Below are positions 1-64,000 of a stretch of 64,000 bases of DNA, piece after piece. The stretch is from NCBI GenBank assembly GCA_965637545.1, contig OZ281499.1:16182001-16246000 (forward strand), read 5' to 3'. Under the pieces are notes generated by a model, which was given only the letters and a program-made list of their open reading frames with translations, ran no database searches and had not been told where the DNA came from. The stretch comes from Phallusia mammillata (lineage: Eukaryota). Every line of letters begins with the position of its first letter. Within the stretch, counting starts at the first letter, position 1. Both the position numbers and the translations under genes were made by a program.

Positions 1-669
1 GGCATAAAGTTGTGTCGTGACAACGATGTTTTTTAATAATCCTTCTTTGCGAGTACAAAAACACTGTACTTAAGACTCAGTGCAAGTTAAAAGGATTTTC
101 GGCGATAAGAAACAGTTTTTCTTCACATCGCCAAAATATTTCAAGCCTTTTGTTCCAGCTACTCCCTTGGGTATCGATGCAGTCAAGTGAAAAAATCATT
201 TGATGTTTGACGCCGTCACAGCTTTTATCGCGGCAATGTTTATGCCGGGATGTCCATCAAACTTATTGTCAGGAATTTAATTTGGGCGCGTCTTTTTTAT
301 TCTCGCTCAAAATCTGTGACGTATTTTCTTTCCCGCGAAAACTTCGAGCACAGCGAGAAAGAAAAAAGGGTTTGTTTTTTTATTACCGATAAAACGGTAT
401 TGTGTCTAAAGCGGATATGGGCTCATGGCGTATTGGAACTTGGAAGCGATGTAGAAAATTGAATTAAGTAGTTAATGCCATTGCCAAGCTTTCACCATCA
501 TCGAATGATAGGGATATACGGACTGTGTTATGGGTAATATTCCATTGAGGCAAGAAAAAAGAAGTACAATAAATGGTAAAGACTGCTGGTGATTTGAGTT
601 TAAATGGAGGGCCTTCGTCAAAAACTGCAATGCAACAACTTCGTAAGTTTGAGTTTTAAAGCTATTTTG

Positions 670-1492
670 CAGGGTTGGGTAACGAGTCCCATCAGTCGAG
701 TCTCAAGTCAAGTCAAGTCAGTAGGGGTTCGAGTCCCAAGTCAAGTCGAGTCAGAAGGGGTTCGAGTCTCAAGTCGAGTCGAGTCATTAGCGGTTCGAGT
801 CTCAAGTCGAGTCAAGTCATTAGCAGTTCGAGTCAAGGCAAGTCACAAAAAGTTTTTGAAAAAAGGTTTAGATAGTTAATCTATTTGAATGTTTCATCGC
901 GCCCTTTTTAACTTAAAACGGACACCGCTTCATTACAATGAACAAATCCTATTAATTCAGAGTAGGGTTGACTTTAATAAATCCTGTTAATTGACACTGA
1001 TTAAACAGTGTGGAAAAGAACGTTAACCTGTTCAAATGAGTTTTTGAAAACCGAAAATTCATATTTTACTGCATGCGCTAGAACGTTTGTTCAGTAATAT
1101 AAGCGCTTAAAGCGAATACTTGGCCTTGGCATGTACTGCATTCGATTACCTTAAAACCCAAGCAATTAGTACAACGCTTAATGTCAGCGTAAGAAAGTTT
1201 AGCAAAATGTAGCAGCGACTTCGTACGTTAAAATTAAGCAAAAATAACTTCGCACCGCACAGTAAATTGCTGCTAATGTTTGGTTGAAGCCAACTGAACA
1301 GGTTATCTATTATAAGAAATTTCCGTTTTGTTGATGAAATAACGAGTCCGAGTCCGAGTCGAGTCTCTACTAAGACGAGTCCAAGTCAAGTCGAGTCATT
1401 CACAACTGAGACTCGAGTCAAGTCAAGTCTTTTGAAAAGGTGACTCGAGTCGGACTCGAGTCGAGTCACTGACTCGAGTCTCCCCATCACTG
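670..1492. mobile_element. non-autonomous hAT-type DNA transposon with (C/A)GAGTC subterminal repeat arrays
   Basis: Imperfect TIRs CAGGGTTGGG... / ...CCCCATCACTG. Perfect 8-bp TSD CTATTTTG at 662-669 and 1493-1500. GAGTC/CAAGTC arrays at ~685-845 and ~1345-1480. The short ORFs listed here are artefacts of these repeats. Confidence 0.9.
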
Positions 1493-2138
1493 CTATTTTG
1501 TAATGGGTAAAACTTGTTTTGTGGGTAAAAAATGCAGAAGTGTTTGTCTTTATTGTGTTTTTTGTTAATTTGAACATGAGTACAATGTTGTTTAGGTTTT
1601 CAAAGAAACGTGTTGTTTATGCGCTAAAACATTACACAAAAGATTGATGGAATTAGACGAAATCACCTCCCCCAAACAGATCCATTTCAACTTGAGAAGA
1701 TCAATAATATAGAGGGGTTTAAATGATAAAGTTTCAGATTGAAAATGAAAAACAGCTAAACCTGATAAGTATTTTTGTTTGCAAGCCAATTACAGAGTGA
1801 TTTGTAATGTTTATAAAAGGTACTTTTGTGTAGTACAATATATTTTAATTAATTCTTAAAAATTTTGTTATAAAACACAATATGACATCTGAAGATGTAT
1901 TTTTTCTCTTTGTTACCCAAATTAGTTTATTGGTAGTCAATATTTGGTCAACTTTAAATGTAGTGGTACCAAACACTGCACAGTATTTCACGAAAGTGTG
2001 TGACTGACTGACTGTGAAACATCATAGACCAACAAATAGGTTTTGGAACAAACTTTTCCATTTTCTAGCGTTTTGTTGCATGTGTCACATATTGTATCTT
2101 ATAGATTTGCTTTTTTTTTTACAAGACCTTTTTTGCAG

Positions 2139-2266
2139 AGGCAGTGCGGGAAATCCATCCAAATGTGCTGGAGATCGCATATACAAAGGAAGTTGGTGAT
2201 TGCTTGAAACATGCGCCCGCTAGAAAAGGAAATCGCTTGTCCTTCAATTCAAGTTCGCCCGCTTGA
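2139..2266 (+). pseudogene. possible terminal exon remnant of a DUF4806/BEN-like protein
   Basis: After acceptor ttttgcag it reads (E)AVREIHPNVLEIAYTKEVGDCLKHAPARKG..., resembling the C-terminal 'W/CLKHAPxR' motif I associate with DUF4806-type proteins. I could not link upstream exons in frame. Confidence 0.3.
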
Positions 2267-3582
2267 ACTTTGCATGTGGGGTTCCAGTAAAACTGGAACA
2301 GTGATGTTGTTCATTTTACTTTACGCGTTCTTTTCATACATATTGGTTTCCTTTCATTAAATATTTTTAATTCGAAGGTGGTGGACTACTGCGATTATTT
2401 GACGTCTTGTACAGACGAAAAAATGGACGTCGATAGGCGAGAACAGGCTTCTTTTGGACATGGGCTTTCGACTAAATATCGACACAGAATAGGCATCCGA
2501 AAGGAGATAAACGAATGAATTTCGATGTCAAATTGACGTCCAGCTAAACACGTCTTAATTTGGGACCGTTATCGACGTCTTTTGCGTTTGCACTTTCGAT
2601 CAAAAATGTACCAATTTGCGACCACTGGTCGTGACCACAATTCGACGTCTATATGACGTACACATGTATGCTGGGTCTTTTTCACAGCGAGAACCCACGT
2701 AAGCACAAAATATAAAACAGTGACGTCATTAATGTTTTTGACTGCTGCTTTGGTGCAATAACATTGCTTTGATCGTACAACTTTGAAAGCAAGGAAAGTT
2801 TCAATATCTTTTGCAAACAGACACGAACCCAAAATGACTTTTTGATCAACACTTATTTTGCATACCAATACGGTGGAAGAGTGAAGGAGCGACCTACTTA
2901 CTGTACTTTCGTTTTGTCTCCCTTTTGATGTGGCCAATCTAGTTCTGACTAGTGTTTAAGTAGAGCCTACAAAATGTCTTGCACCAGCCCTAGTTTTTCC
3001 TCTCCGGGGCCCTGCTTGTAGATCCCCAACAACTTCTAACATCATCCAGTTACACCAGTTTTTTGATACGATCCCTCAGTAATTTTGACTATTTCTAGCA
3101 CTATCGACAGTAGGCAAAAAGTCGTCACCTCTCGCCATCAGGCCTACAACAGAAGGCAATGAGTAAATGACACCATCAAGTCTAGATATTGGGCGTAAAC
3201 TGTCAGACCCCAAAACTGAACTTGCCTACAATTTTCAGCACAGAACGCATACTCCAATTTCAAGACCACTTACACAAATTTACACATATAGGACTGCAAT
3301 CACATACTTCCATCCAAATCGCACTGCAGATCCATTATTTGGGTTGCGTACATATAGTGTCACCAAAACCATCCGCAAAAAGCAAATCACTCTGTACATT
3401 ATAATGTTGTACGACGGAACAGCAGTAACCTACAAAACTTGTAGCCGATATCTGAACAATTAAAGGACGTTTTTTTTGAATTTTGGATTGCACCTGGATT
3501 AGCCGACATTCGTAGCAGCTAATGAACGTGGGGCTTGTTCTTTGTAACACATCCGACATTGTTGACAAAAAGTGGGTGTGCC

Positions 3583-3741
3583 CAGTGGTGGGATTCAGCC
3601 GGTTCTATAGAACCGTCTCAATAAATTTTATGAGATCAGCGAACCGGTTTAAGTTACTGGTTACTGTCCATGGACTTTTTGTAACATACCGGCGGAAAAA
3701 TAGGACTTTTGTGATAGAAAACAAAATGAATTCCAACACTG
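3583..3741 (+). mobile_element. short hAT MITE, family A (CAGTGGTGGGATTCA TIR)
   Basis: TIRs CAGTGGTGGGATTCA / TGAATTCCAACACTG. 8-bp TSD GGTGTGCC at 3575-3582 and 3742-3749. Related copies at 24396 and 38979. Confidence 0.9.
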
Positions 3742-4102
3742 GGTGTGCCACAGCGCTTCCCGAATTACAACAAAACAAAGTTACGTTTTATTGACGAGAC
3801 AACTAAAAAAAACAAGATAAAGCTATTTGGGGAATAATCATAGATGCAAAGTTTTTTTTTTTTAATATGAGAATAAATAGTCTTTGGGCTGACTGTGAAC
3901 GGCGTTTAAATTTATTACAACCTTTGAAAATAACACCACTTCTACTTATTTTTCTGCTTGCACAGAAACGGTTTATTTAAAAAAACAAACAATTGTGCAT
4001 TAAAGGAAGTGGTCCCCAACCTTTTCACAAGAATGACTATTAGATAAAATTGCCAAGTCTACAATTTTCTTTTCTAAAAGGTCTACCACCCTGATGGGAC
4101 TT

Positions 4103-6921
4103 TCATGTGTGGTCGTCGGTGTTTTTCTTTTGGATCAGGCCAGCAAGTCCTACAAAACTATTTTTTACGGTGTTCATCTTCAGTCGCTTAATTGCAAGCT
4201 CATCGGAACTTTTGGGCAAAGACACTCTTCTTTTTGTTCCAACCAATTTGTGTTGAGAACTTGGTGCAATTTTTAGTTCAGTATCAGAGTTACATGTTTT
4301 CTCCATATTGTCTTTGATGGCTTGAAGATCTTTGATTCCTTGTTTCAAAGCTTTTTGAGAAGTAACATGGAATGACATGGTTTTTATATCATCTAATTGG
4401 TCATTGAATTTGCAAATAGTTGCTGGCCTTGGCGCATCTTCATGAGTTATAGCCGCTGACTTTATACATTCTAAAACCAACGAATTAGTGGATGCGGCAA
4501 GCCGACGCTTAGTAATTGCCTTGTAAAAGTGGTTATGTACCACTTTTCTTGGGGGGAAAAATCTTCGATTTGTACGTGATGGAAGTTCCATATCTCTGAA
4601 GAGTTCATGTACGACGAACGATTCTACACCATTTATGACCTCCACCACATTGCATATGCCGAAATTCACCATTTCATAAATTTTTGCGATGATCCTTTTA
4701 TCAACCTTTTGGATTAATCCGGCGGACTGCAGTAATAAAATAACATACGATAAATTGCAACATGTATAACGCATACACAATCATTTTTGATAAGTTTGTG
4801 GAGAGAACAATGACAAGAGGTAAGTCCTTAAAAATACATTACTAAATATGCTCCTGGTACATTTACCTAGCTATTTATGTAAAGTGACAACAAGTCAACA
4901 AAAGTAATAATTTCCATAACATACTTCTCCAAGAACATGACCAGAATGATCATCATTGCTAGGAAATGTAACGCTGCAAGCCCATTCCATGCGAAGAGTC
5001 TCTCTTAAATCTTTATCCTTCAATGCTTTATGAATACTTGCAGCTATCTTTTTTATTTCGTATTGAGAATTTGTGTAAGCCTTGACAAAGCATATTAAAT
5101 AAATGCTGGTATCAAGTCCCCAAGACTGCTCAAGGCACTTTTTGGGAAAAGTACTTACTTTAAATTGGGGAAATCGTAGTATTTCTTGTATACGAATTTT
5201 TGCCCTGCAGTTAACCTTTTTTGTTCCATTATTAAACATCTGATTTGCAGGATAGGGATGGTCAAGCAACTATGAATAACAAAAATACTGTTTTTCAATC
5301 TATTTAGTTAAAGTAGTACGCAAACGCACAAGTAGACCTGCTCGAAAATGAGTGACTCTTGCTTTTCTTTAGGTTTCTTGATACGATCTATTCCATGCTG
5401 ACAATGCAGCCAAGAAGATTGCTTGATGACATACGGAACTAAATTGTCCCAGTGTATACTACCTTTCGATATATCTATGCCAAACAATAGAAATATATTT
5501 TATATTCAACAGCACATAAAATATTGTGTATACCATAGCACTTTTTTGTTCCTACAATAAATTTGGTTAATGTCAAGATTTCAAATTCATCAACTGCTTT
5601 ACGGGCCTCTTCAACTGTAGAAACCCACTAGAAAAACAATATTATTAAAGTTTAGGAAGCTACATAGAAAACTAATAAACATTCAATACCTTTATATTTG
5701 ATTGATCTATTTTATTTATTTGCCCGGGTACTTCTGTTGGTGGTGTCTGTAACAAATAAAAACACAAAGAAAATATTTGTAAAGGAATAAACAAAGTTTT
5801 ATAAAATACTAGGCTTACTAATGTCAATAAAACAATAGTGTTTAATTCTCATTATTAAACAAACCTTTTTGTTTTGAACCCTTAAAAAGTTTACGTAAAA
5901 TGCTGTCTGTTGATTTAGCTTTCCAGTTGAAATCTGTTCCTTGATATGTTTACCTACAACCCAACGCCTGAATTTGGAGTTGTTCTAAGTAAAAGAAGAA
6001 AAGAGATAGCAAAGGCTTGGTTTCAGTAAAATATTGATGTTTAACAACATTTTGAACACTATTTATATGACTCCAACAAAGTACATAACAACCTTTATTA
6101 CAAAAAGTGACATGCTAAAATATGGAAAATCATCACACACATAAACATGAAAAATTAAACTTAAGCTATATTTTTTTAAGTTACAACATGTATTTATTGA
6201 ATATACAGCTTAAATAATCTCAGAAATCAAACAAACTTTATTGCCTTTAATAAAATAGCTTGAAAGACAAGTTTATTTAACCAATGGCCATAACACTTCT
6301 GTTAATGTCACTGTTAAATTTTCATACCTTGAGGGTTGGAAATGTGATAACTTCAACCATAGTAATTACAAAAGAGTGCTGAGGGTCCGCAACTTCCTCT
6401 GGGCTAATGGGTCTCCAGCAATCACTATGAACCATAATATACGGAACATCCGTTTCATTGTTCCAGTATACTTTTATTTTGTCAATGTCTACAAGGATCA
6501 AGTAGAAATATTTGTGGATTAACACATTTGTATAAACTGAGTATCAACTGCAAAAAAGAAGACTAAAAACAGGCCCACCATGTGTTGTTCTTAGAGGCAG
6601 ATGCAGCTTCACACCAAAGGTATCTTCAAATTTCTGAATTGATCTCTTCGCACTTTCTCTAGATTGAAACCACTGCGACCATAAACATATGTTGCTGGTT
6701 AATACATACACATGTACATTCAAGATTGTCATTTTTAATGTATCAAATACAAACCTTTTGGATTTTGTTAGATGTTATAAAATCAAACTCATCCAAGTAA
6801 CTTGAAGTTACAACGCTGCAACAACATAAATTATTTTCACATTTGTTGTACAAAATACTGTAGTACAATAAACATACATGATTTTCGTTTCCTTTGGAGT
6901 TATTCTTACGATCTTCTCCAT
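4103..6921 (-). CDS. calcium-responsive transcription factor (CaRF)-like protein, 11 exons, ~552 aa
   Basis: Manual in-phase GT-AG model: 6921-6878, 6815-6755, 6672-6579, 6488-6328, 5984-5865, 5746-5690, 5627-5534, 5474-5338, 5269-5159, 5080-4925, 4726-4103. CaRF-family motifs: VPY..WLHCQHGIDR, TKKVNCRAKIRIQEILRFPQF, FPSNDDHSGHVLGE-SAGLIQKVDKRIIAKIYEMV, RTNRRFFP..VVHNHFYKA. Confidence 0.75.
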
Positions 6922-8279
6922 GCCTCTTTTGAATTTATTTCAGCTATATTTCCTGTAGTTATTTTACTTTAATGGACCCCAGTATTTTAGTATCTTCTTG
7001 CACTACGTTGACAATCTATGTCCATATAGGGCTGCTTCTGAAAATGCAATACGGCGGTTTTCAGTCTTAGGATGTAATGACGTCACTATCCTATGTAAGT
7101 ACAACCTTTTTTAAAAAACAAAAAGTTATTACGTTTTTTTCACACTTGCAGCAGAGCGCTTGCAGCAACGAGCGTTGCCGCGAAGCATAGCAAGCCAAGT
7201 TTTTTTTCCTGTCCACAACCAGTAAGTCAGTAGTCACGCTTGATTGCGTTACTGTTTACTTTTTTGCCGATTTGGTAGCATGCGCAAAACTTTTTTGCCC
7301 AAAAATACAACAGGAAAAACATAAACTGCAGAAAAACTTTTGCTTCTTATTGAAAAACATATACTTCAAGAAAAATTTCGACACTCTTGAGAAATCCCTA
7401 TCAACATCGAGTCTAATTACGGAAAAGGTCTGCTTGGTTTCTTCACGCTTGAATAAGACTGACACGACGAAAAATATCAACGGCGGTACAAGCAGACTAC
7501 AAAGTCGGGGTTTTCGAAGTAATGTCGATTACTGTTCGCATTTTGTTACTTTTTCTTTTTCGTCACTAGTTTTTGGGTGCTCAGCTCATGAAATGAGACA
7601 CTTTGCTCGGTAAATGAGGCAGTGTTTTTGAAAGGGCTCTGGATATAAGGCAAATTGCTCAGTTAATGAGTCAGCTTGCTCATGGCTTGTTCTGAAATTG
7701 AGGCCGCTTTCCCTGCCAAATGACTCAGGTTTGTCTGAAAATTAAGCAAGTTACACTGGTAAAAATAACTTGCTGTGGTTTAAGACCGCTTGATCGGAAG
7801 GTGAAGAGATTTGTTAGGATTGATGTTGTATGAATCCCGAAACAAGAAAATGGGCGAGAAGGATCAAACGGTCGATACAGAGACTGATTCTCTAAAAAAA
7901 GGTTTTACATGTGTTTTAACGAGGGCGAAACGTAGTTTTTCATTGTATTACCCTTTGAATTAAAGACTTATAAGGAGAAACCCCTTATTCGCCACAACAT
8001 TACCCTAGCTGGCTCTATATGTAAATTTCTTTCCTAATTTATAAATTACGTAGAAGCCAAAACTCTCCACCAGCTTCATTTGTGAAGAGCACCAGACATT
8101 GGCTGCAACTTAATTGGCCTTAACATTATTGCCAGAAAATAATTACGCCGAAATCTGCTTGTCTTCAATCGGAAGCTTGGATCTACAAAAGCAGGAACTT
8201 TATTTGCTATATGACGTGAGTATGTGGATATTTTCGCTATAAATATCGACGACCATTTCAGAGGCACAGACTGCCTTGC

Positions 8280-11200
8280 TTATCCCCTGGAGGAAAAAAT
8301 CAAGGTATTATTCATGATGTCTCCTTTGTCGCCTGGTTTGCTACCGTACAACATGCTTCGCTGGTAGCGCAAAAAACCGCATGTCCACCAGACGATTGAT
8401 GTCCCAAATCTGTTTTCCAGCTCAACAATAAGTGAACCTGCACAGGTAAACATCGCAAGTCAACGTGCATGGTTTTACACATTGCTCATATGCACTGTGT
8501 GTTACTTTGACACATACAAAGTAGGCTACCTATGTACTTTTTTATTGTGTCTGCTTTAAAAGTGTGTTTCAGGGAAAAAATACAAACATTTTGTGACATT
8601 TGGTTTCCACTAGCGTTGTTATTGTACTGCCATCTTTTTTTAGCAAAGTTTGGCACCAGAAAATGCGAAGGGTCGGTTGGATAATGTTAATTGTAAACAT
8701 TTTGATTTACTTAAATTGGTCGATATGTTCGAGTTCAGCAATATTAAAATCCCACCACCACCGTGATGACCAAAATGCAAGAAATTAGCGGTCTTCCTTC
8801 ATCAAATACCCACCCTTTTCAGCCAAGCAACTGATTTGGAGTGGGACGCATTTAAGCGAAAGTCCCATCGTTCGGATCCTGTGTATATCAAACGCAGCCA
8901 CTTGCGGAACGTAAACTCGGTCCGTTTACGCACGTCAGATTACGGACCGTTTTTCGACGCAATACGCAGTCTGTGTAGGACAGCCACTTAAAGCTCTTAT
9001 TAGACAATGTTGATGGCCATACTTACAACGTTAGTATAGTTCATGTGTGGTTTTGGTTGCGGGGAAGTAAAGGTATACTCTTCAAAACCGGATGCAAACA
9101 TTGAGTCAAGTATAAGAATTAATGTACGCTTTAGGAAAGCTGTACTCACTCTATACCTGAATTGTGTTTCATAGTTGAATACATATATGTTTGCAGGGAA
9201 TGAAGTTTTTGAAGATGAGAAGAGACTTTCATTCCAAATGGACACATAATACTTGACTAAAACCAACTCATTTGATCAGAAATGTCTGATTTCTTGTGAA
9301 AGATATTTGTTCTCCAAAACTTCATCCGCATTTAAAATCTGTTTCATGCGGTGCCTATAATAAAAGTCTGGTTTCTGTCGTGCAAATGTTTGGGAACATC
9401 ATCAATTGTGCTTTCTGTAGCCTAATACTTGCAAGCAAATTGGCTTTATACCGGTTACTGTTAAAAAAATGTAGGATGATATTAATAAAGACCTGACAAT
9501 GATTCTTGTATTGGGCGATTTTTCCTTTAGGCTACACTCTTTTCTTGGTTTTATTTGTCAATAGTTTTTTGATCACAGCACGGCCAAACGCATCTTTAAA
9601 GGTGATGAAGTTTATGTTTTACCAAATTAAAATAAAAAATGTAGTAAATGTACCGGTATAAGAAAACTGTACCTCTTTTTCTGCCTACCATGCGAAGGTA
9701 AAACATTTTTGTGAATTTCTGTCTAACAAATACTCCATGCTGTTCAAAAAAGTCCAAATTTATTATTGGGCCCCCCTCAGTTGTTCAGCTTGATCTCTCT
9801 CGAAGGTACACTAGGATGTTTGTTGTGTTGTGCAGTTACATTTTTTTACCCAACATTCCCATACTTGTTCTCGATGGAAATCACAAACAGTTCTCCACAG
9901 TCTGTTTTGGTAGAAATCTTCTGCCTAGTACAATTTTGCATTCAAGAGGTTTCGCTTGAGATGGCTGACGTTTAAATGAAGTTTCAATTGCGTTTATTTC
10001 TGCATTATACTTTTTCTGTCATAAAATGTTTGTATTCCAATCAATTTTATAGCTTCTTGAATATCTTTTGATGTATAGCCTATCCTTTTGTATGATCAAG
10101 GTCCTGATATTCAACATCTGTTTTGAGACATAAAAAATAGGGGAAGTGCATATTTTGTTGTTTCATTAGTGACATCAAAGGGCAATTATTTTGACCAATA
10201 CAAAGAAGAAGGTTCATTGCCATGAAAACTGGTGAGTAAATAGTAGTCTTGCTTCCCTGTTAATCACTGCAAAATTGTCACTTTCAAAGCCTGGATGAAG
10301 ATCACTGCCAATTTTGTAAATTCGGTGGGCCGTAAGAATTTTTCCAATCTTAGATCATCAAATGCAAGTTTTTCTAGTCAATATAGTCTCAAGCTTGTGC
10401 TAAAAAGCGGCCCGTGAAAAAGTATTTTTAATATCTTTGGTGGTAGAAAAGTAGCACCATTTTTTCTGGAGGTGAACCATTTGTTTTAAGGCGTTACTTA
10501 ACTTCAGTCATTAAGTAACCCCATCATAAACGGGCATGTTTGTCAAATTCTGCATACCTGCAACTGGAGAAATTCAAGTCATTAGAAAGTTGCAGTTTTG
10601 TAGTAAAGCCAACCTTTTTGGAAGACTGCAAGCACACATACCGTTTTTTTCAAAAACCGGTCTTGCATCTAAAAACATGTTTTCACTACAAAAATAAACA
10701 TTTTGTTTGTTTTCACTTACCACTGGTATTTCGTCACTTGGCTAATCCCTCTGATAACTTTTGGCATGGTGGCAACTCCACAATGCCATGTGGAAGACTG
10801 TTTAATGATGGAAATGTGAAAAGGACATAACCGAAGATTCCAGTTCGAACTGCCTTTGGAATTGTCGAACAGTTCACAATGAAACGGTTAGAGCAGGGGT
10901 CCCCAACCGGTGGTACGCGTACCACTAGTGGTTTTTTAAGTGGTACGCGAGTAGCTTTCGTTTTTTTCACAAAAATTTGGATTCACAACTTTCTATTTTG
11001 TTTATCTGGTTTTGTTTATAAAAAAAATTCCTCAAGCCTATTCTTATTGTTACGTAACTATTTCTGTTGTTTCGTATCATTACGATCTACAAACTACAGG
11101 TCATGTCAATTGCCAACAAGAAGCACAGTTGCTTTGAAAAGCCGTACAACGCTGTGGGACAGTGGGCGTTGATTACGGCAAATGATTGCTCAGCCAATTG

Positions 11201-11740
11201 GTGGACAGTAAACAAAAGCAAAAATATCATTAAATTTGCTTTAGTGTTATTTTAGTAGGCCAATATTATTATTCTTAATAAAATATGATTCGATTAAATA
11301 AGTTGTTCTGCAAGAAGTGGTACGCGTGGCAGTACAAAGCGTCGAAGTGGTACGAGATCGAAAAAAGGTTGGGAACCCCTGGGTTAGAGGAACTCTACTG
11401 CCCGACACAAGTCAAGCTTTTGTCAGCAAAACAGAAATGTGATCGAACTAAACGACATTACTTGGAAAACAAACCCAGTTTGCCTACTTTGTCGCCTGGC
11501 GCTGTTGGTACTTTCAAGTTGTGTCCGTGTTACTCAAGCCAAGCGTAACGAAACTATTTTACGTAATTGAATTAAGTTATCTATGATTGAACCGATGGCC
11601 ATGGGATTGCTCGATTTCTCAAGAATTTCCAAAGTTTTCTTTAAGCATATTTGTTTAAACAACAAATCAAATGTTTGGGGTGTGCATTTTTCCTGTTGTT
11701 CAACCAGGTTTAGGCCCCAAAAGTCACGGTGATAACGCAA
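8280..11740 (-). pseudogene. possible decayed multi-exon gene, family not recognised
   Basis: Several minus-strand stretches read like protein next to splice-like sites but carry isolated stops or frameshifts. Examples: ...LPPCQKLSEGLAK*RNTS|gtaagt near 10720; DYYLLTSFHGNEPSSLYWSK*LPFDV near 10200; YKRIGYTSKDIQEAIKLIG near 10060; YRVSTAFLKRTLILILDSMF near 9130; SLIVELENRFGTSIVWWTCGFLRY near 8430. A MITE interrupts the region. No coherent ORF. Confidence 0.2.
10894..11381. mobile_element. hAT (Buster/Charlie-like) MITE
   Basis: TIRs CAGGGGTCCCCAACC / GGTTGGGAACCCCTG. 8-bp TSD GGTTAGAG at 10886-10893 and 11382-11389. Confidence 0.92.
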
Positions 11741-11873
11741 CCAAGCGTGACTATAAGGCTCATTAGCTGAGTCTCATTGCTGCAGCATGCAAGCATAGTA
11801 GAGTATACTTATTTAAAGGCAGTTGTTGAAATATCGTTTGCACAAACTACGAAAGTTACCGTTGTAAACTATT

Positions 11874-13124
11874 ATGAATGATGACTGTGCAACATACAAT
11901 GAAAGCAATTTTGACCGGTTGCCATCTCAAAGCAACATATACGGAGTTACATGTATTGAAGGCCTCCACAATACACACAACACAATTTTGGTGGCTCTGA
12001 CGAAGGGAAAAATATATTCATGCAAATATTTTAAAACAAGCAACTTTCCTGACATACAAGGCATCAGCAAAGAAGTTTCTTTTACATATATTCCTGGAAA
12101 ATGCTGTATTATTTCAATTGACAGTTTTGCTTGTGCTGCAAGAGGTCTTATTATAGGTGTTACATTCCGTAATGAATCAAATGAACATTTTCTTAACATT
12201 TACTGCAATTATGGCGATGATCTGTGCTTTGGTCAGGAATGGATTTTGGACAATGTGGCACAAAACTGTAGAAGCTATGATTTAAGTTTCACCCCATATC
12301 AACTGACACACTGTAAAGTCGAGTGTCCTTATGATAAGCTGCAAAGAACAGTGTTTATTTTGGCAGGTGGAGACAAAAGCTTTCATGTGTATGCGCAAAG
12401 AAAAAATGAGGCTGTATTTTCTGAAGTAAACGCAGAAGAATATTTTACCGAGCTGGGTAAAGTACCTGAAATACCAACTTACCTTGAAATTTGCAATGTG
12501 AACGAGAACAGGAGAATAACAGTCATTGGGTGTGAAAATGGTGCGATTCAGGCATTTTTAGTAAACAGTCATGCTAACACTATTGAAGCGTCTTGGACAA
12601 TTGAACATGATAGCCCAATATCACAAATACAGTTAATGCTGATTCCTTCAAATGCTGGTAATGGCGTTGTAAATTACTTTACAAACTGGGAGGGCAAAGT
12701 GGTAGATGTTCATGTTTGTGTTGTGAGCTCATGTGAATCTACCATGTTGTACCGTAATCTTCCACAGCAAGGGTTTAACAATCCCACTGTGTTTGCTAAC
12801 AGTTCTTCATACGATGTAGTTACATCATGTGCACTAGCTAAAAATCACATCTTTGGACGCTATGAGATACTAATTGGGACATATGGTCAAAAACTGCTCG
12901 CATACAATATGGACAACTTGCCAAATGAGGCATACTCTTCTGTTTCACCTTGTTGGTCACGAGGACTGGCTCATCCAATACTCAAAGTTAAACTGCTTGA
13001 TATGACTGGCGATGGTATAAAGGAGATGATGGTTTTAACAACTAGTGGTGTACATGTTTTTCAATTTAATATAGGAAGCGTCTTAAACAAAATTAAGTCT
13101 AAACTTAACATGAAATCATCGTAA
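11874..13124 (+). CDS. KPTN: kaptin (KICSTOR complex subunit), single-exon CDS, 416 aa
   Basis: Continuous ORF with kaptin motifs: LPSQSNIYG, KEVSFTYIPGKCCIISIDSF, GLIIGVTF, FLNIY, DNVAQNC..LSFTPYQLTH, VFILAGGDKSFHVY, SSSYDVVTSC, EILIGTYGQKLLAY, DMTGDGIKEMMVLTTSGVHVFQ. Confidence 0.93.
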   Translation: MNDDCATYNESNFDRLPSQSNIYGVTCIEGLHNTHNTILVALTKGKIYSCKYFKTSNFPDIQGISKEVSFTYIPGKCCIISIDSFACAARGLIIGVTFRNESNEHFLNIYCNYGDDLCFGQEWILDNVAQNCRSYDLSFTPYQLTHCKVECPYDKLQRTVFILAGGDKSFHVYAQRKNEAVFSEVNAEEYFTELGKVPEIPTYLEICNVNENRRITVIGCENGAIQAFLVNSHANTIEASWTIEHDSPISQIQLMLIPSNAGNGVVNYFTNWEGKVVDVHVCVVSSCESTMLYRNLPQQGFNNPTVFANSSSYDVVTSCALAKNHIFGRYEILIGTYGQKLLAYNMDNLPNEAYSSVSPCWSRGLAHPILKVKLLDMTGDGIKEMMVLTTSGVHVFQFNIGSVLNKIKSKLNMKSS

Positions 13125-13264
13125 CACCTTTTACTTTGCTGTGTGTATTTTAGCTACATATTAAAAACAGAAATAGTGTAAAATTGTGGTTTAGTAACTT
13201 TTGAAAATACCTAAAAAGCTATGTACAAGAGTTTTTTTAACAGCATTCAATTTTTTATTATAAT

Positions 13265-16200
13265 TTAATGTTTAAAAAATTCTAAAAAAACGTCTGTGTT
13301 ATGAATCATGTTGCAACAAGTTTGTAACATTTTGTCATAAATTTCCCATAGATCAAGTGCAGAGTTAACTTGTCGACTTAGAGTGCTACTATCACACATA
13401 CTTTGCTGTACATGAATACATTTTTCTATCATTATTTTCACTTTTTCCATTTCCGATATGCAAACTTGACCTAAAATGACCTGTGCATTGTTCTGAAAAT
13501 AAAACATTACACAAGTAAAACATTCTGGTGAAGGGCAACATATTAAAATATAATTTCAAACCTTGGAAAGAAGGTTAAATGATGAAGACTTAAGGTTTGA
13601 ATGCAAAACTTCATGGAGTATACTTTTCAATTCCTGTTTTGTTAGAGTGCCAGAATTTTGCCGAAGGGCAAGAAACATTACAACTGCTCTCAGTGACCAT
13701 GATGCCCCAGTGTTTTGAAATGTCAAATCTTCACACAATGTTGTAAGTTCACACATTTGTTTAAGAGTTGCCATTTTGTCTTTTCCGCCAGGAAGATGTC
13801 TAGAAAGCAAAATTCTTAAGCAAAAAAACAAATAACATCATTTTGTATGAGTACAAAAGTTAGCCTAATGAAACCCATACAAAAAATGAGTCAAAGTCAT
13901 CAAAACAAAAGAAACACAGGACAGAAATTCTAACATTGTTAAAACAGGGAAATGAGACGAAATGAGATCAAAAGGTTCATCACATCAGGATGTGGTTTTT
14001 ATCGGAACTGAAAATGCCATTAAGCAAAATATATATATTCCAAGATTATTATCAGCAGATTTCGTTGCTTGGAAAATACTTTCTATATTTAGTTACTGAA
14101 TTAAATAAACAGTGATTGTCGATGACCATGCTGTCTGTGGAAGGGTCATTTACTGTTCAGTTCAAACACTCGCATATCAGGATATTTTAACTTAAGTTCT
14201 ACTGCACCATGTCTTAAGGTCTACAACTATTAACAACAATACAAACATGATGAAGGTGTAATAAGCCATTGTGTCATGACTTTCTCTTGTCAACAAGACC
14301 AAGGTCAATAGCACTTACTGAGATATTGATTTTATACTAGTCCTTATCACATCATTCTCATTTGGTTCTTGGGGACACACAAATCCATATTCCACAAGTA
14401 GCACATCATTTCCATGAGCACTGTAGTTAATAAACACCTTCAAAAACAAAAATTTATTTGAAATAGAGATGCACCACATTAGCGTTTGGGGTAACAGTAG
14501 GATGACCGCTTCTGAAAGGCGTTCAGTTCTTTAGAAGTTGGTCCCGTTTTTTTATGTGAGATTTTGTTTACCTGACAGTAACGCTTATCTTTCAGCTGCA
14601 GTTTTGTAAGCTAGATATCAGCGGCGAAATTAGGAAACTACGAAGCTGTCGCGAAAATTATTTGTTCTTTCTGTCAATTGGACGGGTATAGAAACCGCCA
14701 AAGTCGAAAATTGGACCGGGTTTCGGTTTTGGTACTTTCGGGTTTGGGCCTGCTTACAATTTGGGACAAAGCGCTTTGCCGCTTAACGCGTCGTTTTGAA
14801 CCAGAAAACGAAAATTGGCGACAGGACAATTTAGTGGCATTTTGACCTGTCAATTACGTATTCAGTCTCGTGCGGTCTAGCACTTTTGTGGGGGAAATTT
14901 TCCAAAGCGATATAATGACGTCATTAGGGAAATTCCCAAAATAAAATGTTGGACCCCCCCCCTTCTGGATACGCCCCTGGTTTCAGCCAAATTGCAAAAA
15001 ATAATGGAGTTAAACCCGAACTTTGTAAAAATGGTCAGATTTTTGGCTAAATAAATTGGAAAAACAAATATTCTATACATCATTAATTGAAAACAATAAA
15101 GTTGAATGTATTCATACCTGGTTATGCTTCTTGACATTAGACATTGATGTTATTTCAAAACAGTCATTATTGCTGTTAAATCCAGTTTTGACCTGCACAC
15201 TTGGGGAATGATTGAGTAGATCCAAAAAAGGAACCAAGTAGTAACAATCAGCAGCACTCGGTCGAACAAATGTTTGTTTTTGTACATCATGACTGGAGTA
15301 AACACACCTAAGAATAGCAAAGTTTGCATCATTGACTAACATACAGTCAAACTAAGGCCAATCTCACCTGGTGTTAACGCAGCACCATGCCCATGTGTAT
15401 TCCTCCCAAGTAAAGTCACTACTTAGTATTTTTAGGGGTAAATTAATTTCTAATCCCCAGTTTCTTGCTTCAGCTAAAAGCTTGTTAACTTCTTGAAATT
15501 GTCTGCACACATCCAACTGCATATTAGTGACATTCTTTTGGACGGACTCAGGTAACAAAATTATAGATGAGTGACACCAGATGACTGGATGATTAAACAC
15601 TGTTGGCAAAGATGAAATGTATGGTGACCATTTGATGCTAATTTTGTTGTGTTTCCTTGCATAGTCTTGCAGGCGCACCTCCTCAATTAGAAATATACAT
15701 AGCGCTTCCACACCAGATATTGTTGATAACCCTAGAACACATTTTTTTCAGTGGTTTGTTTGGTTTACGTTAAAAAATCGCTCACATTAGCAACAAATTT
15801 TTACTCAAAATATGCTCCACAAATATAACATATACCACGCAAAAACATATTTTAACAAATAAACAATCGGAAATATATATATGCCACTAAACAGGTCAGA
15901 CACGTAATGCAACAAAACATACTTTATACAAACCTGATGGGTTTTTAGCTAACAAAAACTTTATAATGCTGGAATTTTGACAGACCTGCCTAACACCAAT
16001 CAAGACCTCCTTAGGTACAGAGATGATCACATCTCCTAAAAATAAAAATAACATTGTATAACCCCACATGACCAAAACTGCAGATTGAACCTTTTTTAAA
16101 ATTTCTTTTTGCTAAGAGTCCTCTTCCAGTGGAGTGAAATTCTGCCACACACAGTTCCTTGCATTTAAAGTTCCAGGACTTTTTCATCCATCGCAACAAG

Positions 16201-16341
16201 ACATTTTCTTGGTTTGGAACGAAATAAGAATTTCCTAATAACAGGTAAGAAAGATGACATAAACATTGCTATTTGTGTGTTTTTTCAATTACCTTTTAAT
16301 TTACGACATCTTTTTCTAGATGTTCTTCCTCGCTTTGTCAT
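13265..16341 (-). CDS. SETD4: SET domain-containing protein 4, 8 exons, 477 aa
   Basis: In-phase exons 16341-16293, 16234-16091, 16035-15934, 15731-15368, 15307-15118, 14437-14319, 13799-13562, 13492-13265. Motifs: MTKRGRTSRKRCRKL, FHSTGRGLLAKRNFKKGDVIISVP, WAWCCVNTRCVY, LVPFLDLLNHSPSVQV, VFINYSAHGNDVLLVEYGFV, GASWSL. Confidence 0.92.
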
Positions 16342-16643
16342 GTAACTTTATTCATTAATGTTTAAACACAGTAATCTGCATTTGCTATGCACAAAACATA
16401 AACAACACCATGTTAAATGTCTTAAGCCATAGCTAAACAGCATAAATGTGAACAACACATTAAATACACATGGCAATAGCCATTTTTTGAACAGAATATC
16501 AGAAGTCATAAATCTGATATGTTGCTGAACATAAATGAAAGAACTCTGAAAGTATTAACAACAAATCATTCCAGTTTTGTCACAAAGGAAAAGCATGCAA
16601 TTCCAAAATGAACATAATTAGGTACTTTTTGGATTTACATATG

Positions 16644-17165
16644 TTAATACATCATAACCATAAGGACTGAAAGTATTGTACTCAGTCCCAAAACAGTCCA
16701 TCCTGAAGTATAAACTTCTTTGATGCCCAAACCCTTAGCTTGATCCCATATAAGATGCCTTAGTCCATTGCAGGCATGAAACATGAAGGGCCAGGCGATA
16801 GTCATTTTTGCTTCAAACAAAACTGCTGATCCCAACATACTTCCATGCAAAGAACTGGCAAAAGCCAACATAGAATCAACAGTTTCTGGCCTGAGCAAAG
16901 TTGCAAATGCAAAACAGCTTGTGGCAGTGGCCATCCAAATTCCTGTGCCTCTGTGGGTTATGGAAAGCATTGATGTAAGTTGTGGAGTGTAGATCGTCAG
17001 ATGTGGGGACGTTGGACGGTTCCTTGTTTGATTTCTTGCAACATAGTCATCAATTTGTTGTTGAGCTGTTCCTGTTGTTTTGCTAGCAATGCACATGAAA
17101 GCTGGTGCTTTTTGTCGGCCCAGAGTTGTACATTGTTTGAGTGCAATTCGGGCTAACAGGGTCAT
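16644..17165 (-). CDS. SDHC: succinate dehydrogenase cytochrome b560 subunit, mitochondrial; intronless CDS, 173 aa
   Basis: Most likely start MTLLARIALKQ (ATG 17165), a transit-peptide-like N-terminus. Motifs: NRPTSPHLTIY, SMLSITHRGTG, AWPFMFHACNGLRHLIWD, EVYTSGW. The listed ORF extends further upstream, but an acceptor (ttttatcag, ~17190) suggests that part is a 5' UTR intron. Confidence 0.95.
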   Translation of the reverse strand: MTLLARIALKQCTTLGRQKAPAFMCIASKTTGTAQQQIDDYVARNQTRNRPTSPHLTIYTPQLTSMLSITHRGTGIWMATATSCFAFATLLRPETVDSMLAFASSLHGSMLGSAVLFEAKMTIAWPFMFHACNGLRHLIWDQAKGLGIKEVYTSGWTVLGLSTILSVLMVMMY

Positions 17166-17875
17166 TTTCGAGTTTTCACCTATTGCTTTTCTGATAAAAC
17201 ATGGAAAACACACTGTATTCGTATGGAACTTAGTACACCAACAGTGGCAACATTGACTAATGTACAAATACGTGGAAATGAAATAAAAAGTCTAAATTCA
17301 TTTACAAAACTGTATCGTTTTGCAAGACGCCACTCGCACAAGTTATAATTCTAAACCATTAAGTGCATGGGTTAACTGCATAAAAACGAACGTCTGAACA
17401 ATACACACGTTTACCTCACTTCCATATGCAAATGACCACAGACAAACAAACATAATAAGTCAAAATTCTTGCCAGCAATCAGCTAAACTAGCACTGAAGT
17501 TAGAACTGAGAACGTGATGATCTCGATGTTCGACATGCATGAGGTAACTCGTCACGCAAGAAAAAGCATAATATTTAGTTTTCATTTTAAAGAACTCAAA
17601 CCCATCCTTGCAATTTAGAAAAAACGCAACTACCTAAAATGGTTTCCATTGAGAAACACTGTTTTAGAATCTCATCAACAACAAGCACTAAGAGCACTTT
17701 CACAAAAACTGCAATCAGTTGAATTCCAGGTTCCAAGCAGACGTATCAGAAAGAATTAAACAACACATTAGGAACCAACTACACTACAACATAGCCTACT
17801 CGTATATACATTTTTTTGGGAACATGGTTGGCGGTTTTGCATATGCAGTTAACTTAATCGGTTTGTCGCTTATGT

Positions 17876-18400
17876 CAGGGGTCACCAAACTTTTTTCACT
17901 GCGGGCCGGATAAGTTTAATAATAGTTTAATAATAATTCGTGCGGGCCGGATAGTTTACATGCCCTAGCGCCGTCTTTGCGAACTTAGACCGCAAGGCGA
18001 TTTTGATAGGGGCGCCAAGATATGGTCTTTCTGTAATCTCATTAAAATCTGGTGATGCGACTATTAAATTGCATAGTTAGTCTCATCTTACAAGCAACGC
18101 TTGTATATTACGTCACAAGTGACCAAAGAAAGCAATGGTTTGTGCACAATTAACACTTTTAGTCTTGTTTGTGACGTAACAAACTGGCTTTGGGTCAATC
18201 CTGGGTGTTGTAATCCCATAAAACAAGGTAATATCAATTCTACATATCGCGACAGGAAAACTTTCGTAAGAAGTAGATCAATTTTTAAATGTTACAAAGT
18301 TATCAATGCGATTTGACAAACCAAAAAATGTGGTCGCGGGCCGGATGAAATGACCTCGCGGGCCGGATCCGGCCCGCGGGCCGTAGTTTGGTGACCCCTG
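17876..18400 (+). mobile_element. hAT MITE, family B, copy 1
   Basis: TIRs CAGGGGTCACCAAACT / AGTTTGGTGACCCCTG. 8-bp TSD GCTTATGT at 17868-17875 and 18401-18408. Near-identical inverted copy at 20776-21278. Confidence 0.95.
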
Positions 18401-19909
18401 GCTTATGTAATGATTTTGAATTTCACATCCATCGGCAGTGGTCCAACGTAAGGGTAAAAACTGAACTTTGGTTAATTTAATTAGTTGGCATATATTACCT
18501 TCATAAGATGTTTTTCGTTTTCATTTTCACAACCCAGCACGCGCCAAAATAGACGTCATCAATGACCCGTGTCTCGAGAAAAGGCGATCCACATACCTAT
18601 CATTTGATAAATGCAGAATAGAAAAAAACATGGTGAAAATCCCAATGAGGTAATTCTGAAACATGCCAAGTAATGTGGTGCAATATGACCCGGAAACAAA
18701 AAAATCCCTCTTGATGACGCATTGCAGCTAGGCGCTCGTAAACCGTAGCAGGTGGCAACTAGCACCGATAGCAGCAACACCACGTCATTGCTCAACGTCA
18801 GAAATGCCATTAATTACATTAATTAGGCTACCTCATAAATCAAAAAAGCAGTTTATCCTTTGTTTCTTAGAACAGCATAGCTAAATGTTAGGTTATCATA
18901 GGAACTATTCCAGCTAGACGCTTTCAAACTTTGTGGTATTATGGAAAAAAACTGCACGACCAGAAATATGCGAAGTAGCAATGTAAAATCAACTATACAA
19001 AACGCCTGTATTTGTCAATGATGTGAAATCAGGGATGCATGACTTATCATATGTAATAAAGGTTAAATCAGTGGCACAGCCCGAGCTAAATGTTTGGGCA
19101 AAATTTGTGTCTTTCTATACCATTTGGCTTAAAACATTAAAAATATGCGATTTCTAAATTGGACTGATTAGCTAACAACTAATTTAGTTTAAATAAATGT
19201 TCTTGACACCTTTTCAGGGCATTTTAAGATTTTTATAACATCACTGAAGAGTCATGAACTTTTGATGAAAATTCCAACTCTTTCAATTTGAAAAGGACTA
19301 ACATGCGTCAGCCGTTAATACCCGACTTTGCCCATTCCAATTCACTATTATTACTTACCTAAAACATATGTACCTACAGAGTACAGCTTAATATGGGCAA
19401 CAAACTAAACCGTACCAACTCAAGTAACGTACCATACGACGTAAATATGTTTTATTTATCAGCTATAGAATGCGTGCACCGATTTGGAAAGCACGCAACA
19501 GACTCGATTGTGAAGCAATAAACTTCGCTGCTTTGACGCACAAGACGCAACTCCCTTCTTCTTGCAGCTTTTACCTTCTGCGTTTCCTGACCTGAATAAA
19601 AAAACCTTGTTCAACAAGCAGTGCGTGATCGGTTGCAGTTCTTGTGGCACAGGCTACCTGATTACGGCGTTGCAGAGAGTTGTGTGCTTCTGGGGTGATT
19701 CCAAATGTAATCAAGTCTAGTTTTGACCTGGCTTCTTGCATGCACGCAAGTGAGTGCACAACCGAATTTGTATGAATCGTCTTGTAATGTTAAAGTGTGG
19801 TTCTACCTATTTTACAAAGTGTATTTGTTCAAATGTACGCCGTTTAACGAGTTCAAGGTTGTTTAGTGGTAGGTTAACTAGTATAATTTGCAAGGAATAA
19901 GTTGAAGGA

Positions 19910-22900
19910 ATGAAGACAAGCAATGTTTTGTGTCTGGTAACGGCACTTTTCATGAGTGCGAAAGGGTAAGTACTTGGTACCAAATGTGATCAAACTTAGA
20001 TGTGCTATGTGTTGTTTGCAAGTAACAGTTTGTTGAGAATTCACAACACAACCGAAAATATGTATAATACTCGTTCATTATCTCAAAACTATGTCATATA
20101 TGGTCTTAATTGGCTACGACATGTTTCTTAACGAAACGGTAGCATAAATACAGTGAATGAACGCAATGTTTGTCTTTACACATGAGAATACAACAAATCA
20201 ATTTTTGCCAATTATAATGTTTGAAGCGACGTGCTTGTGGTTTGCCGTCATTTGCTAATTGTCTGGCTGTGTGGCTTCTTTGATGTGGTATAGATCGCCC
20301 CTTTGTTGATATTGTGAAAAAATCCCTTGAGATTACAGGTATAGTGCATTGAAACATGAAAGTATCGACTGGTGCCATTGTTGTGTCACTTAAGCTCCAC
20401 ATCAATAAACATGCGGCTGATTTGTGTAGCTCAATGACACGCGCTTGCAGATTTTGCAACAAACTTGTAAGATAAGAACGGATTAAAAGCAAAGCTAGCT
20501 TCGGGCAATGGAGGCGCTCAAAGTCCCCGACTTGTAATTTTTATCCACTACAAGCACAAACAAATCGCCGCAGTTTGATTTTTATATTACACCTTTTTAG
20601 AATAATTTTAAAAATAAACAGAGAATACATTAAATTGCACGTTTTCCAATCTGACAAACACAACCCCAAAACAAGATGTATAACTACAAACACTGTTGAG
20701 ATGCATTATTCATAACAGTAGATATAATCAGCATGTACTCTAAGGGATTATGTTCATTATGATGTTCGTCTTGTACAGGGGTCACCAAACTACGGCCCGC
20801 GTGCCGGATCCGGCCCGCGACCACATTTTTTGGTTTGTCAAATCGCATTGATAACTTTGTAACATTTAAAAATTGATCTACTTCTTACGAAAGTTTTCCT
20901 GTCGCGATATTTAGAATTGATATTACCTTGTTTTATGGGATTACAACACCCAGGATTGACCCAAAGCCAGTTTGTTACGTCACAAACAAGACTAAAAGTG
21001 TTAATTGTGCGCAAACGATTGCTTTCTTTGGTCACTTGTGACGTATTATACAAGCGTTGCTTGTAAGATTAGACTAACTATGCAATTTAATAGTCGCATT
21101 ACCTGATTTTAATGAGATTATAGAAAGACCATATCTTGGCGCCCCTATCAAAATCGCCTTGCGGTCTAAGTTCGCAAAGACGGCGCTAGGGCATGTAAAC
21201 TATCCGGCCCGCACGAATTATTATTAAACTATTATTAAACTTATCCGGCCCGCAGTGAAAAAAGTTTGGTGACCCCTGGTCTTGTAGGTGATCCCAATTC
21301 CTTTCCAGAGCCATTACGACTCTTTCCGTTTCTTAGGGCAAGTTGTTCAACGGTTTCGCAAACTACTGCATTCCTATGAAATTGCCAGTTTCATATGGAG
21401 TTTTGTTAAAGGCGAAATATAGTGTAAACGCTAAATTATTTGATATGCGTACGAACCATAACGTCTCAATAATAAGGGTGGGAGTGATTTTGTCCCATAA
21501 TTTATTTGGAAATGGTTTACGTTGTTGCGACAGGATATTGGTTACAAATATTTTTTTAAATGTACAATTGTAACTACAATTTATTGCAATTGTAGTTGTG
21601 TTTTGTAAAAATGTGTCAAAAAAAGTTATTTCGCTTAATTTTTTTACGACCCGGCATAAACCTTTTAAAAGCCTTTCTCGCTTGTGGACATACGCTTTAA
21701 AATCCAAAGGCATTGGATTAGTAAAACCACCAGCACGCGTCTCCATCTAGTCCAGACATCAAAAAATCACAATAAACCTGATTTAAACCATTAAACGTAA
21801 TTCTGTATTTCATTTCAATTCGTTTCAATTCGAGGTCAAAAATAATCTAATTAGGCTATCTGTCTAAGTCAGCGGTTCTCAACCAGTGGGCCATGGCCCA
21901 CTGGTGGGCCATGGAAGCATTTTGATTGGGCCACAGACCAAAAAAAAATAGAAAGCATTTTTTAAGAATTTTCATTTGTGTCACTACACTCAATTTTACA
22001 AGAATAATGGCTTGGGGAGGAATTGAGAAGGAATGTAAATTAATTTGAATTATTCTATTTATGGTATGAAGTTACTTTGAGTTTCTGCAACCCCGTATGT
22101 TTATGATGTAATAAACTACTTTGTGATTACAATAAAGCCAGATAATAGCAGAATATCAATTGTCCAATTATTCAGTCATAACTGAAAGTGCTTGATTAAA
22201 GAAGGGAAAGTGCTGTTTTATGATTTTTTGCATTAACATATTTTGAGCTTATTATCTGTTTGAAATATGTCCTGTAGTTTTTTTTGTTCTGAACCTACTT
22301 TATAGTTGTTTCTTTCTTTCATAAAAATTTACTGGGCCACAGAATTTTTGTGCAATGAAAGTGGGCCACGAAAGAAAAAAGGTTGAGAACCACTGGTCTA
22401 AGTATTTGCGTTAAAAAAATGAAGTGGAAATTTTCCTGGCGTTAGCACACAACAACTAAAAAAACATGAATTCATATGTAGAAATCAGGTTTTAATGTGT
22501 TTTTTTTGTAGCCTCGATGTAGTTTTTGATCTCCCTGCCAAACTACGTCACGATACGACTCACAACGTCATCCTCACAACGTTCGATGCAGTGGTGGGCA
22601 GACATTTTACTGTCCGAATGTCAGTGCGAACGGATAGTGGCGTGATTTTTAACCAACAAGTAAGTCTGCTCAAATTTAGAGAGCTCTTCTGGCAATTGTC
22701 AGCCCGTTAATTGATTGTTTGGTTGTCTTCAAACTTCTGCGCTAAACATACCGTAGCACCCTGAAAGTGATTCTAGTCAAGTACGTACGTGATACACGTG
22801 GTGTTATAGCATTGATTACCTTAAGAAGCCATTTGCAGGTTAATGTCAAACACCATTCGTTTTGTTCACAGCGAAGTGTTATCGTGAGCAGTTCGGTCGA

Positions 22901-25900
22901 CACGCACCACTTTCCCCTGTCGGTGGCACCAACAACCAATCAATGTAGAGGGAGCGATGCCGCAGACACCGACGATCTTTGTGAATGTGTCATTGAAGTT
23001 TCGGTGGAGGCAAACCCGACCAGGAGTTGGAGGACCACCAAGACTGTACCTATAGCTAGAAAATTGGGTCACATCTTTATACAAACTGATCGAACGGTTT
23101 ATAGACCTGGGGACACAGGTACGCTTAGTCCAGTGGTTCCCAACCAGGGCCCATGGCCCCCCAGGGGGGCCACGAGCTGTGTTCAGGGGGGCCACAGGTG
23201 TAGATTTACCAGAAACACCCACTAAAATTTTTCCTAATTTAATCCACTATTTTGCATACTATTTCTCTATATTGAGACTTTTTTGCGAATGCGGACCCTA
23301 TTTACTCTATTCGACCTGCGTTTAAAGCCGATATTAGTATCCAATTTCCACACGAGTTTGCCATTTACATTTTAAGGGGGCCACAGGACTTACAAGCTTA
23401 CATGAAGGGGGCCACGAGGCAAAAATGACACTTTTAGGGGGCCACGGTCCATGGAAGGTTGGGAACCACTGGCTTAGTCAATAGCTTCCGAGAAAGGGTA
23501 CTAAAACTTTTTAGCAATGTTGTTAAAGTAATAATGCATAACCATTCCTGAAACAGTGCCATGCAAGCATTTATTATAAAAATGTTAACTTGCAAATAAA
23601 TGATATTCGTCTTGGCAAAAGTTTTTGTCATAAAGTTAAAACGAACTATGAATTAATTAATGTCTCTTTTTTTTGCCTTTTCACAGGGGAAAATTGCTTG
23701 TTTTGGCGTTTGCTAACATTTCCGAAGTGCTTCTTTTAAGACAAGCGTTTTAAGATAGTTAGAATGATTTTTAAATATTCTTTATTTTGCAGTCAATATT
23801 CGTTTTATTCCTGTTGATGATCAGTTGAAACCTTTGGCGTCAACGATGTCCATGTTTATTTACGTAAGTGCTACGTTTGACTTACCTAGGGATCCAATGA
23901 TTTGACCGTTTTGTACGAGGTTGCCTTCTACTGGATATTGCATACTTTACGACGAATGTGATTCGGTCAATGCAATAAAGGTTCTGCTTTGATGGAGTCC
24001 TGCTTGTCGATTACCATTCGGGACGTTATAATGTTGGTGCCAGCGCATTGAATTGCATTACCAATACCTGCATACATAAAATATGCATGACGGCATACAG
24101 ATATGCTGCATTTACCTCTTTACCAGCTGTCTCGGCTACCAATGCTATACAAATCCTTGTTTACAAATCATGGCTTAGTATTCGAGTTATATAGTCGCGA
24201 TACCCATAATTGGTGTTTCAGCCCATTCGATGACCTTTTCCTCAGATAATTCTGACCATAGTATGATACTGTTCCATCAACGGACATGCGTCAGTATTTG
24301 ACTTGCTAAACGTATGAATTAGTTTGAGCGTGTCTTGCAAAACTTTCAATAGGTTGAAACGATAAATAAGTTTTATTGTTTTCATACACAAATAGCAGTG
24401 GTGGGATTCAACCGGTTCGCATCGGTTCTGTAGAGCCGTCTCACGACATTTTATGAGATCAGCGAACCGGTTAGCATCACTAGTTACTGTCAATGGACTT
24501 TTTCTAACCGAACCGGCTGAAAAAAATGACTTTTGTGATAGAACCAGCTGAAAAAAAATTTGAATCTCACCACTGGAGATACACATGTGCCCTATACTAC
24601 AAATGTAAACACTGTCAGGCTGTGGCAATCTTTTAAATTTTTTAGCTCTTTTTTGTTTACTTGTAAAAGCATGTTTTGACACATATTAAAGTTAAGAGTT
24701 TTTTTTATTTTTATTGCATATTTAGGCCCCAAGTCCAACCCCTGGTGGGGCAGGAGTTGAAGTATGGAAGAAAAACAAAGCAGCAAGCAACGGTGTGTTT
24801 GCAAGGGATTTTAAGATACCCCAAACACCACCTATTGGTCAATGGCAAATCAGTGCACGATTTCACAAGTAAGTCCAAATATAGTTGAAATGAATGGACA
24901 TCAAATGGACTTTGAAATGTTGCATCATGCACATTGTGAAATTGTGTATCGTATTTGTGGTGAATTGAGACCAACGCAATTCAATGGTTCAATGATTTCA
25001 GTAATGTTAAAAGAGTTTGCAAGAGAAAAAAATAGCTTTTTCCAGACCCTTGCTTTGTCTTCATGTGCCAAAAATATTTGGCGGTAAAAACAAATTGGAT
25101 GCAAAGGGGTAATTGCCTTTTATTTCCCGATCTCAAAGAAGGTCTTATGAGAATCCTTTCTTTACATTTGCACAAGTCTAAATGGCGCTAATACAGCATA
25201 CTTAGATTACAAGGACACTTTAATCCAGAAAAAATAGAAAACCAATACAACTGTTTAATGTAAAAGGCATGCCTCAACTACACGTTTTTATTTAGCTTAA
25301 TGATTTTATTTAGGATATTTCGTCTATCTTTTCCTAAACTTTGCTGAATATATTTTTTTATGAATGGCGTACGGTAGGCTTCCTGAAACCGGCTTCTTAA
25401 TTTTATGAATGAATGTACATGAAAAGAGTTGAAACAGGAAGGTGTCAATCATGTAATACACATCTTGTTCAAGGCCTTCCTTTAGCCATATACTGTACCA
25501 ACAGCAAGTAATGCTTTCATTACCGGCATTGCATTCATACGAAAAAATACAATACTTTCTAAGTAATCATTGTGTTGTGTTGTTAATGCTAAAACACTAT
25601 GCACATGTGGCACTCTTCTAGGGCATTATTGTACGCTATTGGGTAGCAATAGGCCGTGTAAGACTTACTTTGATTTATAACAAATAATTTGGTATGTACC
25701 GACCTTTTAACATATGCCTTTTTTGCCTATGTTTTTGTAGCCGTCAAGTAGACCAAACTCAATTTGAGTCGACATTTTTCGTGCAAGACTACACGTTGCC
25801 AACCTTTGATGTGAAAGTCGAACCAAACAACCCGTTTATTTTGCCTCACGAACCAAGATTTCAGATGCGAATATCTGCAAGGTAAACCGTTTTCTGGTAT

Positions 25901-28900
25901 TTAGGCAAACTATCTGGTATTTAGGCAAACTGTAAATAATTAGTATTACTATACATTGAAATGCATTCGAAAACTTTCAGTCTTTCAAAATATTTTAAGT
26001 TCTGTTGGCCATGTTTTCGTATTTTTTTTGTAAAAAATCCTTTTTGTATTGAATTTTATTGTATTTTTCACTTGTGGTATTGCGGCGTTTACTCGTTTAG
26101 ATAAATTTACGGCCATTATGTAGTGAACAAAAAAGCAAACAAAGACGATTTCACAAAAGTGTCACTTTATCTTAAAAAATCTTTTTCAATAGTTCAGCCC
26201 CAATAAAAAGTCTAGCGGTCTCTAATCATTTAATCTTTATGTAGCTGTGCTGTATCTCGAGGAGTATTTCACCTTTTTTACAGTTATATCTATGGTGAGC
26301 GAGTACGAGGAGCGGCTCATATTCGATTTGTGGTACCTGTCGGAGTTGAAGGGAGTTCCGAAACCCGCACAACGCACATCATCACTAGAAACTCGTTTTC
26401 AGGAGAGTTTGTCGTTGATGAATCGATCGCTACTCTGGTGAGTTTAGTATTTATTTGAAGAAGATATACTGCATTTTTATTTACAAATTATGTTCAATAA
26501 GCTGCAGACAATAACTTCCTTAATTATGTCTGTTTTCAATGAATATGTCTTTCGAATGTTTGTAAACGTTTTTGTTCTGTATATAAGAGATTTTTTATTT
26601 TCACTTTGCAAAATCTTTTTCTTCAACAGAAAGGGTTTTAACAGCAATTACAATTTTTAAATAAGCTAAGCACGAAGGAAGATGAACAATTGTGGTAAAA
26701 TTGAATCTTTGACAACAGTAACTCCCCCAACTGAGCCTCGATTTTGAAAATTTTGCAATATACTTTGCTTTGTTCCTAAATCAACTTTGTTAAGCATGGC
26801 ATTTATTCATACAAATCAAAAACGGGGTTTAGGTTTAAACAATACGGGTTTGATGCATAATTTGACTCGTTCTGGCATTTTTACAGACCAACGGCGTTTC
26901 CGTGAACGAACTTATTGCGCGAAACTCTCGACTTATGATCGAAGTATCTGTGACAGACAGAGCACAAGGAAATACGCGCACAATCCACGATAGCAGTGTC
27001 CTGTTCACCAGCACCCCTGTTGTGCTGGGTTTCGGCTACACACCTGAATATTATAAACCTGGTCTCACTTTTACATTACAGGTGATAATTAGTCTGATCT
27101 GTACATTTTGGTTAATTAAGCATGATGAATGTTTTACATACTTGCACAATCAATTTATTATGCTTAATTTGAATATGATATTGAGGGGAAAAAGGCATGG
27201 CTTAAAAAAAATATCTACTGTTCAAATCCGCTTAGCTTACGTGTTTACGTAATGAACACGTTTTATTTGGTGTTTTAAATTTTTTTGTCAGAAGAAATTA
27301 AAGTAGCTAGGGACGCATAGCATATGCTATTGAACAACACTTGTATAGAACCGTTATTGTACAGGACGCATATTAGGTAACGCTTTTGCATTGTTGCTCT
27401 AAATTTACAGATCACAGCAAAGTACATTGATGGAAGTGTTGCTCCTAATGTTCGTGTGAATCTTGCCACTACAGCAGTACGAACGGATGGCCAAACTATA
27501 CAAGTCCACCAAGACAACCAGTTGGTAATTCCCTTTTTTATTGACTGGTGACTCATTTAGCTTGGACTCCTTGCAACTGAAATTAAATATTCGATTTTAA
27601 ATTTGAACACCTTGGCGCCAAGGCATTGATTGCTTAAAAGTAAATAATATGTAGTTTTCTCGAATATATTTCACATATGCACTACATCAAAAATTTGCTA
27701 TTATTTCTTATGTCCGAATGTGATTGCTAAACTGAAACGAATACTTCATTGCATATATGTATATTGTCATTTTTTTGTGTTTAAAAATTTTATCATTTTT
27801 TTTCAGGTACTGCCTATATATACCAAACCAAAACTAATTGTTGTTAAAAAAGGCTGGTTTGCTACTATAACAACACCGTTTGCCACTTTGCCTGGTACTA
27901 GAACAAGCTGTTTAAAAATCGTAGCGCACGACTTTGCAAGACGGTATACACGATTCGGTTGATTCGGCAGATTTTATTCGGCAAAACTGCCCAATATCCG
28001 GTTTCAGTCTGAAACCAATTTAGCATATTATGTGCATCACTACTTCATATACCGCAGTGTTAGTAAAGTCAGAAATTTAGAATTTTTTTAACTGATTAGG
28101 GAACTAGAGGAATTAAGTGGATATTTTAACAAAAGTTACGAAAAAACAAAATTATGTTAACATTTTGAAACGTTGTCTGCAGCTTATTATCATTTTGCTT
28201 ATTTAGGCAATTTGTTTTAAAATATAGCACAGGGTGTTTATATTTCGTTTTCCTAAATAAGCTCAAACTATTTTTTTGGTTCAGACTTGTGATGACGACG
28301 GGTCGTTGTTGGTGCATTTCGATTCCCCTACAAACGCTGGTGCGATGTTAATAATGGCCACTGGAGTGTACACGTCGAACGGCCAAAGTTATCCCACCTC
28401 GGCTGAAAAATTCATTAATCCTCAGGTTTGTCAGTAATCAATTAGTTACAAGTGACAGTGTTTTTGCAAACGGATCTTGAGGAGCTAAACAAATCAGCCT
28501 TGTTGTCAAAATCAATGCATTTGGTACGTAATTAGAGGGCCGCAAGTAGAAATACTCATATGCACTGAAGGACTGAATTTACTATTTTATTCGACTGCAT
28601 GTTTTGAGACCAAAATGTTATCCAAAAAATCAATGGATTTACATCACAAAAGCCCAGACACATATTGACCTGCAATGATAATAATTAGCGTCTTATTTAG
28701 GACTATGCCAACCAGAGTCGACTCAATCAATGTATGCAAAGTGTTTATGCGGCCCGCTTGCCACGGCGTGGACCACCTTGAGCTTGCACATATGGTACTC
28801 GCTTTTCCTTTTGGAAGGGATTCACAATATATTTTTTCTGCAGACATCAGCATATGATGAACATATTCAGATCGTTCTTCCAAGATCGGATCTGGTAGTT

Positions 28901-31900
28901 GACGCTGCAGCCGCTATCGAAGTATACGTTACCCCGTCACCTAGGCAACGAACAGTAAGCAAAATATATTACAGATTCTAGCAGTAAATGAAAAGCAGTA
29001 GAAATCTAAATAACCTGAAGATTTGTTTTGAAACGGAATTGTTTTGAAACGGAATTGTTTTGAAACGTTGTGCGTTTCGTTGCGAAGTTTGACGCCATTA
29101 CTGCTTGCATAATTGATTTGAATTTACACTAGAAAAGGAAATCACCTAATCGATTCGACCAAATTACAATTCGATTACTAGACAAACAAATTGCTTGAGG
29201 CAGCTTACATTGAATAAAATCTGCTGGTCGAAATCGTTTTCTGCGACTTAAATATTAAAGTTTTAAATATATATCAGCGTTCTTTTTAATACCTCTTTAA
29301 TGGATAGATAAATTGTCATTTGCTTGTTATAGGCAGAAACTATTAAAAAGTCCTTTATTTGCAGATTGTATACACTGTTACGGCAAAGGAGGACGTTTTA
29401 GTGGAGGGCAAGGTCGTCGTGTCTGCTAACGAAAATCAGGCGGTAATTCGTTTGCACGTGACCAGTCAAATGTCGCCACGCTCTCATATTACTGCGTATT
29501 ACGTCACACCGATCAGTTCAGGTTTGTACATTTGTCAGTTGATGGTTTTCTCCAACACTCATTGCGCTCCAGGCCTATTGAAGTTGTAATACTAAATTTA
29601 ACCGCCTTCCGAACCGAATTAAACCGAAATAAATGTCCTGCGCTGGGATTTGAATCCAAGACTGCTGGTCTGCAGCAGGACGGGCTGGTCCCAGTAATAA
29701 GTTTAAGTTTATCTCAGCTATTTTGTGCAATAAAGTGGTTTATGTTTTCCGTCAAAAGATATAACAAAAGCAAACGGCAAACGTTCAAATAGTGTTATCT
29801 TGCCAAAAGTTGCTCATTTTTCACAATACTGCCATGGTTTGTGAATGTAGGTAACGCTTTGCAGCACACATTAAATTTTTATCAGGAGGATCTTACATCA
29901 CTGCTGACTCTGCGGTGCTCCGTGTGGTGGAAACTTGTCAAGGAACAAATCCAGAACTGCAAATCAACTTTCCTGGGGACCTACTTCCTTATCCAGGCCA
30001 AGAGGTAAGAACTCCATTTTTTACATTGAAAGATGATAGTTGGTAGCATGCATAGAGCTGGGTGCATAACTTTTCCTGAAACGTAAAGCTTTTCATAAAT
30101 CTTTAGCAAACAAGTTTCAACGATTTTACTTTCAACATTTTGTAAACATATAATAAGGAGCGTATATATTTTTTGATCAACAAAACAATATAAATTAAAC
30201 GATTGTTTGGAACACTGTTCATACACGATCTGTTCATAAGTTTAATGACGAATATAACGGCCCAAATAGACGTAAAAACGACATGAAAAATTAACCTCGC
30301 GTGCCAACGTTTTTCTAAATAATAGTGGTTCGTGCCAGCAGATATCAGTAAACCAGAGTGTTTTGTGCACGTAAGGCTGAATTTTATAACAATGGCATGA
30401 TAAAAACTATAAACAAGCAGTGTAACGGGTTTAACTGTCACTTCAATATAAACACGCGAATCTGTTGGCGTGCCATGAAAAACCACCTCGCGTGCCAAGG
30501 TTGGCACGCGTGCCAGGGTTGCCGATCTCTGTAATAAAGTATGTCGCTTTTTACGTCTATTTGGGCCGTTATAGTCATGATTAAATTTAAACAATTATAT
30601 TTTGTCTTTTGTTGATATTTAAATGTGACAGAGCTGATCAAATCATTCTAATGGTCCATATACCCAAGCAATATTTTTCTGTTGAGTATTAAAATAAACG
30701 AGCTTACTGCAACCTACCACAAAGAAACCTACTATCTCTTAAGCTTGAAATCGGTGTCAGAGGTCATCCATCGGCTTATGTCGGCCTCACTGGTGTCGAT
30801 GTCGCTGCTCTGTCGCTGAGGAAAGATTTCTTGGGTGAAAACGAGAGTTCTTCGTCCAACTCGAGGTCAAACACCTTTAACATCCTCCGCTCATTTTCCC
30901 TGGAATGCAAATCCCTGTCTATTCCATCACCACAGTATGCGTTTAATGCCGTCGGTAAGTGTTAATTTATGGCTGCCAATAAATAAGTTTTTTTAAGTAA
31001 GTATTTGGAATTCTACGCCAGTCCCATTGAAGGCACCATACCGCATCAGCCGACAACCAAGTATTTACCAGCATATGGCAAGGCGTAGGCTGGAAAAATC
31101 TAGCCTGCGGTGGGACTCGAACCCACTCCTGTTGTGGGTTCGAATACTGTGATTTAAAAATTAGTGGGCCGTGATCGCTGGTTTGCATAGACGATTCAGG
31201 GCTGATCCCAGTTATGAATTTATGTTCATATTATTTGGAATTCTATTTTAGCTCATAGTACATAGTTATCATCAAATTGAGAATACCGTACAGTGCAGTA
31301 ATACAATTACTGCAGGTCGAACTCTTGCCTCCTCCGTCACCAATGGCGTCATCGATGCGAGCAGTTCAACGTGTGGTGATGTCACTGCGAAACGTCGAAG
31401 AAAAAGAGATTTGTTTGGAGATTCTCAGATGATGATACAAAAAGGTAAGAATGGCGTCACAAAGTGTGCTAAGTAACGTCACATTTAAGTAATTGCGATG
31501 ACGTCATTGAAAAAAGTGAATTGTTTTCAGTTTTTTAACGTCATATTAATTTATATCGGCATGTGGCAAAACCCATAACAACCACCTAGTGACGTAGGAG
31601 TAACAATGCAAGACAAAATAATATTTCTATGTCCACAACTTATTTTTGTGTAGCCGAAAGATACTATGGAAGTGTTTACGAATGTTGCGAGATCGGCTCG
31701 TTGGACGTATCAAGCGTTGTGAATATACCGAGCGGCGAAAACTATTGTGAAGAACGCAGGCGGTCCTTGTCTCTGACAGAAGAATGTGAAAAAGCATTTA
31801 TGTCGTGTTGTAAAGAGGCTCAGTGTCGAAGACAAAACACCAATAATGTGGAAAGATGTGTATCTGAGTAAGTCATTTTTATATGTCATTCAAATCTGTA

Positions 31901-34900
31901 TCTAAAAATAGACAAAAAGTAATACTGCTGTATGTAAATTTGACCAATAATAGAAGTTCTTAGAAGGCTTTCGAAAAAATAATTGCTGCTGTTTTTTAAA
32001 ATACCTAAATAACTTCTTTGAATAAAAAAGTATGTAATTTGAAGTATGTACCTGTGCCTTTAAACTTTACACAATGACGTGTTGGTTTGTGCAGTGACAT
32101 CAGGGCCAGGGGAGTTTTTCTCGTCCCGGGGTCAAACAGGGTCGGAACCCCGATCGAAGTGCAGAGAACTGAACCGTGGTTACGAAGAGATTTTGATGAA
32201 ACCTGGTTTTCTGTTGACTTCAGACTTGGGTGAGTTAAAATCGTTTCAAGGGTTGAATTGAATGTGTTTTTGTCAAGTGCGAGTACCGGAAAAACTCCTG
32301 TCCAGGGTTCGAATCCCACCACAGTCTAGATTTTTCTAGCCTACGCCTTGCCATATGGGAATGCTTGGTGACAGGCTAATTCTTTATCATTCATTCAATG
32401 GGCCAGGTGTACTGTGATCTACATTTGAGTATGGCGTGATTGCTGGTCAATAGACGCTTCAGGGCTGACACCAGTTATGAATTTAGGTTCAACTTAACTG
32501 ATTATCGACTTGTTATTAACCTAAAATGGGCTGTGCAACTCTTATCACTGATTGGTTATATATATGTGATATACAATTAACATATTTAGACGGCGGGGCA
32601 CACCTTCATATATTTCAAAATATCATTAGGCCTGCCTTGTTGAGTAACAAACACGCTTACATTGAGTTAACAACATCTAGTAAAATTTGCAATTGATTCT
32701 AAGCGCATTGTTTGGTTGCAGGAAAAAAGCCCCGGGCGCATTAATTTGCTTAAACAACAAAATATGAAATGGTATTCCTCCCTTTCACGCGAACTAAAAT
32801 GGTTTAGCTGGCCATATAGTATTTAAAATCCAAATGTCTCCGCGGGCCACACAACCTTTGCTCAAGCAGCATCAGGCCCGCCCGTCGCAGGTTGCCTGTT
32901 GCTGAAAGATTTTAGAAGGGAAACACTTTTTCACCTTCTTGCCTCTTTAACGACATGGTGCACTTTGAAGTAAATGTGATAATATGAAATACCAAAACAA
33001 CTTAACTACTCATGCCAGGGGGAAAAAAATGGAAGTCTCGAATAAAAAAACGAGAAATTTTCATTAATTTTCTTTTTAACTCCTGTTGTTGTTTAATTTG
33101 TAGATCAAGAGGTTATACAACTCTGAACGGAACAAGCAGCCCAAGGATTCCACCACTTCCACATAGCATCACCTCGTGGTCGGTTGGTCTGTTTAGTTTG
33201 TCCCCGGTAGGTGGCGTAGCAGATCCAGATATGTTTCGTATTGCAAGATATACACTGATTTAAAATAAGTCCTTAAAGAAGGCTATACTGATTTTGAGCC
33301 GAGCCTCGACATTTTCAAACACTTTGATTTCCAGTAAAGTGTACAAAAATCGTATTTTGAAACTGTCAAGTCTGTTACGCACAAAGTTGTACTTTTTATC
33401 GGACTTTTTGTTCCTTTTTTTATAATTAGGACCCATTTCTGTCATATTTAATTAGCCTTAATTTGCACGAATATGTATGCTTACAACCAACAAGGTATGT
33501 ATATATATATGCTGCGTTTATTCCGTAGATCCTCATGTAGGCCTACGAAAATAATTTATTCTTGAAACTTATAACTTTAGTTGTACTTGTTACAGGAGAA
33601 CGGTATGTGTGTGATGGACCCATTTGTATTCAACGTCGAACATGCAATATTTATGGAGGTTTCTATACCAACTCGGCCTGTAGTGAGAGGAACAAAAGTT
33701 TCGGTGGAAGTTACAGTGTTTAGCTATATCGAAAGCAGAGTTACTGTAAGTATTAAATTATTTTGCAGCAAAGTTGGTATTGAGGATTTTTAATGTGATT
33801 TTTATGAACTAAATGATATTATAAAACACAGGATAGCTACAGTGGGTCCATATGACATAAAGGACACACAAGTTGTTTAAAATTTTGAAAACCTTACATA
33901 AGCAAAACTATAGGAGGTCAAATGGTTAATTGACTGGAAACGCTTGACCTTTTATTAGACATTAAACTAAATACCCCAATCGGGATACGTTTATGGTAGC
34001 GTAATGGGTTTAAATTTGACCAAAAAATAAACAAGGCATTTTGACTTCAGGCGACAATCGACATCGAGTCAACAGAAGGACTTTGCGGGAGTAAAACACC
34101 CGGAAGCTCGCCGGAAAATATAAACATTAACCCTTCCTCGGGCGGCATCCCCTCCTCTGAATTCCTTCGCTTTACTGTTATACCAGTTATAACCGGAGAT
34201 CTAAAAGTCAAGGTAAAACACTTATACAAAAAATCAAATGTTGAACCAAAATTCACAGCGTGTTTTGTCATTTAATCTCGTAGGTACAAACATTTTTACT
34301 GTGAAAGTCATCTAAAATATGTCTATGTGCTATTGGTCAATCTGTTATAAAAAATAACGCAGTGTATTCTACAATATGGGTTTTATTCTCAACGTTAAGT
34401 CGTATACATTGCCAAAGTTTGGTAATTAAAACTTTAAAATGGCCAAACTACTGGTAATTAAAACTTTAAAATGGCCAAACTACTGGTAATTAAAACTTTA
34501 AAATGGAACCTCTCAATCCATTGCTTGGGGTGAAACCCAATGATTCTTTTGAAATTATAGGATATTCAATATATGAAGGTACTCCAAAAAACGTTTATTC
34601 CAAAATCCTAAGCACAGATGGTTTTTTGTGAACTGAAAACTATCATTTAAATATATGCTACACTGCCCTTGTTTTCCAGGTTATTTTAAAAAAGAGACAG
34701 CACGGTGAAAGAAAACCATCGTTTGTGGACAAAGTTGTAAAAGTTCTTCAAGTGATTCCGGAGGGCGAGAAACAGCGAAAGGTCGAGTGGATACTGGTGG
34801 ACACGAAAACGACAAGAAAACGCAGACAACGACCTTCTTCTTCGACTACCACTAGAACTAATAAGAAAATTAAACTTGGGTTTCCATCGAACGCTATACC

Positions 34901-37900
34901 AGGAACGGAAAAGGTAAGGTTTTATTAATTACAGGTACCATTTTGCATCCGAGTTGTTTTTTACTTGATCAGAGTTTTATTGATTCTCAAATCGAGCGAA
35001 ACCTAAAAAATGTTAGCTTTTTTATTAGCAGATATTTTTTTAAAATGTTGCTTATAACATTTCATACTATGTTATAATACAGCTTTCTATGTTATAACAC
35101 AGAATTCTTTGGATTACTTATTTTTGTTTTAGCTCAAAAGTCAGTAAGTGTACAGCATAACCTATAAAAACGTTACTGCTGTAAAGCAATATATCGTGTC
35201 CAACTTGTGACTTTTTAGGCTACTATGCATTTGCACGGAGTCAGTTCAGCTGCCACTAAAAGTCCGACACCAAACGACGATGATGCAACGATTGCGCCGT
35301 ATTTGTATTCACTGCAATCCGCCTCTGTTAAGTAAGTATTCCTCATAAATACTCCTTATACAAGGGAGAACTAAACGATAAAATTTGGGTGGAACATAGG
35401 GGGTTACAGAAAATAATGTAACTCTTAATTTGAAAACAGGCTTTGCTGGGACCTTCTCAAATTCCATGTAACAAAACTAACTTAGTTATAAAGACTAGAC
35501 TAACTTTGCTTGATTGCTTTAAGCCTACTTTTACAACTCATGCCCATATACTCAAATGCAAATCCGATTTGTAGATTGGAGTATCTTCGACGTAACAACT
35601 TGCTCAATGGTCGCAACGCAAAGATTGACAGTTTAACGACCGAAGCTCAGAATGCTTATGAGGGATTGCTTTCGTTTATGCACGATCGAAACGCCGACAA
35701 ACCATTCACAGGTAAAAAAAATAACAAGTTTATTTTAGCATTTTGTGCCAAAACTTGTGGATTACTGATTGCGTAAATAATTCAAATTTACCCACAAGTT
35801 AGTTGTCAAAAGTTGATCCTCCCAAAGTTTGACCCAGAGGGTACCCATCATGGTAGTAAGTCAAATGGTCTGTATAGTTAGTTGGTAAATATAATATATA
35901 AAATGGAAATATGTGGAAAGACCACCTTTCTAGTTATATTTATTTTTTGCACTTGGTGACCACTAATTAGTTTAACGTTTTTGTCTTTCTTTGTTGGTTA
36001 AAACCAAGCTGAACGGGATTGGAACTCATAACAGAGCACTTGCGCTAACCACTCGACTATCTTGAAAATAATTCCTTCCATATGCTTTGTAATTTACTAA
36101 ACTTGCAGTAAAATTGTTACGTTTTTTTTGCAGCACAGCCCAGACCGCCACTGATTGGATTCTCATTCTCACCAACTCGGGCTTCGAAACCGGATTTATG
36201 GCTTACTAGCGTCACCTTGCGGTTGCTGGTGGAAACAGCGCAGTTAATCAACCCAGACCAAGTAAAATATTTTTGTTAGTAGTTTGTAGCCGAGTTGTAA
36301 GCTCGCCCGAAATTCGAGCCAGCACCCGAAAGTATAAGCCCGAAGCGAATGTGACAGCCCGTTTAAGCCCAGAAGTTTGATTAACATGGCAACTTAACAG
36401 TGTACAAAAGTACAAGTGTACAGAATGTAACAATAGACATTGGATTTAACACGACTCCTAGGGCTGTATGACATTGGGATAAGTCCAACTAGCCACTTAA
36501 CTGGGTAATTTTTTTATAATTACGGACACAAGTCCGTTCGATGAAAAAAGCCCAAACTCAGCTCAAATCCGACCCGAAAATCCTAGCCTGAGTTACAACT
36601 CTAGCTTGTATGACAAACATATCTAGAAGGTAGCTTCAGACGATATAGTTAAAAACAATTATAATTTCAATTTTACGTTTTAATGGAATATGCCAGAAAC
36701 ATCAAACTGTTTTAAACAAGCTACGGTTTGGGATTTAGTATGCATCAGCGATTAATATATTTGCCTGTATTTTGACGGTCTTGTTTATTTCGAAAAATCT
36801 TATCTTTTTCTAGAACATTCTGACTGGTTCTTTGAACTACGTTATGTCACATCAAGTAAAATTGCGTCGCTCTCTCTACTACGCAGGGTCGCCAGTGGCA
36901 ACTTCACGCAGACGAAGATCTGCTTGCAGCGATATCACGTAAAATACAATTGCAAATATTAGCACTGTTGGACTCACATTTTAATTGCATACAACACACA
37001 TTCTAAACTAAAACTATTTTGCCCCAAAAAGAATAGTAAAAAGCAGTTTGAAGCAATGTAATTACCTTTCATAGTTCTTTTTTTAGCACGGCTGTGGTGA
37101 TAACGAATTCTCTGTGTTTTGTGATAATGGACGGTATCATTATCCTTTGCTATGTTTTGATACGCAGGCAAAAATCGGATCGTAAAATTTGCCGACAACG
37201 CAGAAGAATTTCCAAGAGAAATTTGCGGCTTCCAAATTTCAATGAACCTTTGGATCGAAAGGTGCAGGAATGTTAATCTTGTGTATCAAATACTATTTCA
37301 TTTGAGAATTTTTAGTAATTTAGGTTTTCGTAAAAAATGTTTTAGTTGTACTTTACTGTAAAAAACATAATGGACAAAACCCACACTTACAAGTAAACGT
37401 TTAGCAATACAGACACTTGTTGTTTGTGAGCATCTAATGGCCAAGCCAGACCATCATATAATAAAAAAACAAATATGCTTGGATAGTGTTTTTTATTATT
37501 CTGGTTTAAAGCCACAAATACAATTTAGAATAAGAACGTTTTTGAATTTTTATAACCAAAAATTTGCAACGACGCTGTACGAAATAATTCCTAGGTTAAA
37601 ATGCATACATAACTTCGTTTACAATGTGAAAAAACATAGTTTTTTTGTCATACTCGTTATACTGTGCTTATACTGTATTATACTTGTGGCAGTTGTGTTT
37701 AGAGGGGATGTATCTTTACGTTTAAGATTTTGCGACCTTTTAGAGATCTCTTTCGCTTTGCCAAACTTTGTATTGTTTGACAGATTTACAGAACTTCCGT
37801 AATAACATCAGAATTGGACGCGGTTCGTAAAGCGTACACTGATTGGTCAAGCGGAACAAGACAACCAATCAGCACTGACAACGAAATCGACAGGTAATGT

Positions 37901-40900
37901 CTCGAAAAGTTTGTTATTTTGTCTATTGTGTTTTAATCAACTTCCATTGTGTTTTTAATCAAACTCGTGCCTAAATCAATAACTATTTGTTCGTGCTAAG
38001 GTTGCAGGCTTGGTCTTTGTAGACGTAGGCTAAATACCTTTTCGTGAAATTAAAACTAACTCTACTAAATCCTACATTTTAAATTTCCTTCATAATTGTA
38101 GTAATGGCAATACAAAACATATATACGGACCTAATTTCAGGTTTATGACTCTGGCATTTTTGTACAGCTGATTCTTATGAACGATGTAATGCAATAAACA
38201 TTTATGTAATCCCTCTTCTCGTCTTTTAACATTTAAGTATTTACCTCAATGTTTTGGCAGGGAAAAGCGAGTACTTAAGCTTAACGACAGAGCAGTAAGA
38301 ACTTCTCTTCGCTTGGGAAACTCCTTTATCGCCTACCACCTCAGAAGGGTAAGTATTGTTAGCAAATGTAGTAACAGTAGCAAATTCGTACTTTACCCCT
38401 TTCAATAAAGAAATCTACTAACACCATAACTCACGGCAGCCGCATTTAGCTAAATTTCGATAGGTGACGCAAAGAGCACAAAAACCTATTTAAAACAGTA
38501 TATTTCAAAAAATCTGACGGTTAGGGCTATTAGGGTTGGGGTAAGGCATTGCCATTAGAAATTCAATACAACTAACTTGAAAATTAGGTTCCTAATGCAA
38601 AAGTTTCAAAAACTTGCTTCACCCTAACCCTTTTTTAGCCGCTAAATTAACAATTCATTATTGCGCAACCTATCGAAATTTAAGGTCCGCCGTGAGGTGT
38701 TAATATAGCTTTATTTGTAATAAATCTCTTTATCTTACAGATCCATAGCACAACTGCAAGTCCAATCACCTTAACAGCGGCAGCACTCGCTACTTTTCGT
38801 ACGTCGGGGAGCAGCTCCCGTATTCTTCCCACACTTGATCGAACCATACTCACTTTCCGGCAAACTGAAACTTTCGATTCGGTGGTCACGTGGTACATTA
38901 ACGTGAGTGCAAACTTTTTCAGCATTATGCGCTTCAGTAAATTCTCTTCGGAGTCTGATTAGTAAGTTGTTATATAGGCAGTGGTGAGATTCAGCCGGTT
39001 CGCACCGGTTCTATAGAACCGTCTCATGAAATGTTATGAAATCAGCGAACCGGATAGCATTACTGGTTACTGTTGATGGACTTTTTGTAACAGAACCGGC
39101 TGAAAATATGACTTTTGTGATAGAACCGACTGAAAAAAAAAAAAATGAATCCCACCTCTGTAGTGGGTCGTTAGCACTTGTGATCCCAATAGCTTGTATG
39201 TAAATGCCACAAGTAGTAAGCTGAAAAATACTGATACTTGATGATATAATTCTGGATGATTGATTTCAAGCGTCTAAGATAATTTTGCATACACTTTAAT
39301 GTAGCTGCAAACTAAAATGATGAGAATTTTTTTCTGTTACAAATTTAGTTGTTAATGTGTGTTATTTCGTATACGAACGTAATTATAAACTAAGAATTAA
39401 TACAGACGAATCTGGTTAAGAGCATCACCATTTTGTCAAGCGTTTTTATGCAATTATCCGGATTATGCGATAATTTGGACGATTTTCCTAACAAATATCT
39501 TCAGTTAGGATTAACGATCTATATGCATCAGGTAAACAGATTGAGAATGGGGTCTATGCTTTGGAAATTAGTCATGCATACGTATTGCAAAAATTAAATA
39601 AATTAATTGGGGTTATTTTGTGTTAACGTTCAGTCGAACGGAAGGAGTACAGCGGCTGGAAGTTTAACAGCCAAGCAGGAAATACAGATGGCGTCCGCTA
39701 CAGTCGAAGCTACCGCATACCAACTACAACTAACTGCGTTAAGAGGTGGCCGAGTCGGTAAAACGTTTGTGTATTGACTTTACAAATGCCTAACTGGAAG
39801 TGTAACTTAGTAACATACTTTACCAATATCGAATGTAAAAATGGCGATTTTATGTTTTCCTGATTTGTAGACATTTCCTCTTTTCAAAGGCTAATTTGAA
39901 AATGCGAAGAAACTTATCTGGGGCACGTTTTTATCTCATATTAAGTTGTAAATTCTTTTTTTTCCCCCGCGACTGCTCAATTTAGATGTACTTATTACTT
40001 TGTGCTTTTAAAGTGTGTTTCAAAATTGAAAATTGTTACAGAATTATGCTACACATCTTTGGCTGGCATAGGCCTTTAATACACACTTAGATTTAAACAA
40101 GAATCACACGTTGCTGTATCGTTTATAAGGTTTTTCAAGTGAGAAGTATGCAAACTGGTTGTTTAAAAAACGAGATGCGAACAACCACTGGGTGACGCTG
40201 CGGGACGGTATAGCAGCAATGCAAGCACTAGGCGCTTACGTGGCAAGAAATACTGTGGCCAGTCCACTCCGTGTTGAAGTAAGAACATATTTAATTTTTG
40301 ATATTATATTTCCTTATAGTAGTTTTGTTGCAAGTACATCTATATTTTTTGACAAACTCAGTTTTGTATTTACTTTTAAATTTTATTGAAACAAGTTTAA
40401 AGTAAAATATTAAGTTTTTAGTTTGACAAAACATTGTATTTATTTTTAAATCGAATTAAAACAAATTTGCATTAGAAAATAAAGGTTGTTTATCAGTTTT
40501 GACATATCTGTATTCTTTACAGACGTTTTGTTTAACCATCAGTATTTAATTTGTGTAAACTGTAAGTAACATTTGTTATTAGTATTGTCCACTTAATATT
40601 GACAGATAAAGACAAAAAATACCAAGCATTGCGTCTAAAAATAATACTTTTGCAGCTTGAAAATCCAGAAAGTTCTGCGCCAGTGGTCATCAATCCTGAC
40701 CACGTCGAACGCCAGGGGGCGACCGAGAGTCGTGTTTCGCTTCCTGTCACAAACAACGAGGTTTCCATGACAACTGTTGGCCGTGGACAAGCCTGGTTAG
40801 AGGTAACTACCCACTTTATATTTTTCCTTAACATCTTATTATTTGCCGTCTTTAGTTCTTTAGGTCGTTAAAACGTGTTTAGACCAGTGGTTGTCAAATT

Positions 40901-43900
40901 TTGCGCCAACGTCCACCTGGTGTCATTAGCAATCGTAAATAGTAGAGGTGAACTTATCCGAATTGTGCAGGGCACCTAAAAACTTCATTGGGATTCGTCT
41001 TTGGGTGCGTCGTGGGTTCGAACTCCGTGAAAAAATTGAAATGGGCTAAAGGGGCAGGGGAAAAATCGTTTGGAAAATATATCTTTAAACGTACAATCTA
41101 TGTTATTTGCGTAAATGTTTTTACCATATAAGATACTTTTTGCTTGAAACTCTGAACTGATAATCTGGCATTATTGTCCGTAAAAATATTTAAGTTTTGT
41201 TAGGAAAGGGGAATTTTTAATTCAACTATCCTGTTTAGGGTTCGGTATAAAACTATTTAAAAATTAAGCGGTCCAGAAAAAGAGTGAGAACCACGTGTTT
41301 AAATAAACACTTTTATTTACATTCCTGCTAATTATGTCTTTAAACTATTCAGCTACACCCAAAATATTTTTTATATTTGGTTACATTTCATTTAGCTCCT
41401 ACCTTTCATAGGGTCGGAAAATCTGCCTAGAGTATTTTGCCAGACATAAAATGTTTACCAAACGTGGTTTAAATGTTTAAATAATGTCACATATTTTGTA
41501 GCTTGACATGGAATACAACGTTGCAACGCCTAACGTAAGGTCAGCCGGACGACCTTCAACATTTTCATCTGTTGACTCCAGTGATTCTTTTCAGTCTGTG
41601 GTCAGTGTTTGCCCGTACGATCTGTCAGTCGAAGCCCAGAATATTCCACCACTGGCTGAATGTAAGTTAAAAAATCAATGCTGGTTTATTTAAGTTGCTA
41701 GCAGATGCTTCCAGGTTTTACTTGTTAAGGAGATTTATTACTAAAAACTGTTTGGCCTACAGGAGGAATAGTATCAATTAAAGCCTTTTTTCGGAATAGA
41801 TGTAATTCTCAGATCCTAATTTGATAAAACTAAAGCATACACCTGTTTTTGTTATTTATTTCCTCACAGAATAGCTCACAAAATTAGATAGGAATCAAAT
41901 AAAAGTCATTTACAAATCGGTGGTAAAATATTATTATTCTTCAGTATTGGTTTAAGTTAAACTTTTTTTTGCAGTTTCATCTGTGGGGACAGCCAGGTTG
42001 AGATCATCGCAAGCTCGGATAAGTAAAAGTCTTTACGTTCTCGATGTTAACGTGAGTTACATAAACCCAACTACAAGTGAAGAGGATGGGATAAGCACTT
42101 ATGTAGTGGACGTGGGCTTGGGATCCGGTGTCGAACCTTTCCTTGATGACCTTGAAATGGTAAGTTTCGATCAGTTAGTAACAAAGATAAAGATTTATTT
42201 TGCTGATCACATCTTGTATCTTTGCATTTCTTTGTATTGGTTGGTGTAGCCATCTAACGGCACTCCAGTTTGTTGGGAGTAACGTGTTGAAAAGCCCTGT
42301 TTCACCAATTCTGTTGACTGACACAACTAAGCATAAACCACAAGGGAAACTGGGCAAAAACAACCAGCTACACTGATGAGACCTTATAGGTCGAAACAGT
42401 GTGCACTGTCTGCGGCTTACTTATCATTTATTGGTTTAATAATTATTTATGTTGTATTTCTTTGTATTGTTCGCTCGAAGAGTAAAATAGAATGATTAAC
42501 GAATAAATGAAACAAGCATTTATAGCTTGGATAATTGGCAATTTACATAGCACACACGAATAGTAATCACCACAAGCAAAATAGTAATGAATGCGGTACA
42601 ATTAACGAATCACGTGACTGTGGAATGCGCGTACGCGATTACTGCCTGAAGGACAGTACATGAAGCGGAACCACAACACCTCCCCTTCGAAGATCAGAAT
42701 CCCCCCTCAGATTAGAAGTGAAATCGCTCGGGAGGTTTACGCGACCTCTTAGTTCGTCGTGGATTGTCGGGACCGAATGAAGGAGAGCTACGATTCAGTG
42801 GCATGTCTGAATCTGCACCAGCAGTAGGAGCCTGCGGAATACTTTCTTCCGCTCCCGGTTCCAAATCCTCGTCGGACGCGTATCGAGCGCGTAGTTGGTC
42901 GATATGACGTCTCCAATTTGGACCACGTGGAAGAACTTTAACATGAAATGTACGACTTCCACACAGTTTAATAATCGTGGCAGGAACCCAGCGAGCATCC
43001 TCGGTACGTCTTGGACCAAGATACAAAGCGTAACATGGGTCTCCAATGTTGAAAGAAGTGATGTTCACGGGTTTTCGTGTTGCTTGCACTTGCTTACGTT
43101 GCATCAGGTGTGCTGGCGAAGGCAACAGAGTATCTATTTTCGCCCGAATTTGTCTGCCGTTAAGTAGTTCACTTGGTGAAAATCCACTGGCGTTTGGAAT
43201 ACGCCTGTATTGCAGTAGAAACTCTTGCAACGCCTCTTTAGGAGGTTTAGAAGACTTCTTAAGTGCCTTTTTGAAAGTTTGCACTAATCGTTCTGCAGCG
43301 CCATTTGTAGCAGGAAAGTACGGAGCTCCGGTCAGATGAACGATGCCCCTTTGTTTACAGAAGTCTTGAAATTCGGCAGACATAAAAGCTTGCGCATTGT
43401 CGGAAACAATAGTATGAGGGTAACCGAAATGGGCAAAATCTTGTTCCAACAACTCCATAGTTGTTCTCGATGACATAGATTGCGTTTGGTGTATACACGG
43501 GTATTTTGAGTGAGCATCTATCATCACAAGCCAGTTACTTCCCAGAAAGTTAACTGCGTGATCGATGTGTAAGCGACTCCATGGCTTTTCCGGCATCATC
43601 CATGGATGTACAGGTGCCTTTGGCGGAGCGTTTTGATGTTCAGCACAAGTCTGGCACTTGTGGCAAAGAACAGTAATGTCGTCATCGATATTTGGCCAAT
43701 AGACTGCAGTTCTTGCCAGTTGCTTCATTCGTTGAATCCCAAAATGTCCTTGATGAAGGATCTGAAGAACAGCAGAACAAAGTGATTCCGGTATAACCAA
43801 CCGTGAACCATACAGTAGACACCCATAACTGGTGCTCAACGAATCCATAACCTTGCGAAACTTTGCAACTGGATCGTTGTATGCAATAGTAGATGGCCAA

Positions 43901-46900
43901 CCTTCTCTCGTAAAACGCATGACTTTGGATAAGGTTGGATCTTTTCCACTTTCCTTTCGTAGTAACGCTGAATCGGTGGGTTGCACTTGTAAACTAAGAC
44001 TGGTAATTGCACAAACAGTGTCGGTGTCATGTGCACTTTCCTCCCTGTCGAAGTCAGCATCCTCACCAACTGGTAACCGACTGAGTGCATCGGCATTTTG
44101 ATGTTGCGATGTCTTTCGATATTCAATGGCGTATTGAAATTGGCCAAGAAAAAGTGCCCACCTTGCTAAGCGATTTGCAGCTAGAGCAGGCGTAGCTTTA
44201 TTAGGACAGAATAATGCCAGCAGTGGCTTGTGGTCTGTCAGTAGAATAAATTTCCTACCATATATATATTGGTAGAATTTCTTCAGCGCAAAGATTATAG
44301 CGAGAGCCTCTTTCTGAATTTGGCTGTAGTTGCGCTGGCTTTTAGTTAGTGATTTGGATACGTTGGCAATTGGTCTCTCGCTTCCATCTTGATAGCGGTG
44401 AAACAAAACTGCTCCAATTCCAACATTTGATGCATCGCAGGAAATGCCAATAGGTAAAGTAGGGTCAAAATGTGTCAGAACTGTATCAGCTGACAGCAAT
44501 TCTTTCATTTTGCAAAATGCAGCTTGCTCGTTAGGACCCCATTCCCATGCAATGTTTGACCGGGTAAGTCTGTACAGTGGTTCTGCAACGCTGGAAAATT
44601 GTGATGGCAGAAACTTGCTGTAGAATTGAACGGAACCAAGGAAAGAACGTAAGTTTGAGACATCTTTTGGTGATGACATATTAATAACGGCATCCACCTT
44701 AGAACCTTTGGAAATGCCATCTTTTGACAAAATATGACCCAAGTATTCCACTTGAGGTAACGCAAATTTACATTTTTCCAAACGACAGCGTAGACCTTTG
44801 TCGTTAAGCCGTTGAAGAAGTTGGCGAAGATTGTAAACATGCTCTTCAGCCGTTGATCCGCTAACTAAAAGATCATCGAGATAAACTGTAACACCTTGTA
44901 GATCGCTTGTAATCTCTTCCATGATTGATTGAAAATAACCAGGAGCAGATGTTATACCGAATGGTAAAACATTTTGCAGTAGCACCCCACGGTGTGTACT
45001 AATAGCTAGTCGCTTTCGGCTCTCTGGTCCCAACCGGATTTGGTTGTAGGCATCAGCTAAATCAATCTTTGTAAAACCGTAACCACCACGCAACTTGCGC
45101 ATCAAGTCTTCTGGAAGAGGAAGTGGATGGCGGTGTGTAGATAACTGCGGGTTAACTGTTACAGAATAGTCTCCGCAAACTCGTATCTTGGCTTTACTTT
45201 GTGCGGGAAGTGGTGTCTTTCGTATAGGAACTACTGGAGTCCCCCACTCGTTAAATTTTGCCGGAGTCCAAATACCTTTTGCGATGCCAGCATCGTATGC
45301 TTGATTGACGTCATCCTGTAGAGCAAATGGAACAGGCCTTGGCTTGCAGAAAACAGGCTTTACGTCTTTGGTGAATTTTACTTCCAGTGCAAAATCCTTC
45401 AAACACCCCAAATCTTCCTTGAAAAGGTCTGGATATTCCTCGCAAAGCTTTTTGCAAGCACGTTGTAATGATGCGTCTGCTTGGTTGCTGGCGTCAGATA
45501 ATACGTTTACCTTATCGTCGGTACGATAAAGTAACTTGTCCAATGATATGCGCAACGCCTCGATTCCACATCGACCAAGTAAATTTAAATGCGGCATTTC
45601 GGAAACAAACATCGTAAGACTACATGTTGTTGTCCTATGTTTGACTTCAGCTTCGAATGCGCCCAGTATCGGCACCAGATGTTCCGTTGCAGAGTTGAAA
45701 CGCTGATTGGTTTCCTTCAAACTCGGTTTCCCAATTTTCTTCCAGAAATTTACAGAAATAAAATTTCCGCTTGTTGCTGTGTCAATCTCTAACAGACAAG
45801 CTTTACCGTTTATGTTGACGGTTACCTCGAGTTTTGGACTAATATCTGCTTCTGGCTTCATCGAAAGTAGCGAATTTACATGTTGAACTGGCAAAACAGA
45901 CGCTTGTTTCTTTCTGCAAACAATTTCCAAATGGCCTATACGTTTACAGAATTTGCAAGTGGCTCTTTTATAACGGCAATCGGGTGCCAGGTGATCAGGT
46001 TTTCCACATCGGTAACAAGTTGTATTCTTTCTAAACTTGTCAATTGTAGGTGTGGACGTATTGAAACCTTTCTTTGCATCCCGTACCTTGTGTACCGATC
46101 CGCGAGTTCCATACACGGTTTCCTTTGCAACCTTTGCAGCGTCTTCGGTTTGCATTGCAACTTCAATAGCACGTGTAAATGTCAACTCATCGGCGTTGAT
46201 TTTGAAGATTGCCTTTAGCACTGCTTCGTTACCTATAGAGCAAATGAACCTTGTACGCAACGCTTCGTCCAGCGGGTCTTTAATTGAAGGAAAATCGCAC
46301 GTGCCTGCGTCGTGACGAATGCGTGCAGCTAACTCTTGCACTGTTTCCCCGGGCTTGCGTTGCATGTTGCTCCAAAACTTAAAGCGTTCCCGTATAACAA
46401 ACCTTTTCGGATCGAACTGTTCCTTCATGAAACCTTCAATTTCTTTGATTGAAAGATCGTTCACAGTCTTGACTGGAGAGCTTTGACCAGCCAGATTGGA
46501 TAGAAGCTTGTACGTCACAGGGGTTTGATTGGTGAGAAAAACTTGAGCCATCCTCGTTTCTGGTACAGCATGTGCTTGTATAAACGTTGTAAACCTCGAC
46601 CAGTAGTCGTCCCACAGCTCCGATGTTGAGTCGAATGAGGCAAAGCTTGGCGTAGCAACGGAAGGTGCAGCGTTTTGACTGGAACCGGCTTTCTCAACTA
46701 AGGCGAGAATTAGCTTCATTTGTTCATCGTGGCGTCTTTGCTGCTCTTGTAGTTGTTCTTGCATCAGCTTTGCAATTTTCTCCATCTTCGAAAGAACTAT
46801 CTTCGATACCAAACTGCGTACAACGTGTTCAGTTGGTAGATCCCGTCCTCGTCGCCAATTAACTCTGTTGTATTTCTTTGTATTGTTCGCTCGAAGAGTA

Positions 46901-49875
46901 AAATAGAATGATTAACGAATAAATGAAACAAGCATTTATAGCTTGGATAATTGGCAATTTACATAGCACACACGAATAGTAATCACCACAAGCAAAATAG
47001 TAATGAATGCGGTACAATTAACGAATCACGTGACTGTGGAATGCGCGTACGCGATTACTGCCTGAAGGACAGTACATGAAGCGGAACCACAACAATTTAC
47101 ATGTAAATTTTATGTATATTTATATTTTTTAAAGATTATGTATCTTTCGTGCCCAATTTGGGCTTTATTTAAAAACATTCGGTTTGGGTGTTGTGGGCTT
47201 GTCATTTTGGGTTTTGACTAGAGATGTACCGAATATTCGGTTTGCCGAATTTATTCGGCCGAATCGCTCATTTGTGCAAAGATTCGGTTTCGGCCGAATA
47301 ATTTGTTGCGATCCGGCCGAAACCGAATCTTTTACGAACACAAATTTGAAGCGTAAAACGTGTCTTTGCTGCTTATTAAGCTCCACGCAATCTTTCACAA
47401 GCCCAAACATAACGAAAATCGCGTCGATTTTTACCTTTTTCAACACATTGTCGTTTTTCCCACTGTAGTCAAAAAAATTAGTAATTCATTGGCAGGTTGC
47501 CAATCATTCTTGAGGCAATTGTGAACCTCACAGAACTTAAATGAGGACGAAACAGAACTATTCTGCACTAATTGCCTGGTAGATAAACATTTTTTCATGT
47601 CAAACCCGTAGCGTACGACTTCGCGTGACGTCATAAATGATTCGGTTGATTCGGCCGAATTTATTCGGCAAAACCGCCGAATATTCGGTTTCGGCCGAAT
47701 CGAAATTTAGCCGATTCGGTACATCACTAGTTTTGACCCTAATTTTTGACCCGCTTGCAAATCTAACATAGCATTCTAATTCCCATTGGCGGTGATAAAA
47801 ACCTCGCCTAGACTTTATCAATAAATGGCCTTGTTGCATTTATAGGCGTCGCAATGTAGTCAATGCATTCTTCTTTTGTTCGTCAGTTATCAAATTCTGT
47901 TGAGAAATGGATTGATCATTATCGGCTTACCAAACGATCTGTACTGCTCTACATAACTGGTGGAAGAGATATCAAGTTTCGACTGACTTCAACAGATGAT
48001 CAATATTTTCCTGATTTTCCAGTCAGCGTTTATCCTGCAGCACATCCAGGTAGCACAATTTATCCAATAACTGAGTTTCAAGACTTTTGTGCAAATTATA
48101 GTAGAGATTTAAACCAGCAATATATGGCAAGTACAAGATTTTTGGTTATTCACTTTTCCAATTAGCCAATTTTTTTCTTGCGATTATTCGGAGTTTTAGT
48201 TTATTCGAAATGCGATTAACCAGAATAGTTCGTATTTCACATTAAACAGCTTTGAAACCCTTTTTTGTTTAGAACAACGTTGTACGACTTTCTACCATCT
48301 CCGTGAATCGTCCCTTAGTCTTTTGTGCTCCACCGATGACGTCACAAGTACGTCATCCAGTGACGTGTGCGCATGTGCAGCAGGGAGCGCGTGTCCCAAG
48401 TTCCTGAGCAAGAAAGACTCGGCTGCACTGAGTGGAAACAACAGAAAGATTGCCACATGTGATGCCGCGACTGTTTATGGTAGATTTCTTAATCGTTATT
48501 TTTAAATAATTTATGTAACTTTTAATTTAACAATATAAAGACTTTCACTCGAAAGATATTTTACAGGCAAATTTATAAGAACCCCCAATATAGCCATTTT
48601 TGACATTACTTACAACCGGGGTTGGCATGTTGTTTAAATAAAGTTACACAACGTCTTAAATATTTTGATTTTCTCTATTTGGGCCTGCGTCCTTATTTGT
48701 CATAGTAACAACAACTAGGCATTTTATTATTTTACCGTGGATTATAAATGCCCGCTCTCATTCTGAACACAAAGACTTTTTTTAGCTACATTAACACAGT
48801 AAAGTAGCTAGTTTAGATGACAAGGCCAGTTTTAAGTTGAGTAATTATTTTATTTATTGTATCAACTCTCCGAAAAATCCGTTTGATAGAAAAATCACAA
48901 TACGTTAGAAGAATCACCCGTCATCATTAGGTTTAGGTTAGGTCGAATTATGATCATAACCAGTCAGCCAACTGTCTTTAAAATGCGATATATATATATA
49001 TTAAATATGTTTCGGAATTAATATATTAGATCGATGGCAGTCCTGCTTATAGCCAAAAAACTACTTCTAGTTTACACACAAAGTACATTTGGATACTAAC
49101 TACTCGCAAAGGTGAAACAATGCGTAACAACCTCTAGCACGTTTTGCATACACTACTAAATTTAAATCTTAAAACTGAAAAAAACATGCTTTTGTCCACA
49201 GCGTACAGAATAAGAGTGGTAACCGAACCAGTTGACGAGGGAAAATGGATTAAGTTTGATGGCAATATTCGCAACAACTTTAAAAGCACCGGAGTTACTG
49301 ACATCAGAATTAATGAAAACCACACGTTTTGGGTAAAAGGCGAATGTGACGAAGGTACAAAATTCAGGCGGAACCGTGAATATCACGTGACTGGGAAGAC
49401 GGTGGTACAGGGCACTGACGGGTGAGTAAATGGATTCGTACGTTAACGTGTATGAATATAGCTGGATTGGTTGTAGGGTAAGCGTTTTCAGGGTGTATAT
49501 CATGAAACACCACATTATTTGCCGTAGTTTATTGTGGTAAAACTGATTTTTTTAACTTTGAAACACTATATATGGATCTGTTTATAAGTTTAATGATAAA
49601 ATTAACGGCCCAAATAGACGTAAAAAAGCGACATGCTTTTTTTTTAAACGTTTCGGCAAATGCTCATGCCATCATTGAATTGTTTATTATTTTTTGATTT
49701 GTGAATTCATGCTTTGGCTAATAAAAATTATTATGGCAGGGTCTACAAACACCTGCTTGATCATGAAGCCAGGATCGAATGGTGGCCAAAGGACAGGGAT
49801 TGTGGAAGTTGTCCAGAACCGAAACGATCTATTTGGAACTCTTTGGATTTTTACACACATATTATGCCATGTTAA
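19910..49875 (+). CDS. C3: complement C3/C4/C5-family protein lacking the thioester (C5-like features), 38 exons, 1898 aa
   Basis: All junctions GT-AG and in phase, total 5697 nt. Exons: 19910-19965, 22512-22659, 22839-23118, 23793-23863, 24726-24868, 25741-25881, 26284-26437, 26887-27081, 27411-27524, 28285-28425, 28844-28954, 29365-29521, 29886-30004, 30744-30954, 31316-31444, 31654-31867, 32095-32229, 33104-33206, 33596-33745, 34051-34212, 34680-34913, 35219-35331, 35575-35711, 36134-36261, 36814-36938, 37087-37261, 37784-37893, 38261-38348, 38741-38902, 39634-39757, 40130-40278, 40656-40802, 41502-41661, 41975-42159, 47887-48049, 48273-48479, 49202-49421, 49740-49875. Landmarks: signal peptide MKTSNVLCLVTALFMSAKG, IFIQTDRTVYRPGDTV, FFVQDYTLPTFDV, YYKPGLTF, VGLTGVDVA, beta/alpha KRRRKR, anaphylatoxin CC-C-C-CC, RRDFDETW, LPHSITSW, WLTSVTLRL, VEATAYQL, CTTFYH, anchor Cys cluster, C345C ending WWPKDRDCGSC...MPC*. 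The symbol denotes the family; orthology to C3 versus C5 is unresolved. Confidence 0.9.
20776..21278 (-). mobile_element. hAT MITE, family B, copy 2 (intron 1 of the C3-like gene)
   Basis: Reverse complement of 17876-18400 with a few substitutions and a 22-bp deletion between short CGCGGGCCGGAT repeats. 8-bp TSD GTCTTGTA at 20768-20775 and 21279-21286. Confidence 0.95.
21870..22395. mobile_element. hAT (Buster/Charlie-like) MITE
   Basis: TIRs CAGCGGTTCTCAACC / GGTTGAGAACCACTG, GGGCCA(C/T) subterminal motifs. 8-bp TSD GTCTAAGT at 21862-21869 and 22396-22403. Confidence 0.92.
23131..23471. mobile_element. hAT (Buster/Charlie-like) MITE
   Basis: TIRs CAGTGGTTCCCAACC / GGTTGGGAACCACTG. 8-bp TSD GCTTAGTC at 23123-23130 and 23472-23479. 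Inserted 12 bp after the exon-3 donor. Confidence 0.92.
24396..24575 (+). mobile_element. short hAT MITE, family A copy
   Basis: CAGTGGTGGGATTCA...TGAATCTCACCACTG, homologous to 3583-3741. No matching TSD visible. Confidence 0.8.
27952..28042 (+). mobile_element. truncated 3' end of the TAGAGATG/TAGTGATG-TIR MITE family
   Basis: Similar to 47640-47729 (ATTCGGTTGATTCGG...TTATTCGGCAAAAC...GCATCACTA). Confidence 0.6.
29025..29067. repeat. 16-bp tandem repeat (~2.7 copies)
   Basis: GTTTTGAAACGGAATT repeated at 29025, 29041 and 29057. Confidence 0.85.
31016..31231. mobile_element. tRNA-derived SINE-like element with its 5' part inverted
   Basis: Flanked by 14-bp direct repeats TATTTGGAATTCTA (31002-31015, 31232-31245). 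The first half is the reverse complement of 32300-32405 and the second half is colinear with 32410-32492. Confidence 0.7.
32270..32492 (+). mobile_element. tRNA-derived SINE-like element
   Basis: Pol III B-box GGTTCGAATCC at ~32306, followed by a body and tail shared with 31016-31231. Confidence 0.65.
34421..34506. repeat. 32-bp tandem repeat (~2.7 copies)
   Basis: GGTAATTAAAACTTTAAAATGGCCAAACTACT at 34421, 34453 and (partial) 34485. Confidence 0.9.
38979..39160 (+). mobile_element. short hAT MITE, family A copy
   Basis: CAGTGGTGAGATTCAGCCGGTT...TGAATCCCACCTCTG, homologous to 3583-3741 and 24396-24575. Confidence 0.8.
42366..42417 (+). ncRNA. minimal type I hammerhead ribozyme (Penelope-like-element style)
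   Basis: Stem I 5' AGCTACA; core CTGATGA (42373-79); stem II GACC-ttata-GGTC; GAAA (42393-96); stem III CAGTG-tg-CACTG; GUC cleavage triplet ending at C42410; stem I 3' TGCGGCT (5 Watson-Crick pairs, 1 G-U, 1 mismatch). Confidence 0.8.
42450..42678 (-). repeat. 3' LTR of the Gypsy element
   Basis: TGTTGTATTTC...CCACAACA. On the minus strand it is preceded by the PPT GAAGGGGAGG (42679-42688). Confidence 0.95.
42712..46812 (-). CDS. Gypsy gag-pol polyprotein (Gag with 2 CCHC knuckles, protease, RT, RNase H, integrase), 1366 aa
   Basis: CYRCGKPDHLAPDC and CKFCKRIGHLEIVC knuckles; protease LEIDTAT; RT KIDLADAY...LPFG...YLDDLLV; RNase H CDASNVGIGAVL; integrase HQGHFG..CHKCQTC, HIDHA, VSDNA, NGAAER. 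The order PR-RT-RH-IN is Ty3/Gypsy. No stops. Confidence 0.97.
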   Translation of the reverse strand: MVSKIVLSKMEKIAKLMQEQLQEQQRRHDEQMKLILALVEKAGSSQNAAPSVATPSFASFDSTSELWDDYWSRFTTFIQAHAVPETRMAQVFLTNQTPVTYKLLSNLAGQSSPVKTVNDLSIKEIEGFMKEQFDPKRFVIRERFKFWSNMQRKPGETVQELAARIRHDAGTCDFPSIKDPLDEALRTRFICSIGNEAVLKAIFKINADELTFTRAIEVAMQTEDAAKVAKETVYGTRGSVHKVRDAKKGFNTSTPTIDKFRKNTTCYRCGKPDHLAPDCRYKRATCKFCKRIGHLEIVCRKKQASVLPVQHVNSLLSMKPEADISPKLEVTVNINGKACLLEIDTATSGNFISVNFWKKIGKPSLKETNQRFNSATEHLVPILGAFEAEVKHRTTTCSLTMFVSEMPHLNLLGRCGIEALRISLDKLLYRTDDKVNVLSDASNQADASLQRACKKLCEEYPDLFKEDLGCLKDFALEVKFTKDVKPVFCKPRPVPFALQDDVNQAYDAGIAKGIWTPAKFNEWGTPVVPIRKTPLPAQSKAKIRVCGDYSVTVNPQLSTHRHPLPLPEDLMRKLRGGYGFTKIDLADAYNQIRLGPESRKRLAISTHRGVLLQNVLPFGITSAPGYFQSIMEEITSDLQGVTVYLDDLLVSGSTAEEHVYNLRQLLQRLNDKGLRCRLEKCKFALPQVEYLGHILSKDGISKGSKVDAVINMSSPKDVSNLRSFLGSVQFYSKFLPSQFSSVAEPLYRLTRSNIAWEWGPNEQAAFCKMKELLSADTVLTHFDPTLPIGISCDASNVGIGAVLFHRYQDGSERPIANVSKSLTKSQRNYSQIQKEALAIIFALKKFYQYIYGRKFILLTDHKPLLALFCPNKATPALAANRLARWALFLGQFQYAIEYRKTSQHQNADALSRLPVGEDADFDREESAHDTDTVCAITSLSLQVQPTDSALLRKESGKDPTLSKVMRFTREGWPSTIAYNDPVAKFRKVMDSLSTSYGCLLYGSRLVIPESLCSAVLQILHQGHFGIQRMKQLARTAVYWPNIDDDITVLCHKCQTCAEHQNAPPKAPVHPWMMPEKPWSRLHIDHAVNFLGSNWLVMIDAHSKYPCIHQTQSMSSRTTMELLEQDFAHFGYPHTIVSDNAQAFMSAEFQDFCKQRGIVHLTGAPYFPATNGAAERLVQTFKKALKKSSKPPKEALQEFLLQYRRIPNASGFSPSELLNGRQIRAKIDTLLPSPAHLMQRKQVQATRKPVNITSFNIGDPCYALYLGPRRTEDARWVPATIIKLCGSRTFHVKVLPRGPNWRRHIDQLRARYASDEDLEPGAEESIPQAPTAGADSDMPLNRSSPSFGPDNPRRTKRSRKPPERFHF
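46840..46857 (-). promoter_or_regulatory. primer-binding site complementary to the tRNA-Ser(GCU) 3' end
   Basis: Minus strand TGGCGACGAGGACGGGAT. The plus strand ATCCCGTCCTCGTCGCCA matches the known ...ATCCC(A/G)TCCTCGTCG-CCA end of animal tRNA-Ser(GCU). Confidence 0.8.
46866..47094 (-). repeat. 5' LTR of the Gypsy element
   Basis: Identical by eye to 42450-42678. Confidence 0.95.
47219..47729. mobile_element. hAT (Ac-type TSD) MITE with (ATT)CGG/CCGAAT subterminal repeats
   Basis: TIRs TAGAGATGTACCGAAT / ATTCGGTACATCACTA. 8-bp TSD GTTTTGAC at 47211-47218 and 47730-47737. Confidence 0.92.
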
Positions 49876-52747
49876 GCTTTTATATCAGTTGTTTTTTATA
49901 CTTGCTTGTTTTTTCCGCGAAACGGGTTTGTTAACTATCTTTGTGCACTCGTTCTTGTGACGCATTTGAAAGTTTGTTCAAAACTCGGAAACTATCTTGG
50001 ACATGAATCGCTTACAATGTTAGGAAGCAAAATAAGTCATTACTCCAGACCCAGTAGGAAGATGTTTTAATGTTCTTTTTTAATGCGCATTGATTTTCGA
50101 ACCTTCTTTGTCTGTAACAATATATTTTCATACCACATCGTTCGCTCTAAAACACATAATTGTTGTGACAATTTTTTTGTAGCAAAACTTTGCTTCAAAA
50201 ATATGCGGTAAAAGAGAAAAACGACCAAACACAAAGTTTTTCAGTGTATTTGAATTTTTTTAATTCGCATTGATTTCTGCACGTTCTTGCCTGCAATAAT
50301 ATGTTTTCGAAGTACATCTTTGCTTTACAAACACGAAATTCTTGTCACAAATTTATAGCAAAACTTCAAAATATTTAACCATTTGTGGTAAAAGGTAAAT
50401 AACAACCAAACACCAAGATTTTAACAAACTTATGTACTGTTTTTATACTGCTTGGTCATGCAGGAGTTTCAATATTTTGTTGTAAATTCTTGACGGTTTT
50501 TGCAATTTGAAATCGAAGTCAAAAGACTATGTAAATTATCAAAAATAGACAGCGCTATCACCTTCTTAGATTTTAGTAAGTTGCGTAACAGGTTTAACTT
50601 GGTGGTTTGCTACAATCACCAATCGGTTATTCATAAATCAAGTACCTGATTCGAAATCTTAATCATTCAGAAAAGTCATGCAATAGGAGAAAACATGTTT
50701 TAAGGTTCTACGAAAATCCGTTAATTCAGTCATTATTCACCGTTTTAAAGTAATTAACCAAATTACTTATCTAATCCGGCACCTAATCGATTACAAGGAC
50801 TTTCTGTGTCTTGACCACGATAAAGTTTTTCCATTAAAGATGGTTCACCGTAATTTTCCGAACTATGGTTTTTACAAATATTTATTTCAACAAAACTAAC
50901 GTTCGATTATGGTTATTGGAGAAACTTAAATCCATGAATGCGAAAATATTTAATTAGTAGTTTACCTCAGCTAAGGTTTGATAAAGAGGGGTATAGTGTG
51001 ATTTAATACATAATTGGGACAGAATTGGTTAAAAACATGCTTTGTTTGCAGTTTGACACAACACCGACATACATTAATTTATAGACCAACCATTGCTATT
51101 TTGCAAATTATGCAAAATTTGATTTCTCTAAAACGGAGGTATTTCGTCATTTTTATAAGCATTTACCAACCAAGCCCATACCACTTTTGATGCTATATTT
51201 ATCTACTAATGACGCAATAATTGTACTAGACTGTGGTCTGTGAAAGTTATCAAGCGGGATTAGGTTACTGAAACGCCAAGTGCATCTACTTGAACACATG
51301 TCAGACCTTTTACCAATCGGCTGTTCTTTTCCCATAGTAGTTTTCACTCAAGATGGCGTAATTTCTAAAAATCGTGTGCAAATTTGTCTTGATCCTAAAT
51401 GCATTACCAGTGCTAAGGAAGCAATGTACAACTATGTCTACAGATTTTGCTTGTCTCGAATTTTAGCGATCGATTGTCAGTGATATGTTTCAGTTATCAT
51501 TTTTAACGTAAAAATGCACAAGAATTTGCCTATCATATTAACGTGTGCTAAAATCTAAAAATCCATCTAAACTTTTAGCCGAATTTAATAGCGATTTTTT
51601 GTGTTGCTCTTTAACGTTCTTAGGGATTATGCTTCGGTTTCAGAAAGCCATGACCTTAGTCGTATCAGTTTGCAAGATTAGATTCTCGATGCGGACGTGC
51701 AGCCGCGAACTTGTGCTGTGTCAGAAAGATACCCAACATGTCAAAGTGTAGAAGCTTGTGGTACAACCTTTGGCGCCGGCGGCTACATAGGGCCACGAGG
51801 CTTGATGATAGCGAAATAGCCGAACCGACGGTGGGAGATTACAAAATTAAATCAAACTAACGTTTACGTAACATGCCAAAAGCGTTGCTTAATGGTGATA
51901 TATATTTTACCTCTTTTGTAACAGTTTTTTTTTGAACTGGTTTTAGGGCAAAAACTTTGCAGAGGTAATTAAACTGTTACTGCTGTACTGCAATCTTGAT
52001 GGATTGCTGTGGGGCTTTTTAAACCAAAGAGCGAAAAATAGGCGGCTTCTACTAGTATGATTAATTGATTGTTGACTTAGCATTGGCTTTAGCACGGAAA
52101 TCGTCGTGAGCCTCTTTATGCACAAATTTTGTTGTTTGGAAAATTATGCATAAAAAGTTTAACAAGGAAAATTTTGCATCTTTCTGCAACTGAGTCTGTT
52201 TCTCTGCATAAAACATTGGCAGCGAAAATGTAATTTTCTAAACAACTTTACGGCGGTCAGTTTATTGGTTTAAAACTTTAGATACGTTATTTTGCGATAC
52301 ATGGACATTGAGAAAATCGAACAAGGGAATTACAATTTTAAACATATAATCTTCTTGATTTAAATGGAATCAATGTTAAACTTGTGCCATTTATGATATC
52401 CGGTTTACGTGACTTTTAACACGTTTCGCTTTAACTGTTTCTTTGAAGTAGCGCAGATTTATTTCGTAATCCCGCAGCCAGAATCTGATTTAGATTAGCC
52501 GGTGTGGGTGGCAGGCAGGCAGACAGATTTGACGTCTATATTGATACCAAGCAAATTATGGTTCTGACAGCCGTAATCACTGTCGCTTCGCCGCCTTTGC
52601 GGTTTCAGTCAAACCTTCTATTTAGGGAACCAAAATTGAAAGGCACGCGACGGGAATACATTAAAATAGACAAGTTGTTCTCATGGCCACAAAGCATTTA
52701 AATAAGTTTACCATAAAATTTATTGACAGTACCCTTTGTTAAAGATT

Positions 52748-52794
52748 TCACTGTGGGTATGAGCCTCCTAGACTGAGGCTCATACCCACAGTGA
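52748..52794. repeat. perfect 20-bp inverted repeat with 7-nt loop
   Basis: TCACTGTGGGTATGAGCCTC-ctagact-GAGGCTCATACCCACAGTGA. Confidence 0.9.
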
Positions 52795-55700
52795 GGTTTC
52801 GTTAAGTTAACCGCATTTCGACATGAAGAGTTCTTGCATATACACTGCTGTAATAACAAAGCTATAGAACGCAAATCTGACTGTCAGAATGAATGATGTT
52901 TTCCGGTAACAAAACTCCGTACTTTTACCAAACTAAAGGTGAATTGGATTAACTGAATTAGGGGGCGGGCAAATTCCCTGCCTTCAAAGGTATCATCAAG
53001 CCTTTGCTATGAGCGTTTTTCAAAAATCGGAGCAGACAAAAATGTATGGAAATGCTTATTTGTTTGGTTAGATATTTCCAAGAGGTGTTTTTGACACAAG
53101 CATTTTTTTTTCTTTTTTTCATTGGCGCCTGAATGCAAGATGGTATTTCGTTACGCCCGTTACCCAATTATTTCGGCAAAGTTCAATTGAGTTTACCTAT
53201 TTTTGGGTCTATAAAAACAAAACCTAAAAACCACAGTCCGTTTAATCATATTTCAAACGTTGTATACCCTTCCGCAAATCTTTGTACAAAGTGCGCGCTA
53301 TTGTGAAAAATGTATTTGCTTTCCAAACATTCTTATGAGATACGTGACCCGATGCACTGTACCCATGACGTCATGTTCCACGAATTAGCCTGGCCTAGTT
53401 CATGAGGAGTTGTTCTGTTACCGGTGTGGCTGTATGCGAACGTGTTTTACATTTTGCAGCCGGGTTACCAAGCGTAGTGCGCGTGACAAATTATGAATCG
53501 GCCAACAAGGCGTACAATAGAAGACTGATTTATTTGATATGATGTGAAACGCTTGGTTGGGTTGTATCAGCCAGCCTATCCATTAAACACAATGTCATTC
53601 TGTATGATATCCAAGCGGAACTGTTTGTGGTATGTGAGAGTTCATGGACCAAACTACGTGCTGTGATATGTGTAACACGCTTAGATACTATTTATCACAG
53701 TGCTACGACGTAACGACAGATTAGTCATACTAACTGATTACTTGGTTGTTTTTGATTTTGGGAAAAATATGTTTATTTGTCGACGGACGATACGCCAGGT
53801 TTCCACGAATTTGTTTACAATAAACTATTTATTCTTTAAAAAATGGGGGTGCTTAGTTTTCAAGTACTTGGGTGCTCGACCCCGTGCATTACGGTAAACA
53901 ACAAACGTTCTTTTCCTGAACAGTCTAACTATTATGAGATTGTCAATGGGTTTAGTCAAATTCAGTAGACGTTAAGAGATTTTTCGATTCGTTCGGTTTC
54001 AGCCTGAATGTTTTTGAGGCAGTTTTTTAGTGCATCACTTCGATACGTACATTATTATGAGTCCGTTTAAGGTTTGGGCGACGTTCGGGCTTCAGTTTGC
54101 ATAACATTCACTTTATTCGGGCCTATTTTCACATTTTGCCTCATTGGACTCGTAATTTAAATTTGGAAAAATTAACTTTCGGGCATAATTCGGAGTCATT
54201 TAAAAACCAATCGGGTATAGGCATTTTTCGCGCGTGTACGTTGCTGTTCATGTCCGGTTTAACCAATTTGGGACCCACTTTGTAGCTTTGATTGTGACAG
54301 CGAAAAATTCATGCAAAAGCACCAAACACGAAAGGTTTGATGCATACGTTGTCGAAATGTATAATACCTGTTTTAAATTTAAATAAGAAATTGCTAATTA
54401 CAACAAAAATGCAACGAACAAGTCGTAGAATTTACATGTACCGCAAAACTTTTGGATTCGGCTTAAGAAAAGTGTCAAGTGTTACTGAGTTGTAACGGAT
54501 ATGACACATTTAAAATTCTCCCATATGTAGAACAAAAAAGACTAAGTATTTTGCGATCGCAACGTTTTGAAGTGTTCGGTTTCCTAATTTTTTTAATGCT
54601 AACATGAAAAGGCCAATTTAGCTTGAAGTTACATACACCCACGTTGCACAAGGCCACCTTCGCCTTCGTCAAGTCTAATGCTAAAGCGATAATTGGCAGT
54701 CTAAAGTGTTTAGCATGTGCTGGTTCAAGAGCTACAGCCCTGAGTGACATTTTAAAGTGTTCTTGAGTGCTCAATGGTTTGGAACGTCGACTCTCCTTTG
54801 CAGCCGCCGCCGATCATTGACTTTGTCCTGTCGAAAACGTTAAGGTCGTTAGACAGAACTCTCTTTAAAATGTTGATTTACCCATCAGATGTGATGACCA
54901 GTTTTAGTGCCACCAAAGTATGTGGCTCGATTTTGTAGCGAATAAAATGTCGTTTAACGATTTGCCTTATATGGGCATTGGCTGGTTGATAATTTCCAAA
55001 TCGACCTTATGGCTTTTACTTGCTTTCAAAAATTTAAATTTGGGTTTAAACTTATCCCGGACTTAATTCTAAAGATTTTTTTGGTGGCTGATTACTCTTT
55101 AAATTCATATTTGAAACATCTATTCGAGTTGATATACTTTTGACACTAAAACCATTTTTTCAAAGATAGATACAAACCGGTAACTTTTTTGTCTGCAACA
55201 TTTAGAACAACTTTAGTGTTTGTTTTATTAATTTTCAAAGGTATCAAAAATGCGTTTATTGTCAGTTTTTTGTTCGCAAATATACATGAGAAAAAAATTC
55301 CCGAAGTCAGCAATAGAGAATAAAGGTACATTTTGCAGGTGCGACCACCAAGTCGAGAGTATCGTCATTCGGCGAATGAGGTGACGCGGTTAGATTGATG
55401 ATTGCGAAATAGCACTTACTCGTCACGCTTCACCTGTCCCAAGAATCTAAAGCTCTGAAAAAGTTGTCATTGGGCCTTTTGCTTGAGCGCTTCAAAGTCA
55501 ATTCAATTTGAGTCGGTAAAAGAAAGTCTATTTAAGCTCGGGCTTGTCTTGAGGCCAATGCCGCAGAATTCTGTCAGCGGACCGGCCTTGCTTGATAACC
55601 AGCAATTAAATCTCCCAGGCCTATCATTCACACAGAATCGGTGTTAGAAGAATGTTCCTTAGAAGCCTCTGAAAGACGTTTCTTAATACGGAACGCAAAT

Positions 55701-56575
55701 TTTTTTCGATTCAGTGAAATTACTTGCTATTCGCAAAACAGAGGAAGTCATTTTGGTTGGACAGTTGTGAGGCTCAGCTCAGAGTGCGAAACTTGAAGTT
55801 ATAAGTTGCACCGAAAACGTGTTCTGTCGTACGAAAAGTTAATGGCTTAGGTTTAAAAGATATAGATCGCGATTCTACGCCCATTTTTTGAATGTGCTAT
55901 TATAGGCGGGAATAAGTAAAGGGTACATGGTACTTTTTTGTTTTCACCAACAAAAGGTACAACGTGTAGGATTAATTTAACCTAGTTTCAAAGTACTCAA
56001 AAATGATCCAAAGACAATTTGTTACATCACAGACAAGACAAAAGTATTGTCTTCGTTATTGTGCGCAAACAAATGCATTTCATTAGTGATGGAAGAATAG
56101 AATACTGTGAATGAGGATATGAGAGATACTCTTTAATATACTCTTTAATACTGTTTGACTGTAAATGAGATTGTAGGTCTTGCTATCCCATGTGTACCTC
56201 ATGTGTTATTTTCAATCTTATCAGGCCCGCTGTTAAAAAAGTTGCGTGACCCCTGCCTAAACGCGTCGGCCCTTTTTAGTCTCAGCCGCGACTTAATGTT
56301 AGGCCCAGAATGTTGTTGGTCAAAACAAATGTGTGGTTACGAATGTCAATAAACGTTCTGAAAATCACTGCTGAAGCACTCGGTTGAGTTCTTTTCGTGT
56401 TTGCCCAGACGGTTATTTACTCCTCGCTGTACATGCTAGCAGAACTAAGTTACATGTGGTTTATGAGATAGTAAGATTTTGGCATTGCTGAGTCCTGATA
56501 TCACACTAATAGGTAAACTGTAATGCTGTGACAGAAATATGGAATGTACAGCGTGAGACAATAAGTTAGCACAGA

Positions 56576-56652
56576 ACATAAGTTCAGGTTTTAAATGTCA
56601 AAAAAGTTCAATCTGCGTACATAAGTTCAGGTTTTAAATGTCAAAAAAGTTC
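56576..56652. repeat. local tandem duplication (34-bp segment, period 43)
   Basis: ACATAAGTTCAGGTTTTAAATGTCAAAAAAGTTC at 56576 and 56619. Confidence 0.85.
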
Positions 56653-57652
56653 GATTTTAGACTGAAGGACATATAAGGAAAATGAAACAATTGCGTTGGG
56701 AGCCAAGGTCATATCTTTTGGGTTTTTTGAGTTGTGCTGTGAAACTTTTACGTTGTATGCTTGTTAGTGTCGTGTTTTACGAATACCAACAACAGATATT
56801 GTCACAATATATGCTGTTAAAGAACAATTGTCACTATTTTTTACAGCGTTCATTTGTGTCTGAATGAATTTTTTTTAAAGTACTTCATTGAGAAACAAAA
56901 CGAGCCAAAGTTTGTCTAAAACACTATTAATAGAATGTCGTATGTTTGTCATTCTGAAACCTCAAATGTGTTTTGGAAGTTTTTAGGGCCCCGCACACCC
57001 TAGCTTAAAACCTTTTCGAAATCCGTCTTTCAATGGGACGGTGGACCACACGACTTGAAATAGACTTTTAACGCATCATTTGTTAAGATGTTGTTTTGGA
57101 CAAGTGCGCTATAGCGCTGTTTTAGTGTTTCGTGTTGAGTGATCGGAACTTTATCAAGTACTCTTGCGGGATTTTGAGCCCCTACTAATTGAACTTGAGG
57201 TCTGAAGTAATTTGTTTTGGCAGCGCAGCTGTGCAGCATCTTTACGTCAACACGAAATTTGGTATTTGAATCGAATAGTGCAAGTTAACACAAATTTGCA
57301 TTCTATTTTTGCAAATTGTTAAGGCATGCATATTTGGCACAAAAAACAGACTAGTCGATTTTGCTTCGTCAAAGTTTCAGAACAGTCACCCGCATCCCAC
57401 TAATTTAATCCAAGGTGCCCAGCAAACCACAAATTCAAGACTATTCCCATGACATAGGGTGCCAGCACACAAGCTTGTGTAACAAACACAGGGCAACTGT
57501 TTAACGTACAATCTTTTCTGTGTTTGCAGAGCCGTATATAGTTGTGTATTCTATCCAACCGCCAAGGCTCCACTGTTGACTTAGCAAAGCTAGGAAGTAG
57601 CCAGCTAAAAGCAAACCAAGACCCTTGTGACAAAGTCTTGCGGTGCCCCAAA

Positions 57653-57803
57653 ATGAATACAAGTTATTGGATGTTGGTATTGGTGGTCGCGCTACTGGCA
57701 GCAGACTTCTTTGCTGCAGATATGAGAACGGATGCACGAAGAATGAAACACAAACACTGCAGATTTTGCGGAAGGTGCGGATACACTCGCCTTAGGCGTG
57801 ATG
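57653..57803 (+). CDS. candidate first exon of a small secreted cationic Cys-containing peptide
   Basis: aaaATG start. Reads MNTSYWMLVLVVALLAA (signal-peptide-like), then DFFAADMRTDA-RRMKHKHCRFCGRCGYTRLRRD, ending at a consensus donor G|GTAAGT. GC is higher than the flanks. Downstream exon not identified. Confidence 0.45.
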
Positions 57804-60800
57804 GTAAGTTTGACACTTTCTCATGATTCGGCTTAATAGGTCAACGTTAAGGGTAGTTTTAGTTTTAGTCTTTAGGTCTATCTTGATTGTATCAACTTGC
57901 TTCGACGAAATCTGCAACCTAATGATACATTAAACGCTAATGAATCATTCAACTCATTGCGAAGTGAAAACATATGACTACATCAAACGAGACATTTGGT
58001 CCTGTCATTTTAATTGTTTGCCCAATACAAACAATAAACAATCCGAAACCAAAGAGTTAACTGAAAGAATACAAACTTTTTACTGTAACGCGCAATTTTT
58101 TCACGTATGTGGTTCTAAAACTCAAAAATGACGACATCACCACTATCACACACTTATTACTTCAGATCCATGGTCATAAGATGATGCTATATTATACAGG
58201 TATTAAATTCGTTGTGTGGTTTGAGCGCGAAATGCTGGTTACTTTTAAACCAAAACCTATATTGATCCCACATTATTTAAATTTTGTAACTTTGTGGCCC
58301 ACTACTAAAAACTTGTTGTTTTACAGTGTGAACTTTTTTAACTCCTAAAATGGGGTCTTTTTGCAGTAAAAACACATGTGTTTTTGTTCCAATTTCGGCT
58401 TTGTTTGTTTTTTCTTGTAATTTGAAGAAAGTGAACTTTTGTTGCCAAGTAACGTAACATAATTAGCAGTCATTGGTCACAGTGATGTATCACAGGCTAT
58501 AAATCTCCATATACTGGACAGCTCGTAACTGTAATAAGAATTTAGGCCTCACAAGCTGTACACCTAATTGCATAATTGCCTAAAACGGTGATGTTTAAAC
58601 CACAAAACATTATGATGAAGGGATAATTTCTGACCAAATTTTATCTTGAAGTTCATCAGCAATTCAGCAACAAAAAACTTATCTATTTTTTCGAGCGAGC
58701 GTTCCGCAAATCGTCGTTGACCACAAAAATGCACTTACCTGTTGTTTGTGAAATCATCGCTTGTTACTGAGATCCACGAGAGTCCTGACTACGCTGCAAG
58801 GCCAAAAGCTCTCGCCTGTCAACGCTTTGATTGCAACTAATAATTGCTTTTCAAAGCAGCAGCAGCTGCTTAGCTCTCCAGTGACCAAATATGGTGGCGA
58901 ATCTGACGGAAATTGACAACTACAATGTGAAAAGCCCTCATTTCAACATTGAAAGATTAGCCCGAAACTGGGTTATATTGCGATTTGCAAGAAATATCAT
59001 TACGTCCAAGAAAGACATACACAAGACACGATTTTAAAAGTAGCTCAACAAAGAATAAAATTTAAGTTTTACAAAAAGTTATCATCTTCATAGTTAAATG
59101 TTTACCATGAAGTACCAAATACCTCATCAACGCATATTACTAACAATGTAATAAGCATTTGCCTAAACGTTTATATAATAAAGCATGTTGCTATTTAGGT
59201 ATATTAGGGACGTATTTTTACTCAAAAAAAAAATCAACCCAATACCAAGAAAAATATGATTTATTGGCTTTTCATTTACAATTTACCGATTTCACCCAAT
59301 GAATTTAAGCAATGATGGGACAGAATCTTGTGTTGAACTCCCGTAATTTTATGGTTGAAAGTAAGCATTTGACCCAAGACTTGGTAAGACATTCCCAAAC
59401 AACCACTTTAAACCGCGTTTCTTATTTGTGTATGAGCAACAAATAGCACAACAAACCCAGTGAAACTTAATTTTTAGGACTTCTCACAACTGATACAAAA
59501 ACAACTCCTAACGGTTGTGGGCAAAATATTTGCTTTGAAACCCACATACATTGTGTAGCAGGTTTGGTGGTTGTGCAACCTTACGGTGTATGTTAGTTTA
59601 GCGGTTGCCGCGTGAAAAACTGCAAACCACGACCAAATATTTTCCCGACTCAACAACGTATCCCAACCAACTAACAAGCATTAATCATCACGTCAAAAAA
59701 GGACGTTCAAAGTTTGTCATTCTGGTCTGAATAATATTGATTTGAAACATGTTGTTAAATTACATAACATTTCGTGTGCGTGGAAAACCCAAATTGAAAA
59801 CCCGTTAAATGTTTTTTTTTATTCTACGCAGCTTCAATGCGACTAGATACTGCTTTTTGGCTTAAACGTCCAGCTTTTGTAGCAGTATAATTGTCTTAAA
59901 TATTAACCATCAGCTTCACTTTGTATATTTTGTATACCCATATGTTCGTAATCGCATAAGAAACTATTGGAAATTTTAAGTATGTTACATTACAACATTC
60001 TAGGGTAAAAAATATAGGACTGAAATTGAACGTTTAATGGTTCGGTATAAGTTTGGATCACTAGCCGTTACATTCCAGACCCGAAGCCCTGACGCAGCAA
60101 AGTTTAATCAACAATATATTGCGAAACCAATGTTCTTATCAGCGTCTGTGTAGGTAACAAACAGATGATGTCGAGCGAGGGTTTAGGGGCAATTGCAAGT
60201 TTGCTGATAACGTTTACCTGGTCCAGCTAATTGTTACGTCAACATAACCCGTGCAGGACAGCGTAGTTTCATTAAGTTAAGTCAATGTTGTTGTATAAAA
60301 GCGTTTTGTGCTTGTTATGACCCTTGGACCATTCATTTCATCAAGAAATTAAAGACTGATTAAATTGTTTGTATTTGCAGTATGTGTTGTGCTCGATATG
60401 TTGCGTATAGATTCGCACTCATGTTTTAAGCGGTTGTGATCGCCTGCGTTAAACTAAGCAGACAAATTTACCAGACGTGGCGTTTGCATTCACGTTTCTT
60501 GTGTTCGCCGACGGCGACGTTGAACACAAACAGGCCAAAACCGCAACATTTTTATCAACGAGCTCTTGTTTTATGCTCAAACGGCATGCAGACTGCATAA
60601 GTGCAATTTTGATGGTAATTTTATGCAGTGTATTGATGTTTGGGAAACTAATTACTCTCTTTGCAAACAAACCAATGCACATACCCTGGGTTGCCATCGA
60701 TATGGACCCTTAAATAAGGACAACCGAAAAATATTTTTTTTCTTACGAAACAAAACAAACGTTTCTGAACAAATCTTTGCATTTATATGAGCCATGACAT

Positions 60801-63800
60801 ATCACATGCCATACTTTTGACTGAAACATTCTGTTTCAGCAACTCCTTATTCGTAAAAAATACTTCGTGCATCTCACGACAGCTCAGTTCTAGGTTTACC
60901 ATTACTTGTAGCAGGTATTTGACTTGTAATTGTTCAAAATATGACTAAATAGGACGTTTCTCAGAAATAGAACAATAGTTTTATCTAAGAAATCCCCTTC
61001 AAAATAAGGACAAATTTTAGAAATAAGGACGGTATGGTAAACATGAATATTCCTCAGGATTGAACCGACAATTTATAAATAAATATAACAAAGTTTTGGG
61101 AAAGTCAAAATAAGTAAAAGCTTCGAAACAAAAACGTTCATGTATGTTGTTTTGAAAGTAAGTGTTCAAAAACGATGTCAGTAAGTTTAGGGGCTTTGCA
61201 TTGTAACGTCATACGACTGTTAAGTCACCATATCAAAGCAACAGTTTGTTGTAATGGCCAGTGTAACACGATCGACATATTCTTTCGCGCAAACGAACCA
61301 GATCCGGTTTTGTACACTGTATGCTACGAAGTTGAACGTCGATGAGTATGATAGATTGCATGGGGACAGTTTGGTGTGTACATTAATTAAAGTTACGAGT
61401 CAAACTCAACCAACTTGACTGCAGAGTAAATAAGATAGATAAATGAACAAAACGAAAAGGACTTTTTGACCTGCGACCTATAATGAAACTCACTTTTATT
61501 GCAAATATGTTGCCCATAAATATGTTTTGTCCATAAGGTTTTTCCATAAAGCCATCAGTATAGCCTATCCCACGATGCTCTACGATTGGCGCGTTGCGAT
61601 TGTATTTGGAGAGTTGCGCAATATTTAAACCCACATTTTGGTTGAGAACTTCTAATTGCTACTTTGTATAATGGGAATTTTAGGATTGTGCGGTTTAGTA
61701 ACGGAAATTTGCTCATCTTTGTGCATAATCATGTAATAATATCCGAATCAACTGAATTCTTTTAACCCACACACGCAATAATTTGATTTTAAATGTGGGT
61801 TTCTGCTGTAAGTTTTAATTTGTTTTACCAAAGTTTTGCAATAATCTTAATTTGTTTGTAAAATACCCGCTTGTAACAAGTAATTCTAATAAATTATGGG
61901 ATGGAAATATGTAAATTGACTTAATTTTAAATGATTTTCATTCACTGACTTAATAGAGCGGGAAGCAATGGGTAAAATTTGAAATTTATACGTCTTCGAA
62001 TTCTACGGTCTGTTACGATCGCATAATTTATTTGCTTGGAAAATGACAAAATAGTTTGTTTTATTTATGTTTACGTTTTTATAATGTTTTCAATCAAGCT
62101 GTTTAATATTGGATTTGAACACAAGGGCATTTGTGATTCTTTGCCATTTTCCTTACGATTGCATTTTTGTTTTCCAGTACGAAGTGATTACTTTCTTGTC
62201 AAGCTGTGCCGCCGTTGCAAGCACTTTTGCAGTAAAGGAGGATGGTCTTTCTTTCTCTCCTAACTTCACTAACAGCCTTCTGTCATCACTGCACTTGTTT
62301 TTACCAATTTAAAGTTCCTCTTGAAAAATCTACATATTTGCCCAAGCATTTTGCGCCTAAACCCTGTTTCAAATCACTACAAAAATATTCAAAAGTGTTT
62401 AAGTGTACATTGCTGTGTATATATATTTGACTGTTTGAGCTCGTTATACAAATATCCGCCTATTTCAACTTTGGCCCCTGCATGAACGCTCCTTGTACAT
62501 TCGACAGCCATTTGTGCCACAGTCTTGTACAATAGAAAGTAGTATGCCTGCATAAAACGGCATAGTCTTTAAAATCAAAATTGCTATGTTTATAAACCTA
62601 TTTACGTTTTATTGTAAACAGTAAAAAAAATGTCCCACTTATTTAAAGTTTGACTCAGCGCACTTTGCTTAACTCTCGATATTATTCACCCCAAAGTTAC
62701 AAAATATGAATAAAGCTCGTTTTGAAAAGAAAATGTGTAAATCGATTTCGACTTTTCTTCTGCCGTTTTACCAAATCGTTTCTTGTCAATAAAATATTTG
62801 CTTTAGTCGTCTGTGAAAAGAATAACTGTCAAGAAAAAGTTCGACAATATAGTTACATATTTAAAATCTAGCACATGACAAAAATATACCCACAAAAATA
62901 TGCAGGTATTTACCAAACGCAATGATGGTTGAACAAGCTGACTTGCTTGTCCAAACTTGGCAAGTTAGAGGTTAGGAATTAGCGTGGAAGGCGTCAGGCT
63001 TATTGTGCCATCAGCCTGTGAACTCAGTTGAAAGGTTGTGGTAGTTTTGACATTCCTCAACCTTTGCCGGTTGTAGAAGACGGTAAATTGTGTTTTGGTA
63101 GATTGACGTCATCAGCGACCAGCGCCTTGTTAAAGGTCAAGCTAGTTCAGTGGTTCTTAACCTTTTTATAACGGCCGAACCCCTACGATATTCTTCAGCC
63201 TTCGGTCGAACCCCAAAGTTACATACCAGGTTTTTAACCCATTTTGTTTGGTTGGTCATAATTAGTTTTTGTTCACACATAGTGGCAACAGTTACTGTTT
63301 GTAATTTTGTTAAATTCTGACATCATAACTTGGCAACTTTTTTCATGATTGCTTTAATTCCGGTAGTTTTTAGTTTTTACCAAAATTAAGCATTTTAGCA
63401 TCTGTGCACAAACATGAAAAAGATGAAGTAATAAGTTTTTGCTGCCAAAAAAATTTCGTTGTGTTTCTCCTTCGAACAATGCTCTTTGTTACGTCAAAAA
63501 AAGAAAATGAAACCTTAGTGCAGGGGTGCAGAACCATTTTGCTGGGACGGCCGCATCGGCAGATTCTTATTTCACCAACGGCCGCCATTTACCTGCTTGT
63601 TTTTGTTTTAAAATACGTGGTTTATATCATTTATTTACCATCTAATAGCGCCCAAAAAGCCCAGAATAATTTCTAGCTCGGTGCATAGATTGAGCTGCAC
63701 AGTGTGAAGATCAATCTTAAGTATTTACGATGTCATAATCTATATTGTGATGCTTGTGGTACCTGTTTTGTTCGCATTGTTGGCACACAATAGGCGTACA

Positions 63801-64000
63801 AAAAGTCATGGCTGGTAATACATGGCTGGTAATACTCTTTTTAGTACCACAAAAATATTTAGAGCAGTTTAAAACACTCCTGCCTAAGTTTAATATTCCA
63901 CTGTTTTGATATTGAGCGAATACAAATTGCCGTTTTAAGCGACTATAGACCCTAAAGTTTGACAAAAACGAGTATTTGTATTGTACTTCAAAAAGACCTT

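What the first reader, a model, noticed from the sequence alone, without database searches (positions are those of the whole stretch)
34680..38348. Four extra furin-type sites in CUB/TED and a long insertion that could be excised from the TED
Seen in sequence: besides the beta/alpha KRRRKR (31390-31407) there are TT-RKRR-QR (34815-34826), TS-RRRR-SA (36907-36918, right after the lost His position), IC-RQRRR-IS (37193-37207) and ID-REKR-VL (split across 37892-38270). Relative to human C3, roughly 70 extra residues sit between the FVLISLQEAKDIC-like helix (here YVLIRRQKSDRKIC) and the GSITKAGDFL-like helix (here TSLRLGNSFI), bracketed by RQRRR and REKR. Established: R-X-K/R-R is the furin consensus; in C4 and three-chain C3s the extra alpha/gamma site lies after the TED, not inside it; factor I makes its third cut in C3 in the CUB-g segment, roughly where RKRR sits here. 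Inference: the protein may be pre-cut into up to six pieces, releasing a defined peptide (ISKRNLRLPNF...STDNEID). The degenerate TED may have been repurposed as a propeptide carrier.
Basis: partly seen in the sequence, partly recalled or inferred. Interest (0 to 1): 0.75.

Follow-up and report, generated by a model that had tools for sequence, protein, structure and literature searches.

The report
Conserved polybasic insert in ascidian C3-like
A sea-squirt complement C3-like protein that has lost its thioester carries, in the loop that normally holds the catalytic histidine, a small arginine-rich, cysteine-containing insert. Three distant ascidian lineages keep it, and it probably adds one furin-type cut inside the domain, not the four cuts and released peptide first proposed.

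Summary
All four R-X-K/R-R motifs are at the stated coordinates and are in the mRNA: spliced contigs from four studies cover them. One exon start is wrong.

The gene is the orthologue of Ciona "complement C3-like" (XP_026692819) and Clavelina XP_076820306. None of the three has GCGEQ.

Conservation across the three lineages (about 40% identical to each other):
- **Site 2** (SRRRR|S-x-C) is kept, with synonymous codon changes.
- **Site 3** (C-R-[KQ]-R-x-R) is kept.
- **Site 1** is only loosely basic in the relatives.
- **Site 4** (REKR) is not conserved.

Sites 2 and 3 bracket a 24-46 residue cationic insert with 2-4 cysteines, placed just before the catalytic-His loop. Fourteen canonical TEP/C3 proteins lack it. 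In Ciona and Clavelina part of it is a 72-nt mini-exon.

AlphaFold models of the two orthologues put site 2 in a low-confidence coil and site 3 in a confident helix.

Best reading: a conserved insert whose N-terminal tetra-arginine is a likely extra convertase site. No cleavage has been shown.

The parts
19910..19965 (+). Putative exon 1: signal peptide MKTSNVLCLVTALFMSAK(G)
   Evidence: ATG, a hydrophobic core and a GTAAGT donor in the phase that joins exon 2 at 22511. It matches the N-termini of the Ciona and Clavelina orthologues...NG|LD.VF.LP. Inferred only: no RNA was laid here.
31390..31407 (+). Beta/alpha processing motif KRRRKR
   Evidence: Codons read. tblastn places this exon on the stretch of the Ciona and Clavelina proteins that holds their beta/alpha sites RKKR (702) and RQRR (701).
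34680..34913 (+). Exon for the end of MG7 and CUBg; holds site 1, RKRR, at 34815-34826
   Evidence: Exon limits come from RNA contigs. The motif is only loosely conserved: Ciona RIQRR/RIQKR, Clavelina GRTRNR. It lies in a short insertion relative to human C5, in the loop where C3 has its third factor I site (plus established knowledge).
35219..35331 (+). TED exon at the thioester position; no GCGEQ
   Evidence: RNA joints. The alignment with 14 TEPs shows 'HGVSSAATKSPTPNDDD' where GCGEQ should be.
36814..36938 (+). TED exon ending in site 2 (SRRRR|SAC): RRRR at 36907-36918, Cys1 at 36925-36927
   Evidence: RNA joints. The motif is conserved in Clavelina (SRRRR|SSC) and Ciona (KRKRRKR|SSSC), with synonymous codon differences. 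The orthologous residues lie in coil with pLDDT below 50-55.
37087..37167 (+).
   Evidence: Joint 36938 to 37168 in X7, X11, X17 and X18, with zero depth over this stretch. It has no counterpart in the orthologues.
37168..37261 (+). TED exon: Cys3 (37190-37192), site 3 RQRRR (37193-37207), KR (37214-37219), then the conserved LRLPNF..LDRK, which is the catalytic-His-loop equivalent
   Evidence: RNA joints. C-R-[KQ]-R-x-R is conserved in all three lineages. The orthologous residues lie in a predicted helix, pLDDT 72-89.
37784..37893 (+). TED exon: canonical core helix IYRTSVITSELDAV (37784-37825), followed by a variable loop
   Evidence: RNA joints. The helix aligns with the LTAFVLISL helix of canonical TEPs. 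YRTSV is invariant in the three lineages.
37892..38270 (+). Site 4, REKR, split by the intron (37892-37893 | 38261-38270)
   Evidence: Present in the mRNA. Not conserved: Ciona NGNP, Clavelina AENR.
38261..40278 (+). Remaining TED exons: 38261-38348, 38741-38902, 39634-39757 (alternative donor at 39745), 40130-40278
   Evidence: RNA joints. They are homologous to the C-terminal TED helices of TEPs.

Best explanation
The window holds an expressed ascidian orthologue of the thioester-less 'complement C3-like' gene of Ciona and Clavelina. It is probably the 'third C3 gene' of Hibino and Nonaka 2013.

Its TED keeps the alpha/alpha-barrel fold. Just before the loop that carries the catalytic histidine in canonical proteins, it has gained a lineage-conserved insert. 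The insert has four parts:
1. A disordered linker ending in a tetrabasic motif, S-R-R-R-R|S-x-C (site 2).
2. A variable cationic segment of 11-29 residues held by one or two disulfides. Cys1-Cys3 and Cys2-Cys4 pairing is inferred, because the window species lacks both Cys2 and Cys4.
3. A second basic cluster, C-R-[KQ]-R-x-R (site 3).
4. The conserved L-[RK]-L-P-[NQ]-F..L-[DE]-R-K-[IV]-Y-R-T-S-V core that follows.

Because the protein enters the secretory pathway, the exposed site 2 is most likely cut by a furin-type convertase, as the beta/alpha site is. That would split the alpha chain inside the TED, giving a three-chain molecule held together by the fold. Site 3 may stay uncut as a basic, disulfide-stapled helix. 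If it is also cut, a 20-46 residue connecting peptide is released.

Sites 1 and 4 are species-specific basic motifs of uncertain use.

Shown: the motifs, their presence in the mRNA, the exon structure, conservation, position of the insert and predicted disorder or helix. Inferred: secretion, cleavage, disulfide pairing and function.
For: - RNA contigs from four studies contain all the exons and motifs.
- Orthologues P0008 (Ciona) and P0010 (Clavelina) were found with the MG7 exon. They are 40-43% identical to the window and to each other in CUBg/TED.
- Site 2 and site 3 are aligned and kept in all three lineages, together with the adjacent cysteines.
- Arg codons at site 2 differ synonymously: CGC AGA CGA AGA in the window, AGA AGA AGA CGA in Clavelina.
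- In the whole 1,868-residue Ciona protein, the only strict R-X-[KR]-R clusters are the beta/alpha site and these two.
- The insert is absent from 14 canonical TEP/C3 proteins.
- It is partly encoded by a conserved 72-nt phase-symmetric mini-exon in Ciona and Clavelina.
- Two independent AlphaFold models put site 2 in coil at pLDDT below 50-55 and keep a TED fold. Foldseek hits are C3, C4, C5 and CD109, with TM-score by target 0.61-0.64 to C3d and C4dg.
- The TED and the insert are as conserved as the rest of the protein: 41% and 49% against 36-47%.
- Signal-peptide-like N-termini are present in both orthologues and in a putative exon 1 of the window.
Against: - There is no protein-level evidence of any cleavage.
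- Only three lineages could be sampled. A search for TED-sized fragments found nothing.
- Structure predictions are for the orthologues, not the window protein, and the alignment is only 3-4 sequences deep over the insert.
- Site 3 is predicted helical and lies between cysteines, which argues against a second cut.
- In the window species the segment between the two sites is barely cationic, so a 'functional cationic peptide' is not conserved.
- A polybasic patch could work by binding rather than by being cut.
- (AGA)n runs at the distal cluster in Ciona and Clavelina could partly reflect slippage.
Confidence: 0.55

Rival explanations
1. The insert is a conserved cationic binding element and is not a cleavage cassette. 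A disulfide-stapled basic helix, or helical hairpin, sits on the face of the TED that once carried the thioester. It binds anionic targets such as glycosaminoglycans, microbial surfaces or another protein, replacing covalent attachment. The R-X-K/R-R strings are a by-product of the high arginine content.
For: - Both AlphaFold models make the site 3 region a confident helix, pLDDT 72-89.
- The insert carries 24 K+R in 46 residues in Ciona and 16 in 42 in Clavelina.
- It sits at the His loop next to the former thioester.
- KKWQK.C is conserved between Ciona and Clavelina.
Against: - In the window species the insert is cut down to 24 residues with 9 K+R, and its core is nearly neutral. The flanking basic motifs and cysteines persist, which is the pattern expected of cleavage boundaries.
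- An exposed RRRR|S in a secreted protein is hard to keep uncut.
- Site 2 lies in predicted coil, not in the helix.
Confidence: 0.28
2. Four extra furin sites pre-cut the protein into up to six pieces and release ISKRNLRLPNF...STDNEID. The degenerate TED serves as a propeptide carrier.
For: All four motifs are real and are in the mRNA. They are strongly enriched in CUBg/TED.
Against: - Site 4 is absent from both relatives and site 1 is only loosely basic there.
- The proposed peptide contains the invariant YRTSV core helix of the barrel.
- The helix used to define the '70-residue insertion' is intron.
- The TED is under the same constraint as the rest of the protein.
Confidence: 0.05
3. Neutral drift. 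The thioester-less TED is relaxed, arginine-rich and prone to AGA/AAG codon slippage, and the motifs are chance products with no function.
For: - Arginine makes up 10-12% of the TED against 6-7% elsewhere.
- (AGA)5 encodes the RRRRR of Clavelina.
- Sites 1 and 4 are not conserved.
Against: - Sites 2 and 3 and their flanking cysteines are kept in three lineages at about 40% overall identity, with synonymous codon turnover.
- The insert is 49% identical between Ciona and Clavelina, above the protein average.
- A dedicated mini-exon of identical length and phase is kept in two lineages.
Confidence: 0.07

Closest known systems
Ciona 'complement C3-like' (XP_026692819, XP_078493245/6) and Clavelina lepadiformis XP_076820306; probably the 'novel third C3 gene' of Hibino and Nonaka, Invert Surv J 2013, 10:29-37 (cited in PMC5465252)
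   Same: Orthologous gene with the same MG/ANATO/TED/C345C layout. It also lacks GCGEQ and has the same polybasic, cysteine-bearing insert in the TED.
   Different: The window species lacks the 72-nt mini-exon, and with it Cys2 and Cys4, and it has its own extra motifs (sites 1 and 4). I could not read the 2013 paper, so I do not know whether it describes the insert. The identification of that paper's gene with this one is an inference.
Tetrabasic linkers of C3/C4/C5 precursors: the beta/alpha RRRR of human C3 and the alpha/gamma RRRR of C4; the alpha/gamma site of three-chain invertebrate C3s (for example Pinctada RVGR 1438-1441, PMC8089394)
   Same: The same type of motif (S-R-R-R-R|S) in a secreted protein of the same family. 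It is expected to be cut by furin-type convertases in the Golgi.
   Different: Known sites lie between domains (after MG6) or in MG8 after the TED. This one lies inside the TED barrel, in the catalytic-His loop, and is paired with a second basic cluster and cysteines.
Vertebrate C5 and other thioester-less C3 paralogues (for example razor-clam ScoC3-like-3, PMC8960428)
   Same: Loss of the thioester with ANATO, beta/alpha site and C345C retained. MG7/CUBg scores slightly higher against human C5 than against C3 in the PDB.
   Different: C5 and ScoC3-like-3 are not reported to have a basic insert or an extra convertase motif in the TED. The ascidian clade is only 21-23% identical to any other TEP found.
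C4 isotypic region and the catalytic-His loop of C3/C4 TEDs
   Same: The same loop of the TED, the one that tunes thioester reactivity in C4A and C4B (established knowledge). The insert sits immediately before its equivalent.
   Different: Here there is no thioester to tune, and the loop has been expanded by 24-46 residues.
Third factor I site of human C3 (Arg-Glu in CUBg, which generates C3c + C3dg)
   Different: It is a furin-type motif, not a factor I site, and it is not conserved in Clavelina.

Membership tests
Complement C3/C4/C5 family (TEP superfamily) | MG/A2M domains, TED, A2M_recep | tested here: met
   Pfam A2M matched the window exon 33581-33790. Precomputed Pfam domains MG2, MG3, MG4, A2M_BRD, A2M, TED_complement and A2M_recep are listed for the orthologues. 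tblastn shows the window collinear with them from 22513 to 49866. The TED fold was confirmed by Foldseek.
Complement C3/C4/C5 family (TEP superfamily) | Anaphylatoxin (ANATO) domain and C-terminal C345C/NTR domain | tested here: met
   ANATO scores 27.2 bits (cut-off 21.4) in the Ciona orthologue and 17.6 bits on the window exon, below the cut-off. NTR (PF01759) is listed for the orthologues. The window aligns to that part at 48272-49866.
Complement C3/C4/C5 family (TEP superfamily) | Tetrabasic beta/alpha processing site | tested here: met
   KRRRKR at 31390-31407. tblastn places this exon on the stretch of the orthologues that holds RKKR (Ciona 702) and RQRR (Clavelina 701).
Thioester-active C3/C4 type | GCGEQ thioester motif and catalytic histidine | tested here: not met
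   No GC[GA]EQ in the window TED, P0008 or P0010, while 12 of the 14 canonical TEPs aligned beside them have it. The His-loop equivalent reads LPNF or LPQF.
Furin / proprotein-convertase substrate site | R-X-K/R-R motif with a permissive P1' residue | tested here: met
   Site 1 RKRR|Q, site 2 RRRR|S, site 3 RQRR|R, site 4 REKR|V.
Furin / proprotein-convertase substrate site | The protein travels the secretory pathway | tested here: inconclusive
   Signal-peptide-like N-termini are seen in both orthologues, and a putative exon 1 in the window. No signal-peptide predictor was available and no RNA was laid on exon 1.
Furin / proprotein-convertase substrate site | The motif lies in an exposed, flexible segment | tested here: inconclusive
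   Site 2: coil with pLDDT below 50-55 in both orthologue models, which meets the feature. Site 3: helix with pLDDT 72-89, which does not. Sites 1 and 4 were not assessable. The models are predictions for orthologues.
Furin / proprotein-convertase substrate site | Conservation of the motif in orthologues | tested here: inconclusive
   Sites 2 and 3 are conserved in three lineages. Site 1 is partly conserved and site 4 is not.
Furin / proprotein-convertase substrate site | Cleavage observed at the site | not testable with these tools
   This needs protein chemistry or proteomics.
C4-type three-chain molecules (alpha/gamma site) | The extra basic site is located after the TED, in MG8 | tested here: not met
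   The conserved extra sites lie inside the TED. The MG8 region of the window (about 42010-42162) has no R-X-[KR]-R. Ciona has RQARR there and Clavelina has nothing.

The most novel reading that the evidence does not exclude
Both conserved basic clusters are cut. A thioester-less C3 paralogue would then act as a precursor that releases a small disulfide-closed peptide from inside its TED: 20-46 residues, strongly cationic in Ciona and Clavelina. That would be a second bioactive fragment besides the anaphylatoxin, with a host-defence or developmental signalling role, encoded in part by its own mini-exon.
Probability: 0.15. Interest if true: 0.8.

Novelty: new variant of a known kind. Interest (0 to 1): 0.5.

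Why it matters
C3-family proteins are processed at one or two well-known interdomain sites. A conserved convertase-type motif and a cysteine-stapled basic insert inside the thioester domain, at the loop that normally holds the catalytic histidine, would be a new way of remodelling this domain after the thioester is lost.

It gives a concrete, testable handle on what the enigmatic 'third C3' of ascidians does. A review cites the 2013 paper as finding that gene transcribed during early development (the paper's title places it in the endoderm) and calls it probably not a typical C3 (PMC5465252). The question becomes whether it is a three-chain molecule, a surface-binding opsonin without covalent attachment, or a peptide precursor.

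The case also shows that two of the four motifs flagged by eye are lineage noise, and that one 'helix' was intron.

Tried and rejected
- **Pfam on single TED exons and on the insert:** no family found.
- **PDB sequence search with the CUBg exon alone:** blank.
- **Representative-library search with the MG7 exon:** only 9 hits, and the window's own protein is not in the library.
- **Word-indexed searches:** the profile search found no further member of this clade beyond Ciona and Clavelina; the next TEPs are 21-23% identical. A search for TED-sized fragments found nothing. Stolidobranch or thaliacean orthologues therefore could not be tested.
- **Spliced window protein:** it could not be handed to the structure or search tools, because no reference exists for a spliced product. 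The orthologues were folded instead.
- **Synteny:** the MFS transporter next to the Ciona and Clavelina genes gave no tblastx match in the window.
- **Hibino and Nonaka 2013:** not in the paper library, and searches for 'CiC3-3' were uninformative.
- **The 81-nt stretch at 37087-37167:** I considered that it is a relic of the mini-exon after intron loss. The lengths (34 against 24 codons) and the sequences do not match convincingly, so this is left open.
- **Simple AGA-repeat expansion as the source of the motifs:** rejected for site 2, where codons are mixed in the window. It remains possible for the distal cluster.


Full report
**1. Observation**

The stretch 34680-38348 lies in a large multi-exon gene on the + strand. 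A putative exon 1 is at 19910 and the last exons are near 49866. The gene encodes a C3/C4/C5-type protein.

Reading the sequence confirms all four motifs:
- RKRR at 34815-34826
- RRRR at 36907-36918
- RQRRR at 37193-37207
- REKR split across 37892-37893 and 38261-38270

The beta/alpha KRRRKR is at 31390-31407.

Runs of organism A that hold about a fifth of the sampled words of the stretch were found in several studies. Their assembled contigs, laid on 34500-40450, are spliced with GT..AG joints, so they derive from RNA.

The exons they define are:
- 34680-34913
- 35219-35331
- 35575-35711
- 36134-36261
- 36814-36938
- 37168-37261
- 37784-37893
- 38261-38348
- 38741-38902
- 39634-39757 (alternative donor at 39745 in one run)
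- 40130-40278

All four motifs are in the mRNA.

One exon start is wrong, however. The acceptor is 37168 in all four studies, and depth over 37087-37167 is zero.

**2. More than chance?**

In the 488 residues from 34680 to 40278 there are four separate R-X-[KR]-R clusters. Residue shuffling gives 0.76 on average, and four or more in 0.46% of shuffles. Arginine makes up 10.2% of these residues. In about 1,400 aligned residues of the rest of the gene there is only one cluster, the beta/alpha site.

**3. Identity of the gene**

A library-wide phmmer search with the MG7 exon returned P0008 and little else. P0008 is named 'complement C3-like isoform X2 [Ciona intestinalis]' (XP_026692819). A word search with its TED found P0010, 'complement C3-like [Clavelina lepadiformis]' (XP_076820306). 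The cluster also holds a second Ciona species version, XP_078493245/6.

A profile of the two proteins finds no other close relative. The next TEPs are 21-23% identical. None of the three ascidian proteins has GCGEQ, while 12 of the 14 canonical TEPs aligned with them do.

In CUBg/TED the three lineages are about equally distant: window-Ciona 42%, window-Clavelina 43%, Ciona-Clavelina 40%. That would fit these distances, but I did not check it.

The tunicate immunity review PMC5465252 cites Hibino and Nonaka 2013 for a third Ciona C3 gene. The review says it is transcribed during early development, and the cited title places that expression in the endoderm. [quoted passage not shown] That is very likely this gene, but the paper is not in the library.

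**4. Conservation of the four sites**

| Site | Window | Clavelina | Ciona | Verdict |
|---|---|---|---|---|
| 2 | VATSRRRR\|SAC | PPPSRRRR\|SSC | SKRKRRKR\|SSSC | conserved |
| 3 | KIC-RQRRR-ISKRN | KMC-RKRRR-AC-SRRRRRN | KKC-RKRLR-KC-RRRKRN | conserved |
| 1 | TTRKRRQR | SGRTRNR | TTRIQRRG / TTRIQKRG (two Ciona forms) | loosely basic only |
| 4 | DREKRV | AENRL | NGNPL | not conserved |

At site 2, the four arginines are encoded CGC AGA CGA AGA in the window and AGA AGA AGA CGA in Clavelina. The amino acids are kept through synonymous change.

Site 3 is followed in all three lineages by the conserved L-[RK]-L-P-[NQ]-F...L-[DE]-R-K-[IV]-Y-R-T-S-V.

In the whole 1,868-residue Ciona protein, the only strict R-X-[KR]-R clusters are the beta/alpha site and the equivalents of sites 2 and 3.

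**5. Where the insert really is**

MAFFT with 14 canonical TEP/C3 proteins places the basic, cysteine-bearing segment as an insertion. It falls between the 'DGxFxE' turn and the 'PVIHxEMxGG' catalytic-His loop.
- LRLPNFNEPLDRK is the His-loop equivalent.
- IYRTSVITSELDAV is the LTAFVLISL helix.
- A second, poorly conserved insertion of about 20-25 residues follows that helix and holds REKR.

HMMER against CD109 structures agrees that about 90 extra residues lie in this part of the Clavelina TED.

The conserved insertion is the 24 residues (window), 42 (Clavelina) or 46 (Ciona) that begin after site 2 and run through the site 3 cluster. It contains 2, 4 and 4 cysteines and 9, 16 and 24 K+R respectively.

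In Clavelina (L001) and Ciona (L002) the middle of the insert is a separate 72-nt exon of identical length and phase. The window transcripts have no such exon. They lack Cys2, which the mini-exon encodes, and also Cys4. This paired loss suggests Cys1-Cys3 and Cys2-Cys4 disulfides. That is an inference.

**6. Structure**

The spliced window protein has no reference, so I folded the orthologues using alignments that include the window exons.

*Clavelina 975-1500* (mean pLDDT 70.8):
- RRRR (model residues 231-234) lies in the segment 221-240, where pLDDT is below 50.
- The site 3 region (264-277) lies within a long helix at pLDDT 72-84.

*Ciona 1040-1475* (mean pLDDT 78.3, pTM 0.79):
- The basic run (model residues 164-170) is in coil at pLDDT about 55.
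- Two insert helices follow, 173-185 and 194-222. The second covers C-RKRLRK-C-RRRKR at pLDDT 70-89.
- The canonical helix is 230-262, at pLDDT 75-95.

Foldseek matches the Clavelina model to CD109, C3, C4 and C5 TEDs, with TM-score by target of 0.61-0.64 to C3d and C4dg. The alpha/alpha barrel is therefore retained.

The TED is as conserved as the rest of the protein. Between Ciona and Clavelina it is 41% identical, the insert is 49%, and other regions are 36-47%. Between the two Ciona forms the TED is 96.7% identical against 94.5-97.3% elsewhere. 'Degenerate' applies to the thioester chemistry only.

**7. Mechanism**

Both orthologues start with signal-peptide-like sequences. The window has a matching putative exon 1 (MKTSNVLCLVTALFMSAKG, with a GTAAGT donor in the right phase).

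The tetra-arginine at site 2 is followed by Ser, sits in a flexible linker of a secreted protein, and is conserved as strictly as the accepted beta/alpha site of the same proteins. It is most simply read as an additional proprotein-convertase site.

A cut there would split the alpha chain inside the TED. The two halves would stay together through the barrel fold, because all the insert cysteines lie downstream of the cut.

Site 3 is less likely to be cut, since it is predicted helical and lies between cysteines. If it is cut, a 20-46 residue disulfide-closed connecting peptide is removed.

In favour of the cleavage reading:
- The flanking motifs and cysteines are conserved.
- The intervening sequence varies greatly in length and charge.

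In favour of a pure binding-patch reading:
- The helix is predicted with confidence.
- The Ciona and Clavelina inserts are extremely cationic.

I put about 0.55 on a conserved insert with a used convertase site at its N-terminal boundary. I put about 0.28 on an uncut cationic binding element.

**8.

- The alpha/gamma site of three-chain C3s does lie after the TED. In Pinctada the thioester is at 1006-1010 and RVGR at 1438-1441 (PMC8089394).
- Site 1 does fall in the CUBg loop that corresponds to the region of the third factor I cut of C3. The Ciona RIQRR lies in a 7-residue insertion relative to human C5, at 'TL-DPRGIYG'. The C3 correspondence rests on established knowledge of the C3 sequence.
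- The statement that RRRR lies 'right after the lost His position' is not supported by the alignment, which puts the His loop after the insert. This part of the alignment is uncertain, however.

**9. Novelty and verdict**

The gene family, thioester loss in C3 paralogues, and probably this Ciona gene itself are all known. I did not find an intra-TED, lineage-conserved polybasic and cysteine-bearing insert with a likely convertase site described in the papers available to me. The key 2013 paper could not be read.

I class it as a new variant of a known kind. It is of moderate interest and entirely untested at the protein level.

Noticed in passing
window 38878-39275 (intron): A short repeat inside the intron collects very high summed contig depth in all four transcriptome runs (hundreds to thousands against 7-72 for the exons). 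Many contigs run on into unrelated sequence. It looks like an abundant, transcribed MITE-like element.
   Followed up: no
window 39745 / 39757: Alternative donor. One study's contig (X11) uses 39745 instead of 39757, removing 12 nt (GGRV) in frame from a TED loop.
   Followed up: partly
window about 42500-47100: A GC-richer block (0.42-0.44 against 0.36) sits inside an intron of the gene. It is bounded by identical 126-nt stretches, read as a 42-codon ORF, at 42535-42660 and 46951-47076, and looks like an LTR-type transposon insertion.
   Followed up: no
L001 10608-10679 and L002 about 11829-11905: Ciona and Clavelina share a 72-nt phase-symmetric mini-exon that encodes the middle of the TED insert (S/K-rich, Cys2, KKWQK). 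The window species has no such exon in its transcripts. Skipping it would keep the frame, so alternative use is possible, but the listed Ciona isoforms do not differ there.
   Followed up: partly
window 37087-37167: An 81-nt open, in-frame stretch lies directly upstream of the real acceptor and is preceded by its own AG. It could be a minor alternative acceptor or a relic of an older exon. Contigs cannot show rare isoforms.
   Followed up: partly
window 37819-37852 and 38833: One study's contig (X18) differs at 37819, 37822, 37849, 37851, 37852 and 38833, within the variable loop after the core helix. No differences were seen at any of the four basic motifs in the four runs.
   Followed up: no
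window 11868-13121: A 418-codon uninterrupted ORF on the + strand lies upstream of the C3-like gene (it starts TIMNDDCATYNES...). It was not examined.
   Followed up: no
P0001 (MetaClust, 1325 aa): An old Ciona gene model of the same locus repeats the MG6-ANATO-MG7 part twice and stops before the TED. It is probably an assembly or model artefact rather than a real duplication.
   Followed up: no

Follow-up and report, generated by a model that had tools for sequence, protein, structure and literature searches.

The analysed window, a stretch of 64,000 nucleotides from the ascidian Phallusia mammillata (contig OZ281499.1, positions 16,182,001 to 16,246,000), carries on its + strand a gene of 38 coding exons (21445–49875), the coding sequence of which comprises 5568 nt, encodes 1855 amino acids and contains no internal stops. 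The gene was delineated with a Ciona intestinalis protein, XP_026692819, which was found by phmmer among 1.84 billion representative proteins using a 70-residue A2M-domain exon (33581–33790) as query, and which aligns collinearly in tblastn, such that its residues 23–1862 span positions 22513–49866 of the window. The exon junctions were solved by frame, splice signals and length, with RNA-supported joints taken as given; ten junctions derive from RNA contigs, and the others were placed by homology and splice signals. The assignments of exon 1 (21445–21514), of the signal peptide and of the exon 2 acceptor (22523) are tentative.

The N-terminal part of the protein displays collinear, albeit weak, Pfam matches to MG2, MG3, MG4, A2M_BRD and A2M on successive exons, and the order of the MG1–MG8 core follows from the full-length collinearity with the Ciona protein, which bears these domains together with A2M_recep. 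A furin-type beta/alpha processing site, RRRKR (31393–31407), is present in the translation and corresponds in the alignment to RKKR (Ciona) and RQRR (Clavelina lepadiformis). It is followed by the anaphylatoxin (ANA) exon (31654–31867), which encodes the six canonical cysteines (CC..C..C..CC) as well as two additional cysteines that are kept in the orthologues, and a basic residue located ~17 residues past the last ANA cysteine is conserved in the alignment of the three ascidian proteins. The ANATO profile scores 17.6 bits on this exon, under the cut-off of 21.4. The A2M-domain (MG7 region) exon (33596–33745; Pfam A2M, 25 bits), which served as the query that retrieved the Ciona orthologue, precedes the CUB exon (34680–34913), where translation reveals a basic stretch with RKRR.

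The TED is distributed over ten exons, all of which, like the CUB exon, are present in RNA contigs. The first TED exon (35219–35331) is followed by two exons (35575–35711 and 36134–36261) with a conserved KPDLWLTS helix that matches STWLTA of C3 in the alignment, by the exon with the catalytic-His column (36814–36938) and by an exon that encodes an insert (37168–37261), whereas the remainder of the domain is encoded by exons 37784–37893, 38261–38348, 38741–38902, 39634–39757 and 40130–40278. Profile searches locate the anchor region and C345C/NTR domain to the three C-terminal exons (48273–48479, 49202–49421 and 49740–49875, the last including the stop codon), on which a custom C-terminal HMM scores 82, 71 and 53 bits. 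Pfam NTR reaches 20.7 bits on one of these exons against a cut-off of 21.9, and the Ciona orthologue clears this cut-off with 49 bits. The combination of ANA and C345C defines C3, C4 and C5 as opposed to A2M, CD109 and iTEP, and C5 is the thioester-less member of the three. Judged by its furin site, ANA, C345C and tree placement (see below), the gene belongs to the C3/C4/C5 subfamily.

Spliced transcripts and loss of the thioester

Spliced transcript contigs from four RNA-like runs, each belonging to a different study, contain exactly the proposed exons. The low-share runs of this organism contain approximately one-fifth of the sampled words of 33500–41000, as expected for exon-only cDNA, and two further runs with >90% of these words are genomic; the four runs are read as RNA because their joints skip the introns exactly. 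The contigs were mapped over 34550–40450, a 5.9-kb stretch, and rare isoforms drop out of such contigs. Within this stretch, ten introns are skipped, all of them GT..AG (34914–35218, 35332–35574, 35712–36133, 36262–36813 and six more), which joins the CUB exon and the ten TED exons into an 11-exon chain (34680–40278) with a single open frame of ~487 codons. The junction that follows the first TED exon reads SASVK/LEYLRR in the spliced contigs, and no contig of the four runs uses another exon within intron 35332–35574. One run uses an alternative donor (39745) in exon 39634–39757, which remains in frame and shortens the product by four amino acids. Thus, from intron-skipping contigs in four studies, the gene is transcribed and spliced as proposed.

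The codons at 35285–35299 of the first TED exon encode ATIAP. The alignment register is ambiguous in this region, since a gapless alignment places ATIAP beneath the GCGEQ of C3, whereas MAFFT places the preceding PNDDD (35270–35284) there, followed by an 8-residue insert. In either case, the segment PNDDD-ATIAP (35270–35299) lies in an exon with neither Cys nor CGEQ. Indeed, the spliced protein is free of cysteine from approximately residue 937 to residue 1209, about 130 residues to either side of the site, and a thioester is therefore impossible in any alignment register. Moreover, neither strand encodes Cys-x-Glu-Gln between positions 26131 and 48265, so that there is no hidden alternative exon. 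In thioester-type C3, the catalytic histidine is found ~100 residues downstream of GCGEQ. The corresponding column of the MAFFT alignment contains threonine (36901–36903), after which come RRRR (36907–36918) and a conserved cysteine (36925–36927); threonine is also found in Ciona, and proline in Clavelina. The ascidian gene thus encodes an expressed, intact C3-family protein that is unable to form a thioester.

These results bear out the central claims of an earlier, sequence-only reading of the window, which had described a member of the C3/C4/C5 subfamily with neither thioester nor catalytic histidine in an apparent invertebrate, here an invertebrate chordate. The four TED exons that it had named read as proposed and their chain is confirmed by the RNA contigs, GCGEQ is absent, the catalytic histidine is replaced by threonine, and the contigs and the Cys-x-Glu-Gln scan agree that intron 35332–35574 harbors no GCGEQ exon. 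The 38-exon open reading frame is likewise intact and keeps the beta/alpha site, the anaphylatoxin and C345C domains.

A thioester-less lineage shared by ascidians

The Ciona protein XP_026692819 (1868 amino acids) is annotated as 'complement C3-like isoform X2', with other isoforms named 'A.superbus venom factor 1-like', and is 39.6% identical to the window protein over 1813 columns. CGEQ is absent from every Ciona isoform of 'complement C3-like', and the region of the thioester site reads TTNTIAQPLYQLQS in Ciona compared with DDATIAPYLYSLQS in the window gene. A homologue search with the Ciona protein retrieved a 'complement C3-like' protein of 1871 amino acids from Clavelina lepadiformis that shares 41% identity with the window protein and has DDSATIAPYL at the thioester site, such that ATIAP is identical to the window gene, where Ciona has TIAQ. 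The three proteins, hereafter the trio, are ~40% identical to each other, at about equal distances, and share the same domain order and collinearity over their full length. The protein of P. mammillata itself was not found in the protein databases searched. Since the losses are common to three ascidians, the loss of the thioester and the histidine predates the split of their lineages.

By the same comparison, the gene is not a new kind of molecule, as its lineage is already represented in Ciona and Clavelina; the novelty implied by the sequence-only reading does not survive the orthologues in RefSeq. Hibino & Nonaka 2013 described a 'novel third C3 gene', which is probably this Ciona gene and for which the passage citing that work in PMC5465252 gives endoderm expression at early developmental stages, a feature reported for the Ciona gene only.

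Parts of the TED are conserved above the protein as a whole, with identities within the trio of 45–46% for the N-terminal half of the domain and 51–53% for the region of the insert at the His loop, compared with ~40% overall, and the surroundings of the former thioester rank among the protein's best conserved stretches. All three proteins share 26 invariant cysteines, two of which reside inside the TED insert, and the polybasic sites are kept. Both insert cysteines adjoin a conserved polybasic site, in the arrangements RRRR-S-x-C and C-R-x-R-R, the latter formed in the window gene by a cysteine (37187–37189) directly followed by RQRRR (37190–37204), which are kept in Ciona and Clavelina. The insert itself, polybasic and with two cysteines throughout the trio, differs in length, being ~30 amino acids in the window gene but ~60–70 in Ciona. 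Such an alignment pattern indicates a domain that has been remodelled and maintained, rather than one in decay.

Taken singly, the TED exons miss the Pfam TED model, and a single TED exon yielded no match in the PDB, while the TED of an orthologue alone gave marginal matches to solved structures, with no preference for C3 or C5. An AlphaFold2 model of the Clavelina TED, computed from an 8-row alignment with canonical TEDs among the rows, is all-helical but of low confidence (pLDDT 56, pTM 0.55). The top Foldseek matches of the model are all TEDs, namely those of C3, CD109, C4, A2M and C5, and comparison with isolated C3d/C4dg gives TM scores of 0.56–0.61. The model supports retention of the TED fold and does not separate C3 from C5.

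Canonical C3 genes elsewhere in the genome

The genome has six other TEP loci, which tblastn with reference proteins sorts into two CD109-like genes (chromosome C1 at 36.18M and chromosome C4 at 9.65M) and four C3-like genes on another chromosome, C5 (2.55M, 5.50M, 5.53M and 5.59M). In each of the four genes on chromosome C5, a splice donor closes the MG8 exon, which is followed by an exon with the anchor motif (..LCRCAEGGCPKCR; C.CAE..C) and by conserved C345C exons, and an ANA-like region with fewer cysteines is present. Two of the genes, loci C and E (2.55M and 5.53M), contain both GCGEQ and the catalytic histidine. Locus D has a stop codon where the glutamate codon of GCGEQ belongs, and locus F, a close copy of locus E (terminal branches of 0.04 and 0.14 in the maximum-likelihood (ML) tree), displays GDGES at the thioester and tyrosine in place of the histidine. 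Loci C and E, with their GCGEQ, show that canonical C3 coexists with the window gene, and locus F, with GDGES, marks a second loss of the thioester in this genome.

Whole-genome Pfam scans detect TED at the six other loci, and not in the window, ANATO in the window only (the ANA exon being the sole match to this profile in the genome), and no NTR near the other loci. The idea that the window gene is the sole C3 gene with ANA and C345C was rejected, as the anchor motif and C345C exons lie downstream of the four loci on chromosome C5; the apparent uniqueness arises because the six-frame Pfam search is too insensitive. GCGEQ can be encoded at 30 sites in the genome, 20 of which lie outside the known loci and were translated. 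The only plausible one among the 20 (GCGEQNM at chromosome C4, 9879195) was dismissed as a chance match, with no other TEP similarity within 3 kb around it. Exons encoding MACPF are found on chromosome C3 (24.62–24.63M) and on chromosome C6 (16066891), the latter being 137 kb upstream of the window gene on the same chromosome.

Ciona C3-1 and C3-2 and Halocynthia AsC3 represent canonical ascidian C3. The canonical loci of P. mammillata (2.55M and 5.53M) share the C.CAE..C anchor motif, C345C and an RxxR site with the window gene, but, unlike the latter, have kept GCGEQ and the histidine, have an ANA-like region poorer in cysteine and are much nearer to amphioxus, octopus and vertebrate C3. The statement in the sequence-only reading that ascidian C3s retain the thioester therefore holds for the canonical paralogues, also in this genome, but not for the trio.

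Relationship to vertebrate complement

When searched against the PDB with phmmer, the Ciona and Clavelina proteins score highest with human C3 (255 and 221 bits, respectively; 255 and 221–232 for C3 together with cobra venom factor), as compared to 226 and 189 bits for C5, which is the second-best match of the Ciona protein, and 198 and 195 bits for C4. The scores of 189–255 bits for C3, C4 and C5 are ~2–4 times those for CD109, A2ML1, TEP1 and A2M (46–123, with CD109 at 107–123). An ML tree (LG+C20 PMSF; 29 rows, 1648 columns) was computed for the trio, the partial proteins of the four chromosome C5 loci, amphioxus and octopus C3, vertebrate C3, a tetrapod C3-like clade and C4, with CD109/TEP as outgroup, complement C5, lamprey C3 and Ciona C3-1/-2 not being among the rows. 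Homologue searches retrieved the orthologues, CD109/TEP and bacterial A2M proteins and, from a frog seed, a tetrapod 'C3-like/venom factor-like' clade together with canonical C3, C4 and amphioxus C3, with no complement C5 among them. The C3 family is separated from CD109/TEP with a support of 100/100, and the trio forms a clade (100/100) with a stem branch of 2.1 substitutions per site. In this tree without complement C5, the trio falls outside the vertebrate C3+C4 clade (100/100) and pairs with the canonical ascidian C3 genes as their sister group with a support of only 28/7, and the Olfactores grouping receives 62/90.

The window gene resembles vertebrate C5 in its C3-family architecture, in the RxxR beta/alpha site, in ANA and C345C, and in the absence of both thioester and catalytic histidine, so that covalent attachment is impossible for either protein. 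It differs from C5 in its extra conserved furin-type sites, its TED insert and its ANA with eight cysteines. RRRR and RxRR, which are putative processing sites, occur within the TED in all three ascidians; C5 is a two-chain protein without a further site. Of the two readings offered at the outset from the sequence alone, a convergent C5 analogue or an older C5-like lineage, convergence is the better fit, given that the trio falls outside vertebrate C3+C4 and that C3 scores above C5. The likeness to C5 is most likely convergent, as judged from these comparisons, and C5 orthology of the trio appears unlikely.

Discussion

We consider it likely that the window gene is the third-species orthologue of an ascidian-wide thioester-less C3 paralogue, which would have arisen after a duplication in the tunicate lineage and whose C5-likeness would be convergent. 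That the gene is instead a pseudogene, or a transcribed relic with an eroding TED, is very improbable: such decay would fit the failure of single TED exons to match the Pfam TED model and the very long stem branch of the trio, but the frame stays open through all 38 exons (5568 nt), spliced transcripts occur in four studies, and three species at ~40% identity keep the frame, the 26 cysteines and the furin site, with the area around the lost thioester conserved above the protein average. At 40% protein identity, synonymous sites are saturated. An artefact of the gene model, whereby the true transcript would gain GCGEQ from an exon that was missed or is used alternatively, verges on the implausible, because the joints are identical in all four runs, Cys-x-Glu-Gln is not encodable between 26.1 and 48.3 kb and the RefSeq models of two other species lack CGEQ at the same place; in its favor, the contigs cover one 5.9-kb stretch and rare isoforms drop out.

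A different origin, in which the gene stems from a split between C5 and C3-C4 that preceded the tunicate–vertebrate divergence and would be a true C5 orthologue, we regard as unlikely. The tree, whose rows contain no complement C5, bears on such an old lineage only indirectly. The rank of C5 as second-best PDB match of the Ciona protein and the MACPF exon 137 kb upstream on the same chromosome speak for it, and Najafpour et al. 2020 (PMC7768046), who included Ciona sequences, suggest from tunicate c3/c4/c5-like molecules a duplication before 1R/2R. The same study, however, also attributes tunicate sequences to species-specific duplication. Furthermore, both orthologues score higher with C3 and cobra venom factor than with C5, the TED alone prefers neither C3 nor C5, and the tree places the trio, weakly, beside the canonical ascidian C3 genes. 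Loss of the thioester is, moreover, recurrent among C3-like genes (PMC8960428) and is seen again in this genome in the GDGES of locus F.

For the ascidian-wide C3 paralogue that we favor, we suggest that the gene was duplicated, most likely within the tunicate lineage, and that one of the copies then gave up covalent opsonisation. Following secretion, cleavage of the protein at RRRKR would yield the beta and alpha chains. Furin-type enzymes would probably recut the alpha chain within the TED, where RRRR and RxRR are conserved, and the pieces would remain joined through the insert's pair of conserved cysteines. The protein would then act in a manner similar to C5 or cobra venom factor, through proteolytic activation and with non-covalent binding only, and its output would be the release of the ANA peptide after the activating cleavage and/or a large fragment that serves as a non-covalent scaffold. 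By analogy with the literature on Ciona, where expression is in endoderm, the role may be developmental rather than immune. A bolder proposal is that the protein is a working C5 analogue: just as vertebrate C5 nucleates the C6–C9 (MACPF) assembly, the activated large fragment would nucleate pores of ascidian MACPF (C6-like) proteins, one of which is encoded 137 kb upstream on the same chromosome, and the furin-flanked TED insert would be a switch or a released peptide. We regard this as improbable; if true, it would mean that tunicates possess a terminal-pathway-like module that either evolved independently or is older than the vertebrates.

Precedents for such remodelling exist among invertebrates, where a C5-like structural isoform of C3, which retains the alpha-beta site and ANATO and lacks the thioester, has been described as the product of independent thioester losses, and one such isoform, from a clam, has been examined functionally (Peng et al. 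2022, PMC8960428). Razor clam ScoC3-like-3 and its kin arose as lineage-specific duplicates of C3 in which the alpha-beta site and ANATO persist and the thioester is lost (PMC8960428). The thioester-less C3 proteins of molluscs and arthropods are independent events and are distinct from the ascidian lineage, which is present in at least three species with a TED insert of its own.

The accepted view of C5 as a vertebrate paralogue is left unchanged by these findings. Rather, the thioester-less state of a C3 paralogue is in ascidians an old and stably kept condition, found in at least three species at ~40% identity, and not a one-off decay, and it arose alongside canonical C3 genes that bear GCGEQ. 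The trio thereby supplies a chordate case of the repeated, convergent 'C5-like' remodelling that has been published for C3, and the feature that singles it out is the conserved polybasic, cysteine-bearing insert located exactly at the former catalytic-His loop.

Transcript structure and introns of the thioester-less C3 gene

Within the thioester domain (TED) of the thioester-less C3 gene, the RNA contigs reveal an alternative 5′ splice site (window 39743-39757 / 40128-40130), where one of the four runs uses a donor located 12 nt upstream and the other three use the downstream donor. The upstream donor is in frame and yields a TED that is shorter by 4 amino acids. The contigs of the four runs also cover an intronic repeat at window 38884-39277, to which hundreds of RNA contigs correspond, with summed depths of ~300 to 10,000. 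This segment is a highly expressed, SINE-like dispersed repeat that lies outside the mRNA of the gene.

The 5.7-kb intron at window 42160-47886 hosts, in antisense orientation, the gag-pol open reading frame of a Ty3/gypsy-type LTR retrotransposon, which is intact (1366 amino acids; window 42712-46812, minus strand) and comprises zf-CCHC, RVT_1, RNase H and integrase domains. The presence of this frame accounts for the GC-rich block at window 42-47 kb. The hammerhead ribozyme candidate proposed in the sequence-only reading at window 42350-42395 (plus strand) reached just 18.7 bits against Hammerhead_3 (E 0.17 in a 301-nt search), compared with a gathering score of 48.5, and the Rfam comparison of the window returned zero matches at or above the gathering score of any family.

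Genomic neighbourhood

Upstream of the C3-like gene, a single open frame of 418 amino acids (window 11868-13121, plus strand) has as its sole match the BBS7 beta-propeller, a weak hit of 21 bits that is under the cut-off. The chromosome that carries the C3-like gene also bears a MACPF-domain exon (G000:C6:16066891-16067067, corresponding to L055:1531-1728; plus strand, 39.8 bits) with the ..YGTHY.. signature, located approximately 137 kb upstream of that gene, and only four MACPF loci were found across the 240-Mb genome.

Altered thioester sites in other C3-like genes

Outside the window, GCPEQ replaces GCGEQ in a large tetrapod clade annotated as 'complement C3-like / venom factor-like' (P0023, P0100-P0142), within which some entries from macaque, dog and elephant that bear the name 'complement C3' also fall. 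This clade is sister to canonical C3 in the maximum-likelihood tree (100/100).

In the P. mammillata genome, the GCGEQ motif of locus D, a canonical C3 paralogue, reads GCG*Q, with a TAA stop placed exactly on the Glu codon (G000:C5:5506207-5506404, within L026). An error in the assembly may explain this stop, or the locus may be a pseudogene. Locus F (G000:C5:5590725-5600724, L028) is a recent duplicate, copied from the canonical C3 at C5:5.53M. Its thioester site, inside the TED exon match at G000:C5:5594230-5594400 (minus strand), reads PAGDGESNM, whereas the sister gene has PAGCGEQNM, and the catalytic His is replaced by Tyr. Locus F is either a second, independent and young thioester loss within the P. 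mammillata genome, or else a young pseudogene.

Follow-up and report, generated by a model that had tools for sequence, protein, structure and literature searches.

A hammerhead motif in a predicted intron of Phallusia mammillata, very probably an old copy of a high-copy 282-nt retrozyme with a Penelope-type insertion footprint

A hammerhead motif in a complement-like gene

The window, by which we mean the whole 64-kb stretch of Phallusia mammillata DNA that was analysed, contains a complement-like gene whose predicted upstream exon (41975..42159, plus strand) is followed by a GT donor at 42160, and in which a downstream exon, also predicted and continuing the same frame, starts at 47887, just behind an AG acceptor, with 47887..47985 (plus strand) as its first part. 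On these predictions, which were made from sequence only, the intron spans 42160-47886 and contains both a hammerhead motif and a Gypsy element. The host gene gave Pfam matches to A2M and NTR/C345C, the NTR match scoring 20.7 bits, just below the cut-off of 21.9. A basic processing site at approximately 31400 and an anaphylatoxin-like cysteine pattern at 31593-31868 were also observed in this gene. The pattern GC[GA]EQ, which we take to be the thioester motif of C3-type proteins and which was expected here at 35180-35260, was absent from all plus-strand frames of the window, and the frame at 35180-35260 reads differently; the host gene may be C3/C5-like but thioester-less.

The motif is a type I hammerhead ribozyme at 42366..42417 (plus strand), in which the 5΄ strand of helix I (42366-42372), the core with helices II and III (42373-42410) and the 3΄ strand of helix I (42411-42417) follow one another, and a conserved core and the three helices are arranged around an NUH cut site. 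We read the CUGAUGA box at 42373-42379 (with G5 at 42375), the GAAA at 42393-42396 and the GUC at 42408-42410, which places the predicted cut between 42410 and 42411. Helix II (42380-42383 with 42389-42392) has 4 bp and a 5-nt loop; the complete core, the 4-bp stem II and the GUC are all found where the earlier note had put them. Helix III (42396-42400 with 42405-42409) has five pairs, including A15.1-U16.1, and a 4-nt loop. The pairing of the near-palindromic stem III described in that note is present, although the fifth pair that it had drawn on the C/G side would leave a 2-nt loop, where one of 4 nt is realistic. Helix I has 7 bp with one A-C mismatch, as had been seen before, together with a U-G wobble that had gone unmentioned; relative to the repeat family described below, it carries two substitutions, at 42370 and 42414. 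The motif also lies in sense orientation in the predicted intron, between the GT donor and the in-frame AG acceptor, in agreement with the previous description.

A search of the window with Rfam models, which had been proposed as a check, returned zero matches at the gathering threshold; the best match at E values of up to 10 was a weak one, to Hammerhead_3 (18.7 bits, E = 0.4). The hammerhead core pattern matched 873 times genome-wide, compared with 2 matches for the reversed control pattern, and because of this difference the motif is considered real and not a product of chance.

A young Ty3/Gypsy LTR retrotransposon (42450..47094, minus strand) starts 32 nt from the motif end at 42417, the distance reported earlier. 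Its LTRs (42450-42678 and 46866-47094) are 229 bp each with 0 differences, its target duplication is 5 bp (42445-42449 and 47095-47099), and its gag-pol frame (42712-46911, 1399 aa) is antisense in the predicted intron. The element looks intact, and at least 17 further LTR-end matches were found in the genome. Behind it, in the same intron, lies a second high-copy inverted-repeat element, which is MITE-like (47206-47742).

The 282-nt repeat family and its copy in the window

A DNA search with 42170-42520 matched many loci over 42234-42440 at 73-79% identity, and a short distance upstream, on the other strand, the matched loci frequently carried a further hammerhead. The repeat unit is 282 nt long, has 49.6% GC, is non-coding and contains one hammerhead. 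Direct tandems of the unit are present (e.g. loci L033 and L034), with approximately 4 units at most in the sampled arrays, and young copies are mutually 94-100% identical. The summed contig depth over the hammerhead was approximately 4,000-5,000 times that of the unique flank, a value that is not a copy number. At L034, a two-hammerhead retrozyme copy (3008-3436 of that locus) was also observed within the pol region of another Gypsy element.

Given the 282-nt tandem unit with one hammerhead each and its non-coding nature, we classed the family as a non-LTR retrozyme, dispersed and high-copy, and it fits the definition given in PMC7229834. The family resembles the metazoan non-LTR retrozymes described there and in bioRxiv 10.64898/2026.07.22.740005 in having non-coding units in tandem, each with a single type I hammerhead and a length (here 282) that falls in the range of 150-450 bp, a GC content below 50%, target duplications longer than 4 bp, no LTR, and numerous solo or intronic copies. 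It also coexists, as they do, with autonomous Penelope-like elements (PLEs) bearing minimal hammerheads; many frames with reverse transcriptase (RT) and GIY-YIG domains were found in this genome, some of them open over approximately 800-950 aa. The 873 core matches bear out the earlier suggestion of a repeat from the retrozyme and PLE world with many genomic copies. According to the same bioRxiv report, approximately 44% of the retrozyme copies of Xenopus tropicalis overlap introns, and 1 of 9 dimers tested was cleaved in vitro.

The present family differs from these retrozymes in its helix III, which has five pairs compared with the usual 1-2 bp (PMC4209133), and in its sampled arrays, which are short and as a rule arranged head to head and have a PLE-type tail; the main text of PMC7229834 lacks the word 'inverted'. 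The window copy, unlike metazoan retrozyme units, is a sub-monomer fragment, and with one hammerhead and a partial unit it does not qualify as an active element. Two other identities were rejected: a viroid-like RNA with hammerheads in both polarities, since there is one hammerhead per unit and the spacing of inverted pairs ranges from approximately 35 to approximately 365 bp, and a MITE, since arm lengths are variable and direct tandems exist.

In the window, the sense arm of the insertion (42363..42449, plus strand) comprises approximately 10 nt 5΄ of the core, the ribozyme and then the long-form tail. The inverted, antisense arm (42234..42353, minus strand) corresponds to the middle of the 282-nt unit and lacks its own hammerhead end; its closest relatives, which are 78-88% identical, form an old subfamily, from whose majority the arm differs at 18 of 118 positions. 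The tail of the sense arm contains a 4-nt duplication that is also present in approximately 5 of 27 old arms. The Gypsy element sits at the 3΄ end of this tail, and a by-eye comparison with family tails weakly suggests that the AT-rich bases past it (47095..47103, plus strand) are probably the last bases of the retrozyme tail. The Gypsy element is younger than the retrozyme copy whose tail end it occupies; a link between the two was rejected, since the identical LTRs mark a young element and, in other LTR copies, the match to the query was confined to its LTR part.

The left insertion junction was found in contigs of all four DNA runs searched (4/4, from three studies; one run may be the assembly source), and since these contigs reach the left arm, the insertion is not confined to a single assembly. 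One contig of 785 letters covers 41964-42283 for 320 letters, and its remaining 465 letters may belong to an allele that departs from the window sequence at a point within the antisense arm.

Insertion footprint and mobilisation of the family

We examined insertion footprints in 39 loci, which were reduced to 35 distinct loci by removal of 4 flank duplicates; 10 of these had been picked from close core pairs and are therefore biased to inversion, while 25 had been chosen by similarity. Both orientations, arranged head-to-head, were present in 28 of the 35 distinct loci and in 19 of the 25 similarity-chosen ones. Target duplications of 9-16 bp, mostly 12-13 bp, were found in 26/35 loci, three of which share flanks and probably represent one insertion. 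Ends were mapped for 23 duplication-bounded insertions, 4 of which had one unmeasured end. In 15 of the 19 measurable insertions, the two ends lay at different distances past the cleavage site, a short one at +3 to +11 and a long one at +32 to +39; at least two of the 4 that misfit this short/long pattern did so through the pattern matching the wrong place in a truncated arm. In young insertions (L035-L080), the short end coincides with the 3΄ terminus of helix I (+3 to +11), a position which suggests that one of the start sites of reverse transcription is marked by the ribozyme fold.

A similar picture was obtained for the autonomous PLEs of this genome: of 7 inverted insertions, 4 had 12-17 bp duplications and ends offset by 31-35 nt, and of the remaining ones, one had a 12 bp duplication with a 43 nt offset, one was cut by the locus edge and one, Neptune-like, was without offset. 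Partial tandems, an inverted 5΄-truncated copy and a 30-40 bp tail are given as hallmarks of PLEs in PMC8557442 and PMC3846280, and PMC11167929 attributes the tail to RT starts at two internal sites and shows that both target strands are cleaved and extended. The inverted truncated copy, the 30-40 bp tail and the target duplication are all present in the retrozyme at the family level, and its young insertions carry a PLE-type footprint. Like the Penelope/Poseidon EN+ PLEs (PMC3846280, PMC8557442, PMC11167929), it shows partial tandems, a 5΄-truncated copy in inverted orientation, a one-sided tail of 30-40 bp and AT-rich duplicated targets. Unlike them, it has neither an RT nor a GIY-YIG frame, does not match the sampled pseudo-LTRs (pLTRs) in sequence, and keeps a full helix III in its hammerhead in place of the minimal form. 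Inversion and long tail are also seen in the window copy, but no clear target duplication (best match 9 nt).

As this footprint is common to the retrozyme and the resident PLEs, we infer that the family is mobilised by a resident Penelope/Poseidon-type enzyme. Comparison of the tail with six PLE ends did not single out a partner element, no similarity being significant (equally high scores were reached by 55-881 of 1000 shuffles). A partnership between retrozymes and PLEs had been proposed previously from co-occurrence and pLTR similarity (PMC7229834; bioRxiv 10.64898/2026.07.22.740005). At the level of titles and the beginnings of abstracts, no report of a two-ended footprint for a retrozyme was found, and we make no claim that it is unreported. 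The family is modestly useful in this respect, in that a retrozyme without a link to the sampled pLTRs shares the two-ended footprint with Penelope/Poseidon-type elements and has many near-identical young copies; the partnership thereby becomes testable in vitro with the assay of PMC11167929.

These observations are consistent with the following history. While the family is live, transcripts of its tandem units would be cleaved by their hammerheads into 282-nt monomers, which, by analogy with other animal retrozymes, might be circularised. A reverse transcriptase-endonuclease of the Penelope/Poseidon type would copy the monomers at both ends of an AT-rich staggered cut, with copying starting at two internal sites, approximately 7 and approximately 35 nt past the cleavage site, and the outcome would be inverted arms, a one-sided tail and a 12-13 bp duplication. 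The window copy would have been inserted in the predicted intron of the complement-like gene and would then have decayed through the loss of the hammerhead end of its inverted arm and the two substitutions in helix I, with the Gypsy insertion following later. We consider it very probable that the motif belongs to the sense arm of a head-to-head insertion of the high-copy 282-nt hammerhead repeat, an old and truncated copy that was likely inserted by Penelope-type machinery and is predicted to be catalytically crippled. Such a copy is most likely a neutral passenger, and in itself it matters little.

Decay, cleavage capacity and alternative readings

We compared the decay of the core with that of the rest of the unit. 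In old copies, the agreement was 89.3% in the core and 90.0% in the middle, i.e. approximately 10% divergence in both. A complete hammerhead was kept in only 3 of the 27 old arms, compared with 55 of the 93 others, of which 61 had 0 core differences. Pair-breaking changes outnumbered double-sided ones, with three double-sided cells in the 27 old arms and one in the 93 others (counts that leave out arms with more than 8 core differences or indels); the covariation among genomic copies that the earlier note had raised as a check is essentially absent. Together, the equal decay of core and middle, the small number of complete old hammerheads and the scarcity of double-sided changes indicate that the genomic copies decay neutrally.

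The remaining oddity against the passenger reading is the intact core of the window copy, with 0 differences in 38 nt compared with 18/118 in its own antisense arm (Fisher test, P = 0.007, or P = 0.038 when helix I is counted in). All 27 old arms have at least 2 core differences and, at the decay rate of the subfamily, a perfect core is expected by chance in 1.4% of old copies. The window copy was picked for its intact core, and the P values therefore overstate the case. Because only an intact core would be noticeable, and because helix I is not preserved, we read the intact 38-nt core as ascertainment or gene conversion, which leaves a very small share of the probability to use by the host. 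Overwriting of the sense arm by gene conversion from a young copy, or a second, younger insertion, would explain the clean core, and it is favoured by the identity of the core to that of the young family, which offers hundreds of donors. However, the same core sequence occurs in the old and young subfamilies, and the tail is itself decayed and shares its 4-nt duplication with some old arms. Such an event is unlikely, though it is the strongest of the alternatives, and it would alter only the history of the copy and is compatible with its identity as an old retrozyme insertion.

The earlier note had called the motif a minimal hammerhead and had suggested a remnant of a PLE terminal repeat. The minimal PLE hammerhead is described in PMC4209133 as having no helix III, a short helix I, an enlarged helix II and an unpaired base 5΄ of helix II. 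Correspondingly, the motifs near the 3΄ ends of the sampled PLEs lack helix III, have only a short palindrome behind the GAAA, and carry a bulged base in front of helix II. The window motif, with a five-pair helix III, a 7-bp helix I and no bulge, differs from these and is not minimal. Our PLE sample, an incomplete census obtained with two protein queries and one Pfam family, consisted of 90 loci and 7 earlier ones (97 in total). No pLTR in this incomplete sample matched the 282-nt unit, nor was any terminal-repeat sequence found to be shared between the unit and the autonomous PLEs of the 97 loci, and the suggested terminal-repeat remnant is accordingly not supported for any sampled PLE. By blastn, the unit matched 2 of the 90 PLE loci, in one as a decayed copy approximately 1.2 kb past the PLE's own hammerhead (L143) and in the other as a weak fragment (L172); at a further locus (L046), a separate retrozyme copy lies 1 kb past the hammerhead of its PLE. 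When 110 loci were searched by tblastn with five pieces of PLE protein, matches were confined to the seven PLE loci and one locus with a Gypsy LTR (L026), and no retrozyme locus gave a PLE protein match. Many PLE families were observed in the genome (L137-L200), with long open frames and each with its own minimal hammerhead, and some of these PLEs form tandem arrays of three to five copies.

It could still be argued that the repeat is the solo pLTR of an unsampled autonomous PLE family, for example an EN-minus, Hydra or long Terminon-like one. The PLE-like insertion footprint would agree with this, and 24 of 57 Xenopus retrozyme families resemble known repeats, nearly all of them PLE termini (bioRxiv 10.64898/2026.07.22.740005). 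However, the 282-nt unit has no link to a PLE frame among the PLE loci sampled with the above queries, and we regard this origin as improbable compared with that of a retrozyme.

The suggestion that the ribozyme could cut the pre-mRNA became doubtful when the old retrozyme copy was folded. At minimum energy, 42355-42425 folds into a structure other than the hammerhead (z = -1.8), and in the fold model the winning alternative helix pairs the 5΄ flank with helix III. The helix I duplex has -3.4 kcal/mol in the window copy, compared with -10.1 kcal/mol for the perfect 7 bp of the family. In five matched contexts, the penalty for adopting the hammerhead fold was 7.2-11.1 kcal/mol for the window copy and 1.0-2.0 kcal/mol for a young copy, and the modelled probability of the hammerhead fold was 9e-6 to 2e-8 compared with 0.04-0.19; these figures are from nearest-neighbour models that ignore tertiary contacts and Mg2+. 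In its context, the window copy is thus predicted by the model not to fold into the active three-way junction. In addition, the family sequence 5΄ of helix I is gone from this copy, and no second family hammerhead that could form a cis-dimer is present elsewhere in the 64-kb window. In a complete inverted copy (L005), all ribozyme stem probabilities are 0, the ribozyme being buried in a long hairpin. According to earlier in vivo work cited in PMC2995048, introns cut by a hammerhead were still removed efficiently, and splicing was aborted by a faster ribozyme only. The models predict that the window hammerhead is too weakened to cut, and cutting of the complement pre-mRNA by it is unlikely.

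A ribozyme retained by the host in the intron, with its core under selection, might nevertheless cut the pre-mRNA slowly, alone or dimerised with family RNA via the self-complementary helix III, and thereby tune the output of the 3΄ exons. The 38/38 intact core within an otherwise old copy, its sense orientation and the occurrence of the left junction in all four DNA runs (three studies; one possibly the source) would be in keeping with this. The same holds for the loss of the inverted hammerhead, which frees the motif from the long hairpin burying the ribozyme in complete inverted copies, and for the helix III segment, whose self-duplex is modelled at -21 kcal/mol. We consider such retention very unlikely, however, as helix I, which is required for catalysis, has two weakening changes, the modelled fold probability is minute, chance alone would leave 1.4% of old copies with a perfect core, and hammerhead-cut introns were still spliced efficiently in the work cited above. 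Ribozymes conserved in introns, for example the hammerheads of amniotes (PMC7229834) and the CPEB3 ribozyme (PMC10919898), are likewise on the sense strand within an intron, but they are described as few-copy and highly conserved, whereas the window motif is one of at least 873 repeat copies and has a damaged helix I. Least probable of all is a domesticated switch, in which the intact core, the weakened helix I and the lost blocking inverted copy would allow cutting of the pre-mRNA only when abundant family RNA pairs via the palindromic helix III; if true, transposon expression would tune the C345C-encoding 3΄ end of an immune gene.

Two further features were observed elsewhere in the window. 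A 471-nt inverted repeat with 98% identity and 2.4 kb between its arms (17876-21278) is probably a young DNA transposon, and an intronless plus-strand frame of 418 aa (11868-13121) gave weak matches to BBS7/BBS2 beta-propellers.
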